This document shows positions 1 through 32,000 of a stretch of DNA of 32,000 nucleotides, in pieces (positions within the stretch are counted from its first letter, which is position 1; each line of letters opens with the position of its first letter). The notes below the pieces were generated by a model. The model worked only from the letters and a program-made list of their open reading frames with translations, did not search any database and was not told the DNA's origin. A program made the position numbers and the translations under genes. The stretch spans positions 1 through 32,000 of the forward strand of contig JAQVTI010000009.1 of NCBI GenBank assembly GCA_028700115.1. The letters are read 5' to 3'. The stretch is from Candidatus Iainarchaeum sp. GTDB taxonomy: Archaea > Iainarchaeota > Iainarchaeia > Iainarchaeales > CSSED10-239.

Positions 1-287
1 TACTTTTTAAGAAAAAATGGATTTCAAGAGAAAATTCATTTTTTTATTATAATGAATTAGATAAATTAAATTTTAAATATTTATATTTAAAAAAATATAA
101 TTATAAAAGGAAATATTCAATAAAAGAAATTGATAATATTTTAAAGTCTACTAATATTGTCAAAAATTATTCTTTAAAAGATTATAATTTAATTTTATCA
201 AATTTAGGTTCGACTTTTTTTATAACTCAGGATCCTTATATATTAATTTCAAGTAAATGTGTTAATTTTATTGAAAAAATTATTTGA
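1..287 (+). CDS. hypothetical protein, 3' end only (start upstream of window)
   Basis: Frame 3 is open from position 3 to TGA at 285-287 (95 codons, ...YYNELDKLNFKYLYL...SSKCVNFIEKII*). It is absent from the ORF track because it has no start codon in the window. No recognisable motif. Confidence 0.3.
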   Translation, partial: LFKKKWISRENSFFYYNELDKLNFKYLYLKKYNYKRKYSIKEIDNILKSTNIVKNYSLKDYNLILSNLGSTFFITQDPYILISSKCVNFIEKII

Positions 288-326
288 TATCATCCGTTTT
301 TAAAGGTATTTAGGTATAATTTATAT

Positions 327-560
327 ATGGCTAGACCTAAAAAACTTGAGAAAAACAAGAAGATTTTTGTTCCAATAACCTTGGATAAAAATATATATTT
401 TTACTTAAAAAAACAAGATATTAAGATATCCACCTACATTAACCAAATGCTCAAAGTCGCTTTAAATAAAGAATCTAGAGAAAATGACAATTTTTATGAC
501 CCTAACCTTTCAACCTTGGTAAGGTTGAGGTCGCGGGTTCGACTCCCGCCAGAAGCTTAA
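327..560 (+). CDS. small ribbon-helix-helix/CopG-like DNA-binding protein; ORF tail reads through a tRNA fragment
   Basis: The N-terminal roughly 50 aa (MARPKKLEKNKKIFVPITLDKNIYFYLKKQDIKISTYINQMLKVALNKE) has a basic N-terminus, a beta-strand and two helices, as in RHH repressors. The last roughly 16 codons (..LVRLRSRVRLPPEA) are translation of tRNA-derived DNA. It lies directly upstream of fic. Confidence 0.4.
   Translation: MARPKKLEKNKKIFVPITLDKNIYFYLKKQDIKISTYINQMLKVALNKESRENDNFYDPNLSTLVRLRSRVRLPPEA
511..557 (+). tRNA. tRNA-Thr(GGU) 3' portion only (anticodon arm to acceptor 3' strand); att-type remnant, not an intact gene
   Basis: caacc|ttggtaa|ggttg is an anticodon arm with loop TT-GGT-AA. 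It is followed by variable aggtc, a T-arm gcggg|ttcgact|cccgc, acceptor 3' strand cagaagc and discriminator t. No complementary gcttctg or D-arm occurs in the 180 nt upstream. Confidence 0.55.
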
Positions 561-570
561 TTTTTAAATT

Positions 571-649
571 AAAGTTAGGGTAACATCATTAAATTATTTT
601 GTTACTCCAAAAGTTAGGGTAACATTTTATAAACTGTTTGTTACCCTAA
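571..649. promoter_or_regulatory. operator-like repeat set upstream of fic
   Basis: aaagttagggtaacat occurs as a direct repeat at 571-586 and 610-625. An inverted copy gttaccctaa sits at 640-649, and a partial inverted copy (gttac) at 601-605. All lie in the 95-nt gap between the RHH ORF and the fic start. Confidence 0.45.
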
Positions 650-655
650 ATATAT

Positions 656-1597
656 ATGCCATTAATTAAAAAAAAAGTTAAAAATAAAGAATATTATTAT
701 TTTAGCTTAAGTTTCCGTGTTTTAAACAAAACAAAAAATTTTCGTAAATATATTGGAGCAAATAAACCAAATCCCACAGAACTAAATACTATTGAAGATA
801 ATTTTTGTGATGAAATCATAAAAAAATATTTGCATGATAAATTTGAATCAAAATATTTAACAAAAAAACAATTAATTCAAATTATTTTATTTAACGAAAC
901 ATATTTTAAAAAGTATAATTCTTTATCTCCTACAAAAAGAAGTAAATATGATGTTGATAAAACAGTATTATTTACTTTAACAACATTAACCACAGAAGAA
1001 GTAGATGTTGATATTAAAGATGTGTTAGGTGCTGTAAATAAAAAAGAAAAAGATTTAAACTTAAGAGAACAAATATGTAAAAATATGCTATCTGCTTTAG
1101 AATATATAAAAAACAAAGAAAATCTTAATTTGAATTATATTAGACAAATTCATAAAATTACAATGGCTGATTTTGAAACAAAAAAACCTGGTTTTTTCAG
1201 AGATAAGCAAGTTTATATATATTTGAAACATACAAAAGATATATTAAATGCTGAAATTAAATATAGACCTCCGGAATATGACTTGATTGTAAAAAAGTTA
1301 AAAAAAATAATAGATTGGTATAATAATACAGAAATTAATCCTTTAGAAAAAGCAGTAATTATTCACTTTGAAGTATATAAAATACATCCATTCTTAGATG
1401 GTAACAAAAGAGTGTGTAGGTTATTATTTAATAAAGCATTATTGGATAATGGTTTTCCGTTAATTAATATTTCTGATAAAAAAAATCAATATTTTGATGC
1501 ATTAGTTAATTCTGTAGAAAAAGATGATCCAACTTACCTTGTAAAATTTACACATGAAAAATATCTTAAAGAAATTTTAGATTTTTTAAAATCATAA
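656..1597 (+). CDS. fic: Fic/DOC family protein (AMPylase-type)
   Basis: Fic motif HPFLDGNKRVCRLL matches HxFx(D/E)GN(G/K)RxxR, within a 313-aa ORF. Confidence 0.85.
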   Translation: MPLIKKKVKNKEYYYFSLSFRVLNKTKNFRKYIGANKPNPTELNTIEDNFCDEIIKKYLHDKFESKYLTKKQLIQIILFNETYFKKYNSLSPTKRSKYDVDKTVLFTLTTLTTEEVDVDIKDVLGAVNKKEKDLNLREQICKNMLSALEYIKNKENLNLNYIRQIHKITMADFETKKPGFFRDKQVYIYLKHTKDILNAEIKYRPPEYDLIVKKLKKIIDWYNNTEINPLEKAVIIHFEVYKIHPFLDGNKRVCRLLFNKALLDNGFPLINISDKKNQYFDALVNSVEKDDPTYLVKFTHEKYLKEILDFLKS

Positions 1598-1630
1598 TAT
1601 TATTAATGAGAACTTTTCACTTTTGGTTGA

Positions 1631-1691
1631 GCTGGTTTCGGTCAGCTCGTACCCAATAGCTCGGTTGACGCGCAATGGTTTTGATAATTTA
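1631..1691. other. GC-rich 61-nt segment with hairpin, interrupting an att-like repeat (possible structured RNA or insertion)
   Basis: gagctggtttcggtcagctc forms a 6-bp stem (gagctg/cagctc). The segment is far more GC-rich than its flanks. It separates acttttggtt from aaattcctgccagaag, which are contiguous in the copy at 3783-3810. Confidence 0.3.
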
Positions 1692-1692
1692 A

Positions 1693-1706
1693 ATTCCTGC
1701 CAGAAG
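1693..1706 (+). repeat. degenerate copy B of the tRNA-Thr 3' end (attcctgccagaag)
   Basis: Compare cccgccagaagc at 545-556 and 3798-3809. The T-stem is no longer complementary in this copy. Confidence 0.4.
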
Positions 1707-1779
1707 TTTTGTGCACAAAAAAAAGTAATTTGTGCATTTGAAAGACACATTTAAAAACTTATTCTTTCATATATATAAT

Positions 1780-3042
1780 ATGGAAAAACAATATTTAGAA
1801 CAGATAGTCTTAGATCAAAAAGAAAGGTTATCTAAATTAAAACAAGGATACCTAAGAGATAAACTTTATAATATAGCTGATATAATTAACCACAAAATAA
1901 ATATAGTTGTAACTGGTCATAGAAGAAGTGGTAAATCAACATTTTTATTACAATGGATGAATAAATATTATAATTCTAATTTCTACTATTTAGATTTTTC
2001 AGATGAACGATTAGTTGATTTTAAAACTACTGATTTTCAATTATTATATGAGATATTTTTAGAACATTTTGGAGAAAAGGATATTTTTTATTTTGATGAA
2101 TTGCAAGGAAAAAAATATGATTGGAATAAATTTGTAAATAGATTATATTCAGAAGGTAAAAGATTTTTTATTACAGGATCTAATGCAGATTTATTAAGTA
2201 AAGAAATATCTACTTATTTAACTGGTAGACATTTTGATATAATGTTATTTCCTTTTTCTTTTAAAGAATATTTGGGGTATAATAATTTTAATAAAAATTA
2301 TAAATCAACTACTGGTAAAGTAGAAGTAATAAAATATTTTAATAATTATATTAAACAAGGTGGTTTTCCAGAAGTTATAGTTTATAAAAATATAGATATA
2401 TTGGATAATATTTATCAAGATGTAATAAATAATGATATTTTAACAAGATATAATATAAAAGAAGAAGTTGAATTTAAAAAAATGAGTTTGTTTTTAATAT
2501 CTAATTTTTCAAGAGAGTTTTCATATACTTCTTTAAAAAATAATTTTAATTTAGGTAGCACTCATACAGCTAAAAAATATGTTTCTTATTTAATAAACTC
2601 ATATTTATTATTTGAATTACCAAAATATGATTATTCTTTAAAAAAACAAGAAACTTATGCTAAAAAAATATACGCAATAGATACTGGACTTATAAATAAG
2701 ATTGCTTTTGGTTTTTCTGAAAATATAGGTAGACTGTATGAAAATTTAGTATTTATTGAACTAAAAAGAAGAAATAAAAACATTTATTTTTGGAAAGATA
2801 AACTTGATCATGAAGTTGATTTTATGACTGTAGAAAAAAATAAAGTAATTTCTTTAATTCAAGTAACTTATGATCTAAGTAATTTAAAGACTAAAGAAAG
2901 AGAAATAAAAGGTTTGCTTTCTGGGTTAGATGAATTTAAATTAAAATCAGGAATAATTATAACTAAAGATTTAGAAAAAGAAGAAAAAATAGATGGAAAA
3001 ATAATAAAATATATACCTTTATGGAAATGGTTGTTAGAATAA
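1780..3042 (+). CDS. AAA+ ATPase, AAA_14/DUF4143 family (paralog 1)
   Basis: Walker A-type TGHRRSGKST and Walker B-like IFYFDELQ. ATG at 1780 is preferred over the track start at 1732 because paralog 17885-19144 begins MDKDYLERIILDQ versus MEKQYLEQIVLDQ here. The C-terminal third is nearly identical between the paralogs. Confidence 0.8.
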   Translation: MEKQYLEQIVLDQKERLSKLKQGYLRDKLYNIADIINHKINIVVTGHRRSGKSTFLLQWMNKYYNSNFYYLDFSDERLVDFKTTDFQLLYEIFLEHFGEKDIFYFDELQGKKYDWNKFVNRLYSEGKRFFITGSNADLLSKEISTYLTGRHFDIMLFPFSFKEYLGYNNFNKNYKSTTGKVEVIKYFNNYIKQGGFPEVIVYKNIDILDNIYQDVINNDILTRYNIKEEVEFKKMSLFLISNFSREFSYTSLKNNFNLGSTHTAKKYVSYLINSYLLFELPKYDYSLKKQETYAKKIYAIDTGLINKIAFGFSENIGRLYENLVFIELKRRNKNIYFWKDKLDHEVDFMTVEKNKVISLIQVTYDLSNLKTKEREIKGLLSGLDEFKLKSGIIITKDLEKEEKIDGKIIKYIPLWKWLLE

Positions 3043-3044
3043 TT

Positions 3045-3767
3045 ATGGACTATAATAAAGTATATAAAAATTATATAAAAAAATCAAATGATTTTACTTA
3101 TATATTTGATAAAACATATTTAAAAGAATTTGAAAATTTAAAAAATAAAAATATTTTAGATATTGGTTGTGGAGAAGGTAGATTTGCTTTTACTTGTTCT
3201 AAAAAAGGTGTTAAAATAGATGCTATAGATGTTAGTTCTAAATTAATAGATTTTGCAAAAGAATATAATTATTCAAAAAATATTAATTATTATACTTTAG
3301 ATTTTGGAAATGTTGATATAAATTAATTTAAATCTAAAAAATATGATTTTATTGTAATAAATATGGTTTTATTAAATATTTTTTCTGAAAAAAAGGTAAA
3401 TAATATTTTTGAAAAATGTTATAAATTACTTAATAAGAATGGAATATTTGCATTTTCTGATTTAAATCCTATCTGTAAGGCTTGTAATGAAAGTTATCCT
3501 CATAGAGTAAATATTTTTCCTAAAACTTTTAGTTATTATAAAAAAGGATCTAAATATAGTGCTATATTAAAGTTTAATTTTAAAAAAATAGAGTTTAAAA
3601 ATAAACATTGGAGATTATAAGATTATACTAATTTTTTAGTAAAAAATAATATGTATATTTATAAAATAATTGAACCAATCTATTCTAATACAAATAAAAT
3701 TAATAGTTATTTAAAAAATATAAAATTTCCTGAATTTATAATTTTTTTTTCTAAAAAGTTAAAATAA
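3045..3767 (+). pseudogene. class I SAM-dependent methyltransferase interrupted by two in-frame TAA codons
   Basis: Motif I ILDIGCGEGRF. Track ORFs 3021-3326 and 3363-3620 and the following 3621-3767 are all in one frame. Methyltransferase-like sequence continues across TAA 3324-3326 (..NVDIN*FKSKKYDFIVINMVLL..) and TAA 3618-3620 (..KHWRL*DYTNFLVKNNMYIYKIIEP..PEFIIFFSKKLK*). Confidence 0.6.
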
Positions 3768-3788
3768 AAAAGAGCGCTTTTAACTTTT

Positions 3789-3810
3789 GGTTCAATTCCC
3801 GCCAGAAGCT
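3789..3810 (+). repeat. degenerate copy C of the tRNA-Thr 3' end (ggttcaattcccgccagaagct)
   Basis: 21 of 24 positions are identical to 535-558 (gggttcgactcccgccagaagctt). There is no functional T-stem and no upstream tRNA body. Confidence 0.45.
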
Positions 3811-4016
3811 TTTAATTTAGGTTTTTACTTTTTGTTGGCATATTATAAAGTGCCAGATCACATTATATTTGTATGTTTATAAACTACCAATTTATAAATA
3901 TTTTTTTTCATATATATAATATGAAAAAAGATTTAAATATTAAAATTTAATTTATAACAAGTTTTAAATATCCTTTTTACTTATTATTTTTAATATAATA
4001 TTTAAAATAGACAAAT

Positions 4017-4511
4017 ATGTTTCCAAATTTGAAAAATAAACATCTAAATGATTCTTTTTTTACTGCAAAAGATATAATTAAATATCTTAAAAAAAATAAA
4101 GTTTATCCTAAGTTTGAAATTCCAAAAGCTGTTATTTTTTGTTATGATAGATCTTTCTTTAATGATTTATTAAAAAAAGAAAAGCTTACTAAGACTAATT
4201 TTTATAATTTATATTTAATTAATAATACAAATAATAAGATAGGTATAATAGGTGGATTTGGAATAGGTGCTCCAAGTGTTGTTAGACTATTTGAAGAATT
4301 AATTGCTTTGGGTATTAAGAAATTTGTAAGTTTTGGAACATCTGGAACTCTTCAAAAAGATATTAATGTTGGAGATTTAGTTATTTGTAATAGAGCTATT
4401 AGAGATGAAGGGGTTTCTCATCATTATATTAAATCTTCAAAATATGCTTTTTCTTCTGATAAACTTTTAAAAAAAGCAAAAAATATATTTGATAAAAAAG
4501 CAAAAAAATAG
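4017..4511 (+). pseudogene. nucleoside phosphorylase (PNP/UDP family), C-terminally truncated
   Basis: GIIGGFGIGAPSVVRLFEELIALGIKKFVSFGTSGTL...VGDLVICNRAIRDEGVSHHY matches the PNP_UDP_1 core. The ORF stops about 30 aa after RDEG, where family members continue for roughly 100 aa or more (length recalled from memory). Confidence 0.5.
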
Positions 4512-4746
4512 AGTATGATTTTGATATCTTTTTTAACAAATTATTAAAAAATAACTAAAATTTAAGGATATATTGTATGAAAATAAGGTTTTTTATATTT
4601 TCCAATAGTTATATTAACTTTTGTTGTTTTTCGGTTTATTTTTTTTTTTTGATAATTTTAAGGTTTTTGAATAGATTTTAACGCTTTTGTTGTAATTTAG
4701 TAAGGTTTATAAACTTATTTAAAATAATATATATTGGAGTAGTTTA

Positions 4747-4878
4747 ATGGAAAAAATTAATCAACAAGTTAGTCAACAAATTAATATAGATAAATTATTT
4801 GTAATTAAAAAATTACCCATAACATCAAAAGAAAAAAATGGGATCTTTGAAGCATGGGTTGAATCCAGTGATTTGTAG
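4747..4878 (+). CDS. candidate precursor peptide of cluster 1 (43 aa)
   Basis: Hand translation gives MEKINQQVSQQINIDKLFVIKKLPITSKEKNGIFEAWVESSDL*. A tggag motif lies 9 nt upstream of the ATG, and the stop lies 6 nt before the PqqD-like gene. Not in the ORF track (too short). Confidence 0.5.
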   Translation: MEKINQQVSQQINIDKLFVIKKLPITSKEKNGIFEAWVESSDL

Positions 4879-4884
4879 ATTTAA

Positions 4885-5136
4885 ATGAAAAAAATTATTT
4901 TTAATAATAGAGAATATTGGTATAGGCAAGAAAAAGAAGATGTTTATATCTTATTTGAAAAAACTAACTATTTTTATCTTGTAAATATGATTATTATTGA
5001 TGTAATAGAGTATTTAGCTAATAATAAAAGTTTATTAGAGATTACAGAAATTATTAATAAAAAATATCATATTAATATAACTGTAGATTTTTTAGTCACA
5101 AAATTAAAAAATATTGAGGGTATTATTAATGAGTAA
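4885..5136 (+). CDS. PqqD-like peptide chaperone (RiPP recognition element)
   Basis: 83 aa. The pattern ..VYILFEKTNYFYLVNMIIIDVIEYLANNKSLLEITEIINKKYHINITVDFLVTKLKNIEGII fits the PqqD strand plus winged-helix layout. Its end overlaps the start of a radical-SAM/SPASM gene. Confidence 0.6.
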   Translation: MKKIIFNNREYWYRQEKEDVYILFEKTNYFYLVNMIIIDVIEYLANNKSLLEITEIINKKYHINITVDFLVTKLKNIEGIINE

Positions 5137-6118
5137 CTATTTTAGAACCCCTTTATTTCCTAGTATTGATCTTAGTACAAAATGTAATCTTAGTTGTATT
5201 CATTGTAGAAATAACAAAAATAAAATAAGTAAAATTCCTTTTAAAAAAGTTATAGAACTATTAGATGAATTTGAATCTTTGGAAGTATTTCATTTAGCTT
5301 TTGCTGGTGGAGAACCATTTTTATTTCCTAAAATTTATGATGTATTAGAATATAGTCAAAAATTAAATGTGCCCAAGGTGACTATCGTAACTAATTGTAC
5401 ATTTATAAATAAAGATAGAATTGATAAATTAGATAATAATAAAATTAGGTTTGCTGTTAGTTTAGATGGACCAAAAGAAATACACAACTTTATTAGAAAT
5501 GCAGATGTATTTGATAAAGTAATAGATAATATTAAATATTTAGTTTCAAAAGGTTTTTTTGTTATGCTAAATTGTACTTTAATGAAATATAATTATAAAT
5601 ATTTCGATGAGATTATCAAAATTGCTAAAAATTTAAAAGTTAATCAAATTAATTTTTCAAAAGTATTTCCTGTACATTCTGAGATTATTAAATTTATGCT
5701 TTCAAAAGAAGAATTAGATGAGTTATATGAAAACTATAGAAAATATTCTGGTGAAGATAGTTTAGTTATATTCTTAGATAAAGGGTATATGGGTTTTCCT
5801 GATGCATATGATTCTGATATTGCATTTTCTATGGGTTGTAGAGCGGGTATTTCTCAAATAAATGTAATGTCGGATGGTTCTGTTGTAGGTTGTAAATTAT
5901 TACCGGATGTTTGTGCTGGAAATATTTATAAAAATACAATTAAAGAAATATGGGATGATAATAATAATTGGAAGTTATTCCGAAATGTTATACAAAATAT
6001 TAATAGTGATACTTGTAAAAAATGTGATTATTTTTATGCTTGTAAAGGTGGATGTAGAGCATTTGCTTATTATATGACTGGAGATATAAATGGTAAGGAT
6101 CCTTTATGTCCACTATAA
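5129..6118 (+). CDS. radical SAM enzyme with SPASM domain (PqqE/MftC-like peptide maturase)
   Basis: CNLSCIHC (CX3CX2C), GGEPFL, and C-terminal GCRAG...VGC...CKKCDYFYACKGGCRAFAY. ATG 5129 with gaggg 8 nt upstream is preferred over the TTG at 5114. Confidence 0.85.
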   Translation: MSNYFRTPLFPSIDLSTKCNLSCIHCRNNKNKISKIPFKKVIELLDEFESLEVFHLAFAGGEPFLFPKIYDVLEYSQKLNVPKVTIVTNCTFINKDRIDKLDNNKIRFAVSLDGPKEIHNFIRNADVFDKVIDNIKYLVSKGFFVMLNCTLMKYNYKYFDEIIKIAKNLKVNQINFSKVFPVHSEIIKFMLSKEELDELYENYRKYSGEDSLVIFLDKGYMGFPDAYDSDIAFSMGCRAGISQINVMSDGSVVGCKLLPDVCAGNIYKNTIKEIWDDNNNWKLFRNVIQNINSDTCKKCDYFYACKGGCRAFAYYMTGDINGKDPLCPL

Positions 6119-7747
6119 ATGATTACTATGAAAACTATTAGTGAGATAATTATAGAATTTATTAAATTTTTAAAAATTGATACTATATTTGGAATTCCTG
6201 GTTCTAATCTAGATTTTTTAAAGTATTTGTCAGAAGATAAAGTAATAAAATTTATTGTAAATAAAGATGAAAAAAATTCGCCTTATATGGCTATGGGGTA
6301 TACTAAATCATCTAATAAAATTAGTTGTTGTTTTGGTAGTGTAGGTGCAGGAGTTTTTAATTTAATTCCTGGCACAATATCTGCTTATTATGAATCTGTT
6401 CCTTTATTAATAATCGGTGGGCAGACTAATTTAAAAAATAAAGGTAAAAATACTTTTCAAGAGGCCTCTGGATGTGCTAGAAGTGTAAGTCAGTTAAATG
6501 AATTTAAAAAAATAACTTTGTACAATTGTATTTTAAATGAAAAAAAATTGTTCCAACAATTAGAAAAAGTATTTTTTAGTTTAAATGATTTTAGATCTGG
6601 TCCGGTATATATTGAATTTCCATCAGAACTTATGAATTTAAAAATTAATTTTAATAAAAAAATATTTTGTAATATGAAAATTAATTTTAATAGATATAGA
6701 TTAGATAAAATTAAATTATATGATGAATCAAAAAAAGTTAATCAATTAATTATTGATTTAAATAAATCTAAAAAACCAGTTATATTAATTGGTAATGGTG
6801 TTAAAGATTCAAAAGAAATTATTAAATTATCATCTAAATTTAGAATTCCTATTTTTTCTACATTTAAAGGAAAAGATAGGGTTACAAATAATTTTAAGTA
6901 TTATATGGGTTGTTTAGGATTAATTGGTAGTTCTATTGGTAATAATTATTTTAAAGAAAGTGATTTGTTAATATCTATTGGATCTAGTTTAAGTCAGTTT
7001 ACTACGGATAATTGGAAATTAATTGATAATAAAAATATTTATAGAATAGACACTATTAATGATGATATAACCAAACATAAGGGGATTGTAATTAAATCAG
7101 ATTATTCTGATGTTTTTAAAAAACTTTTAAGTTCTGATTACAAAGGAAATAATAATATTGTTGAATTAAAACAAAGTATTGATAATGAATTAAATAAATT
7201 TAATAGCCCTAAAATAAATTTAATAAGAAAATTAAGGACTAGTTTATCAAAAGACTCTATAATAGTTACTGAAGATATTTTTTTAATTGGTAAGTATTTT
7301 AAATTTTATAAAAATGATATTAATTTAAATTTTACAAATATTGCTCCTATTGGGTGTGCCTTATCTGGAGGCATAGGGGCTCAAATAGCAAATTCTAAAA
7401 AAAAAGTTATTGTAATTTTGGGGGATGGAGGATTTAACATGAATATTTCTGAATTAAATACAATTATGAATTATAAAATCCCTTTAAAAATTATATTAAT
7501 TAATAATAATGGTTATGGTATAGTGTATAAATCACAAATACATAAATTTAAAAATAATTTTTATACTCAATTTAAAAATCCAGATTATTTTAAATTAAGT
7601 CAATCATACAATTTTACTGCATATAATATAAATAATGTTTTTAAATTATCATTAAAAAAACTTAAAAAAATAATTAATTCAAATAAAACGGAATTAATAA
7701 ATGTAAAAGTAGATATTGACGAAAAAATAGGAATTAAAATATATTAA
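6119..7747 (+). CDS. thiamine-diphosphate-dependent enzyme, acetolactate-synthase-like three-domain architecture
   Basis: N-domain IDTIFGIPGSNLDFL...DEKNSPYMAMGY...VPLLIIGGQ, middle domain KPVILIGNGV, and ThDP-binding GDGGFNMNISELNTIMNYKIPLKIILINNNGYG. Confidence 0.8.
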   Translation: MITMKTISEIIIEFIKFLKIDTIFGIPGSNLDFLKYLSEDKVIKFIVNKDEKNSPYMAMGYTKSSNKISCCFGSVGAGVFNLIPGTISAYYESVPLLIIGGQTNLKNKGKNTFQEASGCARSVSQLNEFKKITLYNCILNEKKLFQQLEKVFFSLNDFRSGPVYIEFPSELMNLKINFNKKIFCNMKINFNRYRLDKIKLYDESKKVNQLIIDLNKSKKPVILIGNGVKDSKEIIKLSSKFRIPIFSTFKGKDRVTNNFKYYMGCLGLIGSSIGNNYFKESDLLISIGSSLSQFTTDNWKLIDNKNIYRIDTINDDITKHKGIVIKSDYSDVFKKLLSSDYKGNNNIVELKQSIDNELNKFNSPKINLIRKLRTSLSKDSIIVTEDIFLIGKYFKFYKNDINLNFTNIAPIGCALSGGIGAQIANSKKKVIVILGDGGFNMNISELNTIMNYKIPLKIILINNNGYGIVYKSQIHKFKNNFYTQFKNPDYFKLSQSYNFTAYNINNVFKLSLKKLKKIINSNKTELINVKVDIDEKIGIKIY

Positions 7748-7759
7748 ATAAGTGATTTT

Positions 7760-8074
7760 ATGAAATATGGTATTGAGTATATAGTTAAAAAAGATTTCTT
7801 AGGTACTATTAAAATTATAAAGAATAGATCTGATTTTAATAAAGTTAATGAAAATGATATTATTTTATTATTAAACACAAGTCCTGATGTTATTTTGTTA
7901 TTTAATAAAATTAAAGGTGTTATTATTGAAATAGGAGGCCAAACATCACATTTAACAATTATTGCAAGAGAGAGTAATATGCCTCTAATTAGATTAAATA
8001 ACGCTAAAGAAATAATTACAGATGGCGATTTTGTAAAAGTAGTTGAGGGTAATATTTATGTTAATGAAAATTGA
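7760..8074 (+). CDS. stand-alone PEP-utilising enzyme mobile (phosphohistidine swivel) domain protein
   Basis: DIILLLNTSPDVILLFNKIKGVIIEIGGQTSHLTIIARESNMPLI...DGDFVKV matches the GGxTSHxxIxARExxxP swivel-domain signature. Confidence 0.8.
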   Translation: MKYGIEYIVKKDFLGTIKIIKNRSDFNKVNENDIILLLNTSPDVILLFNKIKGVIIEIGGQTSHLTIIARESNMPLIRLNNAKEIITDGDFVKVVEGNIYVNEN

Positions 8075-9065
8075 GGTTCTTTGTAAAAAGATAGCTAAAG
8101 ATATATCTATAATACAAAAAGGAGGGGCAATTGAAACTCAGTGGCCTTTTTTAACTTCAGAAGTAGAAAACTATATTGGTGTTGATTTTATCAAACATTT
8201 AAGTAATATATTAGATGAAGCTTTATTAAACAATAATATAACACAAATTGCTACTAAATTGAAATACCCTTCAATGATAACTCAATATATTGCTTTGATT
8301 CATAGTGCAAATGTATTACCTCTTAATAAAAGAATTGAATTAATAACTAATTTAATAAGTATAATAGAAGAATTAAGAATGGACTATTTATGTAATAAAG
8401 GTATTAATATATTGCAAAATTTTGATATTAGTAAATTTTTATCTAATGATATTAAACAAGATATTATTCCTCAAAAGATATCTAGTATTTTATATGCTTA
8501 TACTGAAAAATTATATCCTACTTTAATGCGTTTGTCATTTGAACATCATGGTCCATATATTTTTAATAAAAAAAAATATGTTGTAAAAGAATATTTTAAT
8601 CTTAAAAATCAATATTCAAATATGTTTCCTGTTTTTAACTATGATAATGTTAAAATAATTCAAGAAATAGAAGGAGATTTTAATGTTGATTTTTTTGGGC
8701 ATTCAATAGGAGATTATAAAATAGTTAATTCGATTTTAGTTGTAGATAATGAAATAATTAGTGACACAAATAAATTTTTAGAAGAAATATTAATTAATTT
8801 TATTAATTTAGATAAGTTATTTTTAGAATATACTGTTGAAGATTATGCTAAAAATTTAACAAATGGATTGTTTTATTCTTTAAAACCATTAACTACTTTA
8901 ATTAATAAAGATTGGGTTCCATCTAAAAATATAATTGCTAAATTAAATGGGTTTAAATTATTTTTTCCTAGAGATAAAATTATTAATTATATAAAGTCTA
9001 CAGATATAAATGAAATAGAATTTAAAGTGTACTTAAGTTTTAAAAATATTTTTATTAAAGATTAA
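8058..9065 (+). CDS. unknown-family protein, conserved partner of the swivel-domain protein (paralog of 22952-23833)
   Basis: Overlaps the previous gene. By-eye homology to the cluster 2 protein: CKKIAKDISIIQKGGAIETQWPF vs CNKISKDMFYLCISGSTIHNWPL, and DFFGHSIGDYKI vs SFFGHIFKVEEI. No motif I recognise. Confidence 0.6.
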   Translation: MLMKIEVLCKKIAKDISIIQKGGAIETQWPFLTSEVENYIGVDFIKHLSNILDEALLNNNITQIATKLKYPSMITQYIALIHSANVLPLNKRIELITNLISIIEELRMDYLCNKGINILQNFDISKFLSNDIKQDIIPQKISSILYAYTEKLYPTLMRLSFEHHGPYIFNKKKYVVKEYFNLKNQYSNMFPVFNYDNVKIIQEIEGDFNVDFFGHSIGDYKIVNSILVVDNEIISDTNKFLEEILINFINLDKLFLEYTVEDYAKNLTNGLFYSLKPLTTLINKDWVPSKNIIAKLNGFKLFFPRDKIINYIKSTDINEIEFKVYLSFKNIFIKD

Positions 9066-9067
9066 TT

Positions 9068-9916
9068 ATGAAATATGAAATTCATTTTAATTATAAATGT
9101 AATCAAAATTGTATTTTTTGTAGTGTATTACAACATCCTCAAAGAGATCTAGAATTAAGTGATTTAGATCTAATTTTACCTTTTATTCATAATAATCAAA
9201 TTGTTCAAATTAGTGGAGGAGAGCCTTTATTAAATACAAATTTGATTAAATGGGTAAAAGAAATTAAAAAAAAAACTAGATTTATTTCTTTAACTACTAA
9301 TGGCACTTTATTAAATAAAGATAATTTAAATGAATTAATTAATTTAGGTGTAAATTGTTTTATTATTTCATTACATAGTAATACTATTAATAATTTTAAG
9401 AAAATAACTACAACTGATAACTTTAATAATGTAATAAATTGTTTAGAATTATTTAAAAAAATAAATAATAGTAGCATAAAAGTAATAGTTAATACCGTTA
9501 TTACAAAATATAATATTTCTGAAATTTTCGATTTATTTAAAATGTTACATGAAAAATATGGTTTTGCTAAAATAAAATTATCTTATCCTAGATTTTATAA
9601 ATTTGCAAAATCTGATTTTAATTGTAAAATTCATTTATTGTCATTAACAGATGTTCATTTCTTTTTAAAAGATATAATTAATAAACCTTATTTTGATAAA
9701 CTTATTATAGAAAATATTCCTTCATGTATAATTAAACCTAGTAAAGAATATAGAGACTGGTCTACTAAACTTTTAACAGTAGATGGAATAAAAGATAGTG
9801 TAGATAACACGAGATATTATATGAAAAAATGTGTTACTTGTAATTTAAGATTAAATTGTCAAGGATTTCACAAATATTATAATTATTATTTTGACGATTA
9901 TATTTTGGAAACATAA
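9068..9916 (+). CDS. radical SAM enzyme (second, 282 aa)
   Basis: CNQNCIFC (CX3CX2C), SGGEPLL, and C-terminal Cys cluster CVTCNLRLNC. Confidence 0.75.
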   Translation: MKYEIHFNYKCNQNCIFCSVLQHPQRDLELSDLDLILPFIHNNQIVQISGGEPLLNTNLIKWVKEIKKKTRFISLTTNGTLLNKDNLNELINLGVNCFIISLHSNTINNFKKITTTDNFNNVINCLELFKKINNSSIKVIVNTVITKYNISEIFDLFKMLHEKYGFAKIKLSYPRFYKFAKSDFNCKIHLLSLTDVHFFLKDIINKPYFDKLIIENIPSCIIKPSKEYRDWSTKLLTVDGIKDSVDNTRYYMKKCVTCNLRLNCQGFHKYYNYYFDDYILET

Positions 9917-9968
9917 TTGTTTAGATAGATTTATTAATTTGTAATTATATATATTTATAGTGTTGTAT

Positions 9969-10688
9969 ATGTTTAAAGGAAATATTTCAACTAATTTAAA
10001 ATTTACAAATAAATTAGATAGATTAAAAAAAGAAACTATAGCTTCTAAAAAAATTACTTTTGCAAGTTATCCAAAAAAAGAAGTTGCAATTAAGTATGTT
10101 GATGCTTTTTGGAAAAGATATTTTGATGGAAGCTTAGAAAAATCTTTATCTAAAAGAAAAGATAACCATTTTATTTCTAATTATAATCCAAATGTAAAAA
10201 TTTTTCCTATTTCTCCTACAGTTTCTGTAACTGTAAGAAAAATGAATTTAATAGATGTAAGACCTTATTTCGAAATTCATAAATATTATAAAGAAAAATT
10301 TAAAAATGCAAATTTTAAATATTCTAAATTTGTTTTAACAGATATAATAGATTATAAGAAAAAAGGGGATTTTTATTATGTTCTTGAAAGAATAGTTCCT
10401 TCTATTAGTGTATATGATTTTTATGTGTCAGATTTTAAGGGTTTTAAAGAAAATAGATTTTCTAAATCTTTTCAGAAAAGTTTAGAAAAAGTGGATTTAT
10501 TAAAGATGAAAGAAGATTTAGGTCCAGCATTAAATGAATTAAAACATTTTATTAATAATAATTCTAAATTTAAATTTAGACTTGATAATTCTAATAATAA
10601 TATTATTATAATTGATTATAATCCAGAAACACATAAATTTAAATTTGGATTAATTGATTTTGCTGGTATGAGTTCTAAAAGTTTTTAA
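9969..10688 (+). CDS. putative atypical protein-kinase-fold protein
   Basis: EVAIKYV (VAIK-type beta3 lysine), LDNSNNN (DxxxxN catalytic loop) and LIDFAG (DFG-like). All assigned by eye, and the motif spacing is compatible with a small RIO/Bud32-size kinase. Confidence 0.35.
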   Translation: MFKGNISTNLKFTNKLDRLKKETIASKKITFASYPKKEVAIKYVDAFWKRYFDGSLEKSLSKRKDNHFISNYNPNVKIFPISPTVSVTVRKMNLIDVRPYFEIHKYYKEKFKNANFKYSKFVLTDIIDYKKKGDFYYVLERIVPSISVYDFYVSDFKGFKENRFSKSFQKSLEKVDLLKMKEDLGPALNELKHFINNNSKFKFRLDNSNNNIIIIDYNPETHKFKFGLIDFAGMSSKSF

Positions 10689-10792
10689 AAATAATACTAT
10701 TTTTTAAGTTTTTTTTTCTTATTTTGCAAACATCTATTTATAAATTTATTGTTACTTGTATATTTATACAACTAATAATTAGGTGAATATTT

Positions 10793-11947
10793 ATGAATTA
10801 CAAAAATTTTAATCCTTTACTTTTTTTAATGTCTTTAGGTGCTGGGGGTATTTCAATTATTCCTTTTGCGTTTTTACAATATACTTTTTTTAGTTCAAAA
10901 GGACTTGTTACTTTATCTGATGTATTAAGTTCAAGTTTAAGTATGTCTCAATTAGTTTTATTTAATTTTTTATTTATAGTTATGATTGTTTTTGGATTAC
11001 TTCATTTAATTTTAAGTGTTATATTAATAAAACATTTAATTAAATGGATAAAAGAAGGAAGATATAAAGAAATGTTAAATAATCCTTTAAAAAACTCTGC
11101 TCTTTTAGCTCCATTTATTTCTATTATAATGACTTTAAATGTATTTATTGGTCCTATTAGATTTTTTATAAACCCTATTTCAAATAATCTTCAAAGTTTA
11201 ATGATTTATGCATTAATCTTTTGGGGTTTAATATGGTTATTTTTAATGTATTTAGATTTAAAGTTAATATCTATATCTTTTTTAAAAGATTTTGATGTTT
11301 CTAAAATAAATTTCGGATGGCTTTTACATTCTTTTGCATTAGGTATGGCTTCTGTAACTGGTTCTGGAATTGCAGCTTTATCTCAAAATATTTTAATTGC
11401 ACACATTGCTGCATTCTTATCAACAATTTCTTTAAGTTTAGGTTTATTTTTATTAATAGTAAAACTAATAACTTTATTTAAATTCCATTTTGAATCAAAA
11501 GGATTACCTGATAAGCAATTTTTACCTAGTTTTTTAATAGTTATTCCAAATGTAACTTTATTTGCAATAACTTTATTTAGATTAGGTCATTATTTAGAAC
11601 ATGCTTTTTCATTTTCATTAGGAGCTTATTTTTTAGTAGTTATTCTTTTAAGCTTTGTATTTGAAATCTGGTATTTTGGTTTTTCTTTATTTTTACTTAA
11701 AGATTATTTTAAAAAACACTTTTTTAAAAAAGAATTCTATATATCTCAATGGGGGCTTGTTTGTCCAGTTGTAGCTTTTGCTGTTTTGGGTAGTTTTTTA
11801 TATAAAGTATTTGTTCCTAATATAATATTATATATTGTAATAATAGTAGTTTTAATTATTTCAGTTGTTTTGTTTTTTATACTTTTTATAAGACAATTAA
11901 AATGTAGTAATTTTTTAAAAAGTAAAAGTTTTATATGTAAGAATTAG
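10793..11947 (+). CDS. multi-pass membrane protein, possibly TDT/TehA-SLAC1-type transporter
   Basis: About 10 hydrophobic segments. Weak resemblance to TehA-family segments (LPSFLIVIPNVTLFA; SQWGLVCPVVAFAVLG). It is the last gene of the low-GC island. Confidence 0.45.
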   Translation: MNYKNFNPLLFLMSLGAGGISIIPFAFLQYTFFSSKGLVTLSDVLSSSLSMSQLVLFNFLFIVMIVFGLLHLILSVILIKHLIKWIKEGRYKEMLNNPLKNSALLAPFISIIMTLNVFIGPIRFFINPISNNLQSLMIYALIFWGLIWLFLMYLDLKLISISFLKDFDVSKINFGWLLHSFALGMASVTGSGIAALSQNILIAHIAAFLSTISLSLGLFLLIVKLITLFKFHFESKGLPDKQFLPSFLIVIPNVTLFAITLFRLGHYLEHAFSFSLGAYFLVVILLSFVFEIWYFGFSLFLLKDYFKKHFFKKEFYISQWGLVCPVVAFAVLGSFLYKVFVPNIILYIVIIVVLIISVVLFFILFIRQLKCSNFLKSKSFICKN

Positions 11948-12016
11948 AAATCATAGAAGATTTAAGAAATTATATAATAAAAGAAAATAGTTGAAAAAAT
12001 ATAAAAAGAAAATAAA

Positions 12017-13369
12017 TTATTTTCTTATATATTTTTTATTTCTTGTTTTTTGTTTATTTTTAAATCTATCTTGATGTTGTCTTTTTCTGAATTTCTTTTC
12101 TTTGTCCTTAAAGTATTCTTTATCATCATCACTTTCTTTTTTTCTAGCAGATGCGATTTGGTCTTTAACTTCAGAAATTCTTTTATCAAATTGATTTCTT
12201 CTTCTTGAACCTTTTGTATCTCTTGCCTTAATGTTTTTAGATGGTTTTTTAAGTTCAAGATATTTAAATTCAGGAAGAGGCATTAAGTTTACATCAAATT
12301 TATTTTTACTACAAATCTTTAAGAAATCTTGTTTATCTTTAGTTGTAATAAAACTAATTGCTTTTCCTGTTTTTCCTGCTCTTGCAGTTCTACCTATTCT
12401 ATGTACAAATTGTGTTTTTTCTCTAGGTAGATTAAAATTAAAAATAAAATCTAAATTATCAATATGTAATCCTCTAGCAGAAACATCAGTTGATACTAAA
12501 CAAGAATGTTTATCTTGTGTATATTTTTCAATAATATGTGTTCTTTTTCTTTGTTCTAGTCCACCGTGAAGCTTATATGCATTTATTCCGTTTTCTTTAA
12601 GATTATATTCTACACTATCAACTAAAGTTCTTGTATTACAAAAAACAATTGATTTTTTAAATAAATTTTGTTTAAGTAAATGTACTAATAAAGATATTTT
12701 TTTATTTTCTGGAATTTTATAATATTCCTGAACAAGCATGCTTTTATCAACATGTACTTTTGCAGAAACTCTTTTTGCATTTTTCATAAACTTATTTTCT
12801 ATATTTTTAACATCTTTTGTAATTGTTGCAGAAAATAAAAGCATTTGTTTTTCTTTAGGCATATATCCTAATATTTTTTTAATATCAATAATAAAACCCA
12901 TATCACTCATTCTATCTGCTTCATCTAGAACAATATGTTTTACTTTTTTAAGATTTAAATTTCCTCTTTCAATATGATCTAATAATCTACCTGGAGTTGC
13001 AATTACAATATGTGCTTTTTTAATTTCTACAGTTTGGAATCTAATAGGTTCTCCACCATAAACTACACTTGATTTGATATGTGTGTTTTTTGTGAATTTT
13101 TTAGTTTCTTTATCAATTTGAATAGCAAGTTCTCTAGTTGGAGTAATAACTATTGCTTGTGCACCTTTTGTAACATCTAACTTTCCTAGAATTCCAGCTA
13201 AAAATGCAAATGTTTTTCCAGTTCCAGTTGCAGATTGTGCAATTATGTCTTCTCCTTTAATTACTAAAGGTATTGTTTTTTCTTGTATTTCTGTAGGTGT
13301 TTTATAACCTAATTTTTCTACAGTCTTAATTACATGTTCATCAAGACCTAATTTTTTAAATTCGTTCAT
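12017..13369 (-). CDS. DEAD-box ATP-dependent RNA helicase with K/R-rich C-terminal tail
   Basis: AQSATGTGKTFAF, PTRELA, VLDEADRM, SAT, HRIGRTARAG. Confidence 0.9.
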   Translation of the reverse strand: MNEFKKLGLDEHVIKTVEKLGYKTPTEIQEKTIPLVIKGEDIIAQSATGTGKTFAFLAGILGKLDVTKGAQAIVITPTRELAIQIDKETKKFTKNTHIKSSVVYGGEPIRFQTVEIKKAHIVIATPGRLLDHIERGNLNLKKVKHIVLDEADRMSDMGFIIDIKKILGYMPKEKQMLLFSATITKDVKNIENKFMKNAKRVSAKVHVDKSMLVQEYYKIPENKKISLLVHLLKQNLFKKSIVFCNTRTLVDSVEYNLKENGINAYKLHGGLEQRKRTHIIEKYTQDKHSCLVSTDVSARGLHIDNLDFIFNFNLPREKTQFVHRIGRTARAGKTGKAISFITTKDKQDFLKICSKNKFDVNLMPLPEFKYLELKKPSKNIKARDTKGSRRRNQFDKRISEVKDQIASARKKESDDDKEYFKDKEKKFRKRQHQDRFKNKQKTRNKKYIRK

Positions 13370-13486
13370 ATGTTTGTTTCCTTTTTTAATTTTATAAAAA
13401 TAGATTGGTTTTAAATTATATATATTTTTTTCTATTAGTATATATAATTTAAGTAAGCATTTGTTTATAAAATAAGGTTTTTAGGC

Positions 13487-14281
13487 TTATTTTCTAAGTT
13501 TCCATAATTTTTTCTTACTTCTCTTAAAACCTTCTTTTTTATATGCAGCAACATGCATACCTCTTCCTCTTGTTTTAATTGCATTTATTTCTTCTGTAAC
13601 TAATTTTTGTAAATGTTTTGTTTTTTCTTTAGGTAAGACTCCTATATTAAATAAATATGCTTCTTCTGAGTTTATTTTTCCTTGATGTATTAGATTATAA
13701 AATACTTTTTCAGAAAAAGGTTTGTTATATCCTTTATGATGTTTTGGGTTTAGAACTTTTAATCTATCAGAAGGATATGTTTCTTTAAATATTTTAATAA
13801 CTTCATTAAGTATACTTTTATTTTTCATATGTTTAAAAAAAGAACCATTTAGTCCTTGTATATTTCCTAAGATAATATGTGTTTTTTTAGATTTATCTAA
13901 AAATATATCAAAGTTAAATTTAGCAATTGCATTTTCTGTATCTTTTGCATTATATATATTTATACTTATACCAAAAGGCTTATCTGCCCAGGTAGATAGT
14001 TTTATTTTTAGATTTTTATTTTCAAATTTGTTTTGAATTTCTAAAAATTCTTTTGAGAATGTATCTAATATGTTTACTTTTTTAGAAAGGGTATCTTTTC
14101 CAGAAACATTTTGTTTGTATGCAAGTATGTTTTGTGTATTTTTAAGAAATACATTTATATTTCTAAACCCATAATAATAAATTGCTTTTTGTAAAATAAG
14201 TTTTTGTTTATAATCTAATTTTTTAATTTCTTCTTTTTTAAGACCTATAGATAATAGTTCTTTTTGTGATATTAATTTCAT
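13487..14281 (-). CDS. hypothetical protein
   Basis: 264-aa ORF with core-like composition and no recognisable motif. Confidence 0.5.
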   Translation of the reverse strand: MKLISQKELLSIGLKKEEIKKLDYKQKLILQKAIYYYGFRNINVFLKNTQNILAYKQNVSGKDTLSKKVNILDTFSKEFLEIQNKFENKNLKIKLSTWADKPFGISINIYNAKDTENAIAKFNFDIFLDKSKKTHIILGNIQGLNGSFFKHMKNKSILNEVIKIFKETYPSDRLKVLNPKHHKGYNKPFSEKVFYNLIHQGKINSEEAYLFNIGVLPKEKTKHLQKLVTEEINAIKTRGRGMHVAAYKKEGFKRSKKKLWKLRK

Positions 14282-14325
14282 TTTTTTTCTCTTTGTAATT
14301 TATAAAATAAATAAAAAAGAAGAAA

Positions 14326-15747
14326 TTATTTCTTCTTTGTGAAAAATTCAATAGCAACTTCTAGTTCTTTATGTGTTTTTGCATATTCTTCAATTGAAAT
14401 TCCTTTTTTATATGCCTCACATGCCTGAACTAAAGCCATTGCTCCTTCTTTTGTACCATTTGGATGAGCATGACAACCTGCACCCATAGTTGTAATAAAG
14501 TCAACTCCACCCATAACATCAATAAATGGTTTTAATAAAGTAGGGTTAAGTCCTCCTGAAACAATAGGTGTACATTTTTTTACACCTCTCCATTCATCTT
14601 CATCTAAGATAGCTTTGTGTGCATGATCTTTTTCTACATTTTCAATAAAATCTAAATCTTTTTCAGATATTTTACCCCAAGATTGATCAAAGAAAAATCC
14701 TTTTCCATATAAATCTAATATGTTTTTAGCAGCAGTGATGTCTGATTTAGGAGTTCCATCCATTTTTCCAACTCCAGCAGTTCCTGTATGTATCCCAGAA
14801 GCTCCTGCAAGTCTTGCAAATTTAGATAAAACTAAAACTGAAAATCCAAAATCATTTTCTGGTCTTGTAAAAGCACCGTGAGCTGCTCTATGGAAATGTA
14901 TAAAAACATCAGGATATCTTCTTCTTAGAGTTTGAACAGCCATCCATCCTGCAGTAATCCCATCTATTAAAAATGCATATGAACCTTTTTCAAATCCTGC
15001 ATTTTCAATCATTTCACATCTTTTAATCATTGTGTCAAAATCTGCAGCTGAAACATTAAAAGAGTGTACTTTTTTCTTTCCAGTCTCTTTTACTGCCTTT
15101 TCCATTGCGTTTTTTACATGTTTTACCATTTTATCGTATGGACAGAAGTCTTGGTCTGCTTGAGGCTCATCGTTTTTAACAAAGTCTCCTCCACCAACCC
15201 AGAAGTCATAACAAACTTCTGCATATTCTGCTGAAGTTAGTCCCATTTTTGGCTTTACAATTGTTCCTAGAATAGGTCTATTATAAACATCTAAGTATTT
15301 TCTCATATCATCAATTGTGTATGATGGTCCATCAAATTGTTCTAGCATAGAAGGAGGAAACCATAAGTCTAAAAGTTTAAGAGCAGAAACTTCTTTCATA
15401 CCTAAAACATTTCCTACAATGTAAGTTAGTATATTTTGTACATTTCCAACTCTATCAAAAAGTCTCCATGGATATGCAATCCATACAAGTTCTTTTTCTT
15501 GATCTAAGTCATAAACTAAAGCATTCATTTCTCTTGAGAATGCAGTTTCTGTTTGTACTTTAAAATTAGTCCCAGTTGAAGACTCAGCTGCAATTTCTGC
15601 TGCTGCTTGTAAGACATTTAGTCCTTTACCTTCTTTCATTCTAAAAACACAAAGAAGATATTCTCCATTTTTTGTGTTTGGTATATTAAAATTAACATAG
15701 GCTTTTTGTTTTTCATTTAAAGTTTCATATAATTCATTTTTATTCAT
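14326..15747 (-). CDS. rbcL: ribulose-1,5-bisphosphate carboxylase/oxygenase large subunit, form II/III-type
   Basis: AAESSTGTN, GTIVKPKMGL, CYDFWVGGGDFVKNDEPQ, HFHRAAHGA, ARLAGASGIHTGTAGVGKM, TPIVSGGLN. The core is form II-like, with an extra roughly 27-aa segment (KISEKDLDFIENVEKDHAHKAILDEDEWRGVKKC) before TPIVSGG. Confidence 0.9.
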   Translation of the reverse strand: MNKNELYETLNEKQKAYVNFNIPNTKNGEYLLCVFRMKEGKGLNVLQAAAEIAAESSTGTNFKVQTETAFSREMNALVYDLDQEKELVWIAYPWRLFDRVGNVQNILTYIVGNVLGMKEVSALKLLDLWFPPSMLEQFDGPSYTIDDMRKYLDVYNRPILGTIVKPKMGLTSAEYAEVCYDFWVGGGDFVKNDEPQADQDFCPYDKMVKHVKNAMEKAVKETGKKKVHSFNVSAADFDTMIKRCEMIENAGFEKGSYAFLIDGITAGWMAVQTLRRRYPDVFIHFHRAAHGAFTRPENDFGFSVLVLSKFARLAGASGIHTGTAGVGKMDGTPKSDITAAKNILDLYGKGFFFDQSWGKISEKDLDFIENVEKDHAHKAILDEDEWRGVKKCTPIVSGGLNPTLLKPFIDVMGGVDFITTMGAGCHAHPNGTKEGAMALVQACEAYKKGISIEEYAKTHKELEVAIEFFTKKK

Positions 15748-15814
15748 ATTAATTACTCCTTTATAATTTAAATATTATATTTATTATAAAAGATAAATAG
15801 ATTTATATGGATTA

Positions 15815-16090
15815 TTATTCTTCAATTTTTATAGCTTTTCCATTAACTATAGAATCAGTAACTTTTTTTCTAGCCTCAAGTAAAAGTCTATGAAAAGTAG
15901 GTTGTGAAATCTCCATTTCCTTTGCACATTCTTCTTGTGCTTTTCCTAAGAAGTCTTTAAGTCTTAATGCTTCAATTTCTTCTTTTTTAAGATCTACTTG
16001 TTCTAGTTCTCTTTTAGAAATTCCAGCAGGTTTAAAGTATTTTACATCAGTTTCAAAACAAATTCTTCTTTTTTTTCTAGGTCTTGGCAT
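15815..16090 (-). CDS. DUF134 family DNA-binding protein
   Basis: MPRPRKKRRICFETDVKYFKPAGI is the characteristic DUF134 N-terminus. The C-terminus is HTH-like. Confidence 0.8.
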   Translation of the reverse strand: MPRPRKKRRICFETDVKYFKPAGISKRELEQVDLKKEEIEALRLKDFLGKAQEECAKEMEISQPTFHRLLLEARKKVTDSIVNGKAIKIEE

Positions 16091-16113
16091 ATTTTCTCAT
16101 ATTTTTTTCAAGT

Positions 16114-16458
16114 TTAATGATCACAGCTTTGTTTAATGTCTTTTAAGTAATCTATATTTTCAATAACTTCTTTTAGAATATTAAAATTTTCTGTTTTTAG
16201 TAAAATACTAGTTTTTGAAAATAAATCAATTGCTTTTTTTCCTATACCTTTTGTAAAAACTGCATCTATGTCTAGTTCTTGTATTTGTTCAACTGGTGTT
16301 TTTTCTTTAGAATGATCTATTATGTTTGGAATTATTTCTAAATTTTTAGAATCTGTAGAATATATTGCAAAAAAAGAACAATTTCCAAAATGTTCACTTA
16401 GTTTTGAGTCTAAGTTTTTATTTTCATCTAAAGCAATTAGTATTTTCATATTTTTCAA
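16114..16458 (-). CDS. NifB/NifX-like (dinitrogenase FeMo-cofactor-binding fold) protein
   Basis: MKILIALDENKNLDSKLSEHFGNCSFFAIY matches the family pattern (SxHFGxxxxFxIY). It is adjacent to DUF134, as is commonly seen. Confidence 0.7.
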   Translation of the reverse strand: MKNMKILIALDENKNLDSKLSEHFGNCSFFAIYSTDSKNLEIIPNIIDHSKEKTPVEQIQELDIDAVFTKGIGKKAIDLFSKTSILLKTENFNILKEVIENIDYLKDIKQSCDH

Positions 16459-16520
16459 ATATTTAATTTATATAAATATATATTCGTTAAAAACGTTTTT
16501 ATGTGTTTTTATTAAAAGTT

Positions 16521-16555
16521 TTTTTAAAAGAAAAGGCTACTATTTATATAGTAGC
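16521..16555 (-). terminator. hairpin plus U-tract terminator of the DUF5320-like gene
   Basis: gctactat/atagtagc forms an 8-bp stem (16536-16555) with loop ttat. On the minus strand it is followed by cttttctttt. Confidence 0.4.
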
Positions 16556-16687
16556 TCTTCTTCTAAGTCCTCTTCCTCTTCCAAGACCTCTATTTTCTTG
16601 ATTTGTATTATTATCATTGCATTTTCCTTGTTTTCTTCCAGTCATTGGACCTTTTCCATCAGGACCTGTTCTATCTTGATTTGGCAT
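16544..16687 (-). CDS. DUF5320-like small Gly/Arg-rich protein (47 aa)
   Basis: Hand translation gives MPNQDRTGPDGKGPMTGRKQGKCNDNNTNQENRGLGRGRGLRRRATI*, with ggagg 6 nt upstream of the ATG. The MPxxDxTGPxGxGPMTGR start is the family signature. Missing from the ORF track; track ORF 16322-16708 (+) is its antisense shadow. Confidence 0.65.
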   Translation of the reverse strand: MPNQDRTGPDGKGPMTGRKQGKCNDNNTNQENRGLGRGRGLRRRATI

Positions 16688-16916
16688 ATTAATTCCTCCT
16701 TTTATTGAATTTATATTCATATTGTGTTTGGAACAATTTATAAATGTATTGAATATATATTCAATTTATTTTATAAACTTATAAACTAAAAAATATAAAA
16801 TAATCTTTATTCTTTTTATAAATTTTATGTAAAACCAAACCCCTTTTAATGATATTTGTTCTAATTATCTAAGTTTATGCTTATTTTAAACAAAAATATT
16901 AATAGGAGAGAAAATT

Positions 16917-17507
16917 ATGAGTGTTGAGAAAAATAATTGGGTAGAAATTGAATACGAAGGAAGTTTTGATGATGGAAAAGTATTTGATACAAACAAAGGT
17001 AAAGATCCTCTTAAATTTAGAATAGGAAGCAGAATGGTTATTCCTGGATTTGAAAATGCAGTAATTGGTATGAAAGAAGGAGAAGAAAAAGAAGTTAAAC
17101 TTACTCCTGGTGAAGCATATGGTCCAAAAAACGAAGAAGTTGTAGATTTACCAAAATCAGCTTTTGCTTCTCTAGAAGGTCTAGAAGAAGGAAAAGAACT
17201 TGAAATCATGACAAACATGGGTCCTATGTTAATTGAAGTTAAAAAATTAGAAGAAGAAAACATAAAAGCTGTTTTAAATCATCCTATGGCTGGTAAAAAT
17301 TTAAATTTTAAAATTAAATTAATTAGAGTTTTACCAGAAGAAGAAGCTAAAAAAGAAGATGAATTATTTGCTCAAAGAATAAAAGATATGCAAGAGCAAA
17401 TGGCAAAAGCTCAAGAAGAACATAACCATGAAGGATGCGATTGTGGAGATGATTCTTGTAATGATGAATCATGTTCATGTGAAGATAAGGAAGAAAAGAA
17501 AGAATAA
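16917..17507 (+). CDS. slyD: FKBP-type peptidyl-prolyl cis-trans isomerase, SlyD-like, with Cys/His/Asp-rich tail
   Basis: VEIEYEGSFDDGKVFDTN...LKFRIGSRMVIPGFENAVIGMKEGEEKEVKLTPGEAYG. Tail HNHEGCDCGDDSCNDESCSCED. Confidence 0.85.
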   Translation: MSVEKNNWVEIEYEGSFDDGKVFDTNKGKDPLKFRIGSRMVIPGFENAVIGMKEGEEKEVKLTPGEAYGPKNEEVVDLPKSAFASLEGLEEGKELEIMTNMGPMLIEVKKLEEENIKAVLNHPMAGKNLNFKIKLIRVLPEEEAKKEDELFAQRIKDMQEQMAKAQEEHNHEGCDCGDDSCNDESCSCEDKEEKKE

Positions 17508-17545
17508 TTTCTTTCTTTTTTTATATTTTTTTATAAGTGATTTTT

Positions 17546-17704
17546 ATGAAAGTTTATGTGTGTTATCATATTATGAGGGATAAAAAATCATTTACAATAG
17601 ATTTAGTTACTAGTTCTAAGAAAAAAGCAGACGAATGGTTTAAAGAAAACGATCCATATCTTTGGAGTGATGCAAAGATAGAGGAACATGAAGTTACTGA
17701 ATAA
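17546..17704 (+). CDS. hypothetical small protein (52 aa)
   Basis: Hand translation gives MKVYVCYHIMRDKKSFTIDLVTSSKKKADEWFKENDPYLWSDAKIEEHEVTE*. Composition is non-repetitive and core-like. No homology can be asserted. Confidence 0.25.
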   Translation: MKVYVCYHIMRDKKSFTIDLVTSSKKKADEWFKENDPYLWSDAKIEEHEVTE

Positions 17705-17794
17705 CTTCATTTAATATTTTTCTATTTTTAATAGTTTACGTTATAACGTTAACTTTTAATGAATAGTTAACGGTATACTGTTAACTTTTATGTG

Positions 17795-17849
17795 AATAAT
17801 TCCTTTTCGTATTGAGTAAATTTTAATTATTTTCCCTTTGCCAAAAGGA
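17795..17849. repeat. 55-bp direct repeat, left copy, flanking ATPase paralog 2
   Basis: aataattccttttcgtattgagtaaattttaattattttccctttgccaaaagga matches 19152-19206 at about 50 of 55 positions. The unit's own ends are inverted (attccttttcg / ccaaaaggaat). Confidence 0.6.
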
Positions 17850-17884
17850 ATATATTTATATATGTTTTTATATATAATTTTAAT

Positions 17885-19144
17885 ATGGATAAAGATTATT
17901 TAGAAAGAATAATTTTAGATCAGTCTGAAGATCTTAAACAAATAGATTTAGGTTTACCTAGAGATAAACTTTTAGATTTAGATACTCAAATTAAATCAAA
18001 AATAAATATAATAATTACAGGTGTTAGGCGTTGTGGTAAATCTACTTTATTATTACAAATAATGAATAAATATTATAAAAATAAATTTTATTATTTAAGA
18101 TTTGCAGATGAAAGACTTTCAGATATAAAAATAGATGATTATCAAAAAATATATGAAATATTTCAATCAAATTTTAATATGAATAATATATTTTTTTTTG
18201 ATGAAATACAAGGTAAACCTAATTGGGATAAATTTGTTAATAGATTGTATGAAACTGGAAATAAATTTTATATAACTGGATCAAATTCAGAATTATTAAG
18301 TAAAGAAATATCTACTTATCTTACAGGAAGACATTTAGATGTTGAATTATATCCTTTTTCTTTTAAAGAATATTTAAATTTTAAAAAGATTAATTTAGAT
18401 TATAGATATTCAAAAAATTTAATAAAAATAGAAAAAGAACTAAATAACTATATAAAAATAGGTGGTTTTCCACAAGTTGTTGTTGAAAATAATTTAGTAT
18501 TACTTGAAGAAATATATGAAGATATAATTAATAAAGATATTTTATTAAGATATAATTTAAATGATGTAGCTATTTTTAAAAAAATAGCATTATTTTTAAT
18601 ATCAAATATATCAAAAGAATTTTCATATAATTCTATTAAGAAAATGTACGATATAGGTAATTCTGATACTGTTAGAAATTATGTTTATTATCTTAAAAAT
18701 GCTTATTTATTATTTGAATTACCTAAATATGACTATTCTTTGAAAAAACAAGAAAGTTATTCTAAAAAGATTTATGCTATAGATACTGGTTTAATAAATA
18801 AGTTGGCTTTTTCTTTTTCTGAGAATATAGGTCGGCTTTATGAAAATTTAGTTTTTATAGAATTAAAAAGAAGAAATAAAAGGATATATTTTTGGAAAGA
18901 TAAATCTAATTATGAAATAGATTTTATAATTTTAGAAAAAAATAAAGTGACTTCTTTAATACAAGTTGTATATGATTTAAGTGATTTAAAAACAAAAGAA
19001 AGAGAAATAAGAGGCTTAATTTCTGGTTTAAAAGAATTTAAGCTTAAAGAAGGTATAATAATTACAAAAGATTTAGACAAAAAAGAAAAAATAGATAATT
19101 TAACTATAAAATATATACCTTTATGGAAATGGTTATTAGAATAA
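17885..19144 (+). CDS. AAA+ ATPase, AAA_14/DUF4143 family (paralog 2)
   Basis: TGVRRCGKST Walker A. Same length and end (KYIPLWKWLLE) as 1780-3042. Confidence 0.8.
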   Translation: MDKDYLERIILDQSEDLKQIDLGLPRDKLLDLDTQIKSKINIIITGVRRCGKSTLLLQIMNKYYKNKFYYLRFADERLSDIKIDDYQKIYEIFQSNFNMNNIFFFDEIQGKPNWDKFVNRLYETGNKFYITGSNSELLSKEISTYLTGRHLDVELYPFSFKEYLNFKKINLDYRYSKNLIKIEKELNNYIKIGGFPQVVVENNLVLLEEIYEDIINKDILLRYNLNDVAIFKKIALFLISNISKEFSYNSIKKMYDIGNSDTVRNYVYYLKNAYLLFELPKYDYSLKKQESYSKKIYAIDTGLINKLAFSFSENIGRLYENLVFIELKRRNKRIYFWKDKSNYEIDFIILEKNKVTSLIQVVYDLSDLKTKEREIRGLISGLKEFKLKEGIIITKDLDKKEKIDNLTIKYIPLWKWLLE

Positions 19145-19151
19145 TTTTTTA

Positions 19152-19206
19152 AATAATTCCTTTTGGTATTGAGTAAATATTAGATATTTTCCCTTTGCTA
19201 AAAGGA
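19152..19206. repeat. 55-bp direct repeat, right copy
   Basis: aataattccttttggtattgagtaaatattagatattttccctttgctaaaagga begins 8 nt after the ATPase stop. Confidence 0.6.
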
Positions 19207-19389
19207 TAATTTTATTCATTGGTATTGAACAAATTTCTTGTTTTTGTTCATTTTAAATGAACAAATCTTTTATTTTTAATTTGTATATTTATTTTAGAAT
19301 CCTTTTTTTTAATTTTTTCTAAAATAAACCTATTTTTAAATATTCTTTGTTTCTATATTATATATATTATATATTATGGAGGACTATAT

Positions 19390-20682
19390 ATGTTAGATAT
19401 AAAATATATCAGAGAATATCCTGATAAAGTAAAAGAAAACCTAGAAAAGAAAAATAGATCAGATAAGTCCTTTTTAGTTGATGATATTTTAAAATTAGAT
19501 GAAGATTATAGAGCTTTAATAAAAATTGTAAATGATTTAAAACATCAAAGAAATAAAATTACAGAAAACATAAAACAAGAAAAAATAAAAGGAAATGATA
19601 CTTCTGATTTAATCTTAGAAGCAAAAGAACTTCCTGGTAAAATAAAAGAAAAAGACGAAGAATTAAAAGCTCTAAAACTAGAACTTCTAAAATTACAAAA
19701 CCAAATACCAAACATAGTAAGTCCAGAGACACCTTTAGGAAAAGATGAATCTGAAAACAAAGAGATTGAAATGTATGGTGAGATTGTAAAAAAAGATTTT
19801 AAAATAAAGCATCATGGTGAAATTTTAGAAAAACTAAATGTTTTAGATCTAGATTCAGCTAGAGAAAACTCAGGAAAGGGATTTTATTATTTAAAAGGAG
19901 ATTTAGCTCTTTTAAATAATGCACTTATTAGATATGCACAAGATATCTTTGCAAAAAAAGGATATACATTTATCTTACCTCCTTTAATGATAAATAAACA
20001 AGCATGTGATGGTGTTATTGATTTTGAGTTTTTTAGAGATATGGTTTATAAGATAGAAAATGAAGACTTATATCTAATAGGTACATCAGAACATCCATTA
20101 ATTGCAATGTTTATAAATAAAGTTATTCCTGAAGAAAACTTGCCTATTAAGCTATATGGATTTTCAAGTTGTTTTAGAAAAGAAATAGGTGCTCATGGAC
20201 TTGATGAGAGAGGGCTTTTTAGACTTCATCAATTTGATAAGGTTGAACAAGTTGTAATCTGTAAGCCAGATGAATCTATTCAAATATTTGATGAACTTAA
20301 AAACAATACTGTAGATTTATTTAAATCTCTAGGGCTTCCTACAAGGGTTTTAGAACTTTGTACAGGAGATTTAGGAGATCATAAGTATAGACAAGTAGAT
20401 ATTGAAGTTTTTTCACCTAGAAAAAATGACTTTATTGAAGTAGGTTCTTGTTCAAACTTAACAGAAGCTCAAGCAATTGGTCTAAATATTAAGGTAAAAA
20501 ACAAACAATCTGAAAAATACTATGCACATACACTAAATAACACTGGAATTGCAACACAAAGAGCACTTGTTGCAATTGTAGAAAACTTTCAAACAGAAAA
20601 AGGAACAATTAAGGTTCCAGATGTTTTAGTGCCTTATATGTATGGAAAAGAAGAGATAGAAGTTAATCCTTCTTTCTTTTAA
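19390..20682 (+). CDS. serS: seryl-tRNA synthetase
   Basis: MLDIKYIREYPDKVKENLEKK plus a coiled-coil arm. Class II core: FRKEIGAHGLDERGLFRLHQFDKVE...TLNNTGIATQRALVAIVEN. Confidence 0.9.
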   Translation: MLDIKYIREYPDKVKENLEKKNRSDKSFLVDDILKLDEDYRALIKIVNDLKHQRNKITENIKQEKIKGNDTSDLILEAKELPGKIKEKDEELKALKLELLKLQNQIPNIVSPETPLGKDESENKEIEMYGEIVKKDFKIKHHGEILEKLNVLDLDSARENSGKGFYYLKGDLALLNNALIRYAQDIFAKKGYTFILPPLMINKQACDGVIDFEFFRDMVYKIENEDLYLIGTSEHPLIAMFINKVIPEENLPIKLYGFSSCFRKEIGAHGLDERGLFRLHQFDKVEQVVICKPDESIQIFDELKNNTVDLFKSLGLPTRVLELCTGDLGDHKYRQVDIEVFSPRKNDFIEVGSCSNLTEAQAIGLNIKVKNKQSEKYYAHTLNNTGIATQRALVAIVENFQTEKGTIKVPDVLVPYMYGKEEIEVNPSFF

Positions 20683-20723
20683 TTTTTTTTAAATAAATAA
20701 ATTATAAAAAATTATAGGTTAAG

Positions 20724-21134
20724 ATGCAAATGATAAAAGAAGACTGTATATTTTGTAAAATTGCACAAAAGCAAATTCCTTCAGCAATAATTTATGAAGA
20801 TGATAATTATTTAGCTTTTTTAGATAGAAATCCAATGCATCCTGGACACACTTTATTAATTCCTAAAGAGCATACAGATTATATATTTGATTTAAATGAT
20901 GAAAAACTAAGTGAACTTTTTATAATTTCTAAAAAGGTAAGTCAAATTCTAAAAAAAGCAACTAATTGTGAAAAAGTAGGAATTGCTGTGGAAGGTTTTC
21001 TAGTAAGACATGTTCATGTGCATTTAGTTCCATTAAATAATGGAGATTCACTAGATCCTTGTTTACAAAAACCAGCAGAACAAAGTGAACTTGATAGTGT
21101 TTATGAAAAAATAATTAAATCTAAAGAAAAGTAA
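20724..21134 (+). CDS. HIT family hydrolase
   Basis: CIFCKI...HPGHTLLIPKEH...RHVHVHLVP (histidine triad). Confidence 0.85.
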   Translation: MQMIKEDCIFCKIAQKQIPSAIIYEDDNYLAFLDRNPMHPGHTLLIPKEHTDYIFDLNDEKLSELFIISKKVSQILKKATNCEKVGIAVEGFLVRHVHVHLVPLNNGDSLDPCLQKPAEQSELDSVYEKIIKSKEK

Positions 21135-21255
21135 ATTAATTTTTGGAAAATTTAACCTGGATTAAAAGAAAAATTTTTGGACTTTAAAAAATAAAACTAT
21201 AATGTTATTAATTGTTGGATTTGGGGCTTTAATTAATACTATAATTTATATTATT

Positions 21256-22185
21256 TTATTGTTGTTTATTATAAACTTTAACTATTTTTTTATAAAATTT
21301 ACACATTTCCATAAATTGATTAGGATTTGTCTTTTCTAAAAATTTGCACCCTCCTTTACAGTAATTCCATATTTCGCAATTTTTATTTAAACATATATTA
21401 ATATTATTTATTTTTTTTAGATTATATTTTTTATACATTGTTAATAAATGACATCTATCATAACTACCATCTGGAAATATTCCATAAGTTGTATTTTCAT
21501 AATAACCACAAAATTTATTTTTATTTAATTTATTATCTAAATAATTAAAAAAATAATTTGAAAATGGGGATATTTTTATATTTTTTTTATGAAGTGAAAG
21601 TATGTATTCTATATCTTTAATAGTTATTCTTTTTATAGAATTTATATTGGAAAAATTAAATCCTATGTAATTTGGATTTAATTTTAATAAATTAATTATA
21701 TTCTTTTTAAAATTAATTTTTGTAGATATTGTGGATGATATTTGTAATTGTATCCCTCCTTTTTTAATTAATTTAGCATTTGTTATAAGTTTTTTTATAT
21801 TGGTTGATCTATTTTTTAAATTAGTTTCAATAGGGTCAATACTTATAGTTATATTTTTAATACCCCAATTTTTAAGTTTTTTAATTGTATTTTTGTTAAT
21901 TAAAGTTCCATTTGTAATTATATTAAAATTGTAAATACCTAGTAATTTTAATCTTATTATAATTTTTTTAATGTTTTTTAAGTCTAATAAAGGTTCTCCA
22001 CCATAAAAAATAATTGTAGAATCCGATCTATATTTTTTTGGAACTAATAAGTTAATAGAATTTATAATATTATTTATGTCAAATGCATTTTTTTTATTTA
22101 ATAAATTAATTTTTTTTAAATAACAATATTTACAATTTAAGTTACAATTATATGTAGTTATTATAAATAATTTATATTTTTTCAT
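21256..22185 (-). CDS. radical SAM enzyme with SPASM/twitch-type C-terminus (cluster 2, distal)
   Basis: CNLNCKYC (CX3CX2C), YGGEPLL, and C-terminal CLNKNCEIWNYCKGGCKF. Confidence 0.8.
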   Translation of the reverse strand: MKKYKLFIITTYNCNLNCKYCYLKKINLLNKKNAFDINNIINSINLLVPKKYRSDSTIIFYGGEPLLDLKNIKKIIIRLKLLGIYNFNIITNGTLINKNTIKKLKNWGIKNITISIDPIETNLKNRSTNIKKLITNAKLIKKGGIQLQISSTISTKINFKKNIINLLKLNPNYIGFNFSNINSIKRITIKDIEYILSLHKKNIKISPFSNYFFNYLDNKLNKNKFCGYYENTTYGIFPDGSYDRCHLLTMYKKYNLKKINNINICLNKNCEIWNYCKGGCKFLEKTNPNQFMEMCKFYKKIVKVYNKQQ

Positions 22186-22619
22186 AATTCTTCTAAAATA
22201 TTAATGGTTTTTTCTAAATTATAATTTATAAATAAATTATCTCTTTTATTTTTATAATTTTTTATTAATTTATTTATATTATCGTTAATTAATATTGGAT
22301 CACAATTTAGAAATAATAATTTTTTACAGTTATTATAAAAATATGTGGTTAACAATAAATTATCTAGTATGTTATAATTTATTTTAACAAAAGTATTTAC
22401 CGATAAAGGATAAATTAAAATTAAATTTGGTTTTGGAATTGAATTAATATTACTCCATTCTATTTTTCTATTTTTTAAAAATTTGAATTTATTTAAATTA
22501 AATAAATTATATGAATTATTTGAAATACAATAATATACTTTATTTTTTTTAAGGATATTGTTAATTTTATCTAAATTCAATATATTTTGACCAGCACAAA
22601 CTAAAACATATATAATCAT
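22182..22619 (-). CDS. HFCD-type flavoprotein-like protein (LanD/EpiD/CoaC family), short form
   Basis: MIIYVLVCAGQN (Rossmann start) and YPLSVNTFVKINYNILDNLLLTT, compared with the family signature PASANT..K.A.G..DNLLT recalled from EpiD/Dfp. 145 aa, shorter than typical members. Confidence 0.5.
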   Translation of the reverse strand: MIIYVLVCAGQNILNLDKINNILKKNKVYYCISNNSYNLFNLNKFKFLKNRKIEWSNINSIPKPNLILIYPLSVNTFVKINYNILDNLLLTTYFYNNCKKLLFLNCDPILINDNINKLIKNYKNKRDNLFINYNLEKTINILEEL

Positions 22620-22948
22620 AAATTATCAATTGTAATGGTTTTTTTATTAAAATCAATTATTAATTTTTTATTATTTTTAAACAAATTTATATTATCTACT
22701 TTTATTAAAAATATTTTTTTTTCTCTAGCAAATATACTCATGTGACTTAAATAACTTCCATTTTCAATAATTCCCCCTAATGAATAAAGTAAATATGGAG
22801 AATCCATAGGGGTTAGGGATTTAGAAATTAGAATTTTATCTTTAATTTTATTTAAATTTGTATTATTTTTTAAAATCAAAGATTTTCCAGAAATTATTTT
22901 TGTCATATTAGATTTACTTAATATTTCAAATTTAATTTTATTTATCAT
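22616..22948 (-). CDS. stand-alone PEP-utilising enzyme mobile (swivel) domain protein, paralog of 7760-8074
   Basis: DKILISKSLTPMDSPYLLYSLGGIIENGSYLSHMSIFAREKKIFLI keeps the SH...ARE core of the swivel domain. Confidence 0.65.
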   Translation of the reverse strand: MINKIKFEILSKSNMTKIISGKSLILKNNTNLNKIKDKILISKSLTPMDSPYLLYSLGGIIENGSYLSHMSIFAREKKIFLIKVDNINLFKNNKKLIIDFNKKTITIDNL

Positions 22949-22951
22949 TTA

Positions 22952-23833
22952 TTATTCCTCTAAAAGATATTTTATGAAGTTATGTGTATTTTTAATTACT
23001 TTTGTTTTATTTTCAATAAATATACTTGCATCTTTATCAGTATCTACATTTAAATATTTGTTTACATCTAAAATATATTTATTTTTTAAATTAATATGAG
23101 TTGTGAATTGGTTATAAACATAATTAACTTTATCTTTATTTAATTTTAATTTTATATTTTTTTTAAGATTTATTAAATGTAGTGATAATTCATTTATTAA
23201 TTTATTTGGATTTATGGTTTTATTATTTTTCATAATTAAAAAATCATTTATTTCTTCTACTTTAAATATATGTCCAAAAAAGCTAATATCTGGTTTTTTT
23301 ATATAATTACTTATTAAAATATATTTTTGATTATTAATATTATATTCTCTATATAATTTCCCATTAAATGTGTATATGTTAAATCCAACTCCTCTAAAAA
23401 TTGGAAAATAAATTTCATTTAAATTATCTAATAAAAATACTGTAGAATAATATAATTCTCTATTTTTAATAAATCTACCTAATTTTAAGTCTTTATTTGG
23501 ATTTAATTTTAAATCCATTGTTTTTTCTAATGTTATGTCTTCATATTTATCAATTAAATAAGTTATTATTTTTTTAAAATATTTTTTTTGTGTAATTTTA
23601 TTTGTTTTTTTATTTATTAACATTAGTAAATATGATCTTAATTCAAAAAAAGAAATATTTGATATATTATTATCAATATAATCTTTAAGATATGGTGTGA
23701 AATTTTCTGCGAATATATTAGAAATTATGGTTGATGATAATGGCCAATTATGAATTGTAGAACCAGATATACATAGATAAAACATATCTTTACTTATTTT
23801 ATTACAAATTTTATTTATTAATTTCTTTTCCAT
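22952..23833 (-). CDS. unknown-family protein, partner of the swivel domain (paralog of 8058-9065)
   Basis: ATG at 23833 (MEKKLINKICNK..) is preferred because it abuts the upstream stop and aligns with the cluster 1 paralog. See the shared segments listed for 8058-9065. Confidence 0.6.
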   Translation of the reverse strand: MEKKLINKICNKISKDMFYLCISGSTIHNWPLSSTIISNIFAENFTPYLKDYIDNNISNISFFELRSYLLMLINKKTNKITQKKYFKKIITYLIDKYEDITLEKTMDLKLNPNKDLKLGRFIKNRELYYSTVFLLDNLNEIYFPIFRGVGFNIYTFNGKLYREYNINNQKYILISNYIKKPDISFFGHIFKVEEINDFLIMKNNKTINPNKLINELSLHLINLKKNIKLKLNKDKVNYVYNQFTTHINLKNKYILDVNKYLNVDTDKDASIFIENKTKVIKNTHNFIKYLLEE

Positions 23834-23834
23834 G

Positions 23835-24401
23835 TTATTCTGCCTTATATTTAAGTAATATATATTTATTTTCTTTAAAATAAATTTCAACACCAATATT
23901 TATTAAATCTATTGCCCTTATAGGTAATAAATTTTCACATAAAATTTTATTTTTGTAATTATTAGATAAATTTTGCCAATAATTATTTATAAATTTATTA
24001 TATTCTAAATTACTTAATTTTTTCTTAATTTTATTTAGGATTTCAGTTTCTTTTTTTTTATTAATTGAAATTATATGATAAAAAATACCTTTGTCTTTTA
24101 ATAATGATTTACATTTTTTAATAAATTTTATGCCATTATTTTTGAAATATATATCATTAAATAAATTTACTGAATATATTATATCATATTTTGTTTTATT
24201 AAAATTATATTTTAAAAAATCTGATTTTATATAATGTATTTTTTTTGTTTTTAAATTATTTATTTGAATTAAATCTAATAAAGTTATTTTATGGCCTTTA
24301 TTTAATAATTTTAAATAGTTTTTATTGTTATTAACCCCTATTTCTAATATATTTAAATTTAAAGTACTTGAAATATCATTATATATAATATCATATAACA
24401 T
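23835..24401 (-). CDS. methyltransferase-like protein (class I fold, degenerate SAM motif)
   Basis: LNILEIGVNNNKNY..HKITLLDL, YDIIYSVNLFNDIY and LLKDKGIFY follow the motif I / post-I / II-III order, but the GxGxG motif is not intact. Confidence 0.45.
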   Translation of the reverse strand: MLYDIIYNDISSTLNLNILEIGVNNNKNYLKLLNKGHKITLLDLIQINNLKTKKIHYIKSDFLKYNFNKTKYDIIYSVNLFNDIYFKNNGIKFIKKCKSLLKDKGIFYHIISINKKKETEILNKIKKKLSNLEYNKFINNYWQNLSNNYKNKILCENLLPIRAIDLINIGVEIYFKENKYILLKYKAE

Positions 24402-25536
24402 ATTTATCTTTTATTTTTATGATTTTGTTAAATAATTTATTGGTTACCGTACATAAAGGATCTGATCCTAAAAGTTCTTGTGCATAGATACAACCTCCAT
24501 ATCTTGCACACAAAGAATTATTTTTCAAATAACAATTTTTACAATCGTTTATTTTATAAGAATTATATAATTTGTTTTTTATATTATATATTTCTTTTAA
24601 ATCATTAATAAACTTTATATTTCCTAATTTATGTTTTTCTAAACCTACAAATCTATTACATAAGTAAATGTCTCCATTATTATTAATACCTAACATATTA
24701 TCTTTAGTAATACAACTAGTAGTAAATCTACAATTAGGTAAAGGCATATTAAAAAAAATAGCATCAATATAACTATCAAAATCTTTTATAGTAATTTTTT
24801 TATTTTCTAAATAATAGTTAAAACAATCGTATAAGAATTGCACATATTTATTAACTAAATTATTATCTACAATATTTTTTCCTCTTCCTACTGGATACAT
24901 TAAATTTATTTGTAAATCTACATTTAAATTATTATAAAAATCTATGTAATTTATAGGTTTTATTTTGTTTACAGTAAAATTATTTAATGTAGATAATACA
25001 TTAAATTTATTCTTATTTTTTTTAAGTATATTAATACCTCTTATAACTTGATTAAAAGAACTAAAATCATTTTTATTAACTCTATATTTGTCATTAATAA
25101 ATTTTGGTCCATCTAAACTTACCCCTATAGCAAAATTATTTTTTTTAAAAAATTTAGAATAATCTTCATCTATTAAAGTTCCATTTGTTTGAATTTTATT
25201 TACAAAATGAATATTTTTTGGGAATATATCTTTTTGTAAATCAATTATATTTTTATAAAAATCTAACCCAGCTAAAAGTGGTTCTCCTCCATGCCAGGCA
25301 TATTCTAAAGTTAGAAATCGCGGATTATATTTTTTGACTTTATTTATATCTTTTTTAGAATATATTGAATTTATATAATCTAAATTTTTATAAAATTCAT
25401 TAATAGTTAAATTAAATATTTTTTTAATTACATCTATAGATATTAAATCATATTTTTGATTGTATGAACCGTATGTATAACAATATTTACAATTTAAATT
25501 GCATGCATTTCCAACAGGTCTTATTGAATATCCCAT
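24391..25536 (-). CDS. radical SAM enzyme with SPASM domain (anSME/peptide-maturase-like; cluster 2, proximal)
   Basis: CNLNCKYC (CX3CX2C), HGGEPLL, and C-terminal CRFTTSC...LCNRF...CKNCYLKNNSLCARYGGCIYA. Confidence 0.85.
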   Translation of the reverse strand: MGYSIRPVGNACNLNCKYCYTYGSYNQKYDLISIDVIKKIFNLTINEFYKNLDYINSIYSKKDINKVKKYNPRFLTLEYAWHGGEPLLAGLDFYKNIIDLQKDIFPKNIHFVNKIQTNGTLIDEDYSKFFKKNNFAIGVSLDGPKFINDKYRVNKNDFSSFNQVIRGINILKKNKNKFNVLSTLNNFTVNKIKPINYIDFYNNLNVDLQINLMYPVGRGKNIVDNNLVNKYVQFLYDCFNYYLENKKITIKDFDSYIDAIFFNMPLPNCRFTTSCITKDNMLGINNNGDIYLCNRFVGLEKHKLGNIKFINDLKEIYNIKNKLYNSYKINDCKNCYLKNNSLCARYGGCIYAQELLGSDPLCTVTNKLFNKIIKIKDKYVI

Positions 25537-25544
25537 ATTATTTT

Positions 25545-25691
25545 TTAATATCCATCTACATATTCATCAGCACCGTGTGCTGTTTTTCTAACTAAATCAA
25601 AATAGATATTGTCTTTATCTAATTTATTTTTTTTAAGTAATTCATAATTTTTAAACCTACATTTTATTGCATTTGATTCAATTTTAGCCAT
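25545..25691 (-). CDS. candidate precursor peptide of cluster 2 (48 aa)
   Basis: Base-by-base hand translation gives MAKIESNAIKCRFKNYELLKKNKLDKDNIYFDLVRKTAHGADEYVDGY*. ggagga lies 8 nt upstream of the ATG, and the stop lies 8 nt before the rSAM start. Not in the ORF track. Confidence 0.5.
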   Translation of the reverse strand: MAKIESNAIKCRFKNYELLKKNKLDKDNIYFDLVRKTAHGADEYVDGY

Positions 25692-25774
25692 AAATTGATT
25701 CCTCCTAAATGTTTTTATTAGTATACATAAGGTTTTTATATGTTTCTTTTAAATTTTATTACTTTTTCAATTAA

Positions 25775-26452
25775 TTTTTTAGTTTCTGGATCATTATAAA
25801 AATCAGAAACACAAAGGCAGATATTATTAATTTAGTTAGAGTAGAAACACCTGAAATACCAGAACCTGCTTTAAGGGAATCAATATTAAATGCAATGATT
25901 CATAGAAATTATTTTATTCAAGGAAGAATATTAATAGAAATTTATGAAAATAGAGTGGAAATATTAAATCCTGGAAAACTATTATTTGATCCAAAAGAAT
26001 TTGGTAAAGTAAGTGTTTCAAGAAATCCTATATTAGCAGATTGTATATTAAGAACTAGTTTGATAGAAAAGATAGGTTCTGGTGTTAAAAGAATTAGAAA
26101 ATTAGTTCCAAATGTTAAGTTTAATATAGATACAGATTGGTTTAGTGTTATATTTAAAAGAGATATATCTACTAAAGTGGATAGTAAAGTAAGTGTGGAT
26201 GCCGGTATAAATGCACCTGTAAATGCACCTGTAAATGCACCTGTAAATGCACCTGTAAAATTAAATAATTTACAATTAAACATTATAACAGAAATACGAA
26301 AAAATAAAAATATAACTTATGATGATTTAAGTAATATATTTTCTATACATAGAACTACAATTATGAGAAATATTTCTAAATTAAAGAAATCAGGAATATT
26401 AGAAAGAATTGGATCTGATAAAACAGGATTTTGGAAAGTAAATAAAATTTAA
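25775..26452 (+). pseudogene. 5'-truncated remnant of an AlbA_2/HATPase_c_4-type ATP-binding wHTH regulator
   Basis: The frame is open from 25775. Family-typical ..EPALRESILNAMIHRNYF.. lies across the first ATG (25895). The C-terminal wHTH is ITYDDLSNIFSIHRTTIMRNISKLKKSGILERIG. The N-terminal domain of the family is absent. Confidence 0.5.
26209..26256 (+). repeat. perfect 12-bp x4 tandem repeat (aaatgcacctgt) encoding (NAPV)4
   Basis: Counted directly: units at 26209, 26221, 26233 and 26245. Confidence 0.9.
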
Positions 26453-26514
26453 ATTTAACTATTAGAAATTTTTCAATAGTTTAAAAAGAAAGCAATAGAA
26501 ATATATATTTTTAT

Positions 26515-26690
26515 ATTTTATAAAAAAATATTTTTAAAAATCATAATAATATTAACTTACCATAATCTGTTAAAGAAAGATTTCTATTAATTTCATTAAC
26601 TAGTCCTTTTTCTTTAAAATCTCTTATATTATTATAAACTGCAGTTCTTCCTAAAGTTTTATTATTTGCAAGTTCTGAAAGAGTTATTTT
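26515..26690 (-). pseudogene. 3' fragment of a second Csa3-like regulator gene (duplicate of 27042-27223)
   Basis: About 95% identical to 27042-27223, with one 6-nt indel. On the minus strand it encodes ..ITLSELANNKTLGRTAVYNNIRDFKEKGLVNEINRNLSLTDYGKLILL*. Similarity ends abruptly at 26690. Confidence 0.6.
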
Positions 26691-26830
26691 AGATTAAATT
26701 TTATAAATTTTTAATTTTATTTATAAGTTTGTGCCTTGCAAAATATGTTTTATCAAAACACACTTAAATATTACACATAATAATAATATACATTATAATA
26801 TCATATATTATATCTAGAGATGACCATAAT

Positions 26831-27064
26831 ATGAAAAAATTATATTTTGATGTTGAAACTACAGGTTTAAATCCAGAAAAGCACGGTTTAATTCAATTTT
26901 CAGGAATAATTGAAATAGATGGTGAAATTAAAGAAAAATTTAATTTTAAAATAAAACCATTTGACTCTGATTTAATTGAAGAAAGTGCATTAAATGTAAA
27001 TAATATAAGTAGAGAAGAACTTAATTTATTTACAGAGCCTAATTTTATAAAAAAAGATTTTTAA
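26831..27064 (+). pseudogene. DEDD/DnaQ-like 3'-5' exonuclease, N-terminal fragment only
   Basis: The Exo I motif YFDVETTGL is present. The ORF ends after 77 aa, where it runs into repeat copy 27042-27223. Confidence 0.55.
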
Positions 27065-27067
27065 AAA

Positions 27068-27675
27068 TTATAATAATATTAACTTACCATAATCTGTTAA
27101 AGAAAGATTTCCATTAATTTCATTAACTAGACCTTTTTCTTTAAAATCTCTTATGTTATTATAAACTGCAGTTCTTCCTAGTTTTTTATTATTTGAATTT
27201 GCAAGTTCTGAAAGAGTTATTTTCTTTTTAGAAATAGTACTTAATAGATCATATGCATTTTTATTAATCTCAAAAGAAAGTTTAGGAATTGAAATCATTT
27301 TATTTATTTCTTGAGTAAAATATAATATTTCTTTTATTTTATTACTTCTTGCATAACAACCAAGCATAATACCAATAGACTTTGTTTTTCTTCCAGAAGT
27401 AATATCTCTATATATATTTCATTAATATCTTCATTATATACTTTATCTATTTCTTTAATAATTTCCTTTGCGATTTCATAAACTTCATAAACAGAAGTTT
27501 TAATTTCTTTAAATTTAATATGTTTAAATGTGTTTTTTAGTTTTTCTTTAGCTTCTTTTTGATGTTCATCTGGTTTTTTGTCTATTATTAGATAAATCTC
27601 TTCAGGATTTATCTTTGTAATAGCTCCAACCATTGGAGTAAAAGAATATGTGTTTGTGAATAATATTTTTTTCAT
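27068..27675 (-). pseudogene. Csa3/CARF-like N-domain plus wHTH regulator, frameshifted
   Basis: Track ORFs 27334-27675 and 27068-27367 overlap in different frames. Upstream of the second ORF its frame reads NIYRDITSGRKTKSIGIMLGCYA (a TGGxK-type CARF motif region). The frames meet at the (TA)4 run at 27409-27416. The C-terminal wHTH is ITLSELANSNNKKLGRTAVYNNIRDFKEKGLV. Confidence 0.5.
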
Positions 27676-27697
27676 ATTAAATCTTTTTTAAATTATA

Positions 27698-27797
27698 TTT
27701 TAATTGGTAACTATATTGTATTTTAATTGGTAACTATATTGTATTTTAATTGGTAACTATATTGTATTTTAATTGGTAACTATATTGTATTTTAATT
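27698..27797. repeat. perfect 23-bp tandem repeat x4 plus an 8-nt partial copy (iteron-like)
   Basis: ttttaattggtaactatattgta occurs at 27698, 27721, 27744 and 27767, then ttttaatt. The array starts 23 nt upstream of the Csa3-like start codon. Confidence 0.9.
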
Positions 27798-27856
27798 AAT
27801 AGTAATTGTTTTTAAAAAAGTATTTATTTTTGTAAAAAAATACATTTTTTTAAGAA

Positions 27857-28039
27857 CTAGTTTATTAAATCGTATACTAGAGTTAATCCTTTTTTTGTAA
27901 GAACTATGATTTTTCCTTTTTTACTATCTTTGTTTTTTATAGAAATTAGACTTAGTTTTTCTAGATCTTTTATATTTCTAGAAACATTAGATATATCTAT
28001 GTTTATAGTTTTTGCAATCTCAGATATAGTTTTAGGCAT
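27857..28039 (-). CDS. ArsR/MarR-type winged-helix protein, apparently N-terminally disrupted
   Basis: TISEIAKTINIDISNVSRNIKDLEKLSLI. The same frame upstream of the ATG still encodes helix 1 (..ETLGKVISSPNKKKILFSLT) with no start codon. An ATG at 28149-28151 is out of frame by 1 nt across the T7 run at 28131-28137. Confidence 0.5.
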   Translation of the reverse strand: MPKTISEIAKTINIDISNVSRNIKDLEKLSLISIKNKDSKKGKIIVLTKKGLTLVYDLIN

Positions 28040-28555
28040 AGTTAGAGAAAAAAGTATTTTTTTCTTATTAGGAGAAGAAATAACTTTACCTAGAGTTTCA
28101 TAATCTGTTTTGATATCTTTATATTTAAGGTTTTTTTAGAATTTTTCTCATCTTTATTTATCATTATATAATATATTATATTTTGTAATAAAAAGGTTTT
28201 GTTAATTTGTTAACTTATAGTTATTAATTAATTGTAGTTTACTTGTAAGATTTAAAAAGGTTTTGGTACTTAAATATAGATTATATGTTGATTGAAAATA
28301 AACAAGTTCACTTTTTTGTGAACAAAGAAGTTTATTTTAAAAAAATTAAAAAAGGGGATTTTTTAAGAAAAGAAATTAATTTGTAAGGTTATTTTAGAAT
28401 ATATTTTTTTATTCATAGATTTATTTGTTAGCCAGAATAGATTTACCTTTTTTTTATATATGTTCTAGAAGATCTTTAATTTAGTTTATTTTTTATAAAA
28501 ATTTAAAAAAATTAAAATATTCAAAAAAATTATTTAAAATATGGAGGGTATTTAA

Positions 28556-29272
28556 ATGAATAATAAGAATATAAATAATAGTCATTTTCCAAAAATACTA
28601 TTATCTTTAAGTTTAATCTTTTTCTTTTTATTATCATTTGGGAATGTATTTGCTGCACCAACAATTACTGTAGATACATTAACTACAAATGATCAAACTC
28701 CTGAATTAACAGGAGATATTAGTTTAGATGGAGAATCAATTACAAGTATGCAATTAATTTTAGATGGTGTTACTTATGGAGATTCTTCTATTACTAGAAC
28801 TACAACTACTTGGACATTAGCAGATAATGTGATTACATCTAATTTATCTGAAGCTACTTATGATGTTGCTGTGCAAATGAACACAAGTGTAACTGGATCT
28901 GTAACTGATTCTACATCTGATGAATTAGTAATTGATACAACTGCACCTACAGTTTCTATTACATTAAGTGATTATGCTTTAATTGTAGGTGAAACATCAA
29001 CTGTAACTTTTACATTTAGTGAAGCTCCAATTGGATTTACATCTGATGATGTTATCTTAACAGATGCAAATGGAACTATTGGAGAAATTACAAATGAGGG
29101 TTTAGTTTATTCAGGTACTTTTACTCCTACAGATGATTTAGAAGATGCTGAAAATGTAATTACTGTTGGAACTTCTTGGACTGATGCAGCTGGAAATTCA
29201 CCAATCGGAACTACAGATTCTTCAAATTATGAAATTGATACACAAAAGAACCTACATTATCTATTACATTAA
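28556..29272 (+). CDS. secreted Ig-like-repeat surface protein, N-terminal part (frame broken at about 29243)
   Basis: Signal peptide KILLSLSLIFFFLLSFGNVFA|AP. Repeated IDTTAPTVSITLSD..GETSTVTFTFSEAP..D.AGN modules. Confidence 0.7.
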   Translation: MNNKNINNSHFPKILLSLSLIFFFLLSFGNVFAAPTITVDTLTTNDQTPELTGDISLDGESITSMQLILDGVTYGDSSITRTTTTWTLADNVITSNLSEATYDVAVQMNTSVTGSVTDSTSDELVIDTTAPTVSITLSDYALIVGETSTVTFTFSEAPIGFTSDDVILTDANGTIGEITNEGLVYSGTFTPTDDLEDAENVITVGTSWTDAAGNSPIGTTDSSNYEIDTQKNLHYLLH

Positions 29273-29646
29273 GTGATTATGCTTTAATTGTAGGTGAAAC
29301 ATCAGTTGTAACTTTTACATTTAGTGAAGCTCCAACTGATTTTACTGTAGATGATGTAACAATAATTGATAATGGAATTTTATCTGATTTTGCTGTTAAT
29401 GGTGTAGATTCTAAAATCTATACTGCTACTTTTACTCCTGCAGATGATTTAGAAGATGCAACAAATATTATTACTGTTGGAACTTCTTGGACTGATGCAG
29501 CTGGAAATTCACCAATCGGAACTACAGATTCTTCAAATTATAAAATTGATACAAAAGAACCTGTTATTTCTGAAGTTACAGCTGTAGTTACTCCTACAAA
29601 TGATTCTACTCCTGAATACACTTTTACTACAAGTGAAGTAGGAAAT

Positions 29647-31587
29647 ATGTCATTTACTGGAGGGTGTTCAACTTCAGATACAATTAGTGCTACTGGAGAT
29701 GCAACAATTACATTTGCTGCATTATCTGATGGAACATATGATTGTAACTTAATTGTAACTGATGCAGCTGGAAATGCATCTAATATTTTAAATATAAGTG
29801 AATTTACTATTGATGCTACAAGTCCAACATATGAAATTTTATATTCAAATAATGGACCTGTAAAATCTGGAGATTCTGTAACTATTACAGCTGAGTTTAA
29901 TGAAGATGTTAAAGACTCATCTGTTCCACAAATTGAATTATCTGGAGATGCTACTGGATTTGATGCTATTAATATGACTAAAACAGATTCAAATACTTAT
30001 ACTTATGTTTGGACTGTTGGAACAGGAGATGGAAATTTAATTCCTACTGTCACAGTTGCTGAAGATTTAGTAGGAAATGTTATAACTGAAACAGGATCTA
30101 CAAAAACTCAAATTGAAGTAGATAATACTTTGCCAACTTTAAGTTCTGTTACAATTGAATCTAATAATTCAAATACAGCTTATGCAAAAGTTGGAGATGT
30201 AGTAACTTTAAGTTTTACTGCAAGTGAAAATTTACAAACACCTACTGTTACAATTGCAGGTTATTCTGTGGGTGCAATTTTATCTGAAGGCAGTTATATT
30301 GCAGAATATACTTTAGTTTCTGGAGATGCTGAAGGAATTATTTCTTTTACAATAGATTTTACAGATACTGCTGGAAATGAAGGTAGTCAAGTAACAACTA
30401 CTACTAATGAATCTAGTGTTACTTTTGATAAAACTATACCAATTATCTCAAGTGTTGTTTTAGGTTCTGATGAATATATTAATTCTGATGAAACTACTAG
30501 TGGTATAAATATTTTAGTAAATACAACAGGTGTTGAAGATTCTCAAACTGTGACTTGTGAATTAACAGATGGAACTACAACTATTTCAAAAATTGGAAGT
30601 GTTTCTAGTAATACTGTTACAATTGCAAGTGGTGTTTTAACATCATTAAATGATGGAACAATTACAGTAACTTGTGATGTTTCTGATATTTCTGGAAATG
30701 CTGCAACTTCTGAAAGTAATACAGCTACAAAAGATACAGTTGCACCAACTTTAGTTTCTGCAGAAAAAGTTTCTGAAACAGGAATTGAATTAACTTTATC
30801 TGAAACAATTACAGATAATGATTCAAATCCAACTGATTTTACAGTAACTGATTCACAAGATAATACATTTACTGTAACTAGTCAATCAAATACAGATGGA
30901 ACAACTATTTTGTTAACAGTTAATTCAATGCATACATCTATTGGAGATTTAACTGTAACTTATACAAATAATAATTCAGAAGTAGAAGATTTAGCAGGAA
31001 ATGATTTAGCAACTGATTCAACTGGAGTTGTTGCTTCAAGTGTAAATTATTTATCATTTGTTGAAGGTTGGAATTATTTTGCACTTCCAAAAGATACTGA
31101 AGATAATACAATTTCTGCTATGTTTAATACAAATCTAGAAAATATAGAAGTTATTTACAAATATGATTCTGTAAATGAACAATATGTTGCAATGGATAAT
31201 TCAGACGAATTAGAACTTTTAGAGGGATATATTATAAAAACAACATCTGCATTTGATGAAGAAGTTGTTTATGAATTAGATTCTGCATTATATTCTGGAG
31301 AATATAGAACTTTAGTTCCTGGAACTTGGAATTTAGTTGGAAATACTTCTTTAGAAAATAGATCTAGAATGTCATATATTTTGAATTCTTGTGAAAGTAC
31401 TGTTTCTGAAGATAATCTTTGGGATATGACTGTTCATTATAATGAAGCTGGCCAATATGGATTTATACAAAATATACTTTCTTCTTATAATGTAGATTTA
31501 ATGGATTCATTCTGGGTATATGTTCCAACTTTACCAGATTATCAATCTTGTACAATGCTTTTAAATAGATTAGAGGTTGAAGAATAA
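29647..31587 (+). CDS. same surface protein, C-terminal part (frame is open upstream to 29251)
   Basis: The frame of this ORF has no stop back to 29251 and encodes PTLSITLSDYALIVGETSVVTFTFSEAP.., continuing the repeat. It contains many TDxAGN Ig-like modules. Confidence 0.7.
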   Translation: MSFTGGCSTSDTISATGDATITFAALSDGTYDCNLIVTDAAGNASNILNISEFTIDATSPTYEILYSNNGPVKSGDSVTITAEFNEDVKDSSVPQIELSGDATGFDAINMTKTDSNTYTYVWTVGTGDGNLIPTVTVAEDLVGNVITETGSTKTQIEVDNTLPTLSSVTIESNNSNTAYAKVGDVVTLSFTASENLQTPTVTIAGYSVGAILSEGSYIAEYTLVSGDAEGIISFTIDFTDTAGNEGSQVTTTTNESSVTFDKTIPIISSVVLGSDEYINSDETTSGINILVNTTGVEDSQTVTCELTDGTTTISKIGSVSSNTVTIASGVLTSLNDGTITVTCDVSDISGNAATSESNTATKDTVAPTLVSAEKVSETGIELTLSETITDNDSNPTDFTVTDSQDNTFTVTSQSNTDGTTILLTVNSMHTSIGDLTVTYTNNNSEVEDLAGNDLATDSTGVVASSVNYLSFVEGWNYFALPKDTEDNTISAMFNTNLENIEVIYKYDSVNEQYVAMDNSDELELLEGYIIKTTSAFDEEVVYELDSALYSGEYRTLVPGTWNLVGNTSLENRSRMSYILNSCESTVSEDNLWDMTVHYNEAGQYGFIQNILSSYNVDLMDSFWVYVPTLPDYQSCTMLLNRLEVEE

Positions 31588-31596
31588 ATCTGTATA

Positions 31597-31630
31597 AGAA
31601 AAGATTTAATCTTTTCTTTTTTTCCTTTTT
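31597..31630 (+). terminator. intrinsic-type terminator after the surface protein gene
   Basis: agaaaagat / atcttttct forms a 9-bp stem with loop tta, followed by a T-rich run. Confidence 0.55.
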
Positions 31631-31657
31631 TTTATAAAAAAAGGGAGGTTATAAAAA

Positions 31658-32000
31658 ATGATGAAAAAAATATTTAAAATATTTATATTATTTGTAATTT
31701 TTTCAATAGGTGTTATATATGCAACTCCTAATTTACCATCTACTCCACATGCATTTTATGGAAATGTGACAAATGATGGAACTGCTTTAGAAACAGGTTG
31801 TGTTATTTGTACTGAAGTAAATGGAATAACAAATCTAAATGATTGTATAACAACAGATCAATTAGGAAAATATGGTTATAATAGAAAATTAATTGCACAA
31901 AATGTAAATTTAGAAGATGGAAATATAGTTAAATTTAAAATAGGTTCAACTTATGCAACTCAAACAGATGAATTTGAATCAGGAGAAATTACTTTTTTAG
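31658..32000 (+). CDS. secreted hypothetical protein, 5' part (continues beyond window)
   Basis: gggagg lies 9 nt upstream of the ATG. MMKKIFKIFILFVIFSIGVIYA|TPNLPSTPHAFYGNVT.. has a signal-peptide-like start, and the frame is open to the window end. Confidence 0.55.
   Translation, partial: MMKKIFKIFILFVIFSIGVIYATPNLPSTPHAFYGNVTNDGTALETGCVICTEVNGITNLNDCITTDQLGKYGYNRKLIAQNVNLEDGNIVKFKIGSTYATQTDEFESGEITFL

Follow-up and report, generated by a model that had tools for sequence, protein, structure and literature searches.

A candidate RRE-dependent radical-SAM peptide-maturation operon with ThDP-enzyme and phosphohistidine-swivel genes in DPANN archaea

What might be made by a run of genes that opens with a 43-codon ORF, continues with two radical-SAM enzymes and a ThDP-dependent enzyme, and includes a phosphohistidine swivel domain beside a protein of no described family? 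We analyzed the locus within a 32-kb window, the whole stretch of DNA examined, from a very small, symbiotic archaeon of the DPANN group, and suggest, with somewhat better than even confidence and from sequence comparison, that positions 4747-9916 form one operon belonging to a family, new to the literature, of peptide-maturation clusters that use an RRE and radical-SAM enzymes, so far found in DPANN archaea. An earlier note had called it a RiPP-like operon of unrecognized type, and that description stands: all NCBIfam RiPP and cofactor equivalogs score far below cutoff, and a full-text literature search found no description of such a cluster. The gene combination is absent from described peptide natural-product or cofactor pathways.

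Gene order and boundaries

Reading of the sequence gives seven tightly packed genes on the + strand (Table 1), with overlaps or gaps of at most 12 nt, exactly as the earlier note had claimed. The peptide and RRE genes are separated by 6 nt, and the RRE gene stop is overlapped by 8 nt by ATG 5129, where the radical-SAM/SPASM gene begins. The TAA of the latter (6116-6118) directly abuts ATG 6119 of the ThDP gene, a 12-nt gap precedes the swivel gene, ATG 8058 of the X gene sits 17 nt within the swivel gene, and ATG 9068 of the second radical-SAM gene comes just after the X-gene stop at 9065. The N-termini of orthologues favor ATG 5129 and ATG 8058 over upstream TTGs. A TATA-like box (TTTATAAA) lies about 40 nt, and GGAG 8 nt, 5´ of the peptide ATG, and the upstream region is likely to hold the operon promoter and translation start signals.

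Table 1. Features at the locus, with positions in the window
Feature	Position	Strand	Length (aa)	Basis
Upstream intergenic region	4512..4746	+		Likely promoter and translation start signals, read from sequence
Precursor peptide, MEKINQQVSQQINIDKLFVIKKLPITSKEKNGIFEAWVESSDL	4747..4878	+	43	Orthologous ORFs at the same position
Stand-alone PqqD-type RRE	4885..5136	+	83	Orthologue matches to PF05402
Radical-SAM/SPASM peptide maturase	5129..6118	+	329	Pfam Radical_SAM 78 bits, SPASM 35.5 bits
ThDP-dependent enzyme, acetolactate-synthase/pyruvate-oxidase superfamily	6119..7747	+	542	Three TPP domains
Stand-alone phosphohistidine swivel domain (PEP-utilizers mobile domain)	7760..8074	+	104	PF00391 50.7 bits
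X domain	8058..9065	+	335	Unannotated family; swivel linkage; PPDK_N-swivel-X fusion
Second radical-SAM enzyme, HxsC/MoaA/viperin-like	9068..9916	+	282	Radical_SAM 73.7 bits
Hypothetical protein	9960..10688	+	242	Neighbor, no conserved cluster membership
TsoY-family (SLAC1/TehA-type) membrane transporter	10793..11947	+		NF047643 317.7 bits (cutoff 250)

The cluster had originally been drawn to 11947. Its conserved unit ends at 9916, because neither of the next two genes adjoins any other copy. The multi-pass transporter had been correctly recognized. The hypothetical protein (239 aa, 9969-10688, in the public gene call) had been labeled kinase-like, a label left unsupported by Pfam, NCBIfam and PDB profile searches, which gave no family or PDB match; the resemblance is limited to a D-x4-N…ID[FL] motif. 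Five homologues share 46-51% identity with it; P0166 and P0167, the pair examined for context, lie in unrelated neighborhoods, and the gene was not found at any other cluster locus. The TsoY gene product also matches the SLAC1-type transporter family in Pfam. This gene, absent beside every other copy of the cluster, is probably a separate transcription unit; the 104-nt gap upstream of it contains a TATA-like box as well as an oligo-T run. Among the loci compared, the cluster has no conserved protease, exporter or immunity gene. Elsewhere in the same window, a second radical-SAM peptide cluster also has a swivel gene.

The precursor, the RRE and the radical-SAM/SPASM enzyme

The short ORF is kept at all loci where its position is sequenced, with orthologues at the same position in L004, L014, L026, L011, L010, L012/13, L016, L019 and L027. 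The encoded peptide has no Cys, and carries an invariant P-x-[ST]…[KR]-I-x-E-x-W-x-E motif followed by a variable acidic tail. Changes between close pairs are mostly synonymous: over a 17-codon core, the window and L011 differ by nine synonymous and no nonsynonymous codons, and L004 and L014 by seven and none. Because the core is invariant and the codon differences are mainly synonymous, we judge the ORF to be real, translated and under clear purifying selection, in keeping with the place given to it in the earlier note.

The 83-aa protein had been proposed to be an RRE. The window copy is itself sub-threshold, with no Pfam match and a best NCBIfam match, to PqqD_rel_WgkC, at E 0.051 only, but it can be assigned because its orthologues match PqqD: five of nine hit PF05402 (best E 1.9e-4), with the L004 protein at E 0.0023 and at E 0.001 to the NCBIfam WgkC-PqqD model. 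In the PDB, the family profile matches best two RREs of lasso-peptide systems, TfuB1 and TbiB1 (E about 0.3). The position of the gene is constant, between the peptide gene and the radical-SAM/SPASM gene.

The radical-SAM/SPASM enzyme is borne out by both Pfam domains. Its CX3CX2C motif spans residues 19-26, its SPASM domain is complete with seven Cys, all cluster-binding Cys residues are invariant across seven orthologues, and no RRE is fused to it. Among 5.8e9 proteins, only six relatives share 50-71% identity with it, the next match being at 30%, and it scores below every NCBIfam cutoff.

The mycofactocin (MftA/B/C) and PQQ (PqqA/D/E) pathways open with the same trio of short conserved precursor, stand-alone PqqD-type RRE and SPASM radical-SAM enzyme. 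There, too, the SPASM enzyme has two auxiliary clusters, and enzymes of small-molecule type are encoded after the trio. The window enzyme aligns end to end with the MftC and PqqE models, but at 107.8 bits against a cutoff of 265 and 89.6 bits against a cutoff of 381, respectively. In contrast to MftA and PqqA, the peptide has neither a C-terminal Gly-Val-Tyr nor E-x3-Y, but E-x-W-x-E and the acidic tail; MftD/E/F and PqqB/C/F are all absent, and the cluster, unlike either pathway, has a ThDP enzyme, a second radical-SAM enzyme and a swivel/X phosphotransferase. Streptide StrB, WgkB, WprB, darobactin DarE and the "triceptide" enzymes are likewise RRE-assisted SPASM enzymes, acting on a Trp that is conserved within a short motif, and W-x-E conforms to the aromatic-X-X pattern seen in three-residue cyclophanes. 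The top NCBIfam matches include WgkB (111 bits, cutoff 650) and WgkC, its partner of PqqD type. The window peptide differs in having no Lys/Arg partner motif (KxxxW, WGK), and, in the literature retrieved, the Trp-cross-linking pathways have no ThDP or phosphohistidine enzyme.

The ThDP enzyme, the second radical-SAM enzyme and the swivel/X pair

The gene described earlier as an acetolactate-synthase-like TPP enzyme indeed has all three Pfam domains (TPP_enzyme_N, _M and _C at 87, 78 and 93 bits), and is present at 12 of 13 related loci. Its closest solved relative is BbmA (PDB 8x3x, E 1e-44), and it shares with the acetolactate synthase/pyruvate oxidase superfamily the three-domain architecture, the catalytic Glu and the GDG…NN ThDP-Mg motif, visible here as GDGGF…NN. 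Unlike acetolactate synthase, it falls below every equivalog cutoff (244 bits to TIGR00118, cutoff 538), is encoded inside a peptide-maturation operon, and has neither a small regulatory subunit nor branched-chain amino-acid genes nearby.

The second radical-SAM enzyme, whose assignment Pfam upholds, has no SPASM domain and ends in a C-terminal CxxCx5C motif; its gene is found upstream or downstream of the core, also at 12 of 13 related loci. A SPASM and a non-SPASM radical-SAM enzyme beside a short peptide also occur in the His-Xaa-Ser system (HxsB/HxsC/HxsD; TIGR03976-03979). HxsC is the best full-length NCBIfam match of the L004 protein (90 bits), and the window protein covers positions 34-290 of the 292 in that model (65 bits), its top-scoring matches being MoaA models. 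Both scores are below the HxsC cutoff of 268, the HxsB score (66 bits) is below its own cutoff of 370, and the peptide lacks His-Xaa-Ser repeats. To our knowledge, and by the NCBIfam descriptions, the Hxs system is itself uncharacterized and has no ThDP or swivel genes.

The swivel protein keeps the phospho-His motif T-S-H (GGQTSH, GGQTSHLTIIARE) shared by PEP synthase, pyruvate phosphate dikinase, rifampicin phosphotransferase and phenylphosphate synthase. At the loci inspected, all but L017, its gene is directly upstream of the X gene wherever this could be read, including the distant L023-L025. The X domain has no Pfam, NCBIfam or PDB sequence match, and its AF2 model (pLDDT 96.2, pTM 0.93) has no Foldseek match in PDB or BFVD; it differs from both the PEP-utilizers_C TIM barrel and the rifampicin-binding domain. 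HMMER gave 167 representatives, from DPANN and from one or more CPR lineages, with conserved W29-P30, P71, N117, E162-x-H-G-P-Y167 and D211. One member is an X + HAD fusion (P0062) and another (P0068) joins PPDK_N, swivel and X, ordered as the domains of PEP synthase are. Because a swivel gene precedes X wherever this could be read and P0068 fuses all three parts, we infer that X would be the substrate-binding, phosphoryl-acceptor domain of a PEP-synthase/RPH-like enzyme. The 335-aa protein thus matches no family, as had been noted, but is not unrelated to its neighbor, being the third domain of a PEP-utilizing-type enzyme in P0068.

A PPDK_N gene adjoins swivel/X in L002, L004-8, L014 and L022, and this ATP-grasp partner scores 336 bits to the PEP synthase N-terminus. 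Split subunits are known in phenylphosphate synthase. The window, like most other loci, has no PPDK_N ATP-grasp gene, so the "split PEP-utilizing module" of the earlier note comprises here the swivel and a new domain only. In some DPANN and CPR genomes (L002, L023-L025), swivel and X stand as a pair by themselves, surrounded by housekeeping genes, and the X family is therefore not intrinsically peptide-directed.

Distribution, alternative readings and proposed function

The gene set recurs at about 12 distinct loci; those labeled by taxon are all DPANN archaeal, except for one mislabeled contig. The arrangement is co-linear in the window, L004, L014, L010, L011 and L026, and split into two divergent operons in L016, L018, L019 and L027. 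Identity to the window falls in parallel across the radical-SAM/SPASM, TPP, X and second radical-SAM proteins, at 67, 54, 45 and 37% for L004 and 35, 41, 36 and 35% for L016. Different lineages thus share co-inherited cluster genes, whose order varies. The swivel/X, ThDP and second radical-SAM modules are not obligatory, since L026 is without swivel and X, and L022 without the ThDP and second radical-SAM enzymes. The earlier note had thought that peptide-less homologous operons of a known small-molecule pathway might speak against a peptide system. All homologous operons with the radical-SAM or ThDP genes have the peptide gene, and none of them is part of a known pathway; only the swivel + X pair stands alone.

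By the logic of PQQ and mycofactocin, the peptide could be a scaffold only. An unlinked protease would excise a Trp/Glu-derived fragment after E-x-W-x-E cross-linking, and the ThDP enzyme, an SDR at some loci, and the dikinase-like phosphotransferase would finish a diffusible metabolite or redox cofactor. The accessory enzymes do come from small-molecule families, the SPASM enzyme aligns at full length to the models of mycofactocin (108 bits) and PqqE (90 bits), and each locus has just one precursor copy. A region of 17-20 residues is nearly all conserved though SPASM enzymes share only 31-37% identity, a whole-region conservation as in PqqA and MftA, whereas antimicrobial RiPP cores are hypervariable. 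Exporter and immunity genes are not conserved, and neighbors can be housekeeping genes, such as EF-2 (L014), SerRS (L016) and the proteasome (L019). Yet about a dozen loci among billions of proteins is a rarity unexpected for a needed cofactor, neither a peptidase nor a candidate cofactor-dependent enzyme is linked, and the MftC and PqqE cutoffs are missed widely. We regard this outcome as possible, if on balance doubtful.

It is unlikely that two unrelated systems, a minimal RiPP trio (peptide, RRE and SPASM enzyme) and an independent small-molecule operon (ThDP, swivel, X and second radical-SAM) with a substrate other than the peptide, merely adjoin. The divergent operons do separate these halves, the swivel + X pair can be peptide-less, and an accessory module is missing from L026 and from L022. 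However, the halves are adjacent at all of the about 12 loci, in at least four DPANN lineages, despite rearrangement; their identities decay in parallel; they are translationally coupled in the window; and orthologues of the ThDP and second radical-SAM enzymes were never met without the trio among the loci examined. Least probable is a system with no peptide at all, in which the SPASM enzyme would be of AhbD/NirJ type, serving a tetrapyrrole or other cofactor, and the short ORF and 83-aa protein would be bystanders. Although heme b synthase AhbD (128.8 bits) and NirJ2 are the best NCBIfam matches of the SPASM enzyme, and the window RRE scores below threshold, AhbD and NirJ reach about a quarter of the respective cutoffs (500), and the RiPP maturases WgkB, MftC, PapB and PqqE score nearly the same. 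Purifying selection on the peptide, the recurrent PqqD signal in orthologues and the absence of tetrapyrrole genes nearby also argue against it.

The operon most likely modifies a small ribosomal peptide, and we infer each chemical step from family membership. The RRE would bind the conserved N-terminal region of the peptide ([LF]-[YF]-[IV]-x-x-[LF]-P-x-[ST]) and present it to the SPASM enzyme, which could abstract hydrogen to form a carbon-carbon (or carbon-oxygen) cross-link inside the invariant E-x-W-x-E. The Trp ring might be bonded to a flanking Glu side chain, comparable to the Glu-Tyr link of PqqE or the aromatic-x-X link of a three-residue cyclophane. The second radical-SAM enzyme may carry out a further radical step. 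An ATP-grasp PPDK_N partner (adjacent in L004, L014 and L022, fused in P0068, and here presumably outside the window) would phosphorylate the swivel His, and the swivel would pass the phosphoryl group to the X domain, which could phosphorylate or activate an oxygen of the peptide itself or of an intermediate derived from it, with the invariant Ser/Thr or a carboxylate as candidate acceptor. The ThDP enzyme, for whose action on a ribosomal peptide we found no precedent in the literature, may add or remove a 2-oxoacid-derived carbon unit. The end product of these DPANN clusters would be a heavily tailored peptide or peptide fragment.

Extent and recurrence of the cluster

Seven plus-strand genes at 4747-9916, in a window with a G+C content of about 20%, are packed as the earlier note had described them, and the layout it gave proved exact when the window sequence was re-read (see the table of features). 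The starts ATG 5129 and ATG 8058 are favoured over upstream TTGs by orthologue N-termini and by an independent public gene call. The peptide ATG is preceded by a GGAG at a distance of 8 nt and by a TTTATAAA box at about 40 nt, and, as read from the sequence, these may be the start signals for the cluster. Rfam and tRNA scans of the window returned no match, to a TPP riboswitch or otherwise.

Features of the cluster, its downstream neighbours and the second cluster, by window position
Feature	Coordinates	Strand	Remarks
Peptide, 43-aa ORF	4747-4878	+	followed by a 6-nt gap
Candidate RRE, 83-aa ORF	4885-5136	+	stop overlapped 8 nt by ATG 5129
SPASM enzyme gene	5129-6118	+	TAA 6116-6118 abuts ATG 6119
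ThDP gene	6119-7747	+	12-nt gap before 7760
Swivel gene	7760-8074	+	ATG 8058 of the X gene lies 17 nt inside it
X gene (335-aa protein)	8058-9065	+	stop 9065, next ATG 9068
rSAM2 gene	9068-9916	+	end of conserved unit
242-aa gene	9960-10688		
TsoY-family gene	10793-11947		oligo-T run and TATA-like box upstream
rSAM enzyme, second cluster	21256-22185	-	
Flavoprotein-like gene	22182-22619	-	
PEP-utilizers swivel, second cluster	22616-22948	-	PF00391, 33 bits
314-aa unknown protein	22952-23896	-	WP and DISFFGH motifs that recall the 335-aa family
SAM methyltransferase, second cluster	23835-24401	-	
rSAM/SPASM enzyme, second cluster	24391-25536	-	
48-aa ORF	25545-25691	-	ends …HGADEYVDGY

Six proteins are 50-71% identical to the SPASM enzyme, and no other exceeds 30%. 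Each window protein served as a tblastn query against the contigs of the relatives, nine loci from GTDB genomes and two from metagenomes, and this screen of the fetched loci (L-numbers) turned up about 12 distinct versions of the cluster. Co-linear copies occur in the window and at L004, L014, L010, L011, L012/13 and L026; at L016, L018, L019 and L027 the genes form two divergent operons, ThDP-swivel-X-rSAM2 and peptide-RRE-SPASM. A degraded copy is found in a Pacearchaeota MAG (L020, 5881-10314), with the ThDP gene in five frame-shifted pieces and X and rSAM2 in two each. Labelled hosts are Iainarchaeota-like, Pacearchaeota, Micrarchaeota and uncultured archaea. L019 (CAZBZG010000295.1) is binned as 'uncultured Planctomycetaceae bacterium', but archaeal proteasome alpha and SBDS-like genes adjoin the cluster, so that the contig almost certainly comes from a DPANN archaeon and was mis-binned. 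A metagenome scan with the SPASM alignment recovered true relatives at 2 of the 80 loci kept, the others encoding generic SPASM enzymes that are at most 31% identical.

Identities to the window proteins fall in parallel (rSAM/SPASM, ThDP, X and rSAM2: 67, 54, 45 and 37% at L004; 35, 41, 36 and 35% at L016), which argues that the set has been inherited as a unit. Its accessory modules are nonetheless separable. At L026 the ThDP gene leads directly to rSAM2, with no swivel or X, and L022 (5919-13701), a more distant variant, combines PPDK_N, a swivel, a distant X, an AMP-binding ligase and two glycosyltransferases with neither a ThDP enzyme nor rSAM2, its divergent arm coding for an rSAM/SPASM enzyme, a protein of 81 aa that is clearly PqqD-like and a candidate peptide of 49 aa. 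At L004, L012 and L013 the cluster includes an SDR gene, and a PPDK_N ATP-grasp gene is part of it at L004-8 and L014.

Neither the 242-aa gene nor the TsoY gene stands beside any other cluster copy in the tblastn screen of the fetched loci; the conserved unit therefore runs from 4747 to 9916, and not to 11947 as first proposed. The description of the 242-aa gene as 'kinase-like' is unsupported: neither the protein by itself nor a profile built from 6 sequences has a Pfam, NCBIfam or PDB match, and a conserved D-x4-N … I-D motif is the sole kinase-like trait seen. Five homologues share 46-51% identity with it, and the two with fetched context lie in unrelated neighbourhoods; AAA_14/DUF4143 genes adjoin its homologues at L107 and L108. 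The possibility that it replaces PPDK_N was rejected, given no BLASTP similarity, no profile match and the unrelated neighbourhoods of its homologues. The TsoY gene (NCBIfam NF047643, 317.7 against a cutoff of 250) is of the SLAC1/TehA type, and its ORF is uninterrupted despite passing the 'selenoprotein TsoY' equivalog cutoff.

Directly 5´ of the cluster lies a PNP_UDP_1 (nucleoside phosphorylase/nucleosidase) ORF (4017-4511), which looks truncated, its match spanning only positions 45-133 of the 233 in the profile. Members of the superfamily are able to remove 5´-deoxyadenosine, a radical-SAM by-product. Further upstream, adjacent ORFs of 101 and 85 aa (3021-3326 and 3363-3620), the former with a weak TehB-like Pfam match, seemingly represent one split SAM-dependent methyltransferase, and 3021-3620 may be a pseudogene or contain a sequencing frameshift. 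Flanking the clusters are genes for a Fic/DOC protein, two ATPases of the AAA_14/DUF4143 type and the large subunit of RuBisCO, at 656-1597, 1732-3042, 17885-19144 and 14326-15747. Proteins identical to the 335-aa protein and to the SPASM enzyme are named 'MAG: Candidatus ainarchaeum sp.' by NCBI, a DPANN archaeon, and the RuBisCO and AAA_14/DUF4143 genes, together with SerRS, a DEAD-box helicase and DUF134 elsewhere in the window, are compatible with such a source.

The peptide and the radical-SAM enzymes

The 43-codon ORF proposed as a precursor is a real, conserved gene. Orthologues were found at 10 or more loci (see the table of peptides), and codon differences in the 17-codon core between close pairs are exclusively synonymous (9 synonymous and 0 nonsynonymous for the window against L011; 7 and 0 for L004 against L014). 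Aligned orthologues share the invariant residues P-x-[ST]…[KR]-I-x-E-x-W-x-E, followed by an acidic tail of varying length. The precursors at L012 (1884-2018) and L013 (1773-1919) are identical except for one GDDD repeat in this tail, the length of which is thus unconstrained. The window peptide, which has no Pfam match, ends …EAWVESSDL, and two F and one W are all the aromatic residues it contains. No Cys is present in it or in the confidently assigned orthologues; one occurs in the candidate ORF 5´ of the RRE at L022, an uncertain assignment that ends …FCREMWGEGST and so again contains E-x-W-x-E. No peptide-like ORF was found at L002, which has swivel and X only.

Precursor peptides of the window and homologous loci (C-terminal part alone where an entry is truncated)
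Locus	Sequence
Window	…KLFVIKKLPITSKEKNGIFEAWVESSDL
L026	…ELFTIKKLPITSKEKKGIFEAWIESSDL
L004 / L014	…KQFSI[QH]RLPITAREKKGIFEAWAESSDL
L011	…KLYIKSLPITSKEKNGIFEAWVENNDI
L010	…KLYIKDLPITDNSKSRIYEAWIESDDSDDEIIEINK
L012 / L013	…KLYIRGLPITENTKSRIFEAWAESDDGDDD…
L016 / L019	METNE[KR]YEEPEIAKFPVSGEEGKIAEFW[IV]ESD
L027	…EIAKFPKSGEDKKIAEFWVEGPD

The 83-aa protein had been called a PqqD-like RRE. Of 9 orthologues, 5 match PF05402 (best E 1.9e-4; none reaches the gathering score of 23.4 bits). The window copy has no Pfam match, reaches only E 0.051 against the NCBIfam model PqqD_rel_WgkC and is not convincing by itself. The L004 orthologue gives E 0.0023 for PF05402, 0.001 for WgkC-PqqD and 0.16 for lasso-PqqD, and a nine-sequence profile searched against the PDB placed the lasso-peptide RREs TfuB1 and TbiB1 as top and third matches (E ~0.3). 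The gene also has a fixed place between the peptide gene and that of a SPASM enzyme with no N-terminal RRE of its own, which suits an RRE role. On these sequence comparisons, the protein is likely an RRE.

Both radical-SAM assignments were borne out. The first enzyme has CX3CX2C at residues 19-26 and a seven-Cys SPASM domain, with Pfam matches above cutoffs and the Cys set invariant in 7 orthologues; the second, rSAM2, is a radical-SAM enzyme without SPASM according to Pfam, nearest to MoaA, HxsC and viperin and below their cutoffs. The SPASM enzyme can be aligned over its whole length to many NCBIfam maturase models, in each case with only part of the score that the cutoff demands (bits/cutoff: AhbD 129/500, WgkB 111/650, MftC 108/265, PapB 97/340, PqqE 90/381), and its closest solved structures are anSME and PqqE.

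A peptide-RRE-SPASM trio is of a known kind. The earlier note could name no RiPP class that the additional genes match, and the comparison of scores and precursor motifs agrees for mycofactocin, PQQ, His-Xaa-Ser, sactipeptide/ranthipeptide and WGK systems. For mycofactocin, TIGR03962 scores 107.8 against 265, the peptide does not end in Gly-Val-Tyr, and the window has no MftD/E/F genes. For PQQ, TIGR02109 scores 89.6 against 381, the peptide has E-x-W-x-E rather than the E-x3-Y of PqqA, and PqqB/C genes are absent from the window. The Cys-free peptide differs from those of sactipeptides and ranthipeptides, as do the scores (PapB 97/340, AlbA 68/850, StsB 80/625). In the His-Xaa-Ser comparison, HxsC scores 65.4 in the window and 90.3 at L004 against 267.9, HxsB 66 against 370, and the window peptide lacks the H-x-S repeat. 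Scores and precursor motifs also fall outside the WGK family.

The ThDP enzyme, the swivel and the X domain

The ThDP enzyme was correctly recognised, with all three TPP domains, a catalytic Glu and a GDGGF…NN motif. It shares these domains with acetolactate synthase at the superfamily level, whereas its scores lie below all equivalog cutoffs for that enzyme (TIGR00118, 244.1 against 538; TIGR02418, 162.7 against 551); its best solved relative was deposited as BbmA (8x3x, E 1e-44). The swivel is, as had been proposed, a stand-alone PEP-utilizers domain (PF00391, 50.7 bits) with a GGQTSH phospho-His motif. This phospho-acceptor His is common to PEP synthase, PPDK and rifampicin phosphotransferase, whereas the cluster has no PEP-utilizers_C TIM barrel or rifampicin-binding third domain, and the 32-kb window no PPDK_N (tblastn with the L004 protein, best E 3.7). 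L010, L011, L016 and L027 have no PPDK_N in their sequenced flanks either, and the simplest guess is that a PPDK_N gene elsewhere in such genomes charges the swivel His.

The 335-aa protein, X, has no match by sequence in Pfam, NCBIfam or the PDB and, in 5.8 billion proteins, forms no more than three clusters at 90% identity. Exhaustive HMMER searching of 1.84 billion representatives found a family of 167 relatives, mostly stand-alone and of 340-380 aa. Three of ten representatives looked up carry a source annotation, each 'hypothetical protein' or 'uncharacterized protein', and one of these three is from Candidatus Kuenenbacteria, a CPR lineage. No viral contig encoding the domain was found. 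One family member, P0068 (796 aa), is a PPDK_N + PEP-utilizers + X fusion, and another, P0062, fuses X to a HAD phosphatase; the swivel gene lies directly 5´ of X in every readable locus, including the distant L023-L025 (L017 left out), and a PPDK_N gene adjoins at L002, L004-8, L014 and L022. The fusions and adjacencies thus place X where enzymes of the PEP-synthase/rifampicin-phosphotransferase type have their third, substrate domain.

AlphaFold modelled X with confidence from 60 family members (pLDDT 96.2, pTM 0.93), compared with a pLDDT of 52.6 from 3 sequences. The predicted fold comprises an N-terminal helical bundle, a four-stranded antiparallel sheet and C-terminal helices, and Foldseek matched it to no solved structure. 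Conserved residues are W29-P30, P71, N117, E162-x-H-G-P-Y167 and D211.

Swivel + X pairs also occur in other settings. In Candidatus Kuenenbacteria (L023/L024, 6553-10115), CPR bacteria, the neighbours of the pair are an unknown protein of 374 aa and one of 333 aa that bears a second swivel domain at its C terminus, and an archaeal pair at L025 (7709-9071) lies amid housekeeping genes; no radical-SAM or peptide genes are nearby in either case. On its minus strand (25691-21256) the window contains another radical-SAM peptide cluster, the 314-aa protein of which shares WP and D-x-FFGH motifs with the X family; the relationship is weak, with an hhalign probability of only 25% and no HMMER match. 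If this kinship is real, swivel/X modules would be a recurrent tailoring device in this organism.

In a full-text literature search, no paper connected ThDP enzymes or phosphohistidine swivel domains with RiPPs, and none described radical-SAM RiPPs from DPANN archaea. The cluster is unprecedented in its accessory chemistry and includes an uncharacterised, structurally unmatched domain.

Possible product and significance

We suggest the following course of maturation. The RRE would bind the conserved N-terminal half of the peptide, and the SPASM enzyme would form a radical cross-link inside E-x-W-x-E, in which W-x-E suits the aromatic-X-X pattern of three-residue cyclophanes and E-x-W resembles the Glu-Tyr coupling by PqqE. 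rSAM2 may contribute another radical step. An ATP-grasp/swivel/X relay would phosphorylate or activate an oxygen, with the invariant Ser/Thr, a Glu or Asp carboxylate or an intermediate as candidate acceptors, and a 2-oxoacid-derived unit could be gained or lost via the ThDP enzyme.

The product may be a tailored peptide, or it may be a small molecule excised from the peptide by a logic like that of PQQ and mycofactocin. Nearly complete conservation of the peptide across distant clades, a single precursor copy and accessory enzymes of small-molecule type point to the latter, whereas the rarity of the cluster and the lack of a linked protease speak against it. In its fullest form, which we consider speculative and rather unlikely, the small-molecule reading would have a radical cross-link on the E-x-W-x-E scaffold, followed by phosphoryl activation through a phosphohistidine relay with an acceptor of new fold and by ThDP carbon-carbon chemistry, an unprecedented route to a new peptide-derived molecule, possibly a Trp/Glu-based cofactor or signalling metabolite. 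If true, this would add a further member, specific to genome-reduced DPANN archaea, to the very small PQQ/mycofactocin class, and would be the first case of a ThDP enzyme and of a dikinase-type enzyme in the maturation of a ribosomal peptide. The invariant E-x-W-x-E core offers a precise substrate that can be tested by reconstitution in vitro.

The genomes of DPANN archaea are very small, and little secondary metabolism is expected of these organisms. This host nonetheless spends about 5 kb, and a second related cluster, on an elaborate form of peptide maturation that is conserved in several DPANN lineages. Provided that the peptide is the substrate of the co-inherited enzymes, RiPP chemistry would gain two classes not reported there, a ThDP carboligase/decarboxylase and a phosphohistidine-swivel 'dikinase', and the unannotated family of 167 representatives, found in DPANN archaea and at least one CPR lineage, would have its first functional handle.

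Follow-up and report, generated by a model that had tools for sequence, protein, structure and literature searches.

A 43-codon gene as the probable precursor-peptide gene of a rare RRE/radical SAM-SPASM pathway in DPANN-type archaea

The peptide gene and its neighbours

We analysed a window of 32,000 nucleotides from Candidatus Iainarchaeum sp. (contig JAQVTI010000009.1, positions 1 to 32,000), which has a G+C content of about 20%. An earlier note on this DNA had pointed to a short open reading frame directly in front of a PqqD-like gene. We observed that this ORF lies at 4747-4878 on the plus strand, running from the ATG at 4747 to the TAG at 4876-4878, and that it consists of 43 codons plus a stop and translates into a 43-aa peptide, exactly as had been claimed. 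A Shine-Dalgarno-like TGGAG is present at 4735-4739 (+), its GGAG ending 7 nt 5' of the ATG, and 6 nt separate the stop of the peptide gene from the ATG at 4885 of the next gene, which encodes a protein of 83 aa; the earlier description of the upstream box and of the 6-nt gap was borne out on the sequence. After the preceding in-frame stop, 4747 is the earliest start codon. The peptide had no match in Pfam and NCBIfam searches. A scan for sigma-70 promoters and intrinsic terminators gave nothing above shuffled sequences (these models are ill-suited to an archaeon), and ARAGORN found no tRNA genes in the window.

The genes of the cluster downstream of the peptide share its strand and are packed closely. 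The 83-aa protein (4885-5136, +), a PqqD-like peptide-recognition protein (RRE) by its AlphaFold2 fold, its Foldseek matches and the weak Pfam matches of some orthologues, is followed by a radical SAM/SPASM maturase at 5129-6118 (+; Pfam Radical_SAM 1e-21, SPASM 1e-8), and then by a ThDP-dependent acetolactate-synthase-like enzyme at 6119-7747 (+). Next come a free-standing PEP-utilizer swivel (phospho-His) domain at 7760-8074 (+; Pfam PF00391, 1.4e-13) and its partner, a 335-aa protein at 8058-9065 (+) that matched no family and that we call X. A second radical SAM enzyme, with a MoaA/HxsC-like core and no SPASM domain, is encoded at 9068-9916 (+). The radical SAM-SPASM protein was under the cut-off of every NCBIfam family (AhbD, TIGR04053, NirJ2, WgkB, MftC, PqqE, DynA), so that no chemistry can be transferred to it by family membership. 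The solved structures nearest to it were those of anSME, PqqE and CteB.

Two ORFs further along were set aside. The 239-aa ORF at 9969-10688 (+), labelled 'kinase-like', had no family match and no homologue in the orthologous loci, and is not part of the core. The membrane protein at 10793-11947 (+) matched the NCBIfam family TsoY (NF047643) with 317.7 bits against a cut-off of 250; it is without a counterpart in any orthologous locus and is therefore probably outside the pathway.

A second cluster, which we call cluster 2, occupies 25691-21256 on the minus strand and begins with a 48-codon ORF (25545-25691, -). The peptide encoded there ends in ..ADEYVDGY and served as the comparator for the motif described below. 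Cluster 2 has distant homologues of the radical SAM-SPASM protein, X, the swivel domain and the second radical SAM enzyme.

Conservation of the peptide gene and of its cluster

The radical SAM-SPASM protein was used as the anchor of the orthologue search. We found an orthologue in one of the 60 related genomes searched (G014, 66% identity) and in none of the six other genomes of the genus, and six more 90%-identity clusters, at 50-71% identity, among 5.8 billion proteins. A scan of genome representatives gave a single true orthologue, L023, which is the same place as in G014; the other 79 matches were generic radical SAM-SPASM genes at 29% identity or less. The DNA of the orthologous loci (L004/L023, L103, L104/L105, L106, L107, L108 and L109) was then compared with the window. 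A short ORF of 41-49 codons was seen directly 5' of the gene for the 83-aa protein in all 8 distinct orthologous clusters, and gene callers had annotated it in every contig fetched.

The peptides followed the consensus [DE][KE]L[FY]x[IV]xxLPIT-x3-K-x-[GR]-I-[FY]-E-[AS]-W-[VIA]-E-[SN]-x-D, in which ten alignment columns (L, P, I, T, K, I, E, W, E, D) were invariant. Their N-termini varied in both length and sequence. After the final D there was either a single L or I or, in L103-L105, a stretch of 13-22 extra, mostly acidic residues. Identity was 54-68% for the peptide (over 26-42 aligned residues), 50-71% for the radical SAM-SPASM protein and 37-59% for the 83-aa protein; by these values the peptide appears about as conserved as the radical SAM-SPASM protein and more conserved than its 83-aa neighbour. 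The tails of the L104 and L105 peptides are of the form (DDDG)n, the two contigs differing by one repeat.

We further estimated substitution rates by the Nei-Gojobori method over the ungapped, aligned block of the peptide, the sample being 8 distinct variants. Between pairs of different variants, pS was 0.38-0.95 (synonymous sites are near saturation) and pN was 0.03-0.46; for the window and the L107 peptide the values were 0.75 and 0.12. The third-position drift on which the earlier note had made its reading depend is thus present, pS being far above pN. The frame of the ORF at 4747 was the sole frame open across all orthologous loci, and a GGAGG, GGAG or GGTG box was found 5-9 nt 5' of the peptide start in 7 of the 8 loci. 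Judged by its pattern of substitution, ORF 4747-4878 codes for protein and is subject to purifying selection.

The search was also run in reverse, with the peptide as the only anchor. A degenerate DNA pattern encoding only LPIT-x6-I[FY]E[AS]WxE was looked for in 241 million JGI metagenome records, and it led to three loci (L139-L141). The genes for the 83-aa protein and the radical SAM-SPASM protein were downstream in all three, and the ThDP enzyme and the second radical SAM enzyme were also present wherever the contig was long enough. The comparison of homologous loci that the earlier note had proposed therefore found the short ORF in 8 of 8 loci anchored on the radical SAM protein and in 3 of 3 anchored on the peptide. 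A profile of nine peptides, searched against 1.84 billion representatives, matched three peptide clusters (defined at 50% identity) with E-values of 3e-18, 8e-18 and 2e-13. Two long matches of this profile, one to a TPR/CHAT repeat protein and one to a beta-propeller repeat protein, were spurious repeat matches. The reverse test and the profile search together led us to conclude that the peptide family is real, closely linked to the cluster, and rare.

These data bear on the simplest alternative, namely that the ORF arose by chance in an AT-rich intergenic spacer and that its Shine-Dalgarno-like box and its motif likeness are coincidental. The window does contain many ORFs of 30-50 codons, and the G+C content of the genome is about 20%, but a chance frame would hardly be kept in 8 distinct variants with such an excess of pS over pN while the alternative frames are closed. 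The profile matches down to E 3e-18 and the linkage of all three peptide-anchored loci to the cluster likewise argue against it, and we consider chance to be refuted, with practically no probability left to it.

We also evaluated the remaining genes of the cluster. An orthologue of the ThDP enzyme was found in every locus long enough, and the second radical SAM enzyme (35-53% identity) was co-conserved in all orthologous loci, its place within the cluster varying. The swivel domain and X were co-conserved in the three loci with contigs reaching that far (L023, L103 and L106). The peptide is thus linked to the RRE-fold protein, the radical SAM-SPASM protein, the ThDP enzyme and the second radical SAM enzyme in all loci with enough contig. 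No exporter, protease or immunity gene was conserved among the orthologous clusters. In the phylum sample, the X family was present in 12 of 215 genomes, the window's own genome being counted.

Some loci carried additional genes. In L104 and L105, a gene for a short-chain dehydrogenase (L104:1048-1800; L105:937-1689) lies between the second radical SAM gene and the peptide gene. In the metagenomic orthologue L103, MazG-like, Schlafen-group-3-helicase-like and DNA-methylase genes come after the cluster (L103:6555-10040), which gives this region a defence-island-like look.

A related cluster was seen at L131:2386-11008 (G192:C11), with a radical SAM-SPASM protein 32% identical to that of the window. 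Its further genes encode two glycosyltransferase-like proteins, an AMP-binding enzyme, X, the swivel domain, a methyltransferase and a stand-alone PPDK_N. The stand-alone PPDK_N ATP-binding domain (Pfam 1e-77) is encoded close to the swivel domain and X, with the methyltransferase gene between, so that all three dikinase parts are present there as separate genes. The nearby PPDK_N gene supports the view that the swivel domain and X are part of a multi-component ATP-dependent phosphotransferase. In the window's own genome, four large PPDK_N proteins are encoded on contigs C22, C2 and C38 of G000 (L142-L147), with open frames of 711-1246 aa; this is many for a genome of about 0.96 Mb. These four proteins could donate phosphoryl groups to the free-standing swivel domains.

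The 83-aa protein, the peptide layout and the aromatic-x-acidic motif

To the 83-aa protein we applied AlphaFold2 with an alignment of 8 sequences. The model, with a pLDDT of 92.4, consists of four strands followed by three helices. When it was compared with the PDB using Foldseek, the top match was TbiB1 with its leader peptide (probability 0.87), and the next were McbB, TruD/LynD and SkfB, with weak E-values of 0.2-3; the best matches of the model are thus all RRE-containing RiPP proteins. Pfam PqqD matched weakly in 3 of the 8 orthologues, with a best E-value of 0.0023. The window's own 83-aa protein had no Pfam or NCBIfam match, and when a profile of the RRE alignment was searched against PDB sequences, the sole match was one expected by chance (E = 1). 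As modelled, the 83-aa neighbour has an RRE fold, and the known role of this fold is the binding of precursor peptides.

The peptide itself can be divided into three parts. Residues 1-14 (4747-4788, +) are variable in the alignment, with pLDDT below 50 for residues 1-11. They are followed by the conserved segment DKLFVIKKLPIT (residues 15-26; 4789-4824, +), the putative leader or RRE-recognition segment, in which LPIT is invariant. The putative core SKEKNGIFEAWVESSD (residues 27-42; 4825-4872, +), so assigned from the alignment and from the recurrence of its motif, has K30, I33, E35, W37 (codon 4855-4857), E39 and D42 as invariant residues. Since the 28-residue block formed by the last two parts is conserved about equally throughout, the boundary between leader and core is not defined by the data.

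In four loci the peptide gene and the RRE gene are in one frame, and the read-through product was therefore modelled, with stops replaced by Gly; the 3-residue linker of this model is artificial, and just 4 sequences went into it. Residues 1-11 of the peptide were disordered in this fusion model (pLDDT below 50), residues 20-23 (I-K-K-L, directly before LPIT) formed a beta-strand (pLDDT about 72-77), and the core was a low-confidence helix (pLDDT 62-67). The only sheet in the model is that of the RRE. Within a model that contains an artificial linker, a peptide strand of this kind would be expected if the leader docked on the RRE in the canonical way. The layout of leader and core suggested in the earlier note fits the peptide, which has a variable N-terminus, then a conserved segment ending in LPIT with a predicted strand, and then the invariant aromatic/acidic segment.

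The earlier note had also likened the EAWVES near the end of the peptide to the DEYVDG of the cluster-2 peptide, and had proposed [DE]-x-[WY]-V-[DE]-[SG] as a conserved C-terminal motif. We observed that [DE]-x-[WY]-x-[DE] was kept, whereas the V and [SG] positions vary: the former is V/I/A in cluster-1 peptides (those orthologous to 4747-4878) and V/A/G/F in those of the cluster-2 type, and the latter is S/N or G/K/R. The C-terminal placement was upheld only in part, since the motif is not at the extreme C-terminus in all peptides (those of L103-L105 add their acidic tails after it). The likeness to the cluster-2 peptide stood at the level of the motif but did not extend to homology, for which BLASTP gave nothing and hhalign a probability of 0.1. 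Overall homology of the cluster-1 and cluster-2 peptides was rejected for this reason, the likeness being that of a short motif only. A collinear relation of the cluster-2 peptide with the off-frame end of the ORF plus the RRE N-terminus was rejected as well, as hhalign of the RRE profile against the cluster-2 peptides was empty; the off-frame reading of the ORF end met stops or had no conservation in the orthologues.

Peptides of the cluster-2 type were found in four further loci, where they end in ..EDEYADKY, ..SDVYGDKY, ..CDQYFDKY and ..TEDYVDRY, all of which are [DE]-x-Y-x-D-x-Y endings. In the cluster-2-type peptide at L135:2283-2500 (-) (G200:C33), a long stretch of D-Y-S/D-Y-N repeats comes before the ending ..NDSWATEDYVDRY; its repeated aromatic-x-acidic units, (DYS)n, are like those of multi-motif triceptide precursors. 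In L110, a short ORF ending in ..DGDLWCD is followed by an RRE with a weak Pfam PqqD match and then by a radical SAM-SPASM gene, and in L131 a short ORF (L131:3262-3375) ending in ..CREMWGEGST is accompanied by an RRE that is detectable as PqqD by Pfam. The radical SAM-SPASM proteins encoded next to these other motif peptides are only 27-32% identical to that of the window (about 30-32% for L110 and L131). The pattern [DE]-x-[WY]-x-[DE], or more robustly an aromatic-x-acidic unit, thus recurs in four separate peptide families, cluster 2 included. Among 333 unselected ORFs of 30-70 aa from the same loci, 8 had the motif in the last 14 residues, and about 7 of these 8 were the peptides described here.

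We infer from these sequences that the motif would be the site of modification, and its presence across four unrelated peptide families makes this a concrete prediction for the site of chemistry. As the cluster-1 motif is not fixed at the C-terminus and the terminal Tyr of the cluster-2 peptides is invariant, the two pathways probably treat the C-terminus differently.

It may be asked whether the small protein is a substrate at all, or rather a structural or regulatory partner of the enzymes, such as a small subunit or a chaperone-like adaptor binding to the 83-aa protein. That its C-terminal half is modelled as a helix, and that the whole 28-residue block is conserved and not the leader alone, would agree with a partner, but the helix is of low confidence (pLDDT 62-67), and precursors typically differ in the length of their N-termini and C-terminal tails, as these peptides do. 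The RRE fold of the neighbour, known for precursor-peptide binding, and the unrelated peptides with the same aromatic/acidic motif that precede other radical SAM-SPASM genes also speak for a substrate. We consider a mere partner role to be very improbable.

The proposed pathway and its relation to known systems

Together, the data favour a reading in which the precursor peptide encoded by ORF 4747-4878 belongs to an RRE/radical SAM-SPASM pathway that is RiPP-like, rare and so far undescribed, and we put the probability of this reading at about 0.8; the chemistry of the pathway is one that we infer. Its hosts are DPANN-type archaea with tiny genomes. As with RRE-recognised RiPP precursors in general, the peptide is encoded adjacent to a co-conserved maturase and a co-conserved RRE with the PqqD/RRE winged-helix fold.

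In the proposed mechanism, the segment [DE][KE]L[FY]x[IV]xxLPIT would dock on the 83-aa RRE as an added beta-strand; presented by the RRE, the invariant core K-x-[GR]-I-[FY]-E-[AS]-W-x-E-[SN]-x-D would then be the target of the radical SAM-SPASM enzyme. This enzyme would most likely take a side-chain hydrogen and cross-link the invariant Trp with an acidic residue at a distance of two positions, the candidate cross-links being W37-E39 and E35-W37. Such chemistry is suggested by analogy with the aromatic-to-Cbeta links formed at aromatic-x-x motifs in triceptides, darobactin and dynobactin and with the Glu-Tyr link of PqqE, and the invariant K30 would also allow other links, for example Lys-Trp as in the products of streptide/WgkB systems. 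Tailoring or processing of the product would then fall to the split phosphotransferase (swivel domain plus X), the ThDP enzyme and the second radical SAM enzyme. The swivel domain and X may plausibly serve to activate the acidic/aromatic core at a carboxylate or a hydroxyl. The end product could be either the peptide in modified form or a small molecule cut out of it. What is new here is the precursor family and the set of tailoring enzymes, the front end of RRE and radical SAM-SPASM protein being classical.

The mycofactocin system (MftA, the RRE MftB, and MftC) has the same gene order, with a short peptide, a free-standing PqqD-type RRE and a radical SAM-SPASM protein; the modified end of its peptide is also strongly conserved, and the L131 relative resembles it further in having glycosyltransferases. 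However, the peptides described here have ..ESSDL, ..ENNDI or a long acidic tail at their C-terminus and not ..G-V-Y. The lack of ..GVY together with the variable C-terminal tail rules out a C-terminal Tyr decarboxylation as the chemistry. The MftC model (TIGR03962) gave only 107.8 bits on the window's radical SAM-SPASM protein, against a cut-off of 265, and in place of the MftD/E/F set the cluster has the ThDP enzyme, the swivel domain plus X, and a second radical SAM enzyme.

In the PQQ system (PqqA, PqqD, PqqE), an RRE and a radical SAM-SPASM protein again act with a short peptide whose key residues are acidic and aromatic, and PqqE is among the solved structures nearest to the window's enzyme. 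PqqE forms a Glu-Tyr C-C bond. The spacing differs, being E-x-W-x-E here and E-x3-Y in PqqA; the PqqE model (TIGR02109) reached 89.6 bits against a cut-off of 381, and PqqB, PqqC and PqqF are absent from the cluster.

These two systems bear on the nature of the end product. The peptide could be a sacrificial scaffold for a small cofactor or metabolite, in which only the invariant E-x-W-x-E would enter the product; radical SAM cross-linking would be followed by excision and then by processing, for which the split dikinase and the ThDP enzyme would serve. Such a scaffold would refine the best explanation as to the end product and does not contradict it. The core is almost invariant across clusters with enzymes only 50% identical, and the cores of PqqA and MftA are likewise almost invariant, while antimicrobial cores are hypervariable. 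Other features also point towards a scaffold, among them the order of peptide, RRE and radical SAM-SPASM genes as in mftABC, the presence of MftC and PqqE models among the better sub-threshold matches of the radical SAM-SPASM protein, and the glycosyltransferases of L131, comparable to MftF of mycofactocin. In addition, enzymes of a metabolic type (the ThDP enzyme and the phosphotransferase) are co-conserved and an exporter, an immunity gene and a leader protease are not. Against this, the distribution is very patchy (0 of 6 other genomes of the genus, and an orthologue of the radical SAM-SPASM protein in 1 of 60 relatives searched) and the peptide is rare (three 50%-identity clusters in 1.84e9 proteins), which agrees better with an accessory trait than with a cofactor. 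Furthermore, no candidate cofactor-dependent enzyme is co-conserved and no peptidase is present for excision of the product. We regard the scaffold as unlikely, though it is the chief sub-hypothesis under the precursor-peptide reading.

A more far-reaching version is quite unlikely. In it, a Glu-x-Trp-x-Glu scaffold would give rise, in DPANN archaea, to a new small molecule or cofactor by the action of a three-part phosphotransferase of dikinase type, a ThDP enzyme and two radical SAM enzymes, and would be a Trp counterpart of the Glu plus Tyr chemistry of PQQ. If this were true, the aromatic-x-acidic unit would serve as the code by which a larger and so far undescribed family of peptide-acting enzymes, with the swivel domain and X, recognises its substrates.

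Returning to the precursor-peptide reading, we compared the peptide with the substrates of other radical SAM-SPASM enzymes. Triceptides are made by three-residue cyclophane-forming radical SAM-SPASM enzymes, which act on aromatic-X-X motifs and form aromatic-to-Cbeta links (PMC11499958). The aromatic-x-acidic unit (W-x-E, Y-x-D), the radical SAM-SPASM maturase and the (DYS)n repeats of one cluster-2-type peptide are all reminiscent of them, and in the cluster-1 peptides the aromatic-X-X motif takes the form W-[VIA]-E with the first and third positions invariant. No curated 3-CyFE model was among the best 25 NCBIfam matches of the window's radical SAM-SPASM protein. A ThDP enzyme, a split dikinase, a second radical SAM enzyme and DPANN hosts were features that we did not find described for triceptides.

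DarE, DynA, StrB and WgkB are radical SAM-SPASM enzymes as well, and in their products Trp is cross-linked with a residue at a distance of two positions or a few. The invariant Lys 7 residues before the Trp is the feature of the present peptides that resembles those of the darobactin/dynobactin and streptide/WGK systems, but the core sequence is unrelated. The models of WgkB (NF050035; 111.4 bits against 650) and DynA (NF041298; 79.9 against 450) both stayed below threshold on the window's protein, and these enzymes carry or use different leader-recognition arrangements.

Searches of the full-text literature (RiPP and radical SAM together with PEP-utilizing, thiamine, dikinase and DPANN) gave no description of such a system, and neither an acetolactate-synthase-like ThDP enzyme nor a split PEP-synthase-type phosphotransferase was found reported in any RiPP route. 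The pathway would thus join a standard RRE/radical SAM-SPASM front end to tailoring enzymes that are unusual for RiPPs. Its hosts have DPANN genomes of about 1 Mb, which are thought to be poor in secondary metabolism. With its probable substrate gene identified, an enigmatic enzyme cluster becomes experimentally approachable.

Elsewhere in the window there is a pair of ATPase-like paralogues, at 1732-3042 (+) and 17885-19144 (+), with products of about 420-436 aa; the two genes lie 16 kb apart. They are visibly alike from end to end, and one of them is just upstream of cluster 1. The 473-aa ORF at 14326-15747 (-) is RuBisCO large subunit-like by eye; RuBisCO large-subunit genes are typical of the nucleotide-salvage pathways of DPANN and CPR organisms.

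Follow-up and report, generated by a model that had tools for sequence, protein, structure and literature searches.

Two genes for stand-alone phosphohistidine swivel domains in the DNA of a DPANN archaeon each lie beside a gene of a protein family that appears to be previously undescribed and unannotated. Throughout, "the window" means the whole 32-kb stretch of DNA that was analysed (G+C about 20%). One protein encoded in it is identical to a MAG protein recorded as Candidatus Iainarchaeum sp. We consider it probable that a dikinase of the PEP-synthase/rifampin-phosphotransferase type has been split into three separately encoded components, of which swivel and partner are two; the partner would form the acceptor side, the swivel the phosphoryl carrier and a precursor peptide the likeliest acceptor. 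The partner itself is most likely the phosphoryl-acceptor, or third, component of this split enzyme, with a presumed catalytic role. Both pairs sit in predicted radical-SAM RiPP clusters with precursors conserved across metagenomes (Table 1), and the two pairs in this genome are anciently diverged copies built into two different RiPP clusters.

Table 1. Positions of the genes in clusters 1 and 2 of the window
Feature	Positions	Strand	Size and evidence
Cluster 1 precursor peptide	4747-4878	+	43 aa; ends GIFEAWVESSDL
Small PqqD-like protein, probable peptide-recognition element	4885-5136	+	83 aa; PqqD_rel_WgkC weak, E 0.051 (NCBIfam)
Radical SAM/SPASM maturase, cluster 1	5114-6118	+	PF04055 1.2e-21; PF13186 1.3e-8
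Thiamine-diphosphate (TPP) enzyme, acetolactate-synthase-like	6119-7747	+	TPP_enzyme N, M and C domains
Swivel 1, stand-alone phosphohistidine domain	7760-8074	+	104 aa; PF00391
Partner 1, unannotated family	8058-9065	+	335 aa; ATG start at 8058
Second radical SAM enzyme, cluster 1	9068-9916	+	PF04055 2.5e-20
Second radical SAM enzyme, cluster 2	21256-22185	-	PF04055 2.6e-19
Small flavoprotein-family protein downstream of swivel 2	22182-22619	-	PF02441 24.0 bits (cutoff 22.7)
Swivel 2, stand-alone phosphohistidine domain	22616-22948	-	110 aa; PF00391
Partner 2, divergent subfamily of the partner 1 family	22952-23833	-	293 aa; ATG start at 23833
SAM methyltransferase, cluster 2	23835-24401	-	Methyltransf_11 3.7e-5
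Radical SAM/SPASM maturase, cluster 2	24391-25536	-	PF04055 and PF13186
Cluster 2 precursor peptide	25545-25691	-	48 aa; ends AHGADEYVDGY

Swivel domains and the partner family

The two small open reading frames had been described as swivel domains that keep their conserved core, and the profile searches agree. Pfam model PF00391 matched swivel 1 with 50.7 bits (E 1.4e-13) and swivel 2 with 33.0 bits (E 4.7e-8), both exceeding the gathering cutoff of 23.1 bits, and the two proteins align with each other at 37% identity over 63 amino acids (E 7e-8). In swivel 1 (core IGGQTSHLTIIARE), the catalytic residue is His64 of GGQTSH, encoded at 7949-7951, and the loop around it, GGQTSHLTIIARE, fits the pattern G-G-x-T/S-S-H-x-A/S-I-x-A-R-E. 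Among NCBIfam models it aligned best with the swivel portions of PEP synthase and PRK08296-type enzymes. Swivel 2 (core NGSYLSHMSIFARE) carries His69 in a degenerate GSYLSH motif (codon 22742-22744); its loop, GSYLSHMSIFARE, retains the His, the preceding Ser and the ARE triplet, the second Gly and the Thr having gone. Orthologs of swivel 2 are found downstream of the partner gene at two other loci, L026 and L027.

Each swivel was said to adjoin a homolog of one and the same unknown protein, and this too is borne out. Partners 1 and 2 share 23% identity over 242 amino acids (E 5e-6) and are weakly but truly homologous; both match the partner-family HMM, built from 107 members, with E-values of 4.4e-78 and, for partner 2, 1.3e-29. 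The lengths given in the preliminary description are those obtained from the ATG starts in Table 1, and the strings that it quoted, CKKIAKD..QWPF in partner 1, CNKISKD..NWPL in partner 2 and FFGH in both, are present as written. Word-indexed homolog searches returned just three to five relatives of the partner, and it was an exhaustive profile search that revealed the family, which comprises 151 representative clusters at 50% identity and ranges over DPANN and other archaea, uncultured bacteria and Rhodococcus plasmids. A profile search of genome contigs with a small partner alignment found one locus, and a profile search of viral contigs for the family found nothing.

Neither partner matched any Pfam or NCBIfam model, the 151 clusters as a whole had no consistent match in either library, and none of the 107 members searched against Pfam matched PEP-utilizers_C or PDRP/PSRP. 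A profile search of the PDB with the partner gave chance-level matches only, the best being to a helical stretch of Met-tRNA synthetase (E 0.0019). The GGK and RSS motifs of PPDK_N, the ATP-grasp module of these dikinases, are absent from the partner, as had been noted, and no PPDK_N profile matched it. The AlphaFold and Foldseek analysis proposed earlier gave an AF2 model of partner 1 at pLDDT 96.5, consisting of a helical bundle, an antiparallel sheet and C-terminal helices and not a beta/alpha-barrel, for which Foldseek found no fold match; an earlier model from four sequences (pLDDT 50.8) was left out of the fold search. With 151 clusters, no consistent Pfam or NCBIfam match and no PDB or Foldseek relative, the partner stands as the candidate new family that it had been suspected to be.

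The residues conserved across the family, all of them present in partner 1, are W29, P30, R107, D109, C112, N117, E150, E162, H164, G165, P166, Y167, K177, Y179 and D211. The conserved polar set D109, N117, E150, E162, H164, K/R177 and D211 suggests a putative active site. Partner 2, like the rest of its subfamily, has no equivalents of E162, H164-G-P or D211; it retains W30-P31, E140, R162 and Y164 in addition to FFGH. Its closest relatives (P0014, P0015 and P0017) are 39-48% identical to it, and the L026 copy 39%. Because this subfamily lacks conserved residues and the swivel 2 motif is degenerate, the cluster 2 system may differ in its mode of action from that of cluster 1.

Since the partner always adjoins a swivel domain, it might instead regulate or scaffold the swivel without being a catalyst itself, much as PDRP/PSRP acts on PPDK and PEP synthase by modifying the Thr next to their catalytic His. 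Swivel 1 does have a Thr of the regulatory type, in GGQTSH; however, swivel 2 and the L026 swivel are both without it. Moreover, the partner resembles neither the PDRP family nor any other in Pfam, conserved acidic, His and Lys residues are numerous in it, and the fusions described below place it exactly at the position of the catalytic third domain. We regard a purely regulatory role as very improbable.

Gene order and the PPDK_N module

The swivel gene of cluster 1 precedes the partner gene and overlaps it by 17 nucleotides, whereas in cluster 2 the partner comes first, separated from the swivel by a 3-nucleotide gap, which is the inverted gene order pointed out in the preliminary description. 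We sampled 16 distinct contexts, namely the two window pairs and loci L001, L003, L008, L009, L010, L013, L016 to L020, L025, L026 and L027. The swivel adjoins the partner or is fused to it in 15 of the 16, usually with overlapping or abutting genes, an adjacency that recurs across contexts and is beyond chance. Nine of the contexts, including two fusions, also have a PPDK_N module. At six loci (L001, L003, L008, L018, L019 and L020) it is a stand-alone gene of 302-316 amino acids, and these separate PPDK_N genes of the relatives have the canonical motifs GGKGASLGEM and RSSATAEDS. A Rhodococcus plasmid operon encodes a PPDK_N-plus-swivel protein, matching the PRK05878 model above its cutoff, alongside a partner-family gene and a free swivel.

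For the place of the partner in such a system, genomic context is the deciding evidence. Proteins P0073 (796 amino acids) and P0135 (769 amino acids) combine PPDK_N (residues 1 to about 290), swivel (about 320-392) and partner domain (from 436 or 466 to 763) in the order of PEP synthase; the match of P0073 to the PEP synthase model (798 positions) covered 95-462, beyond which the protein runs on into the partner domain and not into a TIM barrel. Because the PEP/pyruvate TIM barrel is replaced in these fusions, and because relatives have a separate PPDK_N, we take the partner to be a putative acceptor-side module. The earlier proposal that the partner is half of a split dikinase therefore stands as regards a split dikinase-like system, and is not supported where it allowed the partner to be the nucleotide-binding half, a part that separate PPDK_N genes in relatives and the PPDK_N-swivel-partner fusions assign elsewhere. 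P0054, preceded by a free swivel, joins the partner to a HAD phosphatase-type domain, and a His_Phos_1 gene lies directly upstream of P0135; both arrangements fit, and hint at, a phosphorylated product. Locus L009 was considered as a cluster 2 with fused PPDK_N and was rejected, its radical SAM enzyme not being an ortholog of the cluster 2 maturase.

The loci related to cluster 1 have PPDK_N downstream of the partner, at the position where the window has its second radical SAM gene. No PPDK_N was found in the whole 32-kb window, either by tblastn or by a profile HMM run with filters off against all open reading frames and built from eight PPDK_N sequences of relatives. None was found within 9 kb in L016 and L017, or on the 13-kb contig of L026. 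The 242-amino-acid reading frame at 9960-10688 was considered as a diverged PPDK_N, having kinase-like motifs by eye, and was rejected for lack of profile or PDB support; a 290-amino-acid protein upstream of the L017 swivel was likewise rejected by the PPDK_N profile search. The window thus has no local enzyme for an ATP-dependent first step, and either the phosphoryl donor must be encoded elsewhere in the genome or the pair must use another donor.

The occurrence of swivel and partner without PPDK_N in the window, L017 and L026 speaks in favor of a different assignment, in which the partner is on the phosphoryl-donor side, as proposed earlier or as an Enzyme-I-like variant: with ATP, PEP or some other high-energy phosphate compound bound to it, the partner would load the swivel His, and the swivel would pass the phosphate on to the peptide, to another cluster enzyme or, where PPDK_N is present, to ADP or AMP on that module. 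Enzyme I of the PTS charges a swivel His from PEP at a domain that is not an ATP-grasp. Dikinase half-reactions are also reversible, and HpeH alone still catalyses phospho-exchange (PMC12167813). Nevertheless, the partner carries no ATP-grasp, P-loop or PPDK_N signature and is unmatched in Pfam and NCBIfam, the three-part fusions have a complete canonical PPDK_N that would make a second nucleotide site redundant, and the pair has no second candidate acceptor protein conserved alongside it. We consider a donor-side partner distinctly unlikely, and retain the acceptor-side assignment in what follows.

RiPP clusters and the candidate acceptor

Loci L003 and L008 match cluster 1 gene for gene. Their precursors share with that of the window the core ...LPIT[SA][KR]EK[NK]GIFEAW[VA]ESSDL, and their PqqD-like orthologs, in the same position, are 55-58% identical to the window protein. 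The orthologs of the radical SAM/SPASM maturase are 66-67% identical; those of the second radical SAM enzyme are 35-37% identical and lie upstream on the opposite strand. The TPP enzyme, which scores under the cutoffs of all specific NCBIfam models, is encoded immediately upstream of the swivel in cluster 1, L003, L004 and L008. After the second radical SAM gene, cluster 1 continues with the 242-amino-acid protein, to which we give no assignment, and a TsoY-family membrane protein.

For cluster 2, L026 has a 48-amino-acid open reading frame at the position of the precursor, 46% identical and ending AHAEDEYADKY, so that DEY[VA]D[GK]Y is the end common to both. A radical SAM/SPASM ortholog (51% identical) directly precedes partner and swivel in L026, the methyltransferase is absent there, and the set shared with the window consists only of precursor, radical SAM/SPASM enzyme, partner and swivel. 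In L027 the order partner, swivel, flavoprotein is repeated, the last as an ortholog following the swivel. In independent metagenomes, both cluster types thus keep a common core of precursor, radical SAM/SPASM enzyme, swivel and partner.

The proposed reaction would begin with PPDK_N, which some bacteria carry fused to the pair and which the window does not encode; it would use ATP to phosphorylate the conserved His of the free swivel. The phospho-swivel, a small and untethered protein, would diffuse as a carrier and dock on the partner, an alpha+beta protein expected to bind the acceptor and catalyse phosphoryl transfer to it; the direction from swivel to partner-bound acceptor is one that we infer. 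The acceptor atoms in all characterised relatives are hydroxyl or enol oxygens. The likeliest acceptor in the window would be a hydroxyl or enol group of the conserved C-terminal precursor core, which reads ...EAWVESSDL in cluster 1 and ...DEYVDGY in cluster 2; candidates are the Ser-Ser of ESSDL, the Tyr of DEYVDGY or a group made by the radical SAM enzymes. Such a group might be native to the peptide or be formed after radical-SAM modification, and the phosphate might remain as a final decoration or serve for transient activation. Taken in full, the scheme has a free swivel of about 100 amino acids acting as diffusible carrier from an ATP-grasp protein to an acceptor enzyme of new fold that phosphorylates or phospho-activates a ribosomally made peptide; we offer this complete chain tentatively and think it possible but rather doubtful.

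Conservation of the precursors, and the place of the pair in the core shared within both cluster types, make the precursor peptide a plausible acceptor, an argument from genomic context. Alternatively, the three-part dikinase may be real but act on a small molecule, such as a relative of the TPP enzyme's substrate (a keto-acid or an enol), or a co-substrate later attached to the peptide. The enzymes of this class that have been characterised phosphorylate pyruvate, rifampin, phenols and MBC, all of them small molecules (PMC4844700, PMC12167813), and every cluster-1-type locus has the TPP gene immediately before that of the swivel. Peptide clusters hold only a minority of the sampled partner-family members: L019 and L020 belong to the small-molecule type of cluster (DAHP synthase, PRAI, GHMP kinase, PLP decarboxylase and AMP-binding enzyme), the Rhodococcus copies sit in catabolic operons with aldehyde dehydrogenase and biotin carboxylase genes, and the surroundings of L010, L017 and L018 are housekeeping-like. 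Set against this, the one obvious substrate that cluster 2 of the window and L026 have in common is the peptide, and the two window pairs, at just 23% (partners) and 37% (swivels) identity, each track a different precursor family. We judge a small-molecule acceptor unlikely and still treat it as a serious rival to the peptide, because most members of the family occur in non-peptide contexts.

This is the first association of swivel-dikinase chemistry with radical-SAM peptide clusters, and it comes from a DPANN archaeon; a literature search for dikinases or PEP-utilizers in RiPP clusters returned nothing relevant. If the peptide is the acceptor, the pair would represent a new route to peptide phosphorylation or activation. 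Were the proposal as a whole to hold, RiPPs would have their first tailoring system of the dikinase type. A DPANN archaeon would carry it twice, and small-molecule pathways of other archaea and of Actinobacteria would draw on the same family of acceptor proteins.

Comparison with known dikinase systems

PEP synthase and PPDK are modular dikinases with a swivel His and a PEP/pyruvate TIM barrel. The system proposed here resembles them in combining PPDK_N with a swivel His domain, and the fusions P0073 and P0135 keep their domain order, PEP synthase being the best NCBIfam match of the first 400 or so residues of both. Unlike PEP synthase and PPDK, these fusions have an unrelated partner domain in place of the C-terminal PEP-utilizers_C TIM barrel, and in the window the parts lie in separate genes with the ATP-grasp missing.

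A second set of relatives, RPH, PigC/HapC/RedH and the flavonoid and zearalenone phosphotransferases, joins an ATP-grasp and a swivel His to a variable acceptor domain that sets specificity (PMC4844700). The three-module logic is the same as in the proposed system, but in RPH the order is ATP-grasp, acceptor, swivel. None of the 107 family members matched the full-length NCBIfam models of RPH, PigC, PRK06241 or PRK08296. Alignment of the partner family with RPH by hhalign gave a probability of 0.4%, hmmsearch against RPH-Lm gave E 0.15 in an eight-sequence database, and no RPH chain was among the best 50 listed Foldseek matches of the partner model. What emerges is a sizeable family absent from domain libraries, whose proposed role can be tested: it would be a third type of acceptor module beside the TIM barrel and the RPH-type domain.

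VadK (Rv1127c) is a truncated PPDK, consisting of PPDK_N and swivel without a third domain, that autophosphorylates on His and whose phosphoryl acceptor is not defined in the report describing it (PMC13400623). The PRK05878-matching protein of the Rhodococcus operon, encoded with a partner-family gene and a free swivel, is similar; the window encodes no VadK-like protein, and we did not find a partner-type protein linked to VadK in the literature consulted. With a partner-family gene beside a VadK-type truncated PPDK, the Rhodococcus operons offer cultured, tractable models; Rhodococcus sp. 008 (pR8L1, WP_058227909.1) and R. oxybenzonivorans (pRB98) both have a partner gene.

The PTS, with Enzyme I and HPr, is comparable in that enzymes from separate genes are linked by a small phosphohistidine protein carrying phosphate from one to the other, and the swivel of Enzyme I is homologous to the window swivels, as seen in weak NCBIfam matches. 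In contrast to the PTS, the carrier here would be the swivel itself and not HPr, and there is neither a PEP-binding TIM barrel nor a sugar transport context.

A precedent for separately encoded dikinase subunits is given by HpeHI, CreHI and PpsAB (phenylphosphate synthase), biochemically established split dikinases in which a free ATP-grasp subunit enters transient complexes (PMC12167813). In those enzymes the swivel is fused to an RPH-type acceptor domain, making two parts, whereas here the swivel is a separate protein of about 100 amino acids, the proposed system has three parts, and the putative acceptor protein comes from a different family. Two-component dikinases, recognised only recently, would thereby be extended to a three-component form with the swivel as a separate carrier protein. 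What is known in this system is the dikinase logic; what is new is the acceptor-protein family, the three-gene form and the association with RiPP clusters.

Gene model of the cluster 1 partner

The public annotation of partner 1, the protein of unannotated family that adjoins the stand-alone swivel in cluster 1 (P0001, PHR26_00955), is 263 aa long and starts 72 codons downstream of the ATG at 8058 (window 8058-8273). K11, D15, G23 and W29-P30, N-terminal residues conserved across the family, all lie upstream of this annotated start, and the deposited gene model is therefore probably truncated.

Genes around the two clusters

Features around the two clusters of the window and near the swivel-partner pair in L001 and L026
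Feature	Locus	Coordinates	Location	Domains
Apparent halves of one SAM methyltransferase	window	3021-3326, 3363-3620	just upstream of cluster 1	
Short phosphorylase fragment	window	4017-4511	just upstream of cluster 1	PNP_UDP_1
242-aa ORF	window	9960-10688	after cluster 1	
Membrane protein	window	10793-11947	directly downstream of cluster 1	NCBIfam TsoY (seleno)protein; SLAC1/TehA-type Pfam family
RuBisCO large-subunit homolog	window	14326-15747	between clusters 1 and 2	both Pfam domains
Nucleotide hydrolase/transferase	window	20724-21134	beside cluster 2	HIT family
Regulator-like ORF	window	25895-26452	next to cluster 2	HATPase_c_4 fragment; HTH
HExxH-motif protein	L001	5962-6666	just downstream of pair	
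HExxH-motif proteins	L026	10003-10779, 10784-11602	just downstream of pair	

Upstream of cluster 1, the two apparent methyltransferase halves read like a single gene broken by a stop or frameshift, and together with the phosphorylase fragment they look like decayed genes. On the other side of the cluster, the 242-aa ORF had no match in Pfam, NCBIfam or PDB; by eye, its EVAIKYVD, LDNSNNN and LIDFAG segments look similar to the VAIK, D-x4-N and DFG motifs found in protein-kinase-like folds. No counterpart of this ORF is present in L003 or L008, the loci of relatives corresponding to cluster 1, both of which have PPDK_N, the ATP-grasp module proposed as phosphoryl donor, instead. The membrane protein that follows scores 317.7 bits against the TsoY model (cutoff 250). 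It could serve as an exporter, or it could be unrelated.

The RuBisCO homolog fits the nucleotide-salvage form of the enzyme, which is common among DPANN archaea. The ORF next to cluster 2 carries four tandem NAPV repeats and appears to be what is left of the C-terminal part of an AlbA_2/Schlafen-type regulator. In locus L017 (6427-7792), two HIT genes closely precede the swivel-partner pair, and a 290-aa ORF intervenes; one of the two HIT genes is 35% identical to that of the window. The recurrence of HIT genes near pairs could be a coincidence, or could reflect a tie to AMP or nucleotide handling.

Gene neighbors of the pair in other loci

HExxH proteins are a repeated neighbor of the pair, just downstream of it in two unrelated loci, L001 and L026 (the cluster 2 counterpart), with the motifs HELMHLFFHH, HELTHFLYF and AHELMHLL; they may act as peptidases in the pathways to which the pairs belong. 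In two archaeal contigs (L019 1438-11040 and L020 3324-13831), a small-molecule cluster houses partner, swivel and PPDK_N alongside an AMP-binding enzyme, an NAD-dependent reductase/epimerase, a PLP decarboxylase, a GHMP kinase, a CN-hydrolase-like protein and PRAI, with a DAHP/KDO8P-synthase-type enzyme also present in L019.

Rhodococcus plasmid loci

Partner-family 'hypothetical proteins' in cultured Rhodococcus adjoin stand-alone swivels and a truncated PPDK, on plasmid pR8L1 of Rhodococcus sp. 008 (L025 8091-12879) and on pRB98 of R. oxybenzonivorans (L028). One pRB98 protein looks, on weak evidence, like a fusion of swivel and partner (E 5e-6, in a small database). On pRB98, biotin carboxylase genes come after the partner-family, swivel and truncated PPDK genes. 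The Rhodococcus arrangement suggests a phosphorylate-then-carboxylate catabolic route. The truncated PPDK consists of PPDK_N plus swivel, as in the VadK type (PRK05878 at 472.6 bits, cutoff 456). The arrangement also points to the partner-family protein as what may be the third domain that VadK-type enzymes lack.

Follow-up and report, generated by a model that had tools for sequence, protein, structure and literature searches.

A candidate RiPP-type family of DPANN archaea that pairs a radical-SAM/SPASM enzyme with a stand-alone phosphohistidine swivel and an undescribed partner protein

A compact operon and its proposed role

The question raised by this locus is whether seven closely packed genes, two of which encode radical-SAM enzymes, one a stand-alone phosphohistidine swivel and one a protein of an undescribed family, make up a peptide-modifying system or lie together by chance. 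We refer to these genes as cluster 2; a further set, cluster 1, lies in the same window, that is, the whole 32-kb stretch of DNA analysed. The host is a tiny DPANN archaeon.

Judged from sequence comparison, a four-gene core is conserved, consisting of a Y-x-D-x-Y precursor, an anSME-like radical-SAM/SPASM enzyme (rSAM1), the partner and a stand-alone swivel with its catalytic His. We consider it rather probable that this core represents a new family of RiPP type in DPANN archaea. Its radical-SAM enzyme would probably introduce a cross-link into Tyr-x-Asp, whereupon a His~P relay would phosphorylate or activate the peptide, a chemistry that we infer. The swivel and its partner of unknown family form an undescribed two-protein module paired with a radical-SAM enzyme. 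Our literature search found no paper linking a PEP-utilizer or swivel with RiPPs, precursor peptides or radical-SAM enzymes.

The earlier note on this DNA had described seven tightly packed minus-strand genes, and these were recovered at the same coordinates (25691..21256). The recomputed junctions, ranging from +8 to -11 nt, agree: +8 nt for precursor/rSAM1, -11 for rSAM1/methyltransferase, +1 for methyltransferase/partner (counted from the ATG at 23833, the start backed by homologues), +3 for partner/swivel and -4 for both swivel/flavoprotein and flavoprotein/rSAM2. The ribosome-binding site ascribed to the 48-codon opening ORF is likewise there, since AGGAGG (25701..25706, minus strand) can be read 9 nt 5′ of the precursor ATG; a full Shine-Dalgarno precedes no other gene of the operon. 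Cluster 2 itself encodes no exporter, immunity gene or peptidase. In compact genomes close gene spacing is by itself commonplace. Cluster 2 is nevertheless non-random, because the order of precursor, rSAM-SPASM and partner/swivel recurs in relatives at just 25-50% identity, and this recurrence in diverged loci upholds the proposal of a modular peptide-modification family rather than a chance adjacency.

The precursor peptide

The precursor gene (25545..25691, minus strand; 48 aa, MAKIESNAIKCRFKNYELLKKNKLDKDNIYFDLVRKTAHGADEYVDGY) was assigned by homology, position and C-terminal motif, and is also annotated as a gene by NCBI (MDD3178047.1). Its C-terminus, Y-x-D-x-Y-stop, is invariant across six independent loci, and in all six the gene lies directly 5′ of an orthologous rSAM-SPASM gene. 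Y44, D46 and Y48 are unchanged in five aligned precursors, while the sixth, from locus L018, ends in ...QDYSDRY. The window peptide and the same-position ORF in L007 share 46% identity along the full 48 residues (E 2.6e-12). Conserved short ORFs are consistently present in the homologous loci, their consistent lack having been named beforehand as a finding that would speak against the proposal. Further Y-x-D motifs often stand before the terminal one, and in L006 and L005 there are variable tandem Y-S-D / Y-x-D repeats, which match omega1-X2-X3, the defining pattern of triceptide precursors (PMC11499958). The window precursor has no C-terminal Cys; its last residue is Tyr.

The radical-SAM/SPASM enzyme

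The gene for rSAM1 (24391..25536, minus strand) encodes an anSME-like radical-SAM/SPASM peptide maturase of 381 aa (PF04055 and PF13186), with a full SPASM domain of 8 Cys and no N-terminal RRE. Its best NCBIfam model is anSME (188 bits against a cut-off of 349), followed among the top models by DynA, PapB, the cyclophane synthases GrrM/OscB, YhhB, AmcB, FxsB and XyeB, and it stays under the curated cut-off for every named maturase family in NCBIfam. In the PDB it comes closest to anSMEcpe 4K37 (E 3.5e-33), to CteB and to ChlB 9GM3, a triceptide synthase (E 6e-16). Orthologues occur in L007 (50.5% identity), L018 (35%, E 2e-61) and L006 (29%, E 4e-42).

These matches invite the reading of rSAM1 as an ordinary anaerobic sulfatase-maturating enzyme, with the 48-codon ORF a spurious one in AT-rich DNA. 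The top NCBIfam model and the top PDB match are indeed both anSME, and the radical-SAM plus 8-Cys SPASM architecture is shared. Yet the score falls well under the cut-off, the window contains no sulfatase gene, and directly 5′ of rSAM1 stands a dedicated peptide substrate gene whose sequence and position are kept in six loci and which carries the sole full Shine-Dalgarno of the operon. We find this reading hardly credible and, because the precursor is conserved, effectively refuted.

The triceptides and other radical-SAM cyclophane RiPPs (3-CyFE: ChlB, XyeB, GrrM/OscB; DarE/DynA of darobactin/dynobactin) are among the closest known systems. They too have a short precursor directly 5′ of an RRE-less rSAM-SPASM gene and aromatic-X-X precursor motifs, repeated in some members (Y-S-D, Y-x-D), and rSAM1 matches both their models and the ChlB structure. 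Unlike them, rSAM1 is nearest to anSME and under all curated cut-offs, the cluster 2 family has its invariant Y-x-D-x-Y at the very C-terminus of the precursor and DPANN archaea as hosts, and the core adds the phosphohistidine swivel and the undescribed-family partner. In the proposed RiPP pathway, a strongly translated precursor would be bound by the rSAM-SPASM enzyme, which, by analogy with triceptide and darobactin-type enzymes, may cross-link the aromatic-X-acidic motif into a Tyr-to-Asp three-residue cyclophane or a related C-C/C-O link.

The swivel and its partner

The swivel gene (22616..22948, minus strand) encodes a stand-alone PEP-utilizer swivel (phosphohistidine) protein of 110 aa, which scores 33 bits with PF00391 (cut-off 23.1). 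In alignment, His69 falls on the phospho-His189 of Enzyme I, and the motif H-x-x-I-x-x-R-E is invariant in 11/11 swivels of these loci. Of the full-length models, those of RPH/PigC-type PEP-synthase-like enzymes match best, by their C-terminal swivels.

Next to it lies the gene for the 293-aa partner (22952..23833, minus strand), a proposed acceptor-binding/catalytic subunit for the swivel. Neither the partner nor any of 35 family members has a Pfam, NCBIfam, PHROG or PADLOC match, and an exhaustive HMMER search of 1.84 billion proteins yielded a family of just 40 representatives. Its conserved residues are D16, W30-P31, R/K97-D99, E140, P144, R147, D184 and H188. The AF2 model (pLDDT 93.3, pTM 0.91) has no Foldseek neighbour in PDB or BFVD, and no solved structure is similar by sequence. 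The Foldseek PDB library comprised entries released up to April 2026 and, given this range, presumably includes RPH structures. An ATP-grasp assignment of the partner was ruled out (hhalign probability 0.07%).

In every locus examined the swivel gene adjoins that of the partner, in either gene order: twice in the window, and in L001-L003, L005-L008, L010, L011, L015-L018, L020 and L021. Members of the family are also found outside peptide contexts, in L020 and L021, and as orphan pairs in L003 and L017; the partner is thus not intrinsically peptide-specific, these four loci having neither a precursor nor a radical-SAM gene. Could the pair then be a small-molecule phosphotransferase or a metabolic module in its own right, its place beside the radical-SAM genes of these compact genomes being incidental and the RiPP part being precursor and rSAM1 only? 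Its solitary occurrence in L003 and L017, the neighbourhoods of L020 and L021 (AMP-binding, reductase, PLP decarboxylase, GHMP kinase, PPDK_N) and the position of the cluster 1 pair after a TPP enzyme would fit such a module. Against it, about 15 loci have sufficient flanking sequence, and in 10 of them the pair adjoins or overlaps an rSAM-SPASM and precursor cassette, an association that persists at partner identities of just 25-30% and in both gene orders; partner subfamilies follow the precursor type, Y-x-D-x-Y versus E-x-W-[IV]-E; and L018 comprises just the minimal cassette of four genes. An independent module is therefore, in our judgement, quite improbable.

Neither the window nor any rSAM-type locus encodes an ATP-grasp or PEP-binding domain. 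In the two independent non-peptide loci L020 and L021, a gene for a stand-alone PPDK_N protein (E 7e-76) is found 1.4-2.4 kb away from the swivel and partner pair, which suggests a split PEP-synthase-like phosphotransferase with the partner as acceptor site. Split enzymes of this kind that phosphorylate phenol via His~P are established, phenylphosphate synthase being a known multi-subunit case (PMC7500099). With phenylphosphate synthase, RPH and PigC/RedH the cluster 2 system has in common a PF00391 swivel that keeps the catalytic His, the RPH/PigC-type C-terminal swivels as best full-length matches, and, in L020 and L021, the stand-alone PPDK_N; it differs in a proposed acceptor subunit that resembles no solved structure by sequence or Foldseek, in rSAM-type loci devoid of an ATP-grasp gene, and in a presumed substrate that is a ribosomal peptide. 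For the RiPP pathway that we favour, the swivel might be charged to His~P by a PPDK_N-type ATP-grasp protein encoded elsewhere, as L020 and L021 would suggest, and dock on the partner, where the conserved Asp/Arg/Glu/His cluster would be the acceptor site. The phosphoryl group could pass to a Tyr phenol of the peptide, as with phenylphosphate synthase or rifampicin phosphotransferase, or to a carboxylate or carbonyl oxygen for activation, as with PigC.

Cluster 1 and the possibility of a cofactor

The swivel (7760-8074) and partner (8043-9065) of cluster 1, which together span 7760..9065 on the plus strand, are paralogues of the cluster 2 pair. The swivels are 37% identical (E 7e-8), and pairwise alignment of the 293-aa with the 335/340-aa partner proteins, which the earlier note had proposed, proved them homologous (24% identity, E 1e-7), members of one small family by the exhaustive HMMER search. 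As to the core thought common to both clusters, the swivel and partner are specifically shared, whereas the radical-SAM pair is shared at superfamily level only: no pairing between clusters stands out (26-28% identity, E 1e-5 to 1e-7), and the cluster 2 rSAM2 matches the cluster 1 SPASM enzyme at least as well as the cluster 1 rSAM2.

Cluster 1 has its own precursor gene (4747..4878, plus strand; 43 aa, ...NGIFEAWVESSDL) with a conserved C-terminal motif, E-[FA]-W-[IV]-E-[SA], kept in L002, L015 and L016, where each precursor lies directly 5′ of PqqD-like and rSAM-SPASM genes. Cluster 1 precursors have an aromatic-[VI]-acidic core in common. Their aromatic residue is Trp, so that phosphorylation of a Tyr-OH cannot be the function common to both clusters.

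The PqqD-like protein of cluster 1 bears on another reading, by which the product is a peptide-derived redox cofactor (cf. PQQ, mycofactocin) and not a secreted natural product. On this view the rSAM-SPASM enzyme would cross-link the invariant C-terminal Tyr/Asp residues, peptidases would cut them out, and flavoprotein and methyltransferase would tailor them to a small cofactor, quinone-like or lactam-like, for the cell's own use. The invariant core lies at the extreme C-terminus with Tyr last, as it does in MftA of mycofactocin; mycofactocin and PQQ likewise start from a small precursor whose conserved C-terminal core pairs Tyr with an acidic or aliphatic residue, and rely on rSAM-SPASM chemistry. 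One sister locus encodes a PqqF/G-like M16 peptidase; cluster 1 joins the PqqD-like protein (PF05402 in L015) to an rSAM-SPASM enzyme matching the MftC and PqqE models; the two clusters fill about one third of the 32-kb window in a reduced genome; and cluster 2 is without transporter or immunity gene. However, the matches, which concern the cluster 1 enzyme and not rSAM1, are far under the cut-offs (MftC 108 against 265 bits, PqqE 89 against 381), and other signature genes, the homologues of MftD/E/F and PqqB/C, are absent. Variable tandem Y-x-D repeats, borne by some cluster 2 family precursors (L005, L006), are typical of multi-site RiPP products and not of cofactor precursors, and the family is very rare (40 representatives) and patchy, unlike an essential cofactor. 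We regard a cofactor, and likewise this route to it, as unlikely.

Accessory genes

Profile searches found the earlier domain calls right overall, the methyltransferase and flavoprotein (HFCD) matches being marginal. Going by their distribution, the methyltransferase, flavoprotein and rSAM2 are lineage-specific genes, with a predicted tailoring role, outside the conserved core, and in the favoured RiPP pathway they would act last on the product. The class-I SAM methyltransferase-like protein (23835..24401, minus strand; 188 aa; PF08241, marginal at 24.7 bits with a cut-off of 21.2) occurs only in the near-identical L001, L013 and L014 and is missing from L007, L006, L005 and L018. Equally, rSAM2 (21256..22185, minus strand; 309 aa; PF04055, 70 bits) was not found in L007, L006, L005 or L018, from which the flavoprotein is absent as well. 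This second radical-SAM enzyme has no Pfam SPASM match; its C-terminal region holds 7 Cys (CX4CX5CX3C) and is SPASM-like, the rSAM/SPASM model TIGR04084 aligns over nearly the full length (residues 8-286), and the geopeptide and PapB maturase models match under cut-off. In sister loci, peptidase genes (M16-like, HExxH) stand in place of the cluster 2 accessories.

The flavoprotein (HFCD/UbiX superfamily)-like protein (22182..22619, minus strand; 145 aa) matches PF02441 marginally (24.0 bits against 22.7), over profile positions 5-86 of 162, thus the N-terminal half only. The coaBC model matches at E 3.9e-4, and PDB entry 1QZU weakly (E 0.37). Like the LanD/HFCD flavoprotein decarboxylases EpiD, MrsD and TvaF, it scores just over the PF02441 gathering threshold and is encoded in a peptide-modification operon; unlike them, it is just 145 aa long and covers half of the profile, its PDB support is very weak, its gene lies outside the conserved core, and the cluster 2 precursor has Tyr, not Cys, as its last residue. 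A flavoprotein homologue (34% identity) likewise comes after the swivel in L008, where the partner is 47% identical.

Organization and composition of cluster 2

The seven minus-strand ORFs of cluster 2 (25691..21256; NCBI protein accessions MDD3178047-53) were found at exactly the coordinates assigned by the earlier note, and the tight packing it described was borne out by recomputed junctions of +8, -11, +1, +3, -4 and -4 nt. The operon opens with a 48-aa ORF at 25545..25691 (-), the putative precursor, whose ribosome-binding site, also claimed previously, was located as AGGAGG at 25701-25706, 9 nt 5′ of the ATG; this is the only gene of the operon with a full Shine-Dalgarno motif. Then come, all on the minus strand, rSAM1 (24391..25536; PF04055 and SPASM), a methyltransferase marginally assigned to PF08241 (24.7 bits against a cut-off of 21.2), a 293-aa protein referred to as the partner, the swivel, which is a stand-alone PEP-utilizer phosphohistidine domain (PF00391, 33 bits against a cut-off of 23.1), a flavoprotein, and rSAM2, in which PF04055 is joined to a 7-Cys SPASM-like tail and TIGR04084 is matched near full-length. 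The partner start was placed at the ATG at 23833, in agreement with the N-termini of its homologues, and not at the upstream TTG. The flavoprotein assignment to PF02441 is likewise marginal (24.0 bits against a cut-off of 22.7) and covers profile positions 5-86 of 162, the N-terminal half, its best related PDB match being 1QZU (E 0.37).

Nowhere else in the window is the AT content as high as in cluster 2 (21256-25691), where GC amounts to 16.5% as compared to ~22% in the whole window, 20.8% in cluster 1 and 23.7% outside cluster 2, which may reflect a horizontal origin or relaxed composition constraints. A promoter and terminator scan was uninformative at ~16% GC, the sites seen (74) being about as many as expected (75). 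Neither tRNA genes nor Rfam families were found in the window.

Precursor peptides and related loci

Judging from its genes, cluster 2 is a predicted radical-SAM RiPP-type pathway, most of whose occurrences are in DPANN archaea; its precursor family is new and its phosphohistidine module unprecedented. The earlier note had inferred a modular family, which proved essentially right, with corrections: a cassette of a Y-x-D-x-Y precursor, a radical-SAM/SPASM enzyme, the partner and the swivel is co-conserved and recurs in several of the related loci on other contigs (L001-L021). Short ORFs are kept in the homologous loci, as the note's reading demanded, and in six independent loci the rSAM-SPASM orthologue is immediately preceded by an ORF ending in Y-x-D-x-Y, so that the RiPP hallmark of a conserved short precursor gene adjoining a modifying enzyme is present. 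In the alignment of five precursors, ending in ...HGADEYVDGY (window), ...HAEDEYADKY (L007), ...SWATEDYVDRY (L010 and L006) and ...NWAGVDYVDRY (L005), Y44, D46 and the final residue, Y48, do not vary, and the L018 precursor (...CWGQDYSDRY) agrees with their pattern. The window and L007 precursors share 46% identity across all 48 residues (E 2.6e-12). Triceptide precursors are defined by the aromatic-X-X motif omega1-X2-X3 (PMC11499958), and such motifs occur here as Y-x-D: the window precursor carries Y-F-D besides Y-V-D, that of L005 several Y-x-D motifs, and about ten tandem Y-S-D repeats are inserted in that of L006.

The accessory genes differ from lineage to lineage. The minimal cassette is that of L018, with a 54-aa ORF, rSAM-SPASM (35% identity, E 2e-61), partner and swivel, and these four genes offer a ready construct for heterologous expression. 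In L007, a 48-aa ORF, rSAM-SPASM (50.5% identity to rSAM1), partner (39%) and swivel are accompanied by two HExxH proteins; L008 combines a partner (47%) and swivel with a homologue of the flavoprotein, and L001, L013 and L014 are near-identical copies of the window operon. A short ORF, rSAM-SPASM, swivel and partner make up L006, L009 and L010, where the other strand holds a second swivel and partner with an M16-like peptidase; in L006 this second pair (11019-13983, -) forms an operon with the peptidase (HxxEH motif) and a 208-aa protein, convergent with the precursor operon. L005 has the short ORF, swivel and partner with a frameshifted rSAM-SPASM gene, split into three ORFs of 30, 166 and 186 aa (1069-2282, +), which is either a pseudogene or an assembly error.

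A second reading takes the product as a cofactor made from a peptide, like PQQ or mycofactocin. The C-terminal Tyr core of the precursor speaks for it, as do the lack of a transporter gene and the M16 peptidase found in a sister locus; yet some precursors carry variable repeats and the partner family is rare, and we consider this reading less likely.

The informative contigs are archaeal in all but one case, carrying r-proteins S27e and S24e, Spt4, TFIIB and PCNA, and Candidatus Micrarchaeota is named for loci in GTDB. A search of GTDB genomes for related loci with one alignment and two scans of viral contigs found none. In the window (19390-20682), L002 (14012-15298) and L006 (1-977), swivel and partner clusters have a gene for seryl-tRNA synthetase a few kb away at most, either by coincidence or because related DPANN genomes have kept their synteny.

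The swivel and partner module

The partner represents an undescribed family with conserved charged residues. It matched no family in any library searched, Pfam, NCBIfam, PHROGs and PADLOC included. A word-indexed search of 5.8 billion proteins returned one relative, 97% identical, and an exhaustive profile search with HMMER over 1.84 billion representatives retrieved only 40 family proteins at E<=1e-3; nearly all are 270-350 aa long, there are no fusions, and none of 35 members has a Pfam domain. The conserved positions are D16, W30-P31, R/K97-x-D99, E140, P144, R147, D184 and H188 (motif "DFFGH"). An AlphaFold2 model built on a 35-sequence alignment (pLDDT 93.3, pTM 0.91), which supersedes a poor one from 3 sequences (pLDDT 47), shows a five-stranded antiparallel sheet, with a helical bundle on its N-terminal and further helices on its C-terminal side. 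Foldseek found no neighbour of this model in PDB and BFVD (best PDB E 0.046, best TM-score <0.2), and PDB sequence-profile searches with two alignments gave noise only. A degenerate ATP-grasp origin of the partner was considered and rejected, as profile-profile comparison with PPDK_N by hhalign gave a probability of 0.07%.

In every locus the partner adjoins a stand-alone swivel gene; the two mostly overlap, and either may come first. The two proteins might act independently of the peptide, and orphan pairs do exist (L003/L004 and L017); this is nonetheless unlikely, because their adjacency is conserved at 25-30% identity and the partner subtype matches the precursor type. In L003, a 54-aa ORF after the orphan pair (11124-11288, +), ending in ...KPEFYRDES, may be a candidate precursor, with a loose likeness to the aromatic and acidic C-termini of cluster-1 precursors. 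In L011, the gene immediately before the pair is TnpB/IS605 OrfB-like (74-1297, +; 407 aa, with CxxC motifs of a Zn-finger); this 2.5 kb contig is binned as Persephonella, probably by mis-binning.

The swivel keeps its catalytic His, which is invariant in an H-x-x-I-x-x-R-E motif among 11 homologues and aligns with phospho-His189 of Enzyme I, and its best full-length models are the C-terminal swivels of RPH/PigC-type PEP-synthase-like proteins. Cluster 2 thus shares with PEP-utilising enzymes a swivel with catalytic His; it differs from PEPS, PPDK, RPH, PigC and phenylphosphate synthase in having neither their ATP-grasp nor their TIM barrel. Neither the window nor any of the rSAM-type loci encodes an ATP-grasp (PPDK_N) or a domain that binds PEP, and no cluster protein matched the PF02896-type PEP/pyruvate-binding TIM barrel. 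Among partner loci, stand-alone PPDK_N genes were found only in L020 (10102-11040, -; 312 aa, Pfam E 7e-76) and L021 (9086-10030, -; 314 aa), 1.4-2.4 kb away from a partner and swivel; both loci also have a CN-hydrolase-like gene. These two loci are surrounded by AMP-binding, reductase, PLP-decarboxylase, GHMP-kinase, PRAI, DAHP-synthase or His-phosphatase genes, and L021 is bacterial since dcw genes (MurE, PBP, RsmH) adjoin it. They look like an uncharacterised small-molecule pathway employing the same module, in the arrangement that, by analogy, would be expected for a three-part split PEP-synthase-like phosphotransferase of ATP-grasp, His carrier and acceptor site. The C-terminus of the CN-hydrolase-like protein of L020 (...PFVEDY) was considered as a substrate motif and dropped, not being conserved in L021.

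A split precedent is phenylphosphate synthase, in which His~P phosphorylates a phenol (PMC7500099). "Phenylphosphate synthase" genes have been annotated in hydrothermal-vent DPANN MAGs in which no carboxylase was found (PMC8091004). We speculate that such annotations may match parts of swivel and partner systems, which would offer a concrete role for PEP-synthase or "phenylphosphate synthase" fragments in DPANN genomes without the downstream pathway.

Comparison of cluster 1 and cluster 2

The partners of the two clusters (293 aa in cluster 2, 340 aa in cluster 1) are homologous, as the earlier note held (24% identity over 251 residues, E 1e-7), and so are the swivels (37% identity, E 7e-8). 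The shared "rSAM pair" did not prove specific: in all-against-all BLAST, every pairing between the radical-SAM enzymes of the two clusters gave 26-28% identity, rSAM2 of cluster 2 matching the SPASM enzyme of cluster 1 at least as well as it matches the cluster 1 rSAM2. Specific paralogy of the pairs was therefore dropped; these enzymes are akin at superfamily level only and, because all pairings score alike, the specifically shared module is the swivel with its partner.

Cluster-1-type loci (L002, L015 and L016) have a TPP enzyme, swivel, partner and rSAM in this order, with an rSAM-SPASM and a PqqD-like gene in divergent orientation, and directly upstream of the latter two genes they have a conserved precursor of their own, ending in ...G-K-I-A-E-F-W-I-E-S-D, with the window version ...GIFEAWVESSDL and the consensus ...(K)I-[AF]-E-[FA]-W-[IV]-E-[SA]-(S)D. 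The window encodes this precursor at 4747-4878 (+) and L002 at 13093-13191 (-), while the minus-strand ORFs of L015 and L016 have their stops at 10100 and 10910; that of L002 is easily missed by gene callers because the PqqD-like gene is annotated with a start inside it. From the C-termini of both precursor types, an aromatic-[V/I/A]-acidic core near the C-terminus therefore emerges in each. The acidic residue is common to both, Trp stands in the cluster-1 core where the cluster-2 core has Tyr, and the cluster-1 partner subtype has Met where the cluster-2 type has Arg147; the acceptor chemistry probably differs between the subtypes.

A putative HExxH metallopeptidase that matches no Pfam family occurs both in a cluster-2-type locus (L007, 10003-10779 and 10784-11602) and in cluster-1-type loci (L015, 3842-5026; L016, 3840-5024), with similarity between them at E ~1e-19; it ties the two cluster types together as a third component and is missing from the window.

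Relation to known systems and proposed mechanism

Among the relatives of rSAM1 are DynA, PapB, cyclophane synthases and, in PDB, the structure of ChlB (E 6e-16, rSAM core only), all models scoring below their curated cut-offs. GrrM/OscB, YhhB, AmcB, FxsB and XyeB gave 106, 101, 99, 87 and 66 bits against cut-offs of 310-450, and rSAM1 falls outside every curated cyclophane-synthase model, which sets it apart from triceptide (3-CyFE) synthases. Its top NCBIfam model is anSME (TIGR03942), which would suit an ordinary anSME beside a spurious ORF; however, the score is 187.9 bits against a cut-off of 349.45 and the window holds no sulfatase gene as substrate. An anSME acting on a sulfatase was dropped, and the ordinary-enzyme explanation is effectively refuted. 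Viperin-like defence was dropped as well, its sole match being a generic rSAM hit to pVip. Mycofactocin precursors end in ...GVY and the cluster 2 precursor in YVDGY, no other Mft genes (MftB/D/E/F) are present, and the MftC model was matched only by a cluster 1 enzyme (108 against 265 bits). LanD/HFCD peptidyl-Cys decarboxylases act on a C-terminal Cys, and the cluster 2 precursor ends in ...EYVDGY instead. Searches of NCBIfam 20.0, Pfam and PADLOC brought up no matching system, nor did those of the accessible literature, which returned no paper pairing PEP-utilizer, swivel or PF00391 with RiPP, precursor peptide or radical SAM.

Perhaps, and we put this forward tentatively, these loci form an unrecognised DPANN RiPP class in which the swivel and a new-fold acceptor subunit act as a split PEP-synthase-type relay, phosphorylating or activating an rSAM-cross-linked C-terminal Tyr-x-Asp-x-Tyr. 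In the mechanism that we propose for cluster 2, rSAM1 would cross-link Tyr-x-Asp, Asp-x-Tyr or both; an ATP-grasp protein would charge the swivel in trans, and the swivel would deliver phosphate to the peptide at the active site of the partner, the acceptor being the Tyr phenol or a carboxylate or carbonyl oxygen thereby activated; and the product would then be tailored by the methyltransferase, flavoprotein and rSAM2. If this is true, RiPPs gain a precursor family with an invariant C-terminal Y-x-D-x-Y, and their biosynthesis gains a module type, a phosphohistidine swivel with an acceptor that has no Pfam, NCBIfam, PDB or Foldseek relative, as a new enzymatic logic for peptide modification beside YcaO, ATP-grasp and LanB/kinase activation. 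In that case the partner family would also serve as a general, portable His~P acceptor module, present in bacterial small-molecule clusters too. DPANN archaea have tiny genomes and are thought to be host-dependent; the presence of two clusters in 32 kb suggests that their biology draws on modified peptides, or on a cofactor derived from a peptide, possibly in host interaction.

Neighbouring genes

Around the clusters, a number of genes seem to be truncated or split (3021-3620, 4017-4511, 26831-27064, 25895-26452 and 27068-27675), which suggests gene decay or rearrangement there; they comprise two methyltransferase fragments, a PNP_UDP_1 fragment, a 77-aa RNase_T fragment, an HATPase_c_4/HTH protein with four NAPV repeats, (NAPV)x4, and the two pieces of a Csa3/HFX_2341-like gene. 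Paralogous AAA_14/DUF4143 ATPases with near-identical C-termini (...KYIPLWKWLLE) at 1732-3042 and 17885-19144 (+) stand one on each side of cluster 1 and a housekeeping block. Directly downstream of cluster 1, a SLAC1/TehA-like anion channel (10793-11947, +; PF03595, E 1e-12) could export an acidic product. Finally, a homologue of the RuBisCO large subunit is encoded at 14326-15747 (-), and no gene for the small subunit lies nearby; we take the homologue to be form III-like, a type typical of the nucleotide-salvage pathways of DPANN and CPR.

Follow-up and report, generated by a model that had tools for sequence, protein, structure and literature searches.

The window (the whole stretch of DNA that was analysed, 32 kb at 22% G+C) carries on its minus strand a seven-gene, tightly packed operon with gaps or overlaps of no more than 11 nt, which is opened by a 48-codon open reading frame (ORF). 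Translated from its ATG start codon, this ORF reads MAKIESNAIKCRFKNYELLKKNKLDKDNIYFDLVRKTAHGADEYVDGY. The features of the operon, and of a related gene pair elsewhere in the window, are as follows.

25700-25705, minus strand: Shine-Dalgarno-like GGAGGA, 8 nt 5' of the ATG of the ORF
25545-25691, minus strand: proposed precursor peptide gene, ATG, 48 codons (NCBI PHR26_00850), first in the operon
25548-25577, minus strand: predicted core, residues 39-48 (HGADEYVDGY), from the five-lineage alignment, with a putative leader/core boundary
24391-25536, minus strand: putative radical-SAM/SPASM peptide maturase, 381 aa (Pfam Radical_SAM and SPASM)
23835-24401, minus strand: class I SAM methyltransferase, 188 aa (Pfam Methyltransf_11)
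22952-23833, minus strand: protein X, 293 aa (NCBI PHR26_00865), a conserved core component without a Pfam, NCBIfam or PDB sequence match
22616-22948, minus strand: stand-alone PEP-utiliser swivel (phospho-histidine) domain, 110 aa (Pfam PF00391)
22182-22619, minus strand: short flavoprotein of the HFCD family, 145 aa (Pfam Flavoprotein PF02441, 24 bits)
21256-22185, minus strand: second radical-SAM enzyme, 309 aa, Cys-rich at its C-terminus, whose gene closes the operon (Pfam Radical_SAM and Fer4_12)
7760-9065, plus strand: paralogous pair of a swivel protein (7760-8074) and X' (8043-9065), from hhalign, Pfam and BLASTP

Only 8 nt separate the stop of the 48-codon ORF from the start of the radical-SAM/SPASM gene, which the methyltransferase gene overlaps by 11 nt; the flavoprotein gene has a 4-nt overlap with each of its neighbours. 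The order peptide, radical-SAM/SPASM enzyme and protein X is conserved among the homologous loci, and the swivel-domain protein comes after X wherever the contig reaches (the contig of locus L010 ends at X). The methyltransferase (absent from L001, L002 and L013) and the flavoprotein (absent from the other four lineages) are accessory genes confined to the lineage of the window. The best NCBIfam matches of the second radical-SAM enzyme are peptide maturases, all far below cut-off. Beyond generic radical-SAM similarity, no accessory families shared among the loci were found. Two HExxH proteins follow the L001 cluster, with a weak DUF5700 peptidase hint only. Scans of the window for tRNAs and Rfam families gave no match.

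The ORF at 25545-25691 is a real gene. The sequence-only reading had described it as an unannotated frame with a strong ggagga site upstream of a SPASM radical-SAM gene; the site and the position are confirmed, and the frame proves to be annotated, as NCBI lists an identical 48-aa hypothetical protein, PHR26_00850, in a Candidatus Iainarchaeum (DPANN) MAG. The GGAGG motif occurs at 20 sites in the window, both strands together, about half of which sit 5-9 nt 5' of a start codon, and at least five are followed by clear gene starts (19378, 28543, 31644, 16699 and 25705). Because the motif is rare in the window and often lies 5' of gene starts, the GGAGGA ahead of the ORF is meaningful. The peptide has no match in Pfam or NCBIfam, including the NCBIfam precursor models, and a direct search with its 48 aa in a word-indexed database of 5.8 billion proteins returned only the peptide itself. 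Its relatives were located via the neighbouring genes, not via the peptide as query. Against a 97%-identical relative (L005), the ORF differs by one synonymous change in 147 nt and the radical-SAM/SPASM enzyme by 16 changed codons in 246; the peptide is thus better conserved than the enzyme.

Peptides with the same C-terminal signature are encoded beside related enzymes in four further independent lineages (loci L001/L008, L002-L004/L009, L010 and L013), where an ORF of 40-59 aa lies directly upstream of a related radical-SAM/SPASM gene. A small, co-oriented ORF therefore occupies this position in all five lineages with upstream sequence, at G+C contents of 18-46%; conserved adjacency of a short co-oriented ORF to a maturase is a hallmark of RiPP precursors. 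All five peptides end in an invariant Tyr-x-Asp-x-Tyr-stop, an ending confined to these ORFs among the 1078 six-frame ORFs of at least 25 aa in the window and loci L001-L017. Besides the initiator Met, only Y44, D46 and Y48 are invariant in the five-lineage alignment, and a His or Trp stands 4-5 residues N-terminal to Y44 in every lineage. Conservation is concentrated in the last 5-10 residues before the stop; the N-terminal part is variable, and the leaders resemble one another only in part, a pattern that fits a leader/core peptide rather than a folded protein of 40-59 aa. The conserved core residues would be the putative modification sites of such a precursor. The family is tiny, with five lineages that are mostly represented by short metagenome contigs.

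These comparisons bear on the proposal that the ORF is a plausible radical-SAM substrate, which we now consider very probable: the ORF is the precursor (substrate) peptide of the adjacent radical-SAM/SPASM enzyme. Its absence from homologous loci had been named in advance as evidence against such a role, and it is present in all five. The C-terminal Tyr that had been singled out is indeed invariant. The emphasis on Gly-Tyr and on Glu did not survive the alignment, as the residue at -2 is G, K or R and that at -6 varies among E, V and D; the conserved partner of the tyrosines is by alignment Asp rather than Glu or Gly.

By its sequence, the radical-SAM/SPASM enzyme belongs to the sulfatase-maturase/DynA/cyclophane-synthase-like branch. 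All five family enzymes have as their two best NCBIfam matches the anaerobic sulfatase maturase (anSME, TIGR03942) and DynA (NF041298) models, at 170-217 and 163-220 bits, respectively (188 and 163 bits for the window enzyme), against cut-offs of 349 and 450 bits that none of the enzymes reaches. These two models are followed mainly by the cyclophane synthases GrrM/OscB, YhhB, AmcB and FxsB, with XyeB lower, and also by the TIGR04083, PapB and DarW/DarE models. The cyclophane-synthase models (XyeB, GrrM/OscB, FxsB, YhhB and AmcB) score 66-106 bits for the window enzyme and 57-144 bits across the five, below cut-offs of 310-450 bits. Since the enzyme scores about half of any curated cut-off, its chemistry is not transferable from a known family. 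The proposed kinship with MftC and PqqE fares worse: both lie outside the best 25 NCBIfam matches of the window enzyme, all of which reach at least 51 bits, and the MftC model TIGR03962 gives the L001 orthologue 47 bits against a cut-off of 265. Enzymes of the anSME, DynA and cyclophane-synthase types act on peptides or proteins, and most of them lack an RRE.

The family enzyme lacks an N-terminal recognition domain. Its CxxxCxxC SAM motif begins at residue 12 (C12, C16 and C19 are invariant), so there is no room for an N-terminal recognition (RRE) domain, and the suggestion that recognition is built into the N-terminus fails. The expectation that no PqqD-like gene accompanies the enzyme held, as Pfam and NCBIfam detected none in the cluster. 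Eight further cysteines are invariant among the family enzymes, which have two auxiliary clusters, each fully cysteine-ligated. In these respects, and in its best family model, the enzyme resembles anSME (PDB 4K36-4K39), whose member anSMEcpe (4K37) is the closest solved structure; ChlB (9GM3) matches at 62 bits. The concern that it might group with sulfatase-maturating enzymes is therefore borne out in so far as anSME is the top match, but not beyond, as the score is about half of the cut-off and a neighbour-joining tree places four of the five family enzymes in a clade of their own, apart from 117 sulfatase-maturase-like database matches. The fifth enzyme, that of L010, is not cleanly placed with them in this tree. 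Furthermore, the Cys/Ser-x-Pro/Ala-x-Arg sulfatase motif is absent from the peptide, and the Pfam-scanned ORFs of the window contain no sulfatase domain.

Protein X and the swivel-domain protein are the constant partners of the peptide and its enzyme. X (~290 aa) is encoded at every locus with sequence downstream of the enzyme, and X and a swivel protein of ~105 aa are adjacent in 14 of 14 loci. The X family comprises 37 clusters among 1.84 billion protein representatives, with the conserved motifs WP, R-x-D, PIFRGxG, YRxY and FFGH. AlphaFold2 gave a poor model of X with four sequences (pLDDT 52) and a confident one with 35 (pLDDT 93.9, pTM 0.91); Foldseek with the X model found no match in PDB or BFVD, rifampin phosphotransferase and PPDK being missing from its list, and X shows no similarity to any kinase. 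A diverged ATP-grasp identity of X was rejected, as hhalign against the PPDK_N protein of L019 gave a probability of 0.2%. In the swivel partner, the His of the GxxLSHxxIxxRE motif is invariant in all 14 homologues beside X; among solved structures, this protein comes nearest to the C-terminal swivel domains in 5FBS and 5HV1, which we take to be Listeria rifampin phosphotransferase. Of the two elements of a PEP-utiliser phospho-relay, the swivel domain with its catalytic His is thus present, and the 32-kb window holds no ATP-grasp (PPDK_N) or PEP-binding domain to charge this His. An ATP-grasp-plus-swivel protein of ~500 aa adjoins X/swivel in L006 and L019 only. A hidden ATP-grasp elsewhere in the window was also rejected, since tblastn with the L006 and L019 proteins matched only the swivel region at 7883-8044.

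The X/swivel module is not restricted to the Y-x-D-x-Y peptides. A second peptide/radical-SAM cluster of the window (cluster 1) holds the swivel/X' pair, in which X' matches the X profile in hhalign (probability 97%, E 5.6e-11) and the swivel protein matches Pfam PF00391 and its counterpart in the operon (BLASTP E 7e-8). Further pairs accompany Cys/Asp-rich 'CDC' peptides in L015 and L018. A profile search of the contigs with a 3-sequence X alignment found nothing, and one with a 10-sequence alignment found four loci, all of the CDC-peptide subgroup. The module already accompanies at least four different peptide/radical-SAM pairings, and because X/swivel pairs accompany other peptide and radical-SAM pairs, it is tied to peptide modification generally. 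On some short contigs (L011, L012 and L016), X/swivel also occurs with neither a peptide nor an enzyme visible. A literature search on PEP-utiliser/phospho-histidine domains in RiPP clusters, or on DPANN RiPPs, yielded nothing relevant.

Taken as a whole, the locus is best read as an undescribed archaeal RiPP-type system (probability roughly 0.7), for which the ORF encodes the precursor, with a variable leader of ~38 residues and a core of the form [H/W]-x3-4-Y-x-D-x-Y-COOH. That X and the swivel protein act on the same peptide seems to us somewhat favoured. More tentatively, the system could represent a new archaeal ribosomal peptide class, in which the YxDxY C-terminus is cross-linked by an RRE-less enzyme and then processed by the X and swivel module; under this reading, the module would be a general, reusable peptide-handling or activating device in DPANN and related archaea.

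Dynobactin and the triceptides are the nearest described peptides. DynA is an RRE-less, sulfatase-maturase-like enzyme that acts on a short, aromatic-rich C-terminal core and forms aromatic-to-C-beta links including His-Tyr. The dynobactin and darobactin maturases resemble the family enzymes in that DynA is among their two best models, and the His or Trp 4-5 residues before Tyr44 recalls the His-Tyr link. However, no score reaches half of the 450-bit cut-off, the cores are unrelated in sequence, and the peptide comes from a DPANN archaeon, not from a Gram-negative bacterium; nor do the dynobactin and darobactin clusters have a counterpart of X and swivel. What defines triceptides is a link from an aromatic ring to C-beta within aromatic-X-X motifs, and ChlB, with its motif YDR, provides a precedent for Tyr (PMC11499958). 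The peptide carries an invariant motif of this kind, Tyr44-x-Asp46. In triceptide precursors of the FxsA type the motif likewise lies at the extreme C-terminus. The maturases are related as well, as the cyclophane-synthase and ChlB scores indicate, but all maturase models remain far below their cut-offs, a single motif takes the place of repeats, the final Tyr is invariant, and X and swivel are obligatory.

A cofactor precursor of the MftA or PqqA kind was the original analogy, with a C-terminal Tyr decarboxylated and cross-linked as by MftC, or a Glu-Tyr bond formed as by PqqE, to give a small redox cofactor. The likeness is real in outline: in mycofactocin (MftA/B/C) and PQQ (PqqA/D/E) systems, too, a radical-SAM/SPASM enzyme lies next to a small precursor that has a strongly conserved core and, at its C-terminus or close to it, an essential Tyr. 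The invariant terminal Tyr fits, and so does the core, whose unusual conservation between distant lineages is seen more often in cofactor precursors than in variable antimicrobial peptides; an HFCD-type flavoprotein (a family of peptidyl decarboxylases) lies in the operon of the window, and the two HExxH proteins after the L001 cluster could excise a small product. However, the enzyme is neither of the MftC nor of the PqqE type by the TIGR03962 and TIGR02109 models, and neither an MftB (PqqD-like RRE) partner nor an MftA-family precursor was found by Pfam or NCBIfam among the operon proteins or in the peptide. The Glu and Gly on which the analogy depends are not conserved, the conserved acidic residue being Asp at -3; the Val-Tyr and Glu-x3-Tyr spacings are absent, and the flavoprotein is missing in the other four lineages. 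We regard this alternative as improbable; the "precursor peptide" part of the earlier claim is supported and the MftA/PqqA analogy is only loosely apt.

It is also rather unlikely that the ORF encodes an unmodified small protein, i.e., a structural or regulatory partner (subunit, chaperone or antitoxin-like), with the enzyme, X and swivel acting on a small molecule through phospho-His transfer of the kind known from PEP-dependent metabolism. In cluster 1, a thiamine-diphosphate enzyme occurs together with X'/swivel and radical-SAM enzymes, a combination suggestive of small-molecule chemistry, and the contigs with X/swivel and no visible peptide agree with this reading. Against this, the conserved tail and variable N-terminus follow the leader/core pattern, the close relatives of the enzyme all modify peptides or proteins, and at other X/swivel loci, too, the first ORF is short and peptide-like, as with the CDC-repeat peptides. 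The reading as a chance, unexpressed frame between genes, to which the shortness of the ORF, its lack of a Pfam or NCBIfam family and its solitary database match might point, is refuted for practical purposes by the comparative data, as motif, position and orientation are kept across five lineages, the ribosome-binding site is strong, gene callers of several sources call the ORF, and 48 random codons would stay free of stops with a probability of only ~1% by our estimate from base composition, because stops make up ~9% of random triplets at 22% G+C.

If the ORF is the precursor of a RiPP-type system, its maturation may be outlined as follows. The enzyme would abstract a hydrogen atom from a side-chain carbon of the core, most plausibly C-beta of Asp46, and this carbon would then be joined to a Tyr ring in a three-residue Tyr-x-Asp macrocycle of the triceptide/dynobactin type. 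In chemical terms, the Glu-Tyr bond that PqqE forms is the next higher homologue of such a Tyr-Asp bond. Formation of a Tyr/Asp carbon-carbon cross-link is doubtful at present and is put forward as a candidate. X and swivel could constitute a split phospho-histidine relay like rifampin phosphotransferase, in which X would hold the peptide and the swivel His would pass a phosphoryl group, probably to a Tyr hydroxyl or the Asp carboxylate. The swivel protein is most similar to the C-terminal phospho-histidine domain of this enzyme type (5FBS and 5HV1), keeps the catalytic His and has an ATP-grasp-plus-swivel protein as a neighbour in two loci. In contrast, the components here are separate proteins, no ATP-grasp domain is present in the window, and X is not detectably similar to the rifampin-binding domain. 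Phosphorylation is an analogy only, because X resembles no kinase, ATP-grasp protein or solved structure, and we consider it unlikely to be the chemistry of the module. The methyltransferase, the flavoprotein and the second radical-SAM enzyme would act as lineage-specific tailoring enzymes.

DPANN genomes are extremely reduced. Archaeal RiPP pathways are very scarce, and to our knowledge no DPANN archaeon has yielded a characterised one. The locus offers a precursor family with a sharp three-residue signature and an enzyme from the branch that forms dynobactin and triceptide cross-links, together with an obligatory partner pair without a described counterpart in peptide biosynthesis, i.e., X, with its confident predicted fold and no PDB match, and a free phospho-histidine carrier. 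The module may stand in for the RRE in recognising the substrate, or it may bring phospho-His chemistry into RiPP biosynthesis; if the peptide is a substrate of X and swivel, the RiPP toolbox would gain phospho-His relay chemistry or a new way of recognising leaders. The core shows the conservation of a cofactor precursor, and for this reason the pathway could end in a small redox or signalling molecule derived from Tyr/Asp. The hosts of this candidate product are organisms with minimal metabolism, and the system itself is small, consisting of a 48-aa peptide and three proteins.

The 48-codon ORF at 25545–25691 (−) is real and, with a probability of roughly 0.8–0.85, encodes the precursor peptide of the radical-SAM/SPASM enzyme directly downstream. 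It starts with ATG, is translated as MAKIESNAIKCRFKNYELLKKNKLDKDNIYFDLVRKTAHGADEYVDGY, and has GGAGGA 8 nt 5′ of the ATG. GGAGG occurs 20 times on both strands of the window (22% G+C), and about half of the sites lie 5–9 nt 5′ of a start codon, several at clear gene starts, which makes the match to a ribosome-binding site more than trivial. The sequence-only reading had called the ORF unannotated, but an identical protein is already public as PHR26_00850, a hypothetical protein from a Candidatus ainarchaeum sp. MAG. The ORF is the first gene of a seven-gene operon (−) running from 25691 to 21256 with intergenic gaps or overlaps of at most 11 nt:

Gene 1, 25545–25691 (−): peptide, 48 aa
Gene 2, 24391–25536 (−): radical-SAM/SPASM enzyme, 381 aa
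Gene 3 (−): methyltransferase, 188 aa
Gene 4, 22952–23833 (−): unknown protein, here X, 293 aa (NCBI PHR26_00865)
Gene 5, 22616–22948 (−): stand-alone PEP-utiliser swivel domain, 110 aa
Gene 6 (−): short HFCD flavoprotein, 145 aa
Gene 7 (−): second radical-SAM enzyme, 309 aa

The surroundings are archaeal, with SerRS and a RuBisCO large-subunit homologue (14326–15747, −), presumably of form III, which is common in DPANN archaea. No tRNA genes or Rfam families were found in the window.

The ORF recurs at the expected position in other lineages. As sole query the peptide matched nothing other than itself, and other loci (numbered L001–L021) were reached by way of two neighbouring proteins, the enzyme and X, and their nearest relatives. 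A small ORF lies directly upstream of a related enzyme in four more independent lineages:

L001/L008: 48 aa, C-terminus ...RKNAHAEDEYADKY
L010: 40 aa, C-terminus ...NYEDWAGDEYVDKY
L002–L004/L009: 59 aa, C-terminus ...GWVDHSDVYGDKY
L013: 54 aa, C-terminus ...RFQCWGQDYSDRY

Besides Met1, only Y44, D46 and Y48 (window numbering) are invariant in an alignment of the five distinct peptides, all of which also have a His or Trp 4–5 residues ahead of Y44. In a six-frame scan of the window and L001–L017, the loci fetched by then (ORFs of at least 25 aa, n = 1078), the Y-x-D-x-Y ending was exclusive to these peptides, each directly upstream of its enzyme. The loci span 18% to 46% G+C, so this conservation does not come from recent common descent. 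In L005, which is 97% identical to the window, the peptide has the same 48 residues; the ORF differs by 1 synonymous change in 147 nt, and the enzyme by 16 of 246 codons, ten of them non-synonymous, small numbers that point in the direction of a conserved peptide.

The enzyme consists of Radical_SAM and SPASM domains. Its CxxxCxxC motif starts at residue 12 and thus leaves no space at the N-terminus for an RRE or another recognition domain, which excludes the earlier proposal that recognition is built into the enzyme's N-terminus. C12, C16 and C19 plus eight more cysteines are invariant in the five enzymes, and the extra eight would suffice to ligate two auxiliary clusters completely, as they are in sulfatase maturase. 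The NCBIfam scores were as follows:

Anaerobic sulfatase maturase: window enzyme 188 bits, five enzymes 170–217, cut-off 349
DynA: window enzyme 163 bits, five enzymes 163–220, cut-off 450
MftC: window enzyme outside the best 25, L001 orthologue 47 bits, cut-off 265
PqqE: window enzyme and the five outside the best 25, cut-off 381

The next models are mainly cyclophane synthases, TIGR04083, PapB and DarW/DarE, and among solved structures anSMEcpe 4K37 comes closest. An unbootstrapped neighbour-joining tree with 117 sulfatase-maturase-like database matches puts the window, L001, L002 and L013 enzymes in a clade of their own; the L010 enzyme falls outside this clade, yet is also separate from the database matches. 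Membership in the MftC or PqqE families is thus not borne out, and the link to sulfatase maturases holds for the best model and fails for the cut-off and the clustering. Neither a sulfatase motif in the peptide nor a sulfatase gene in the window was found. All this makes the enzyme a separate representative, lacking an RRE, of the sulfatase-maturase/DynA/cyclophane-synthase branch.

X and the swivel protein form the accessory module of the system. The order enzyme, X, swivel (~105 aa) recurs in every locus with enough downstream sequence, in the window with a lineage-specific methyltransferase between enzyme and X, and X adjoins the swivel in all 14 loci examined. X had no match among Pfam, NCBIfam or PDB sequences, even with a 35-sequence profile. 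When 1.84 billion cluster representatives were searched exhaustively with HMMER, only 37 relatives emerged; each is a stand-alone protein or a fragment, and none exceeds about 340 aa. An AlphaFold2 model from those sequences is confident (pLDDT 93.9, pTM 0.91) and predicts an antiparallel sheet flanked by a helical N-terminal and a helical C-terminal part. The motifs WP, R-x-D, P-I-F-R-G-x-G, Y-R-x-Y and F-F-G-H are conserved. The swivel keeps its phospho-histidine motif, with the His invariant in 14 of 14 homologues, and its profile is nearest to PDB 5FBS/5FBT/5FBU and 5HV1-3, specifically their C-terminal swivel domains; these entries are Listeria rifampin phosphotransferase. In that enzyme, the His receives its phosphoryl group from an ATP-grasp domain and passes it on to a hydroxyl of a substrate bound by a different domain. 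The window has no ATP-grasp or PEP-binding domain, and no paper in the literature searched ties a PEP-utiliser swivel domain, or anything X-like, to RiPP biosynthesis.

The module also occurs with other peptides. A paralogous pair of swivel and X′ (7760–9065) lies in a second peptide/radical-SAM cluster of the window, 4747–10688 (+), and X′ matches the X profile with 97% probability (hhalign):

4747–4878 (+): 43-aa ORF ending ...GIFEAWVESSDL
4885–5136 (+): 83-aa ORF, putatively PqqD-like, no Pfam/NCBIfam match
5114–6118 (+): radical-SAM/SPASM enzyme, AhbD-like best; MftC 108 bits, cut-off 265
6119–7747 (+): acetolactate-synthase-like thiamine-diphosphate enzyme, 244 bits, cut-off 538
7760–8074 (+): swivel domain
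8043–9065 (+): X′, paralogue of X
9068–9916 (+): radical-SAM enzyme
9960–10688 (+): unknown 242-aa protein

A thiamine-diphosphate enzyme is unusual in a peptide cluster. The third subgroup of X is found alongside Cys/Asp-rich "CDC-repeat" peptides (L015 3787–3987; L018 157–348; e.g. ...SPDCDCDNCECDCNCHCDCNGNCDCASYCYDCR), which lie upstream of a different radical-SAM enzyme (~320–330 aa), X and swivel, and hence represent a different peptide family with the same module. The public gene call at L015 3896–4003 is in the wrong frame for the repeat peptide. Two loci of this subgroup, L006 (728–2218, −) and L019 (961–2490, +), have right beside X/swivel a ~500-aa protein made up of an ATP-grasp (PPDK_N) and a swivel domain, the two copies being 55% identical; this protein is a candidate charging enzyme of a phospho-His relay, and the window has no gene of this type. 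L021 holds yet another X/swivel pairing. The module is therefore tied to peptide/radical-SAM systems generally, not to one of them.

What the loci conserve in common is the gene quartet and the invariant Y-x-D-x-Y-COOH core. The enzyme would make a 5′-deoxyadenosyl radical, take a side-chain hydrogen in the core, and may join Asp46 C-beta to a Tyr ring, giving a three-residue macrocycle. Such macrocycles define the triceptides on aromatic-X-X motifs, and the ChlB motif YDR is a precedent for a Tyr-based one (PMC11499958). The proposed link would resemble those made by DynA and, in chemical terms, would correspond to the PqqE Glu–Tyr bond with Asp in place of Glu; a second ring could involve the upstream His or Trp. 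We hold a Tyr/Asp cross-link to be a tentative and rather unlikely outcome. That X and swivel act on the same peptide is somewhat probable. They may form a split phospho-His relay working at a Tyr hydroxyl or Asp carboxylate, with phosphorylation itself a doubtful candidate for their chemistry. In place of a relay role, X could be the leader-binding element missing from the RRE-less enzyme.

We rate the system as a radical-SAM RiPP in which both the precursor family and the accessory module are new. It shares the RRE-independent radical-SAM RiPP logic of dynobactin, triceptide and sulfatase maturase systems, and fails the curated membership thresholds of these as well as of mycofactocin and PQQ. 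The sequence-only reading identified the ORF correctly; its analogy to MftA and PqqA is only loosely apt. The system stands out chiefly for its orphan-fold X/swivel pair, for its occurrence in a DPANN host and for a core whose conservation is cofactor-like.

Several other features were observed. In L001, two unknown proteins of 258 and 272 aa (6970–8569, +), each with HExxH, directly follow peptide, enzyme, X and swivel; they could be leader peptidases, the sole supporting match being a weak one to DUF5700 (E 0.03). The higher-G+C loci L002 and L013 both have an NAD-dependent epimerase/dehydratase gene on one cluster flank and, on the other flank and opposite strand, a DUF2666 gene and an AsnC-type regulator. 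Divergent from the window operon, the HATPase_c_4/HTH ORF at 25895–26452 contains a perfect four-fold NAPV repeat, VNAPVNAPVNAPVNAPV (26300–26360, +), and the opposite-strand mirror ORF has GAFT repeats. Consecutive short ORFs at 3021–3326 and 3363–3620 (+) look like a single class I methyltransferase split in two, with a GCGEGRF SAM motif in the first part; either gene disruption or a frameshift in sequencing may explain this. The overlapping ORFs at 27334–27675 (−, HFX_2341_N-like) and 27068–27367 (−, HTH-like by eye) may be one frameshift-split archaeal regulator gene. The window also encodes a Fic-domain protein (656–1597) and two paralogous AAA_14/DUF4143 ATPases (1732–3042, +; 17885–19144, +).
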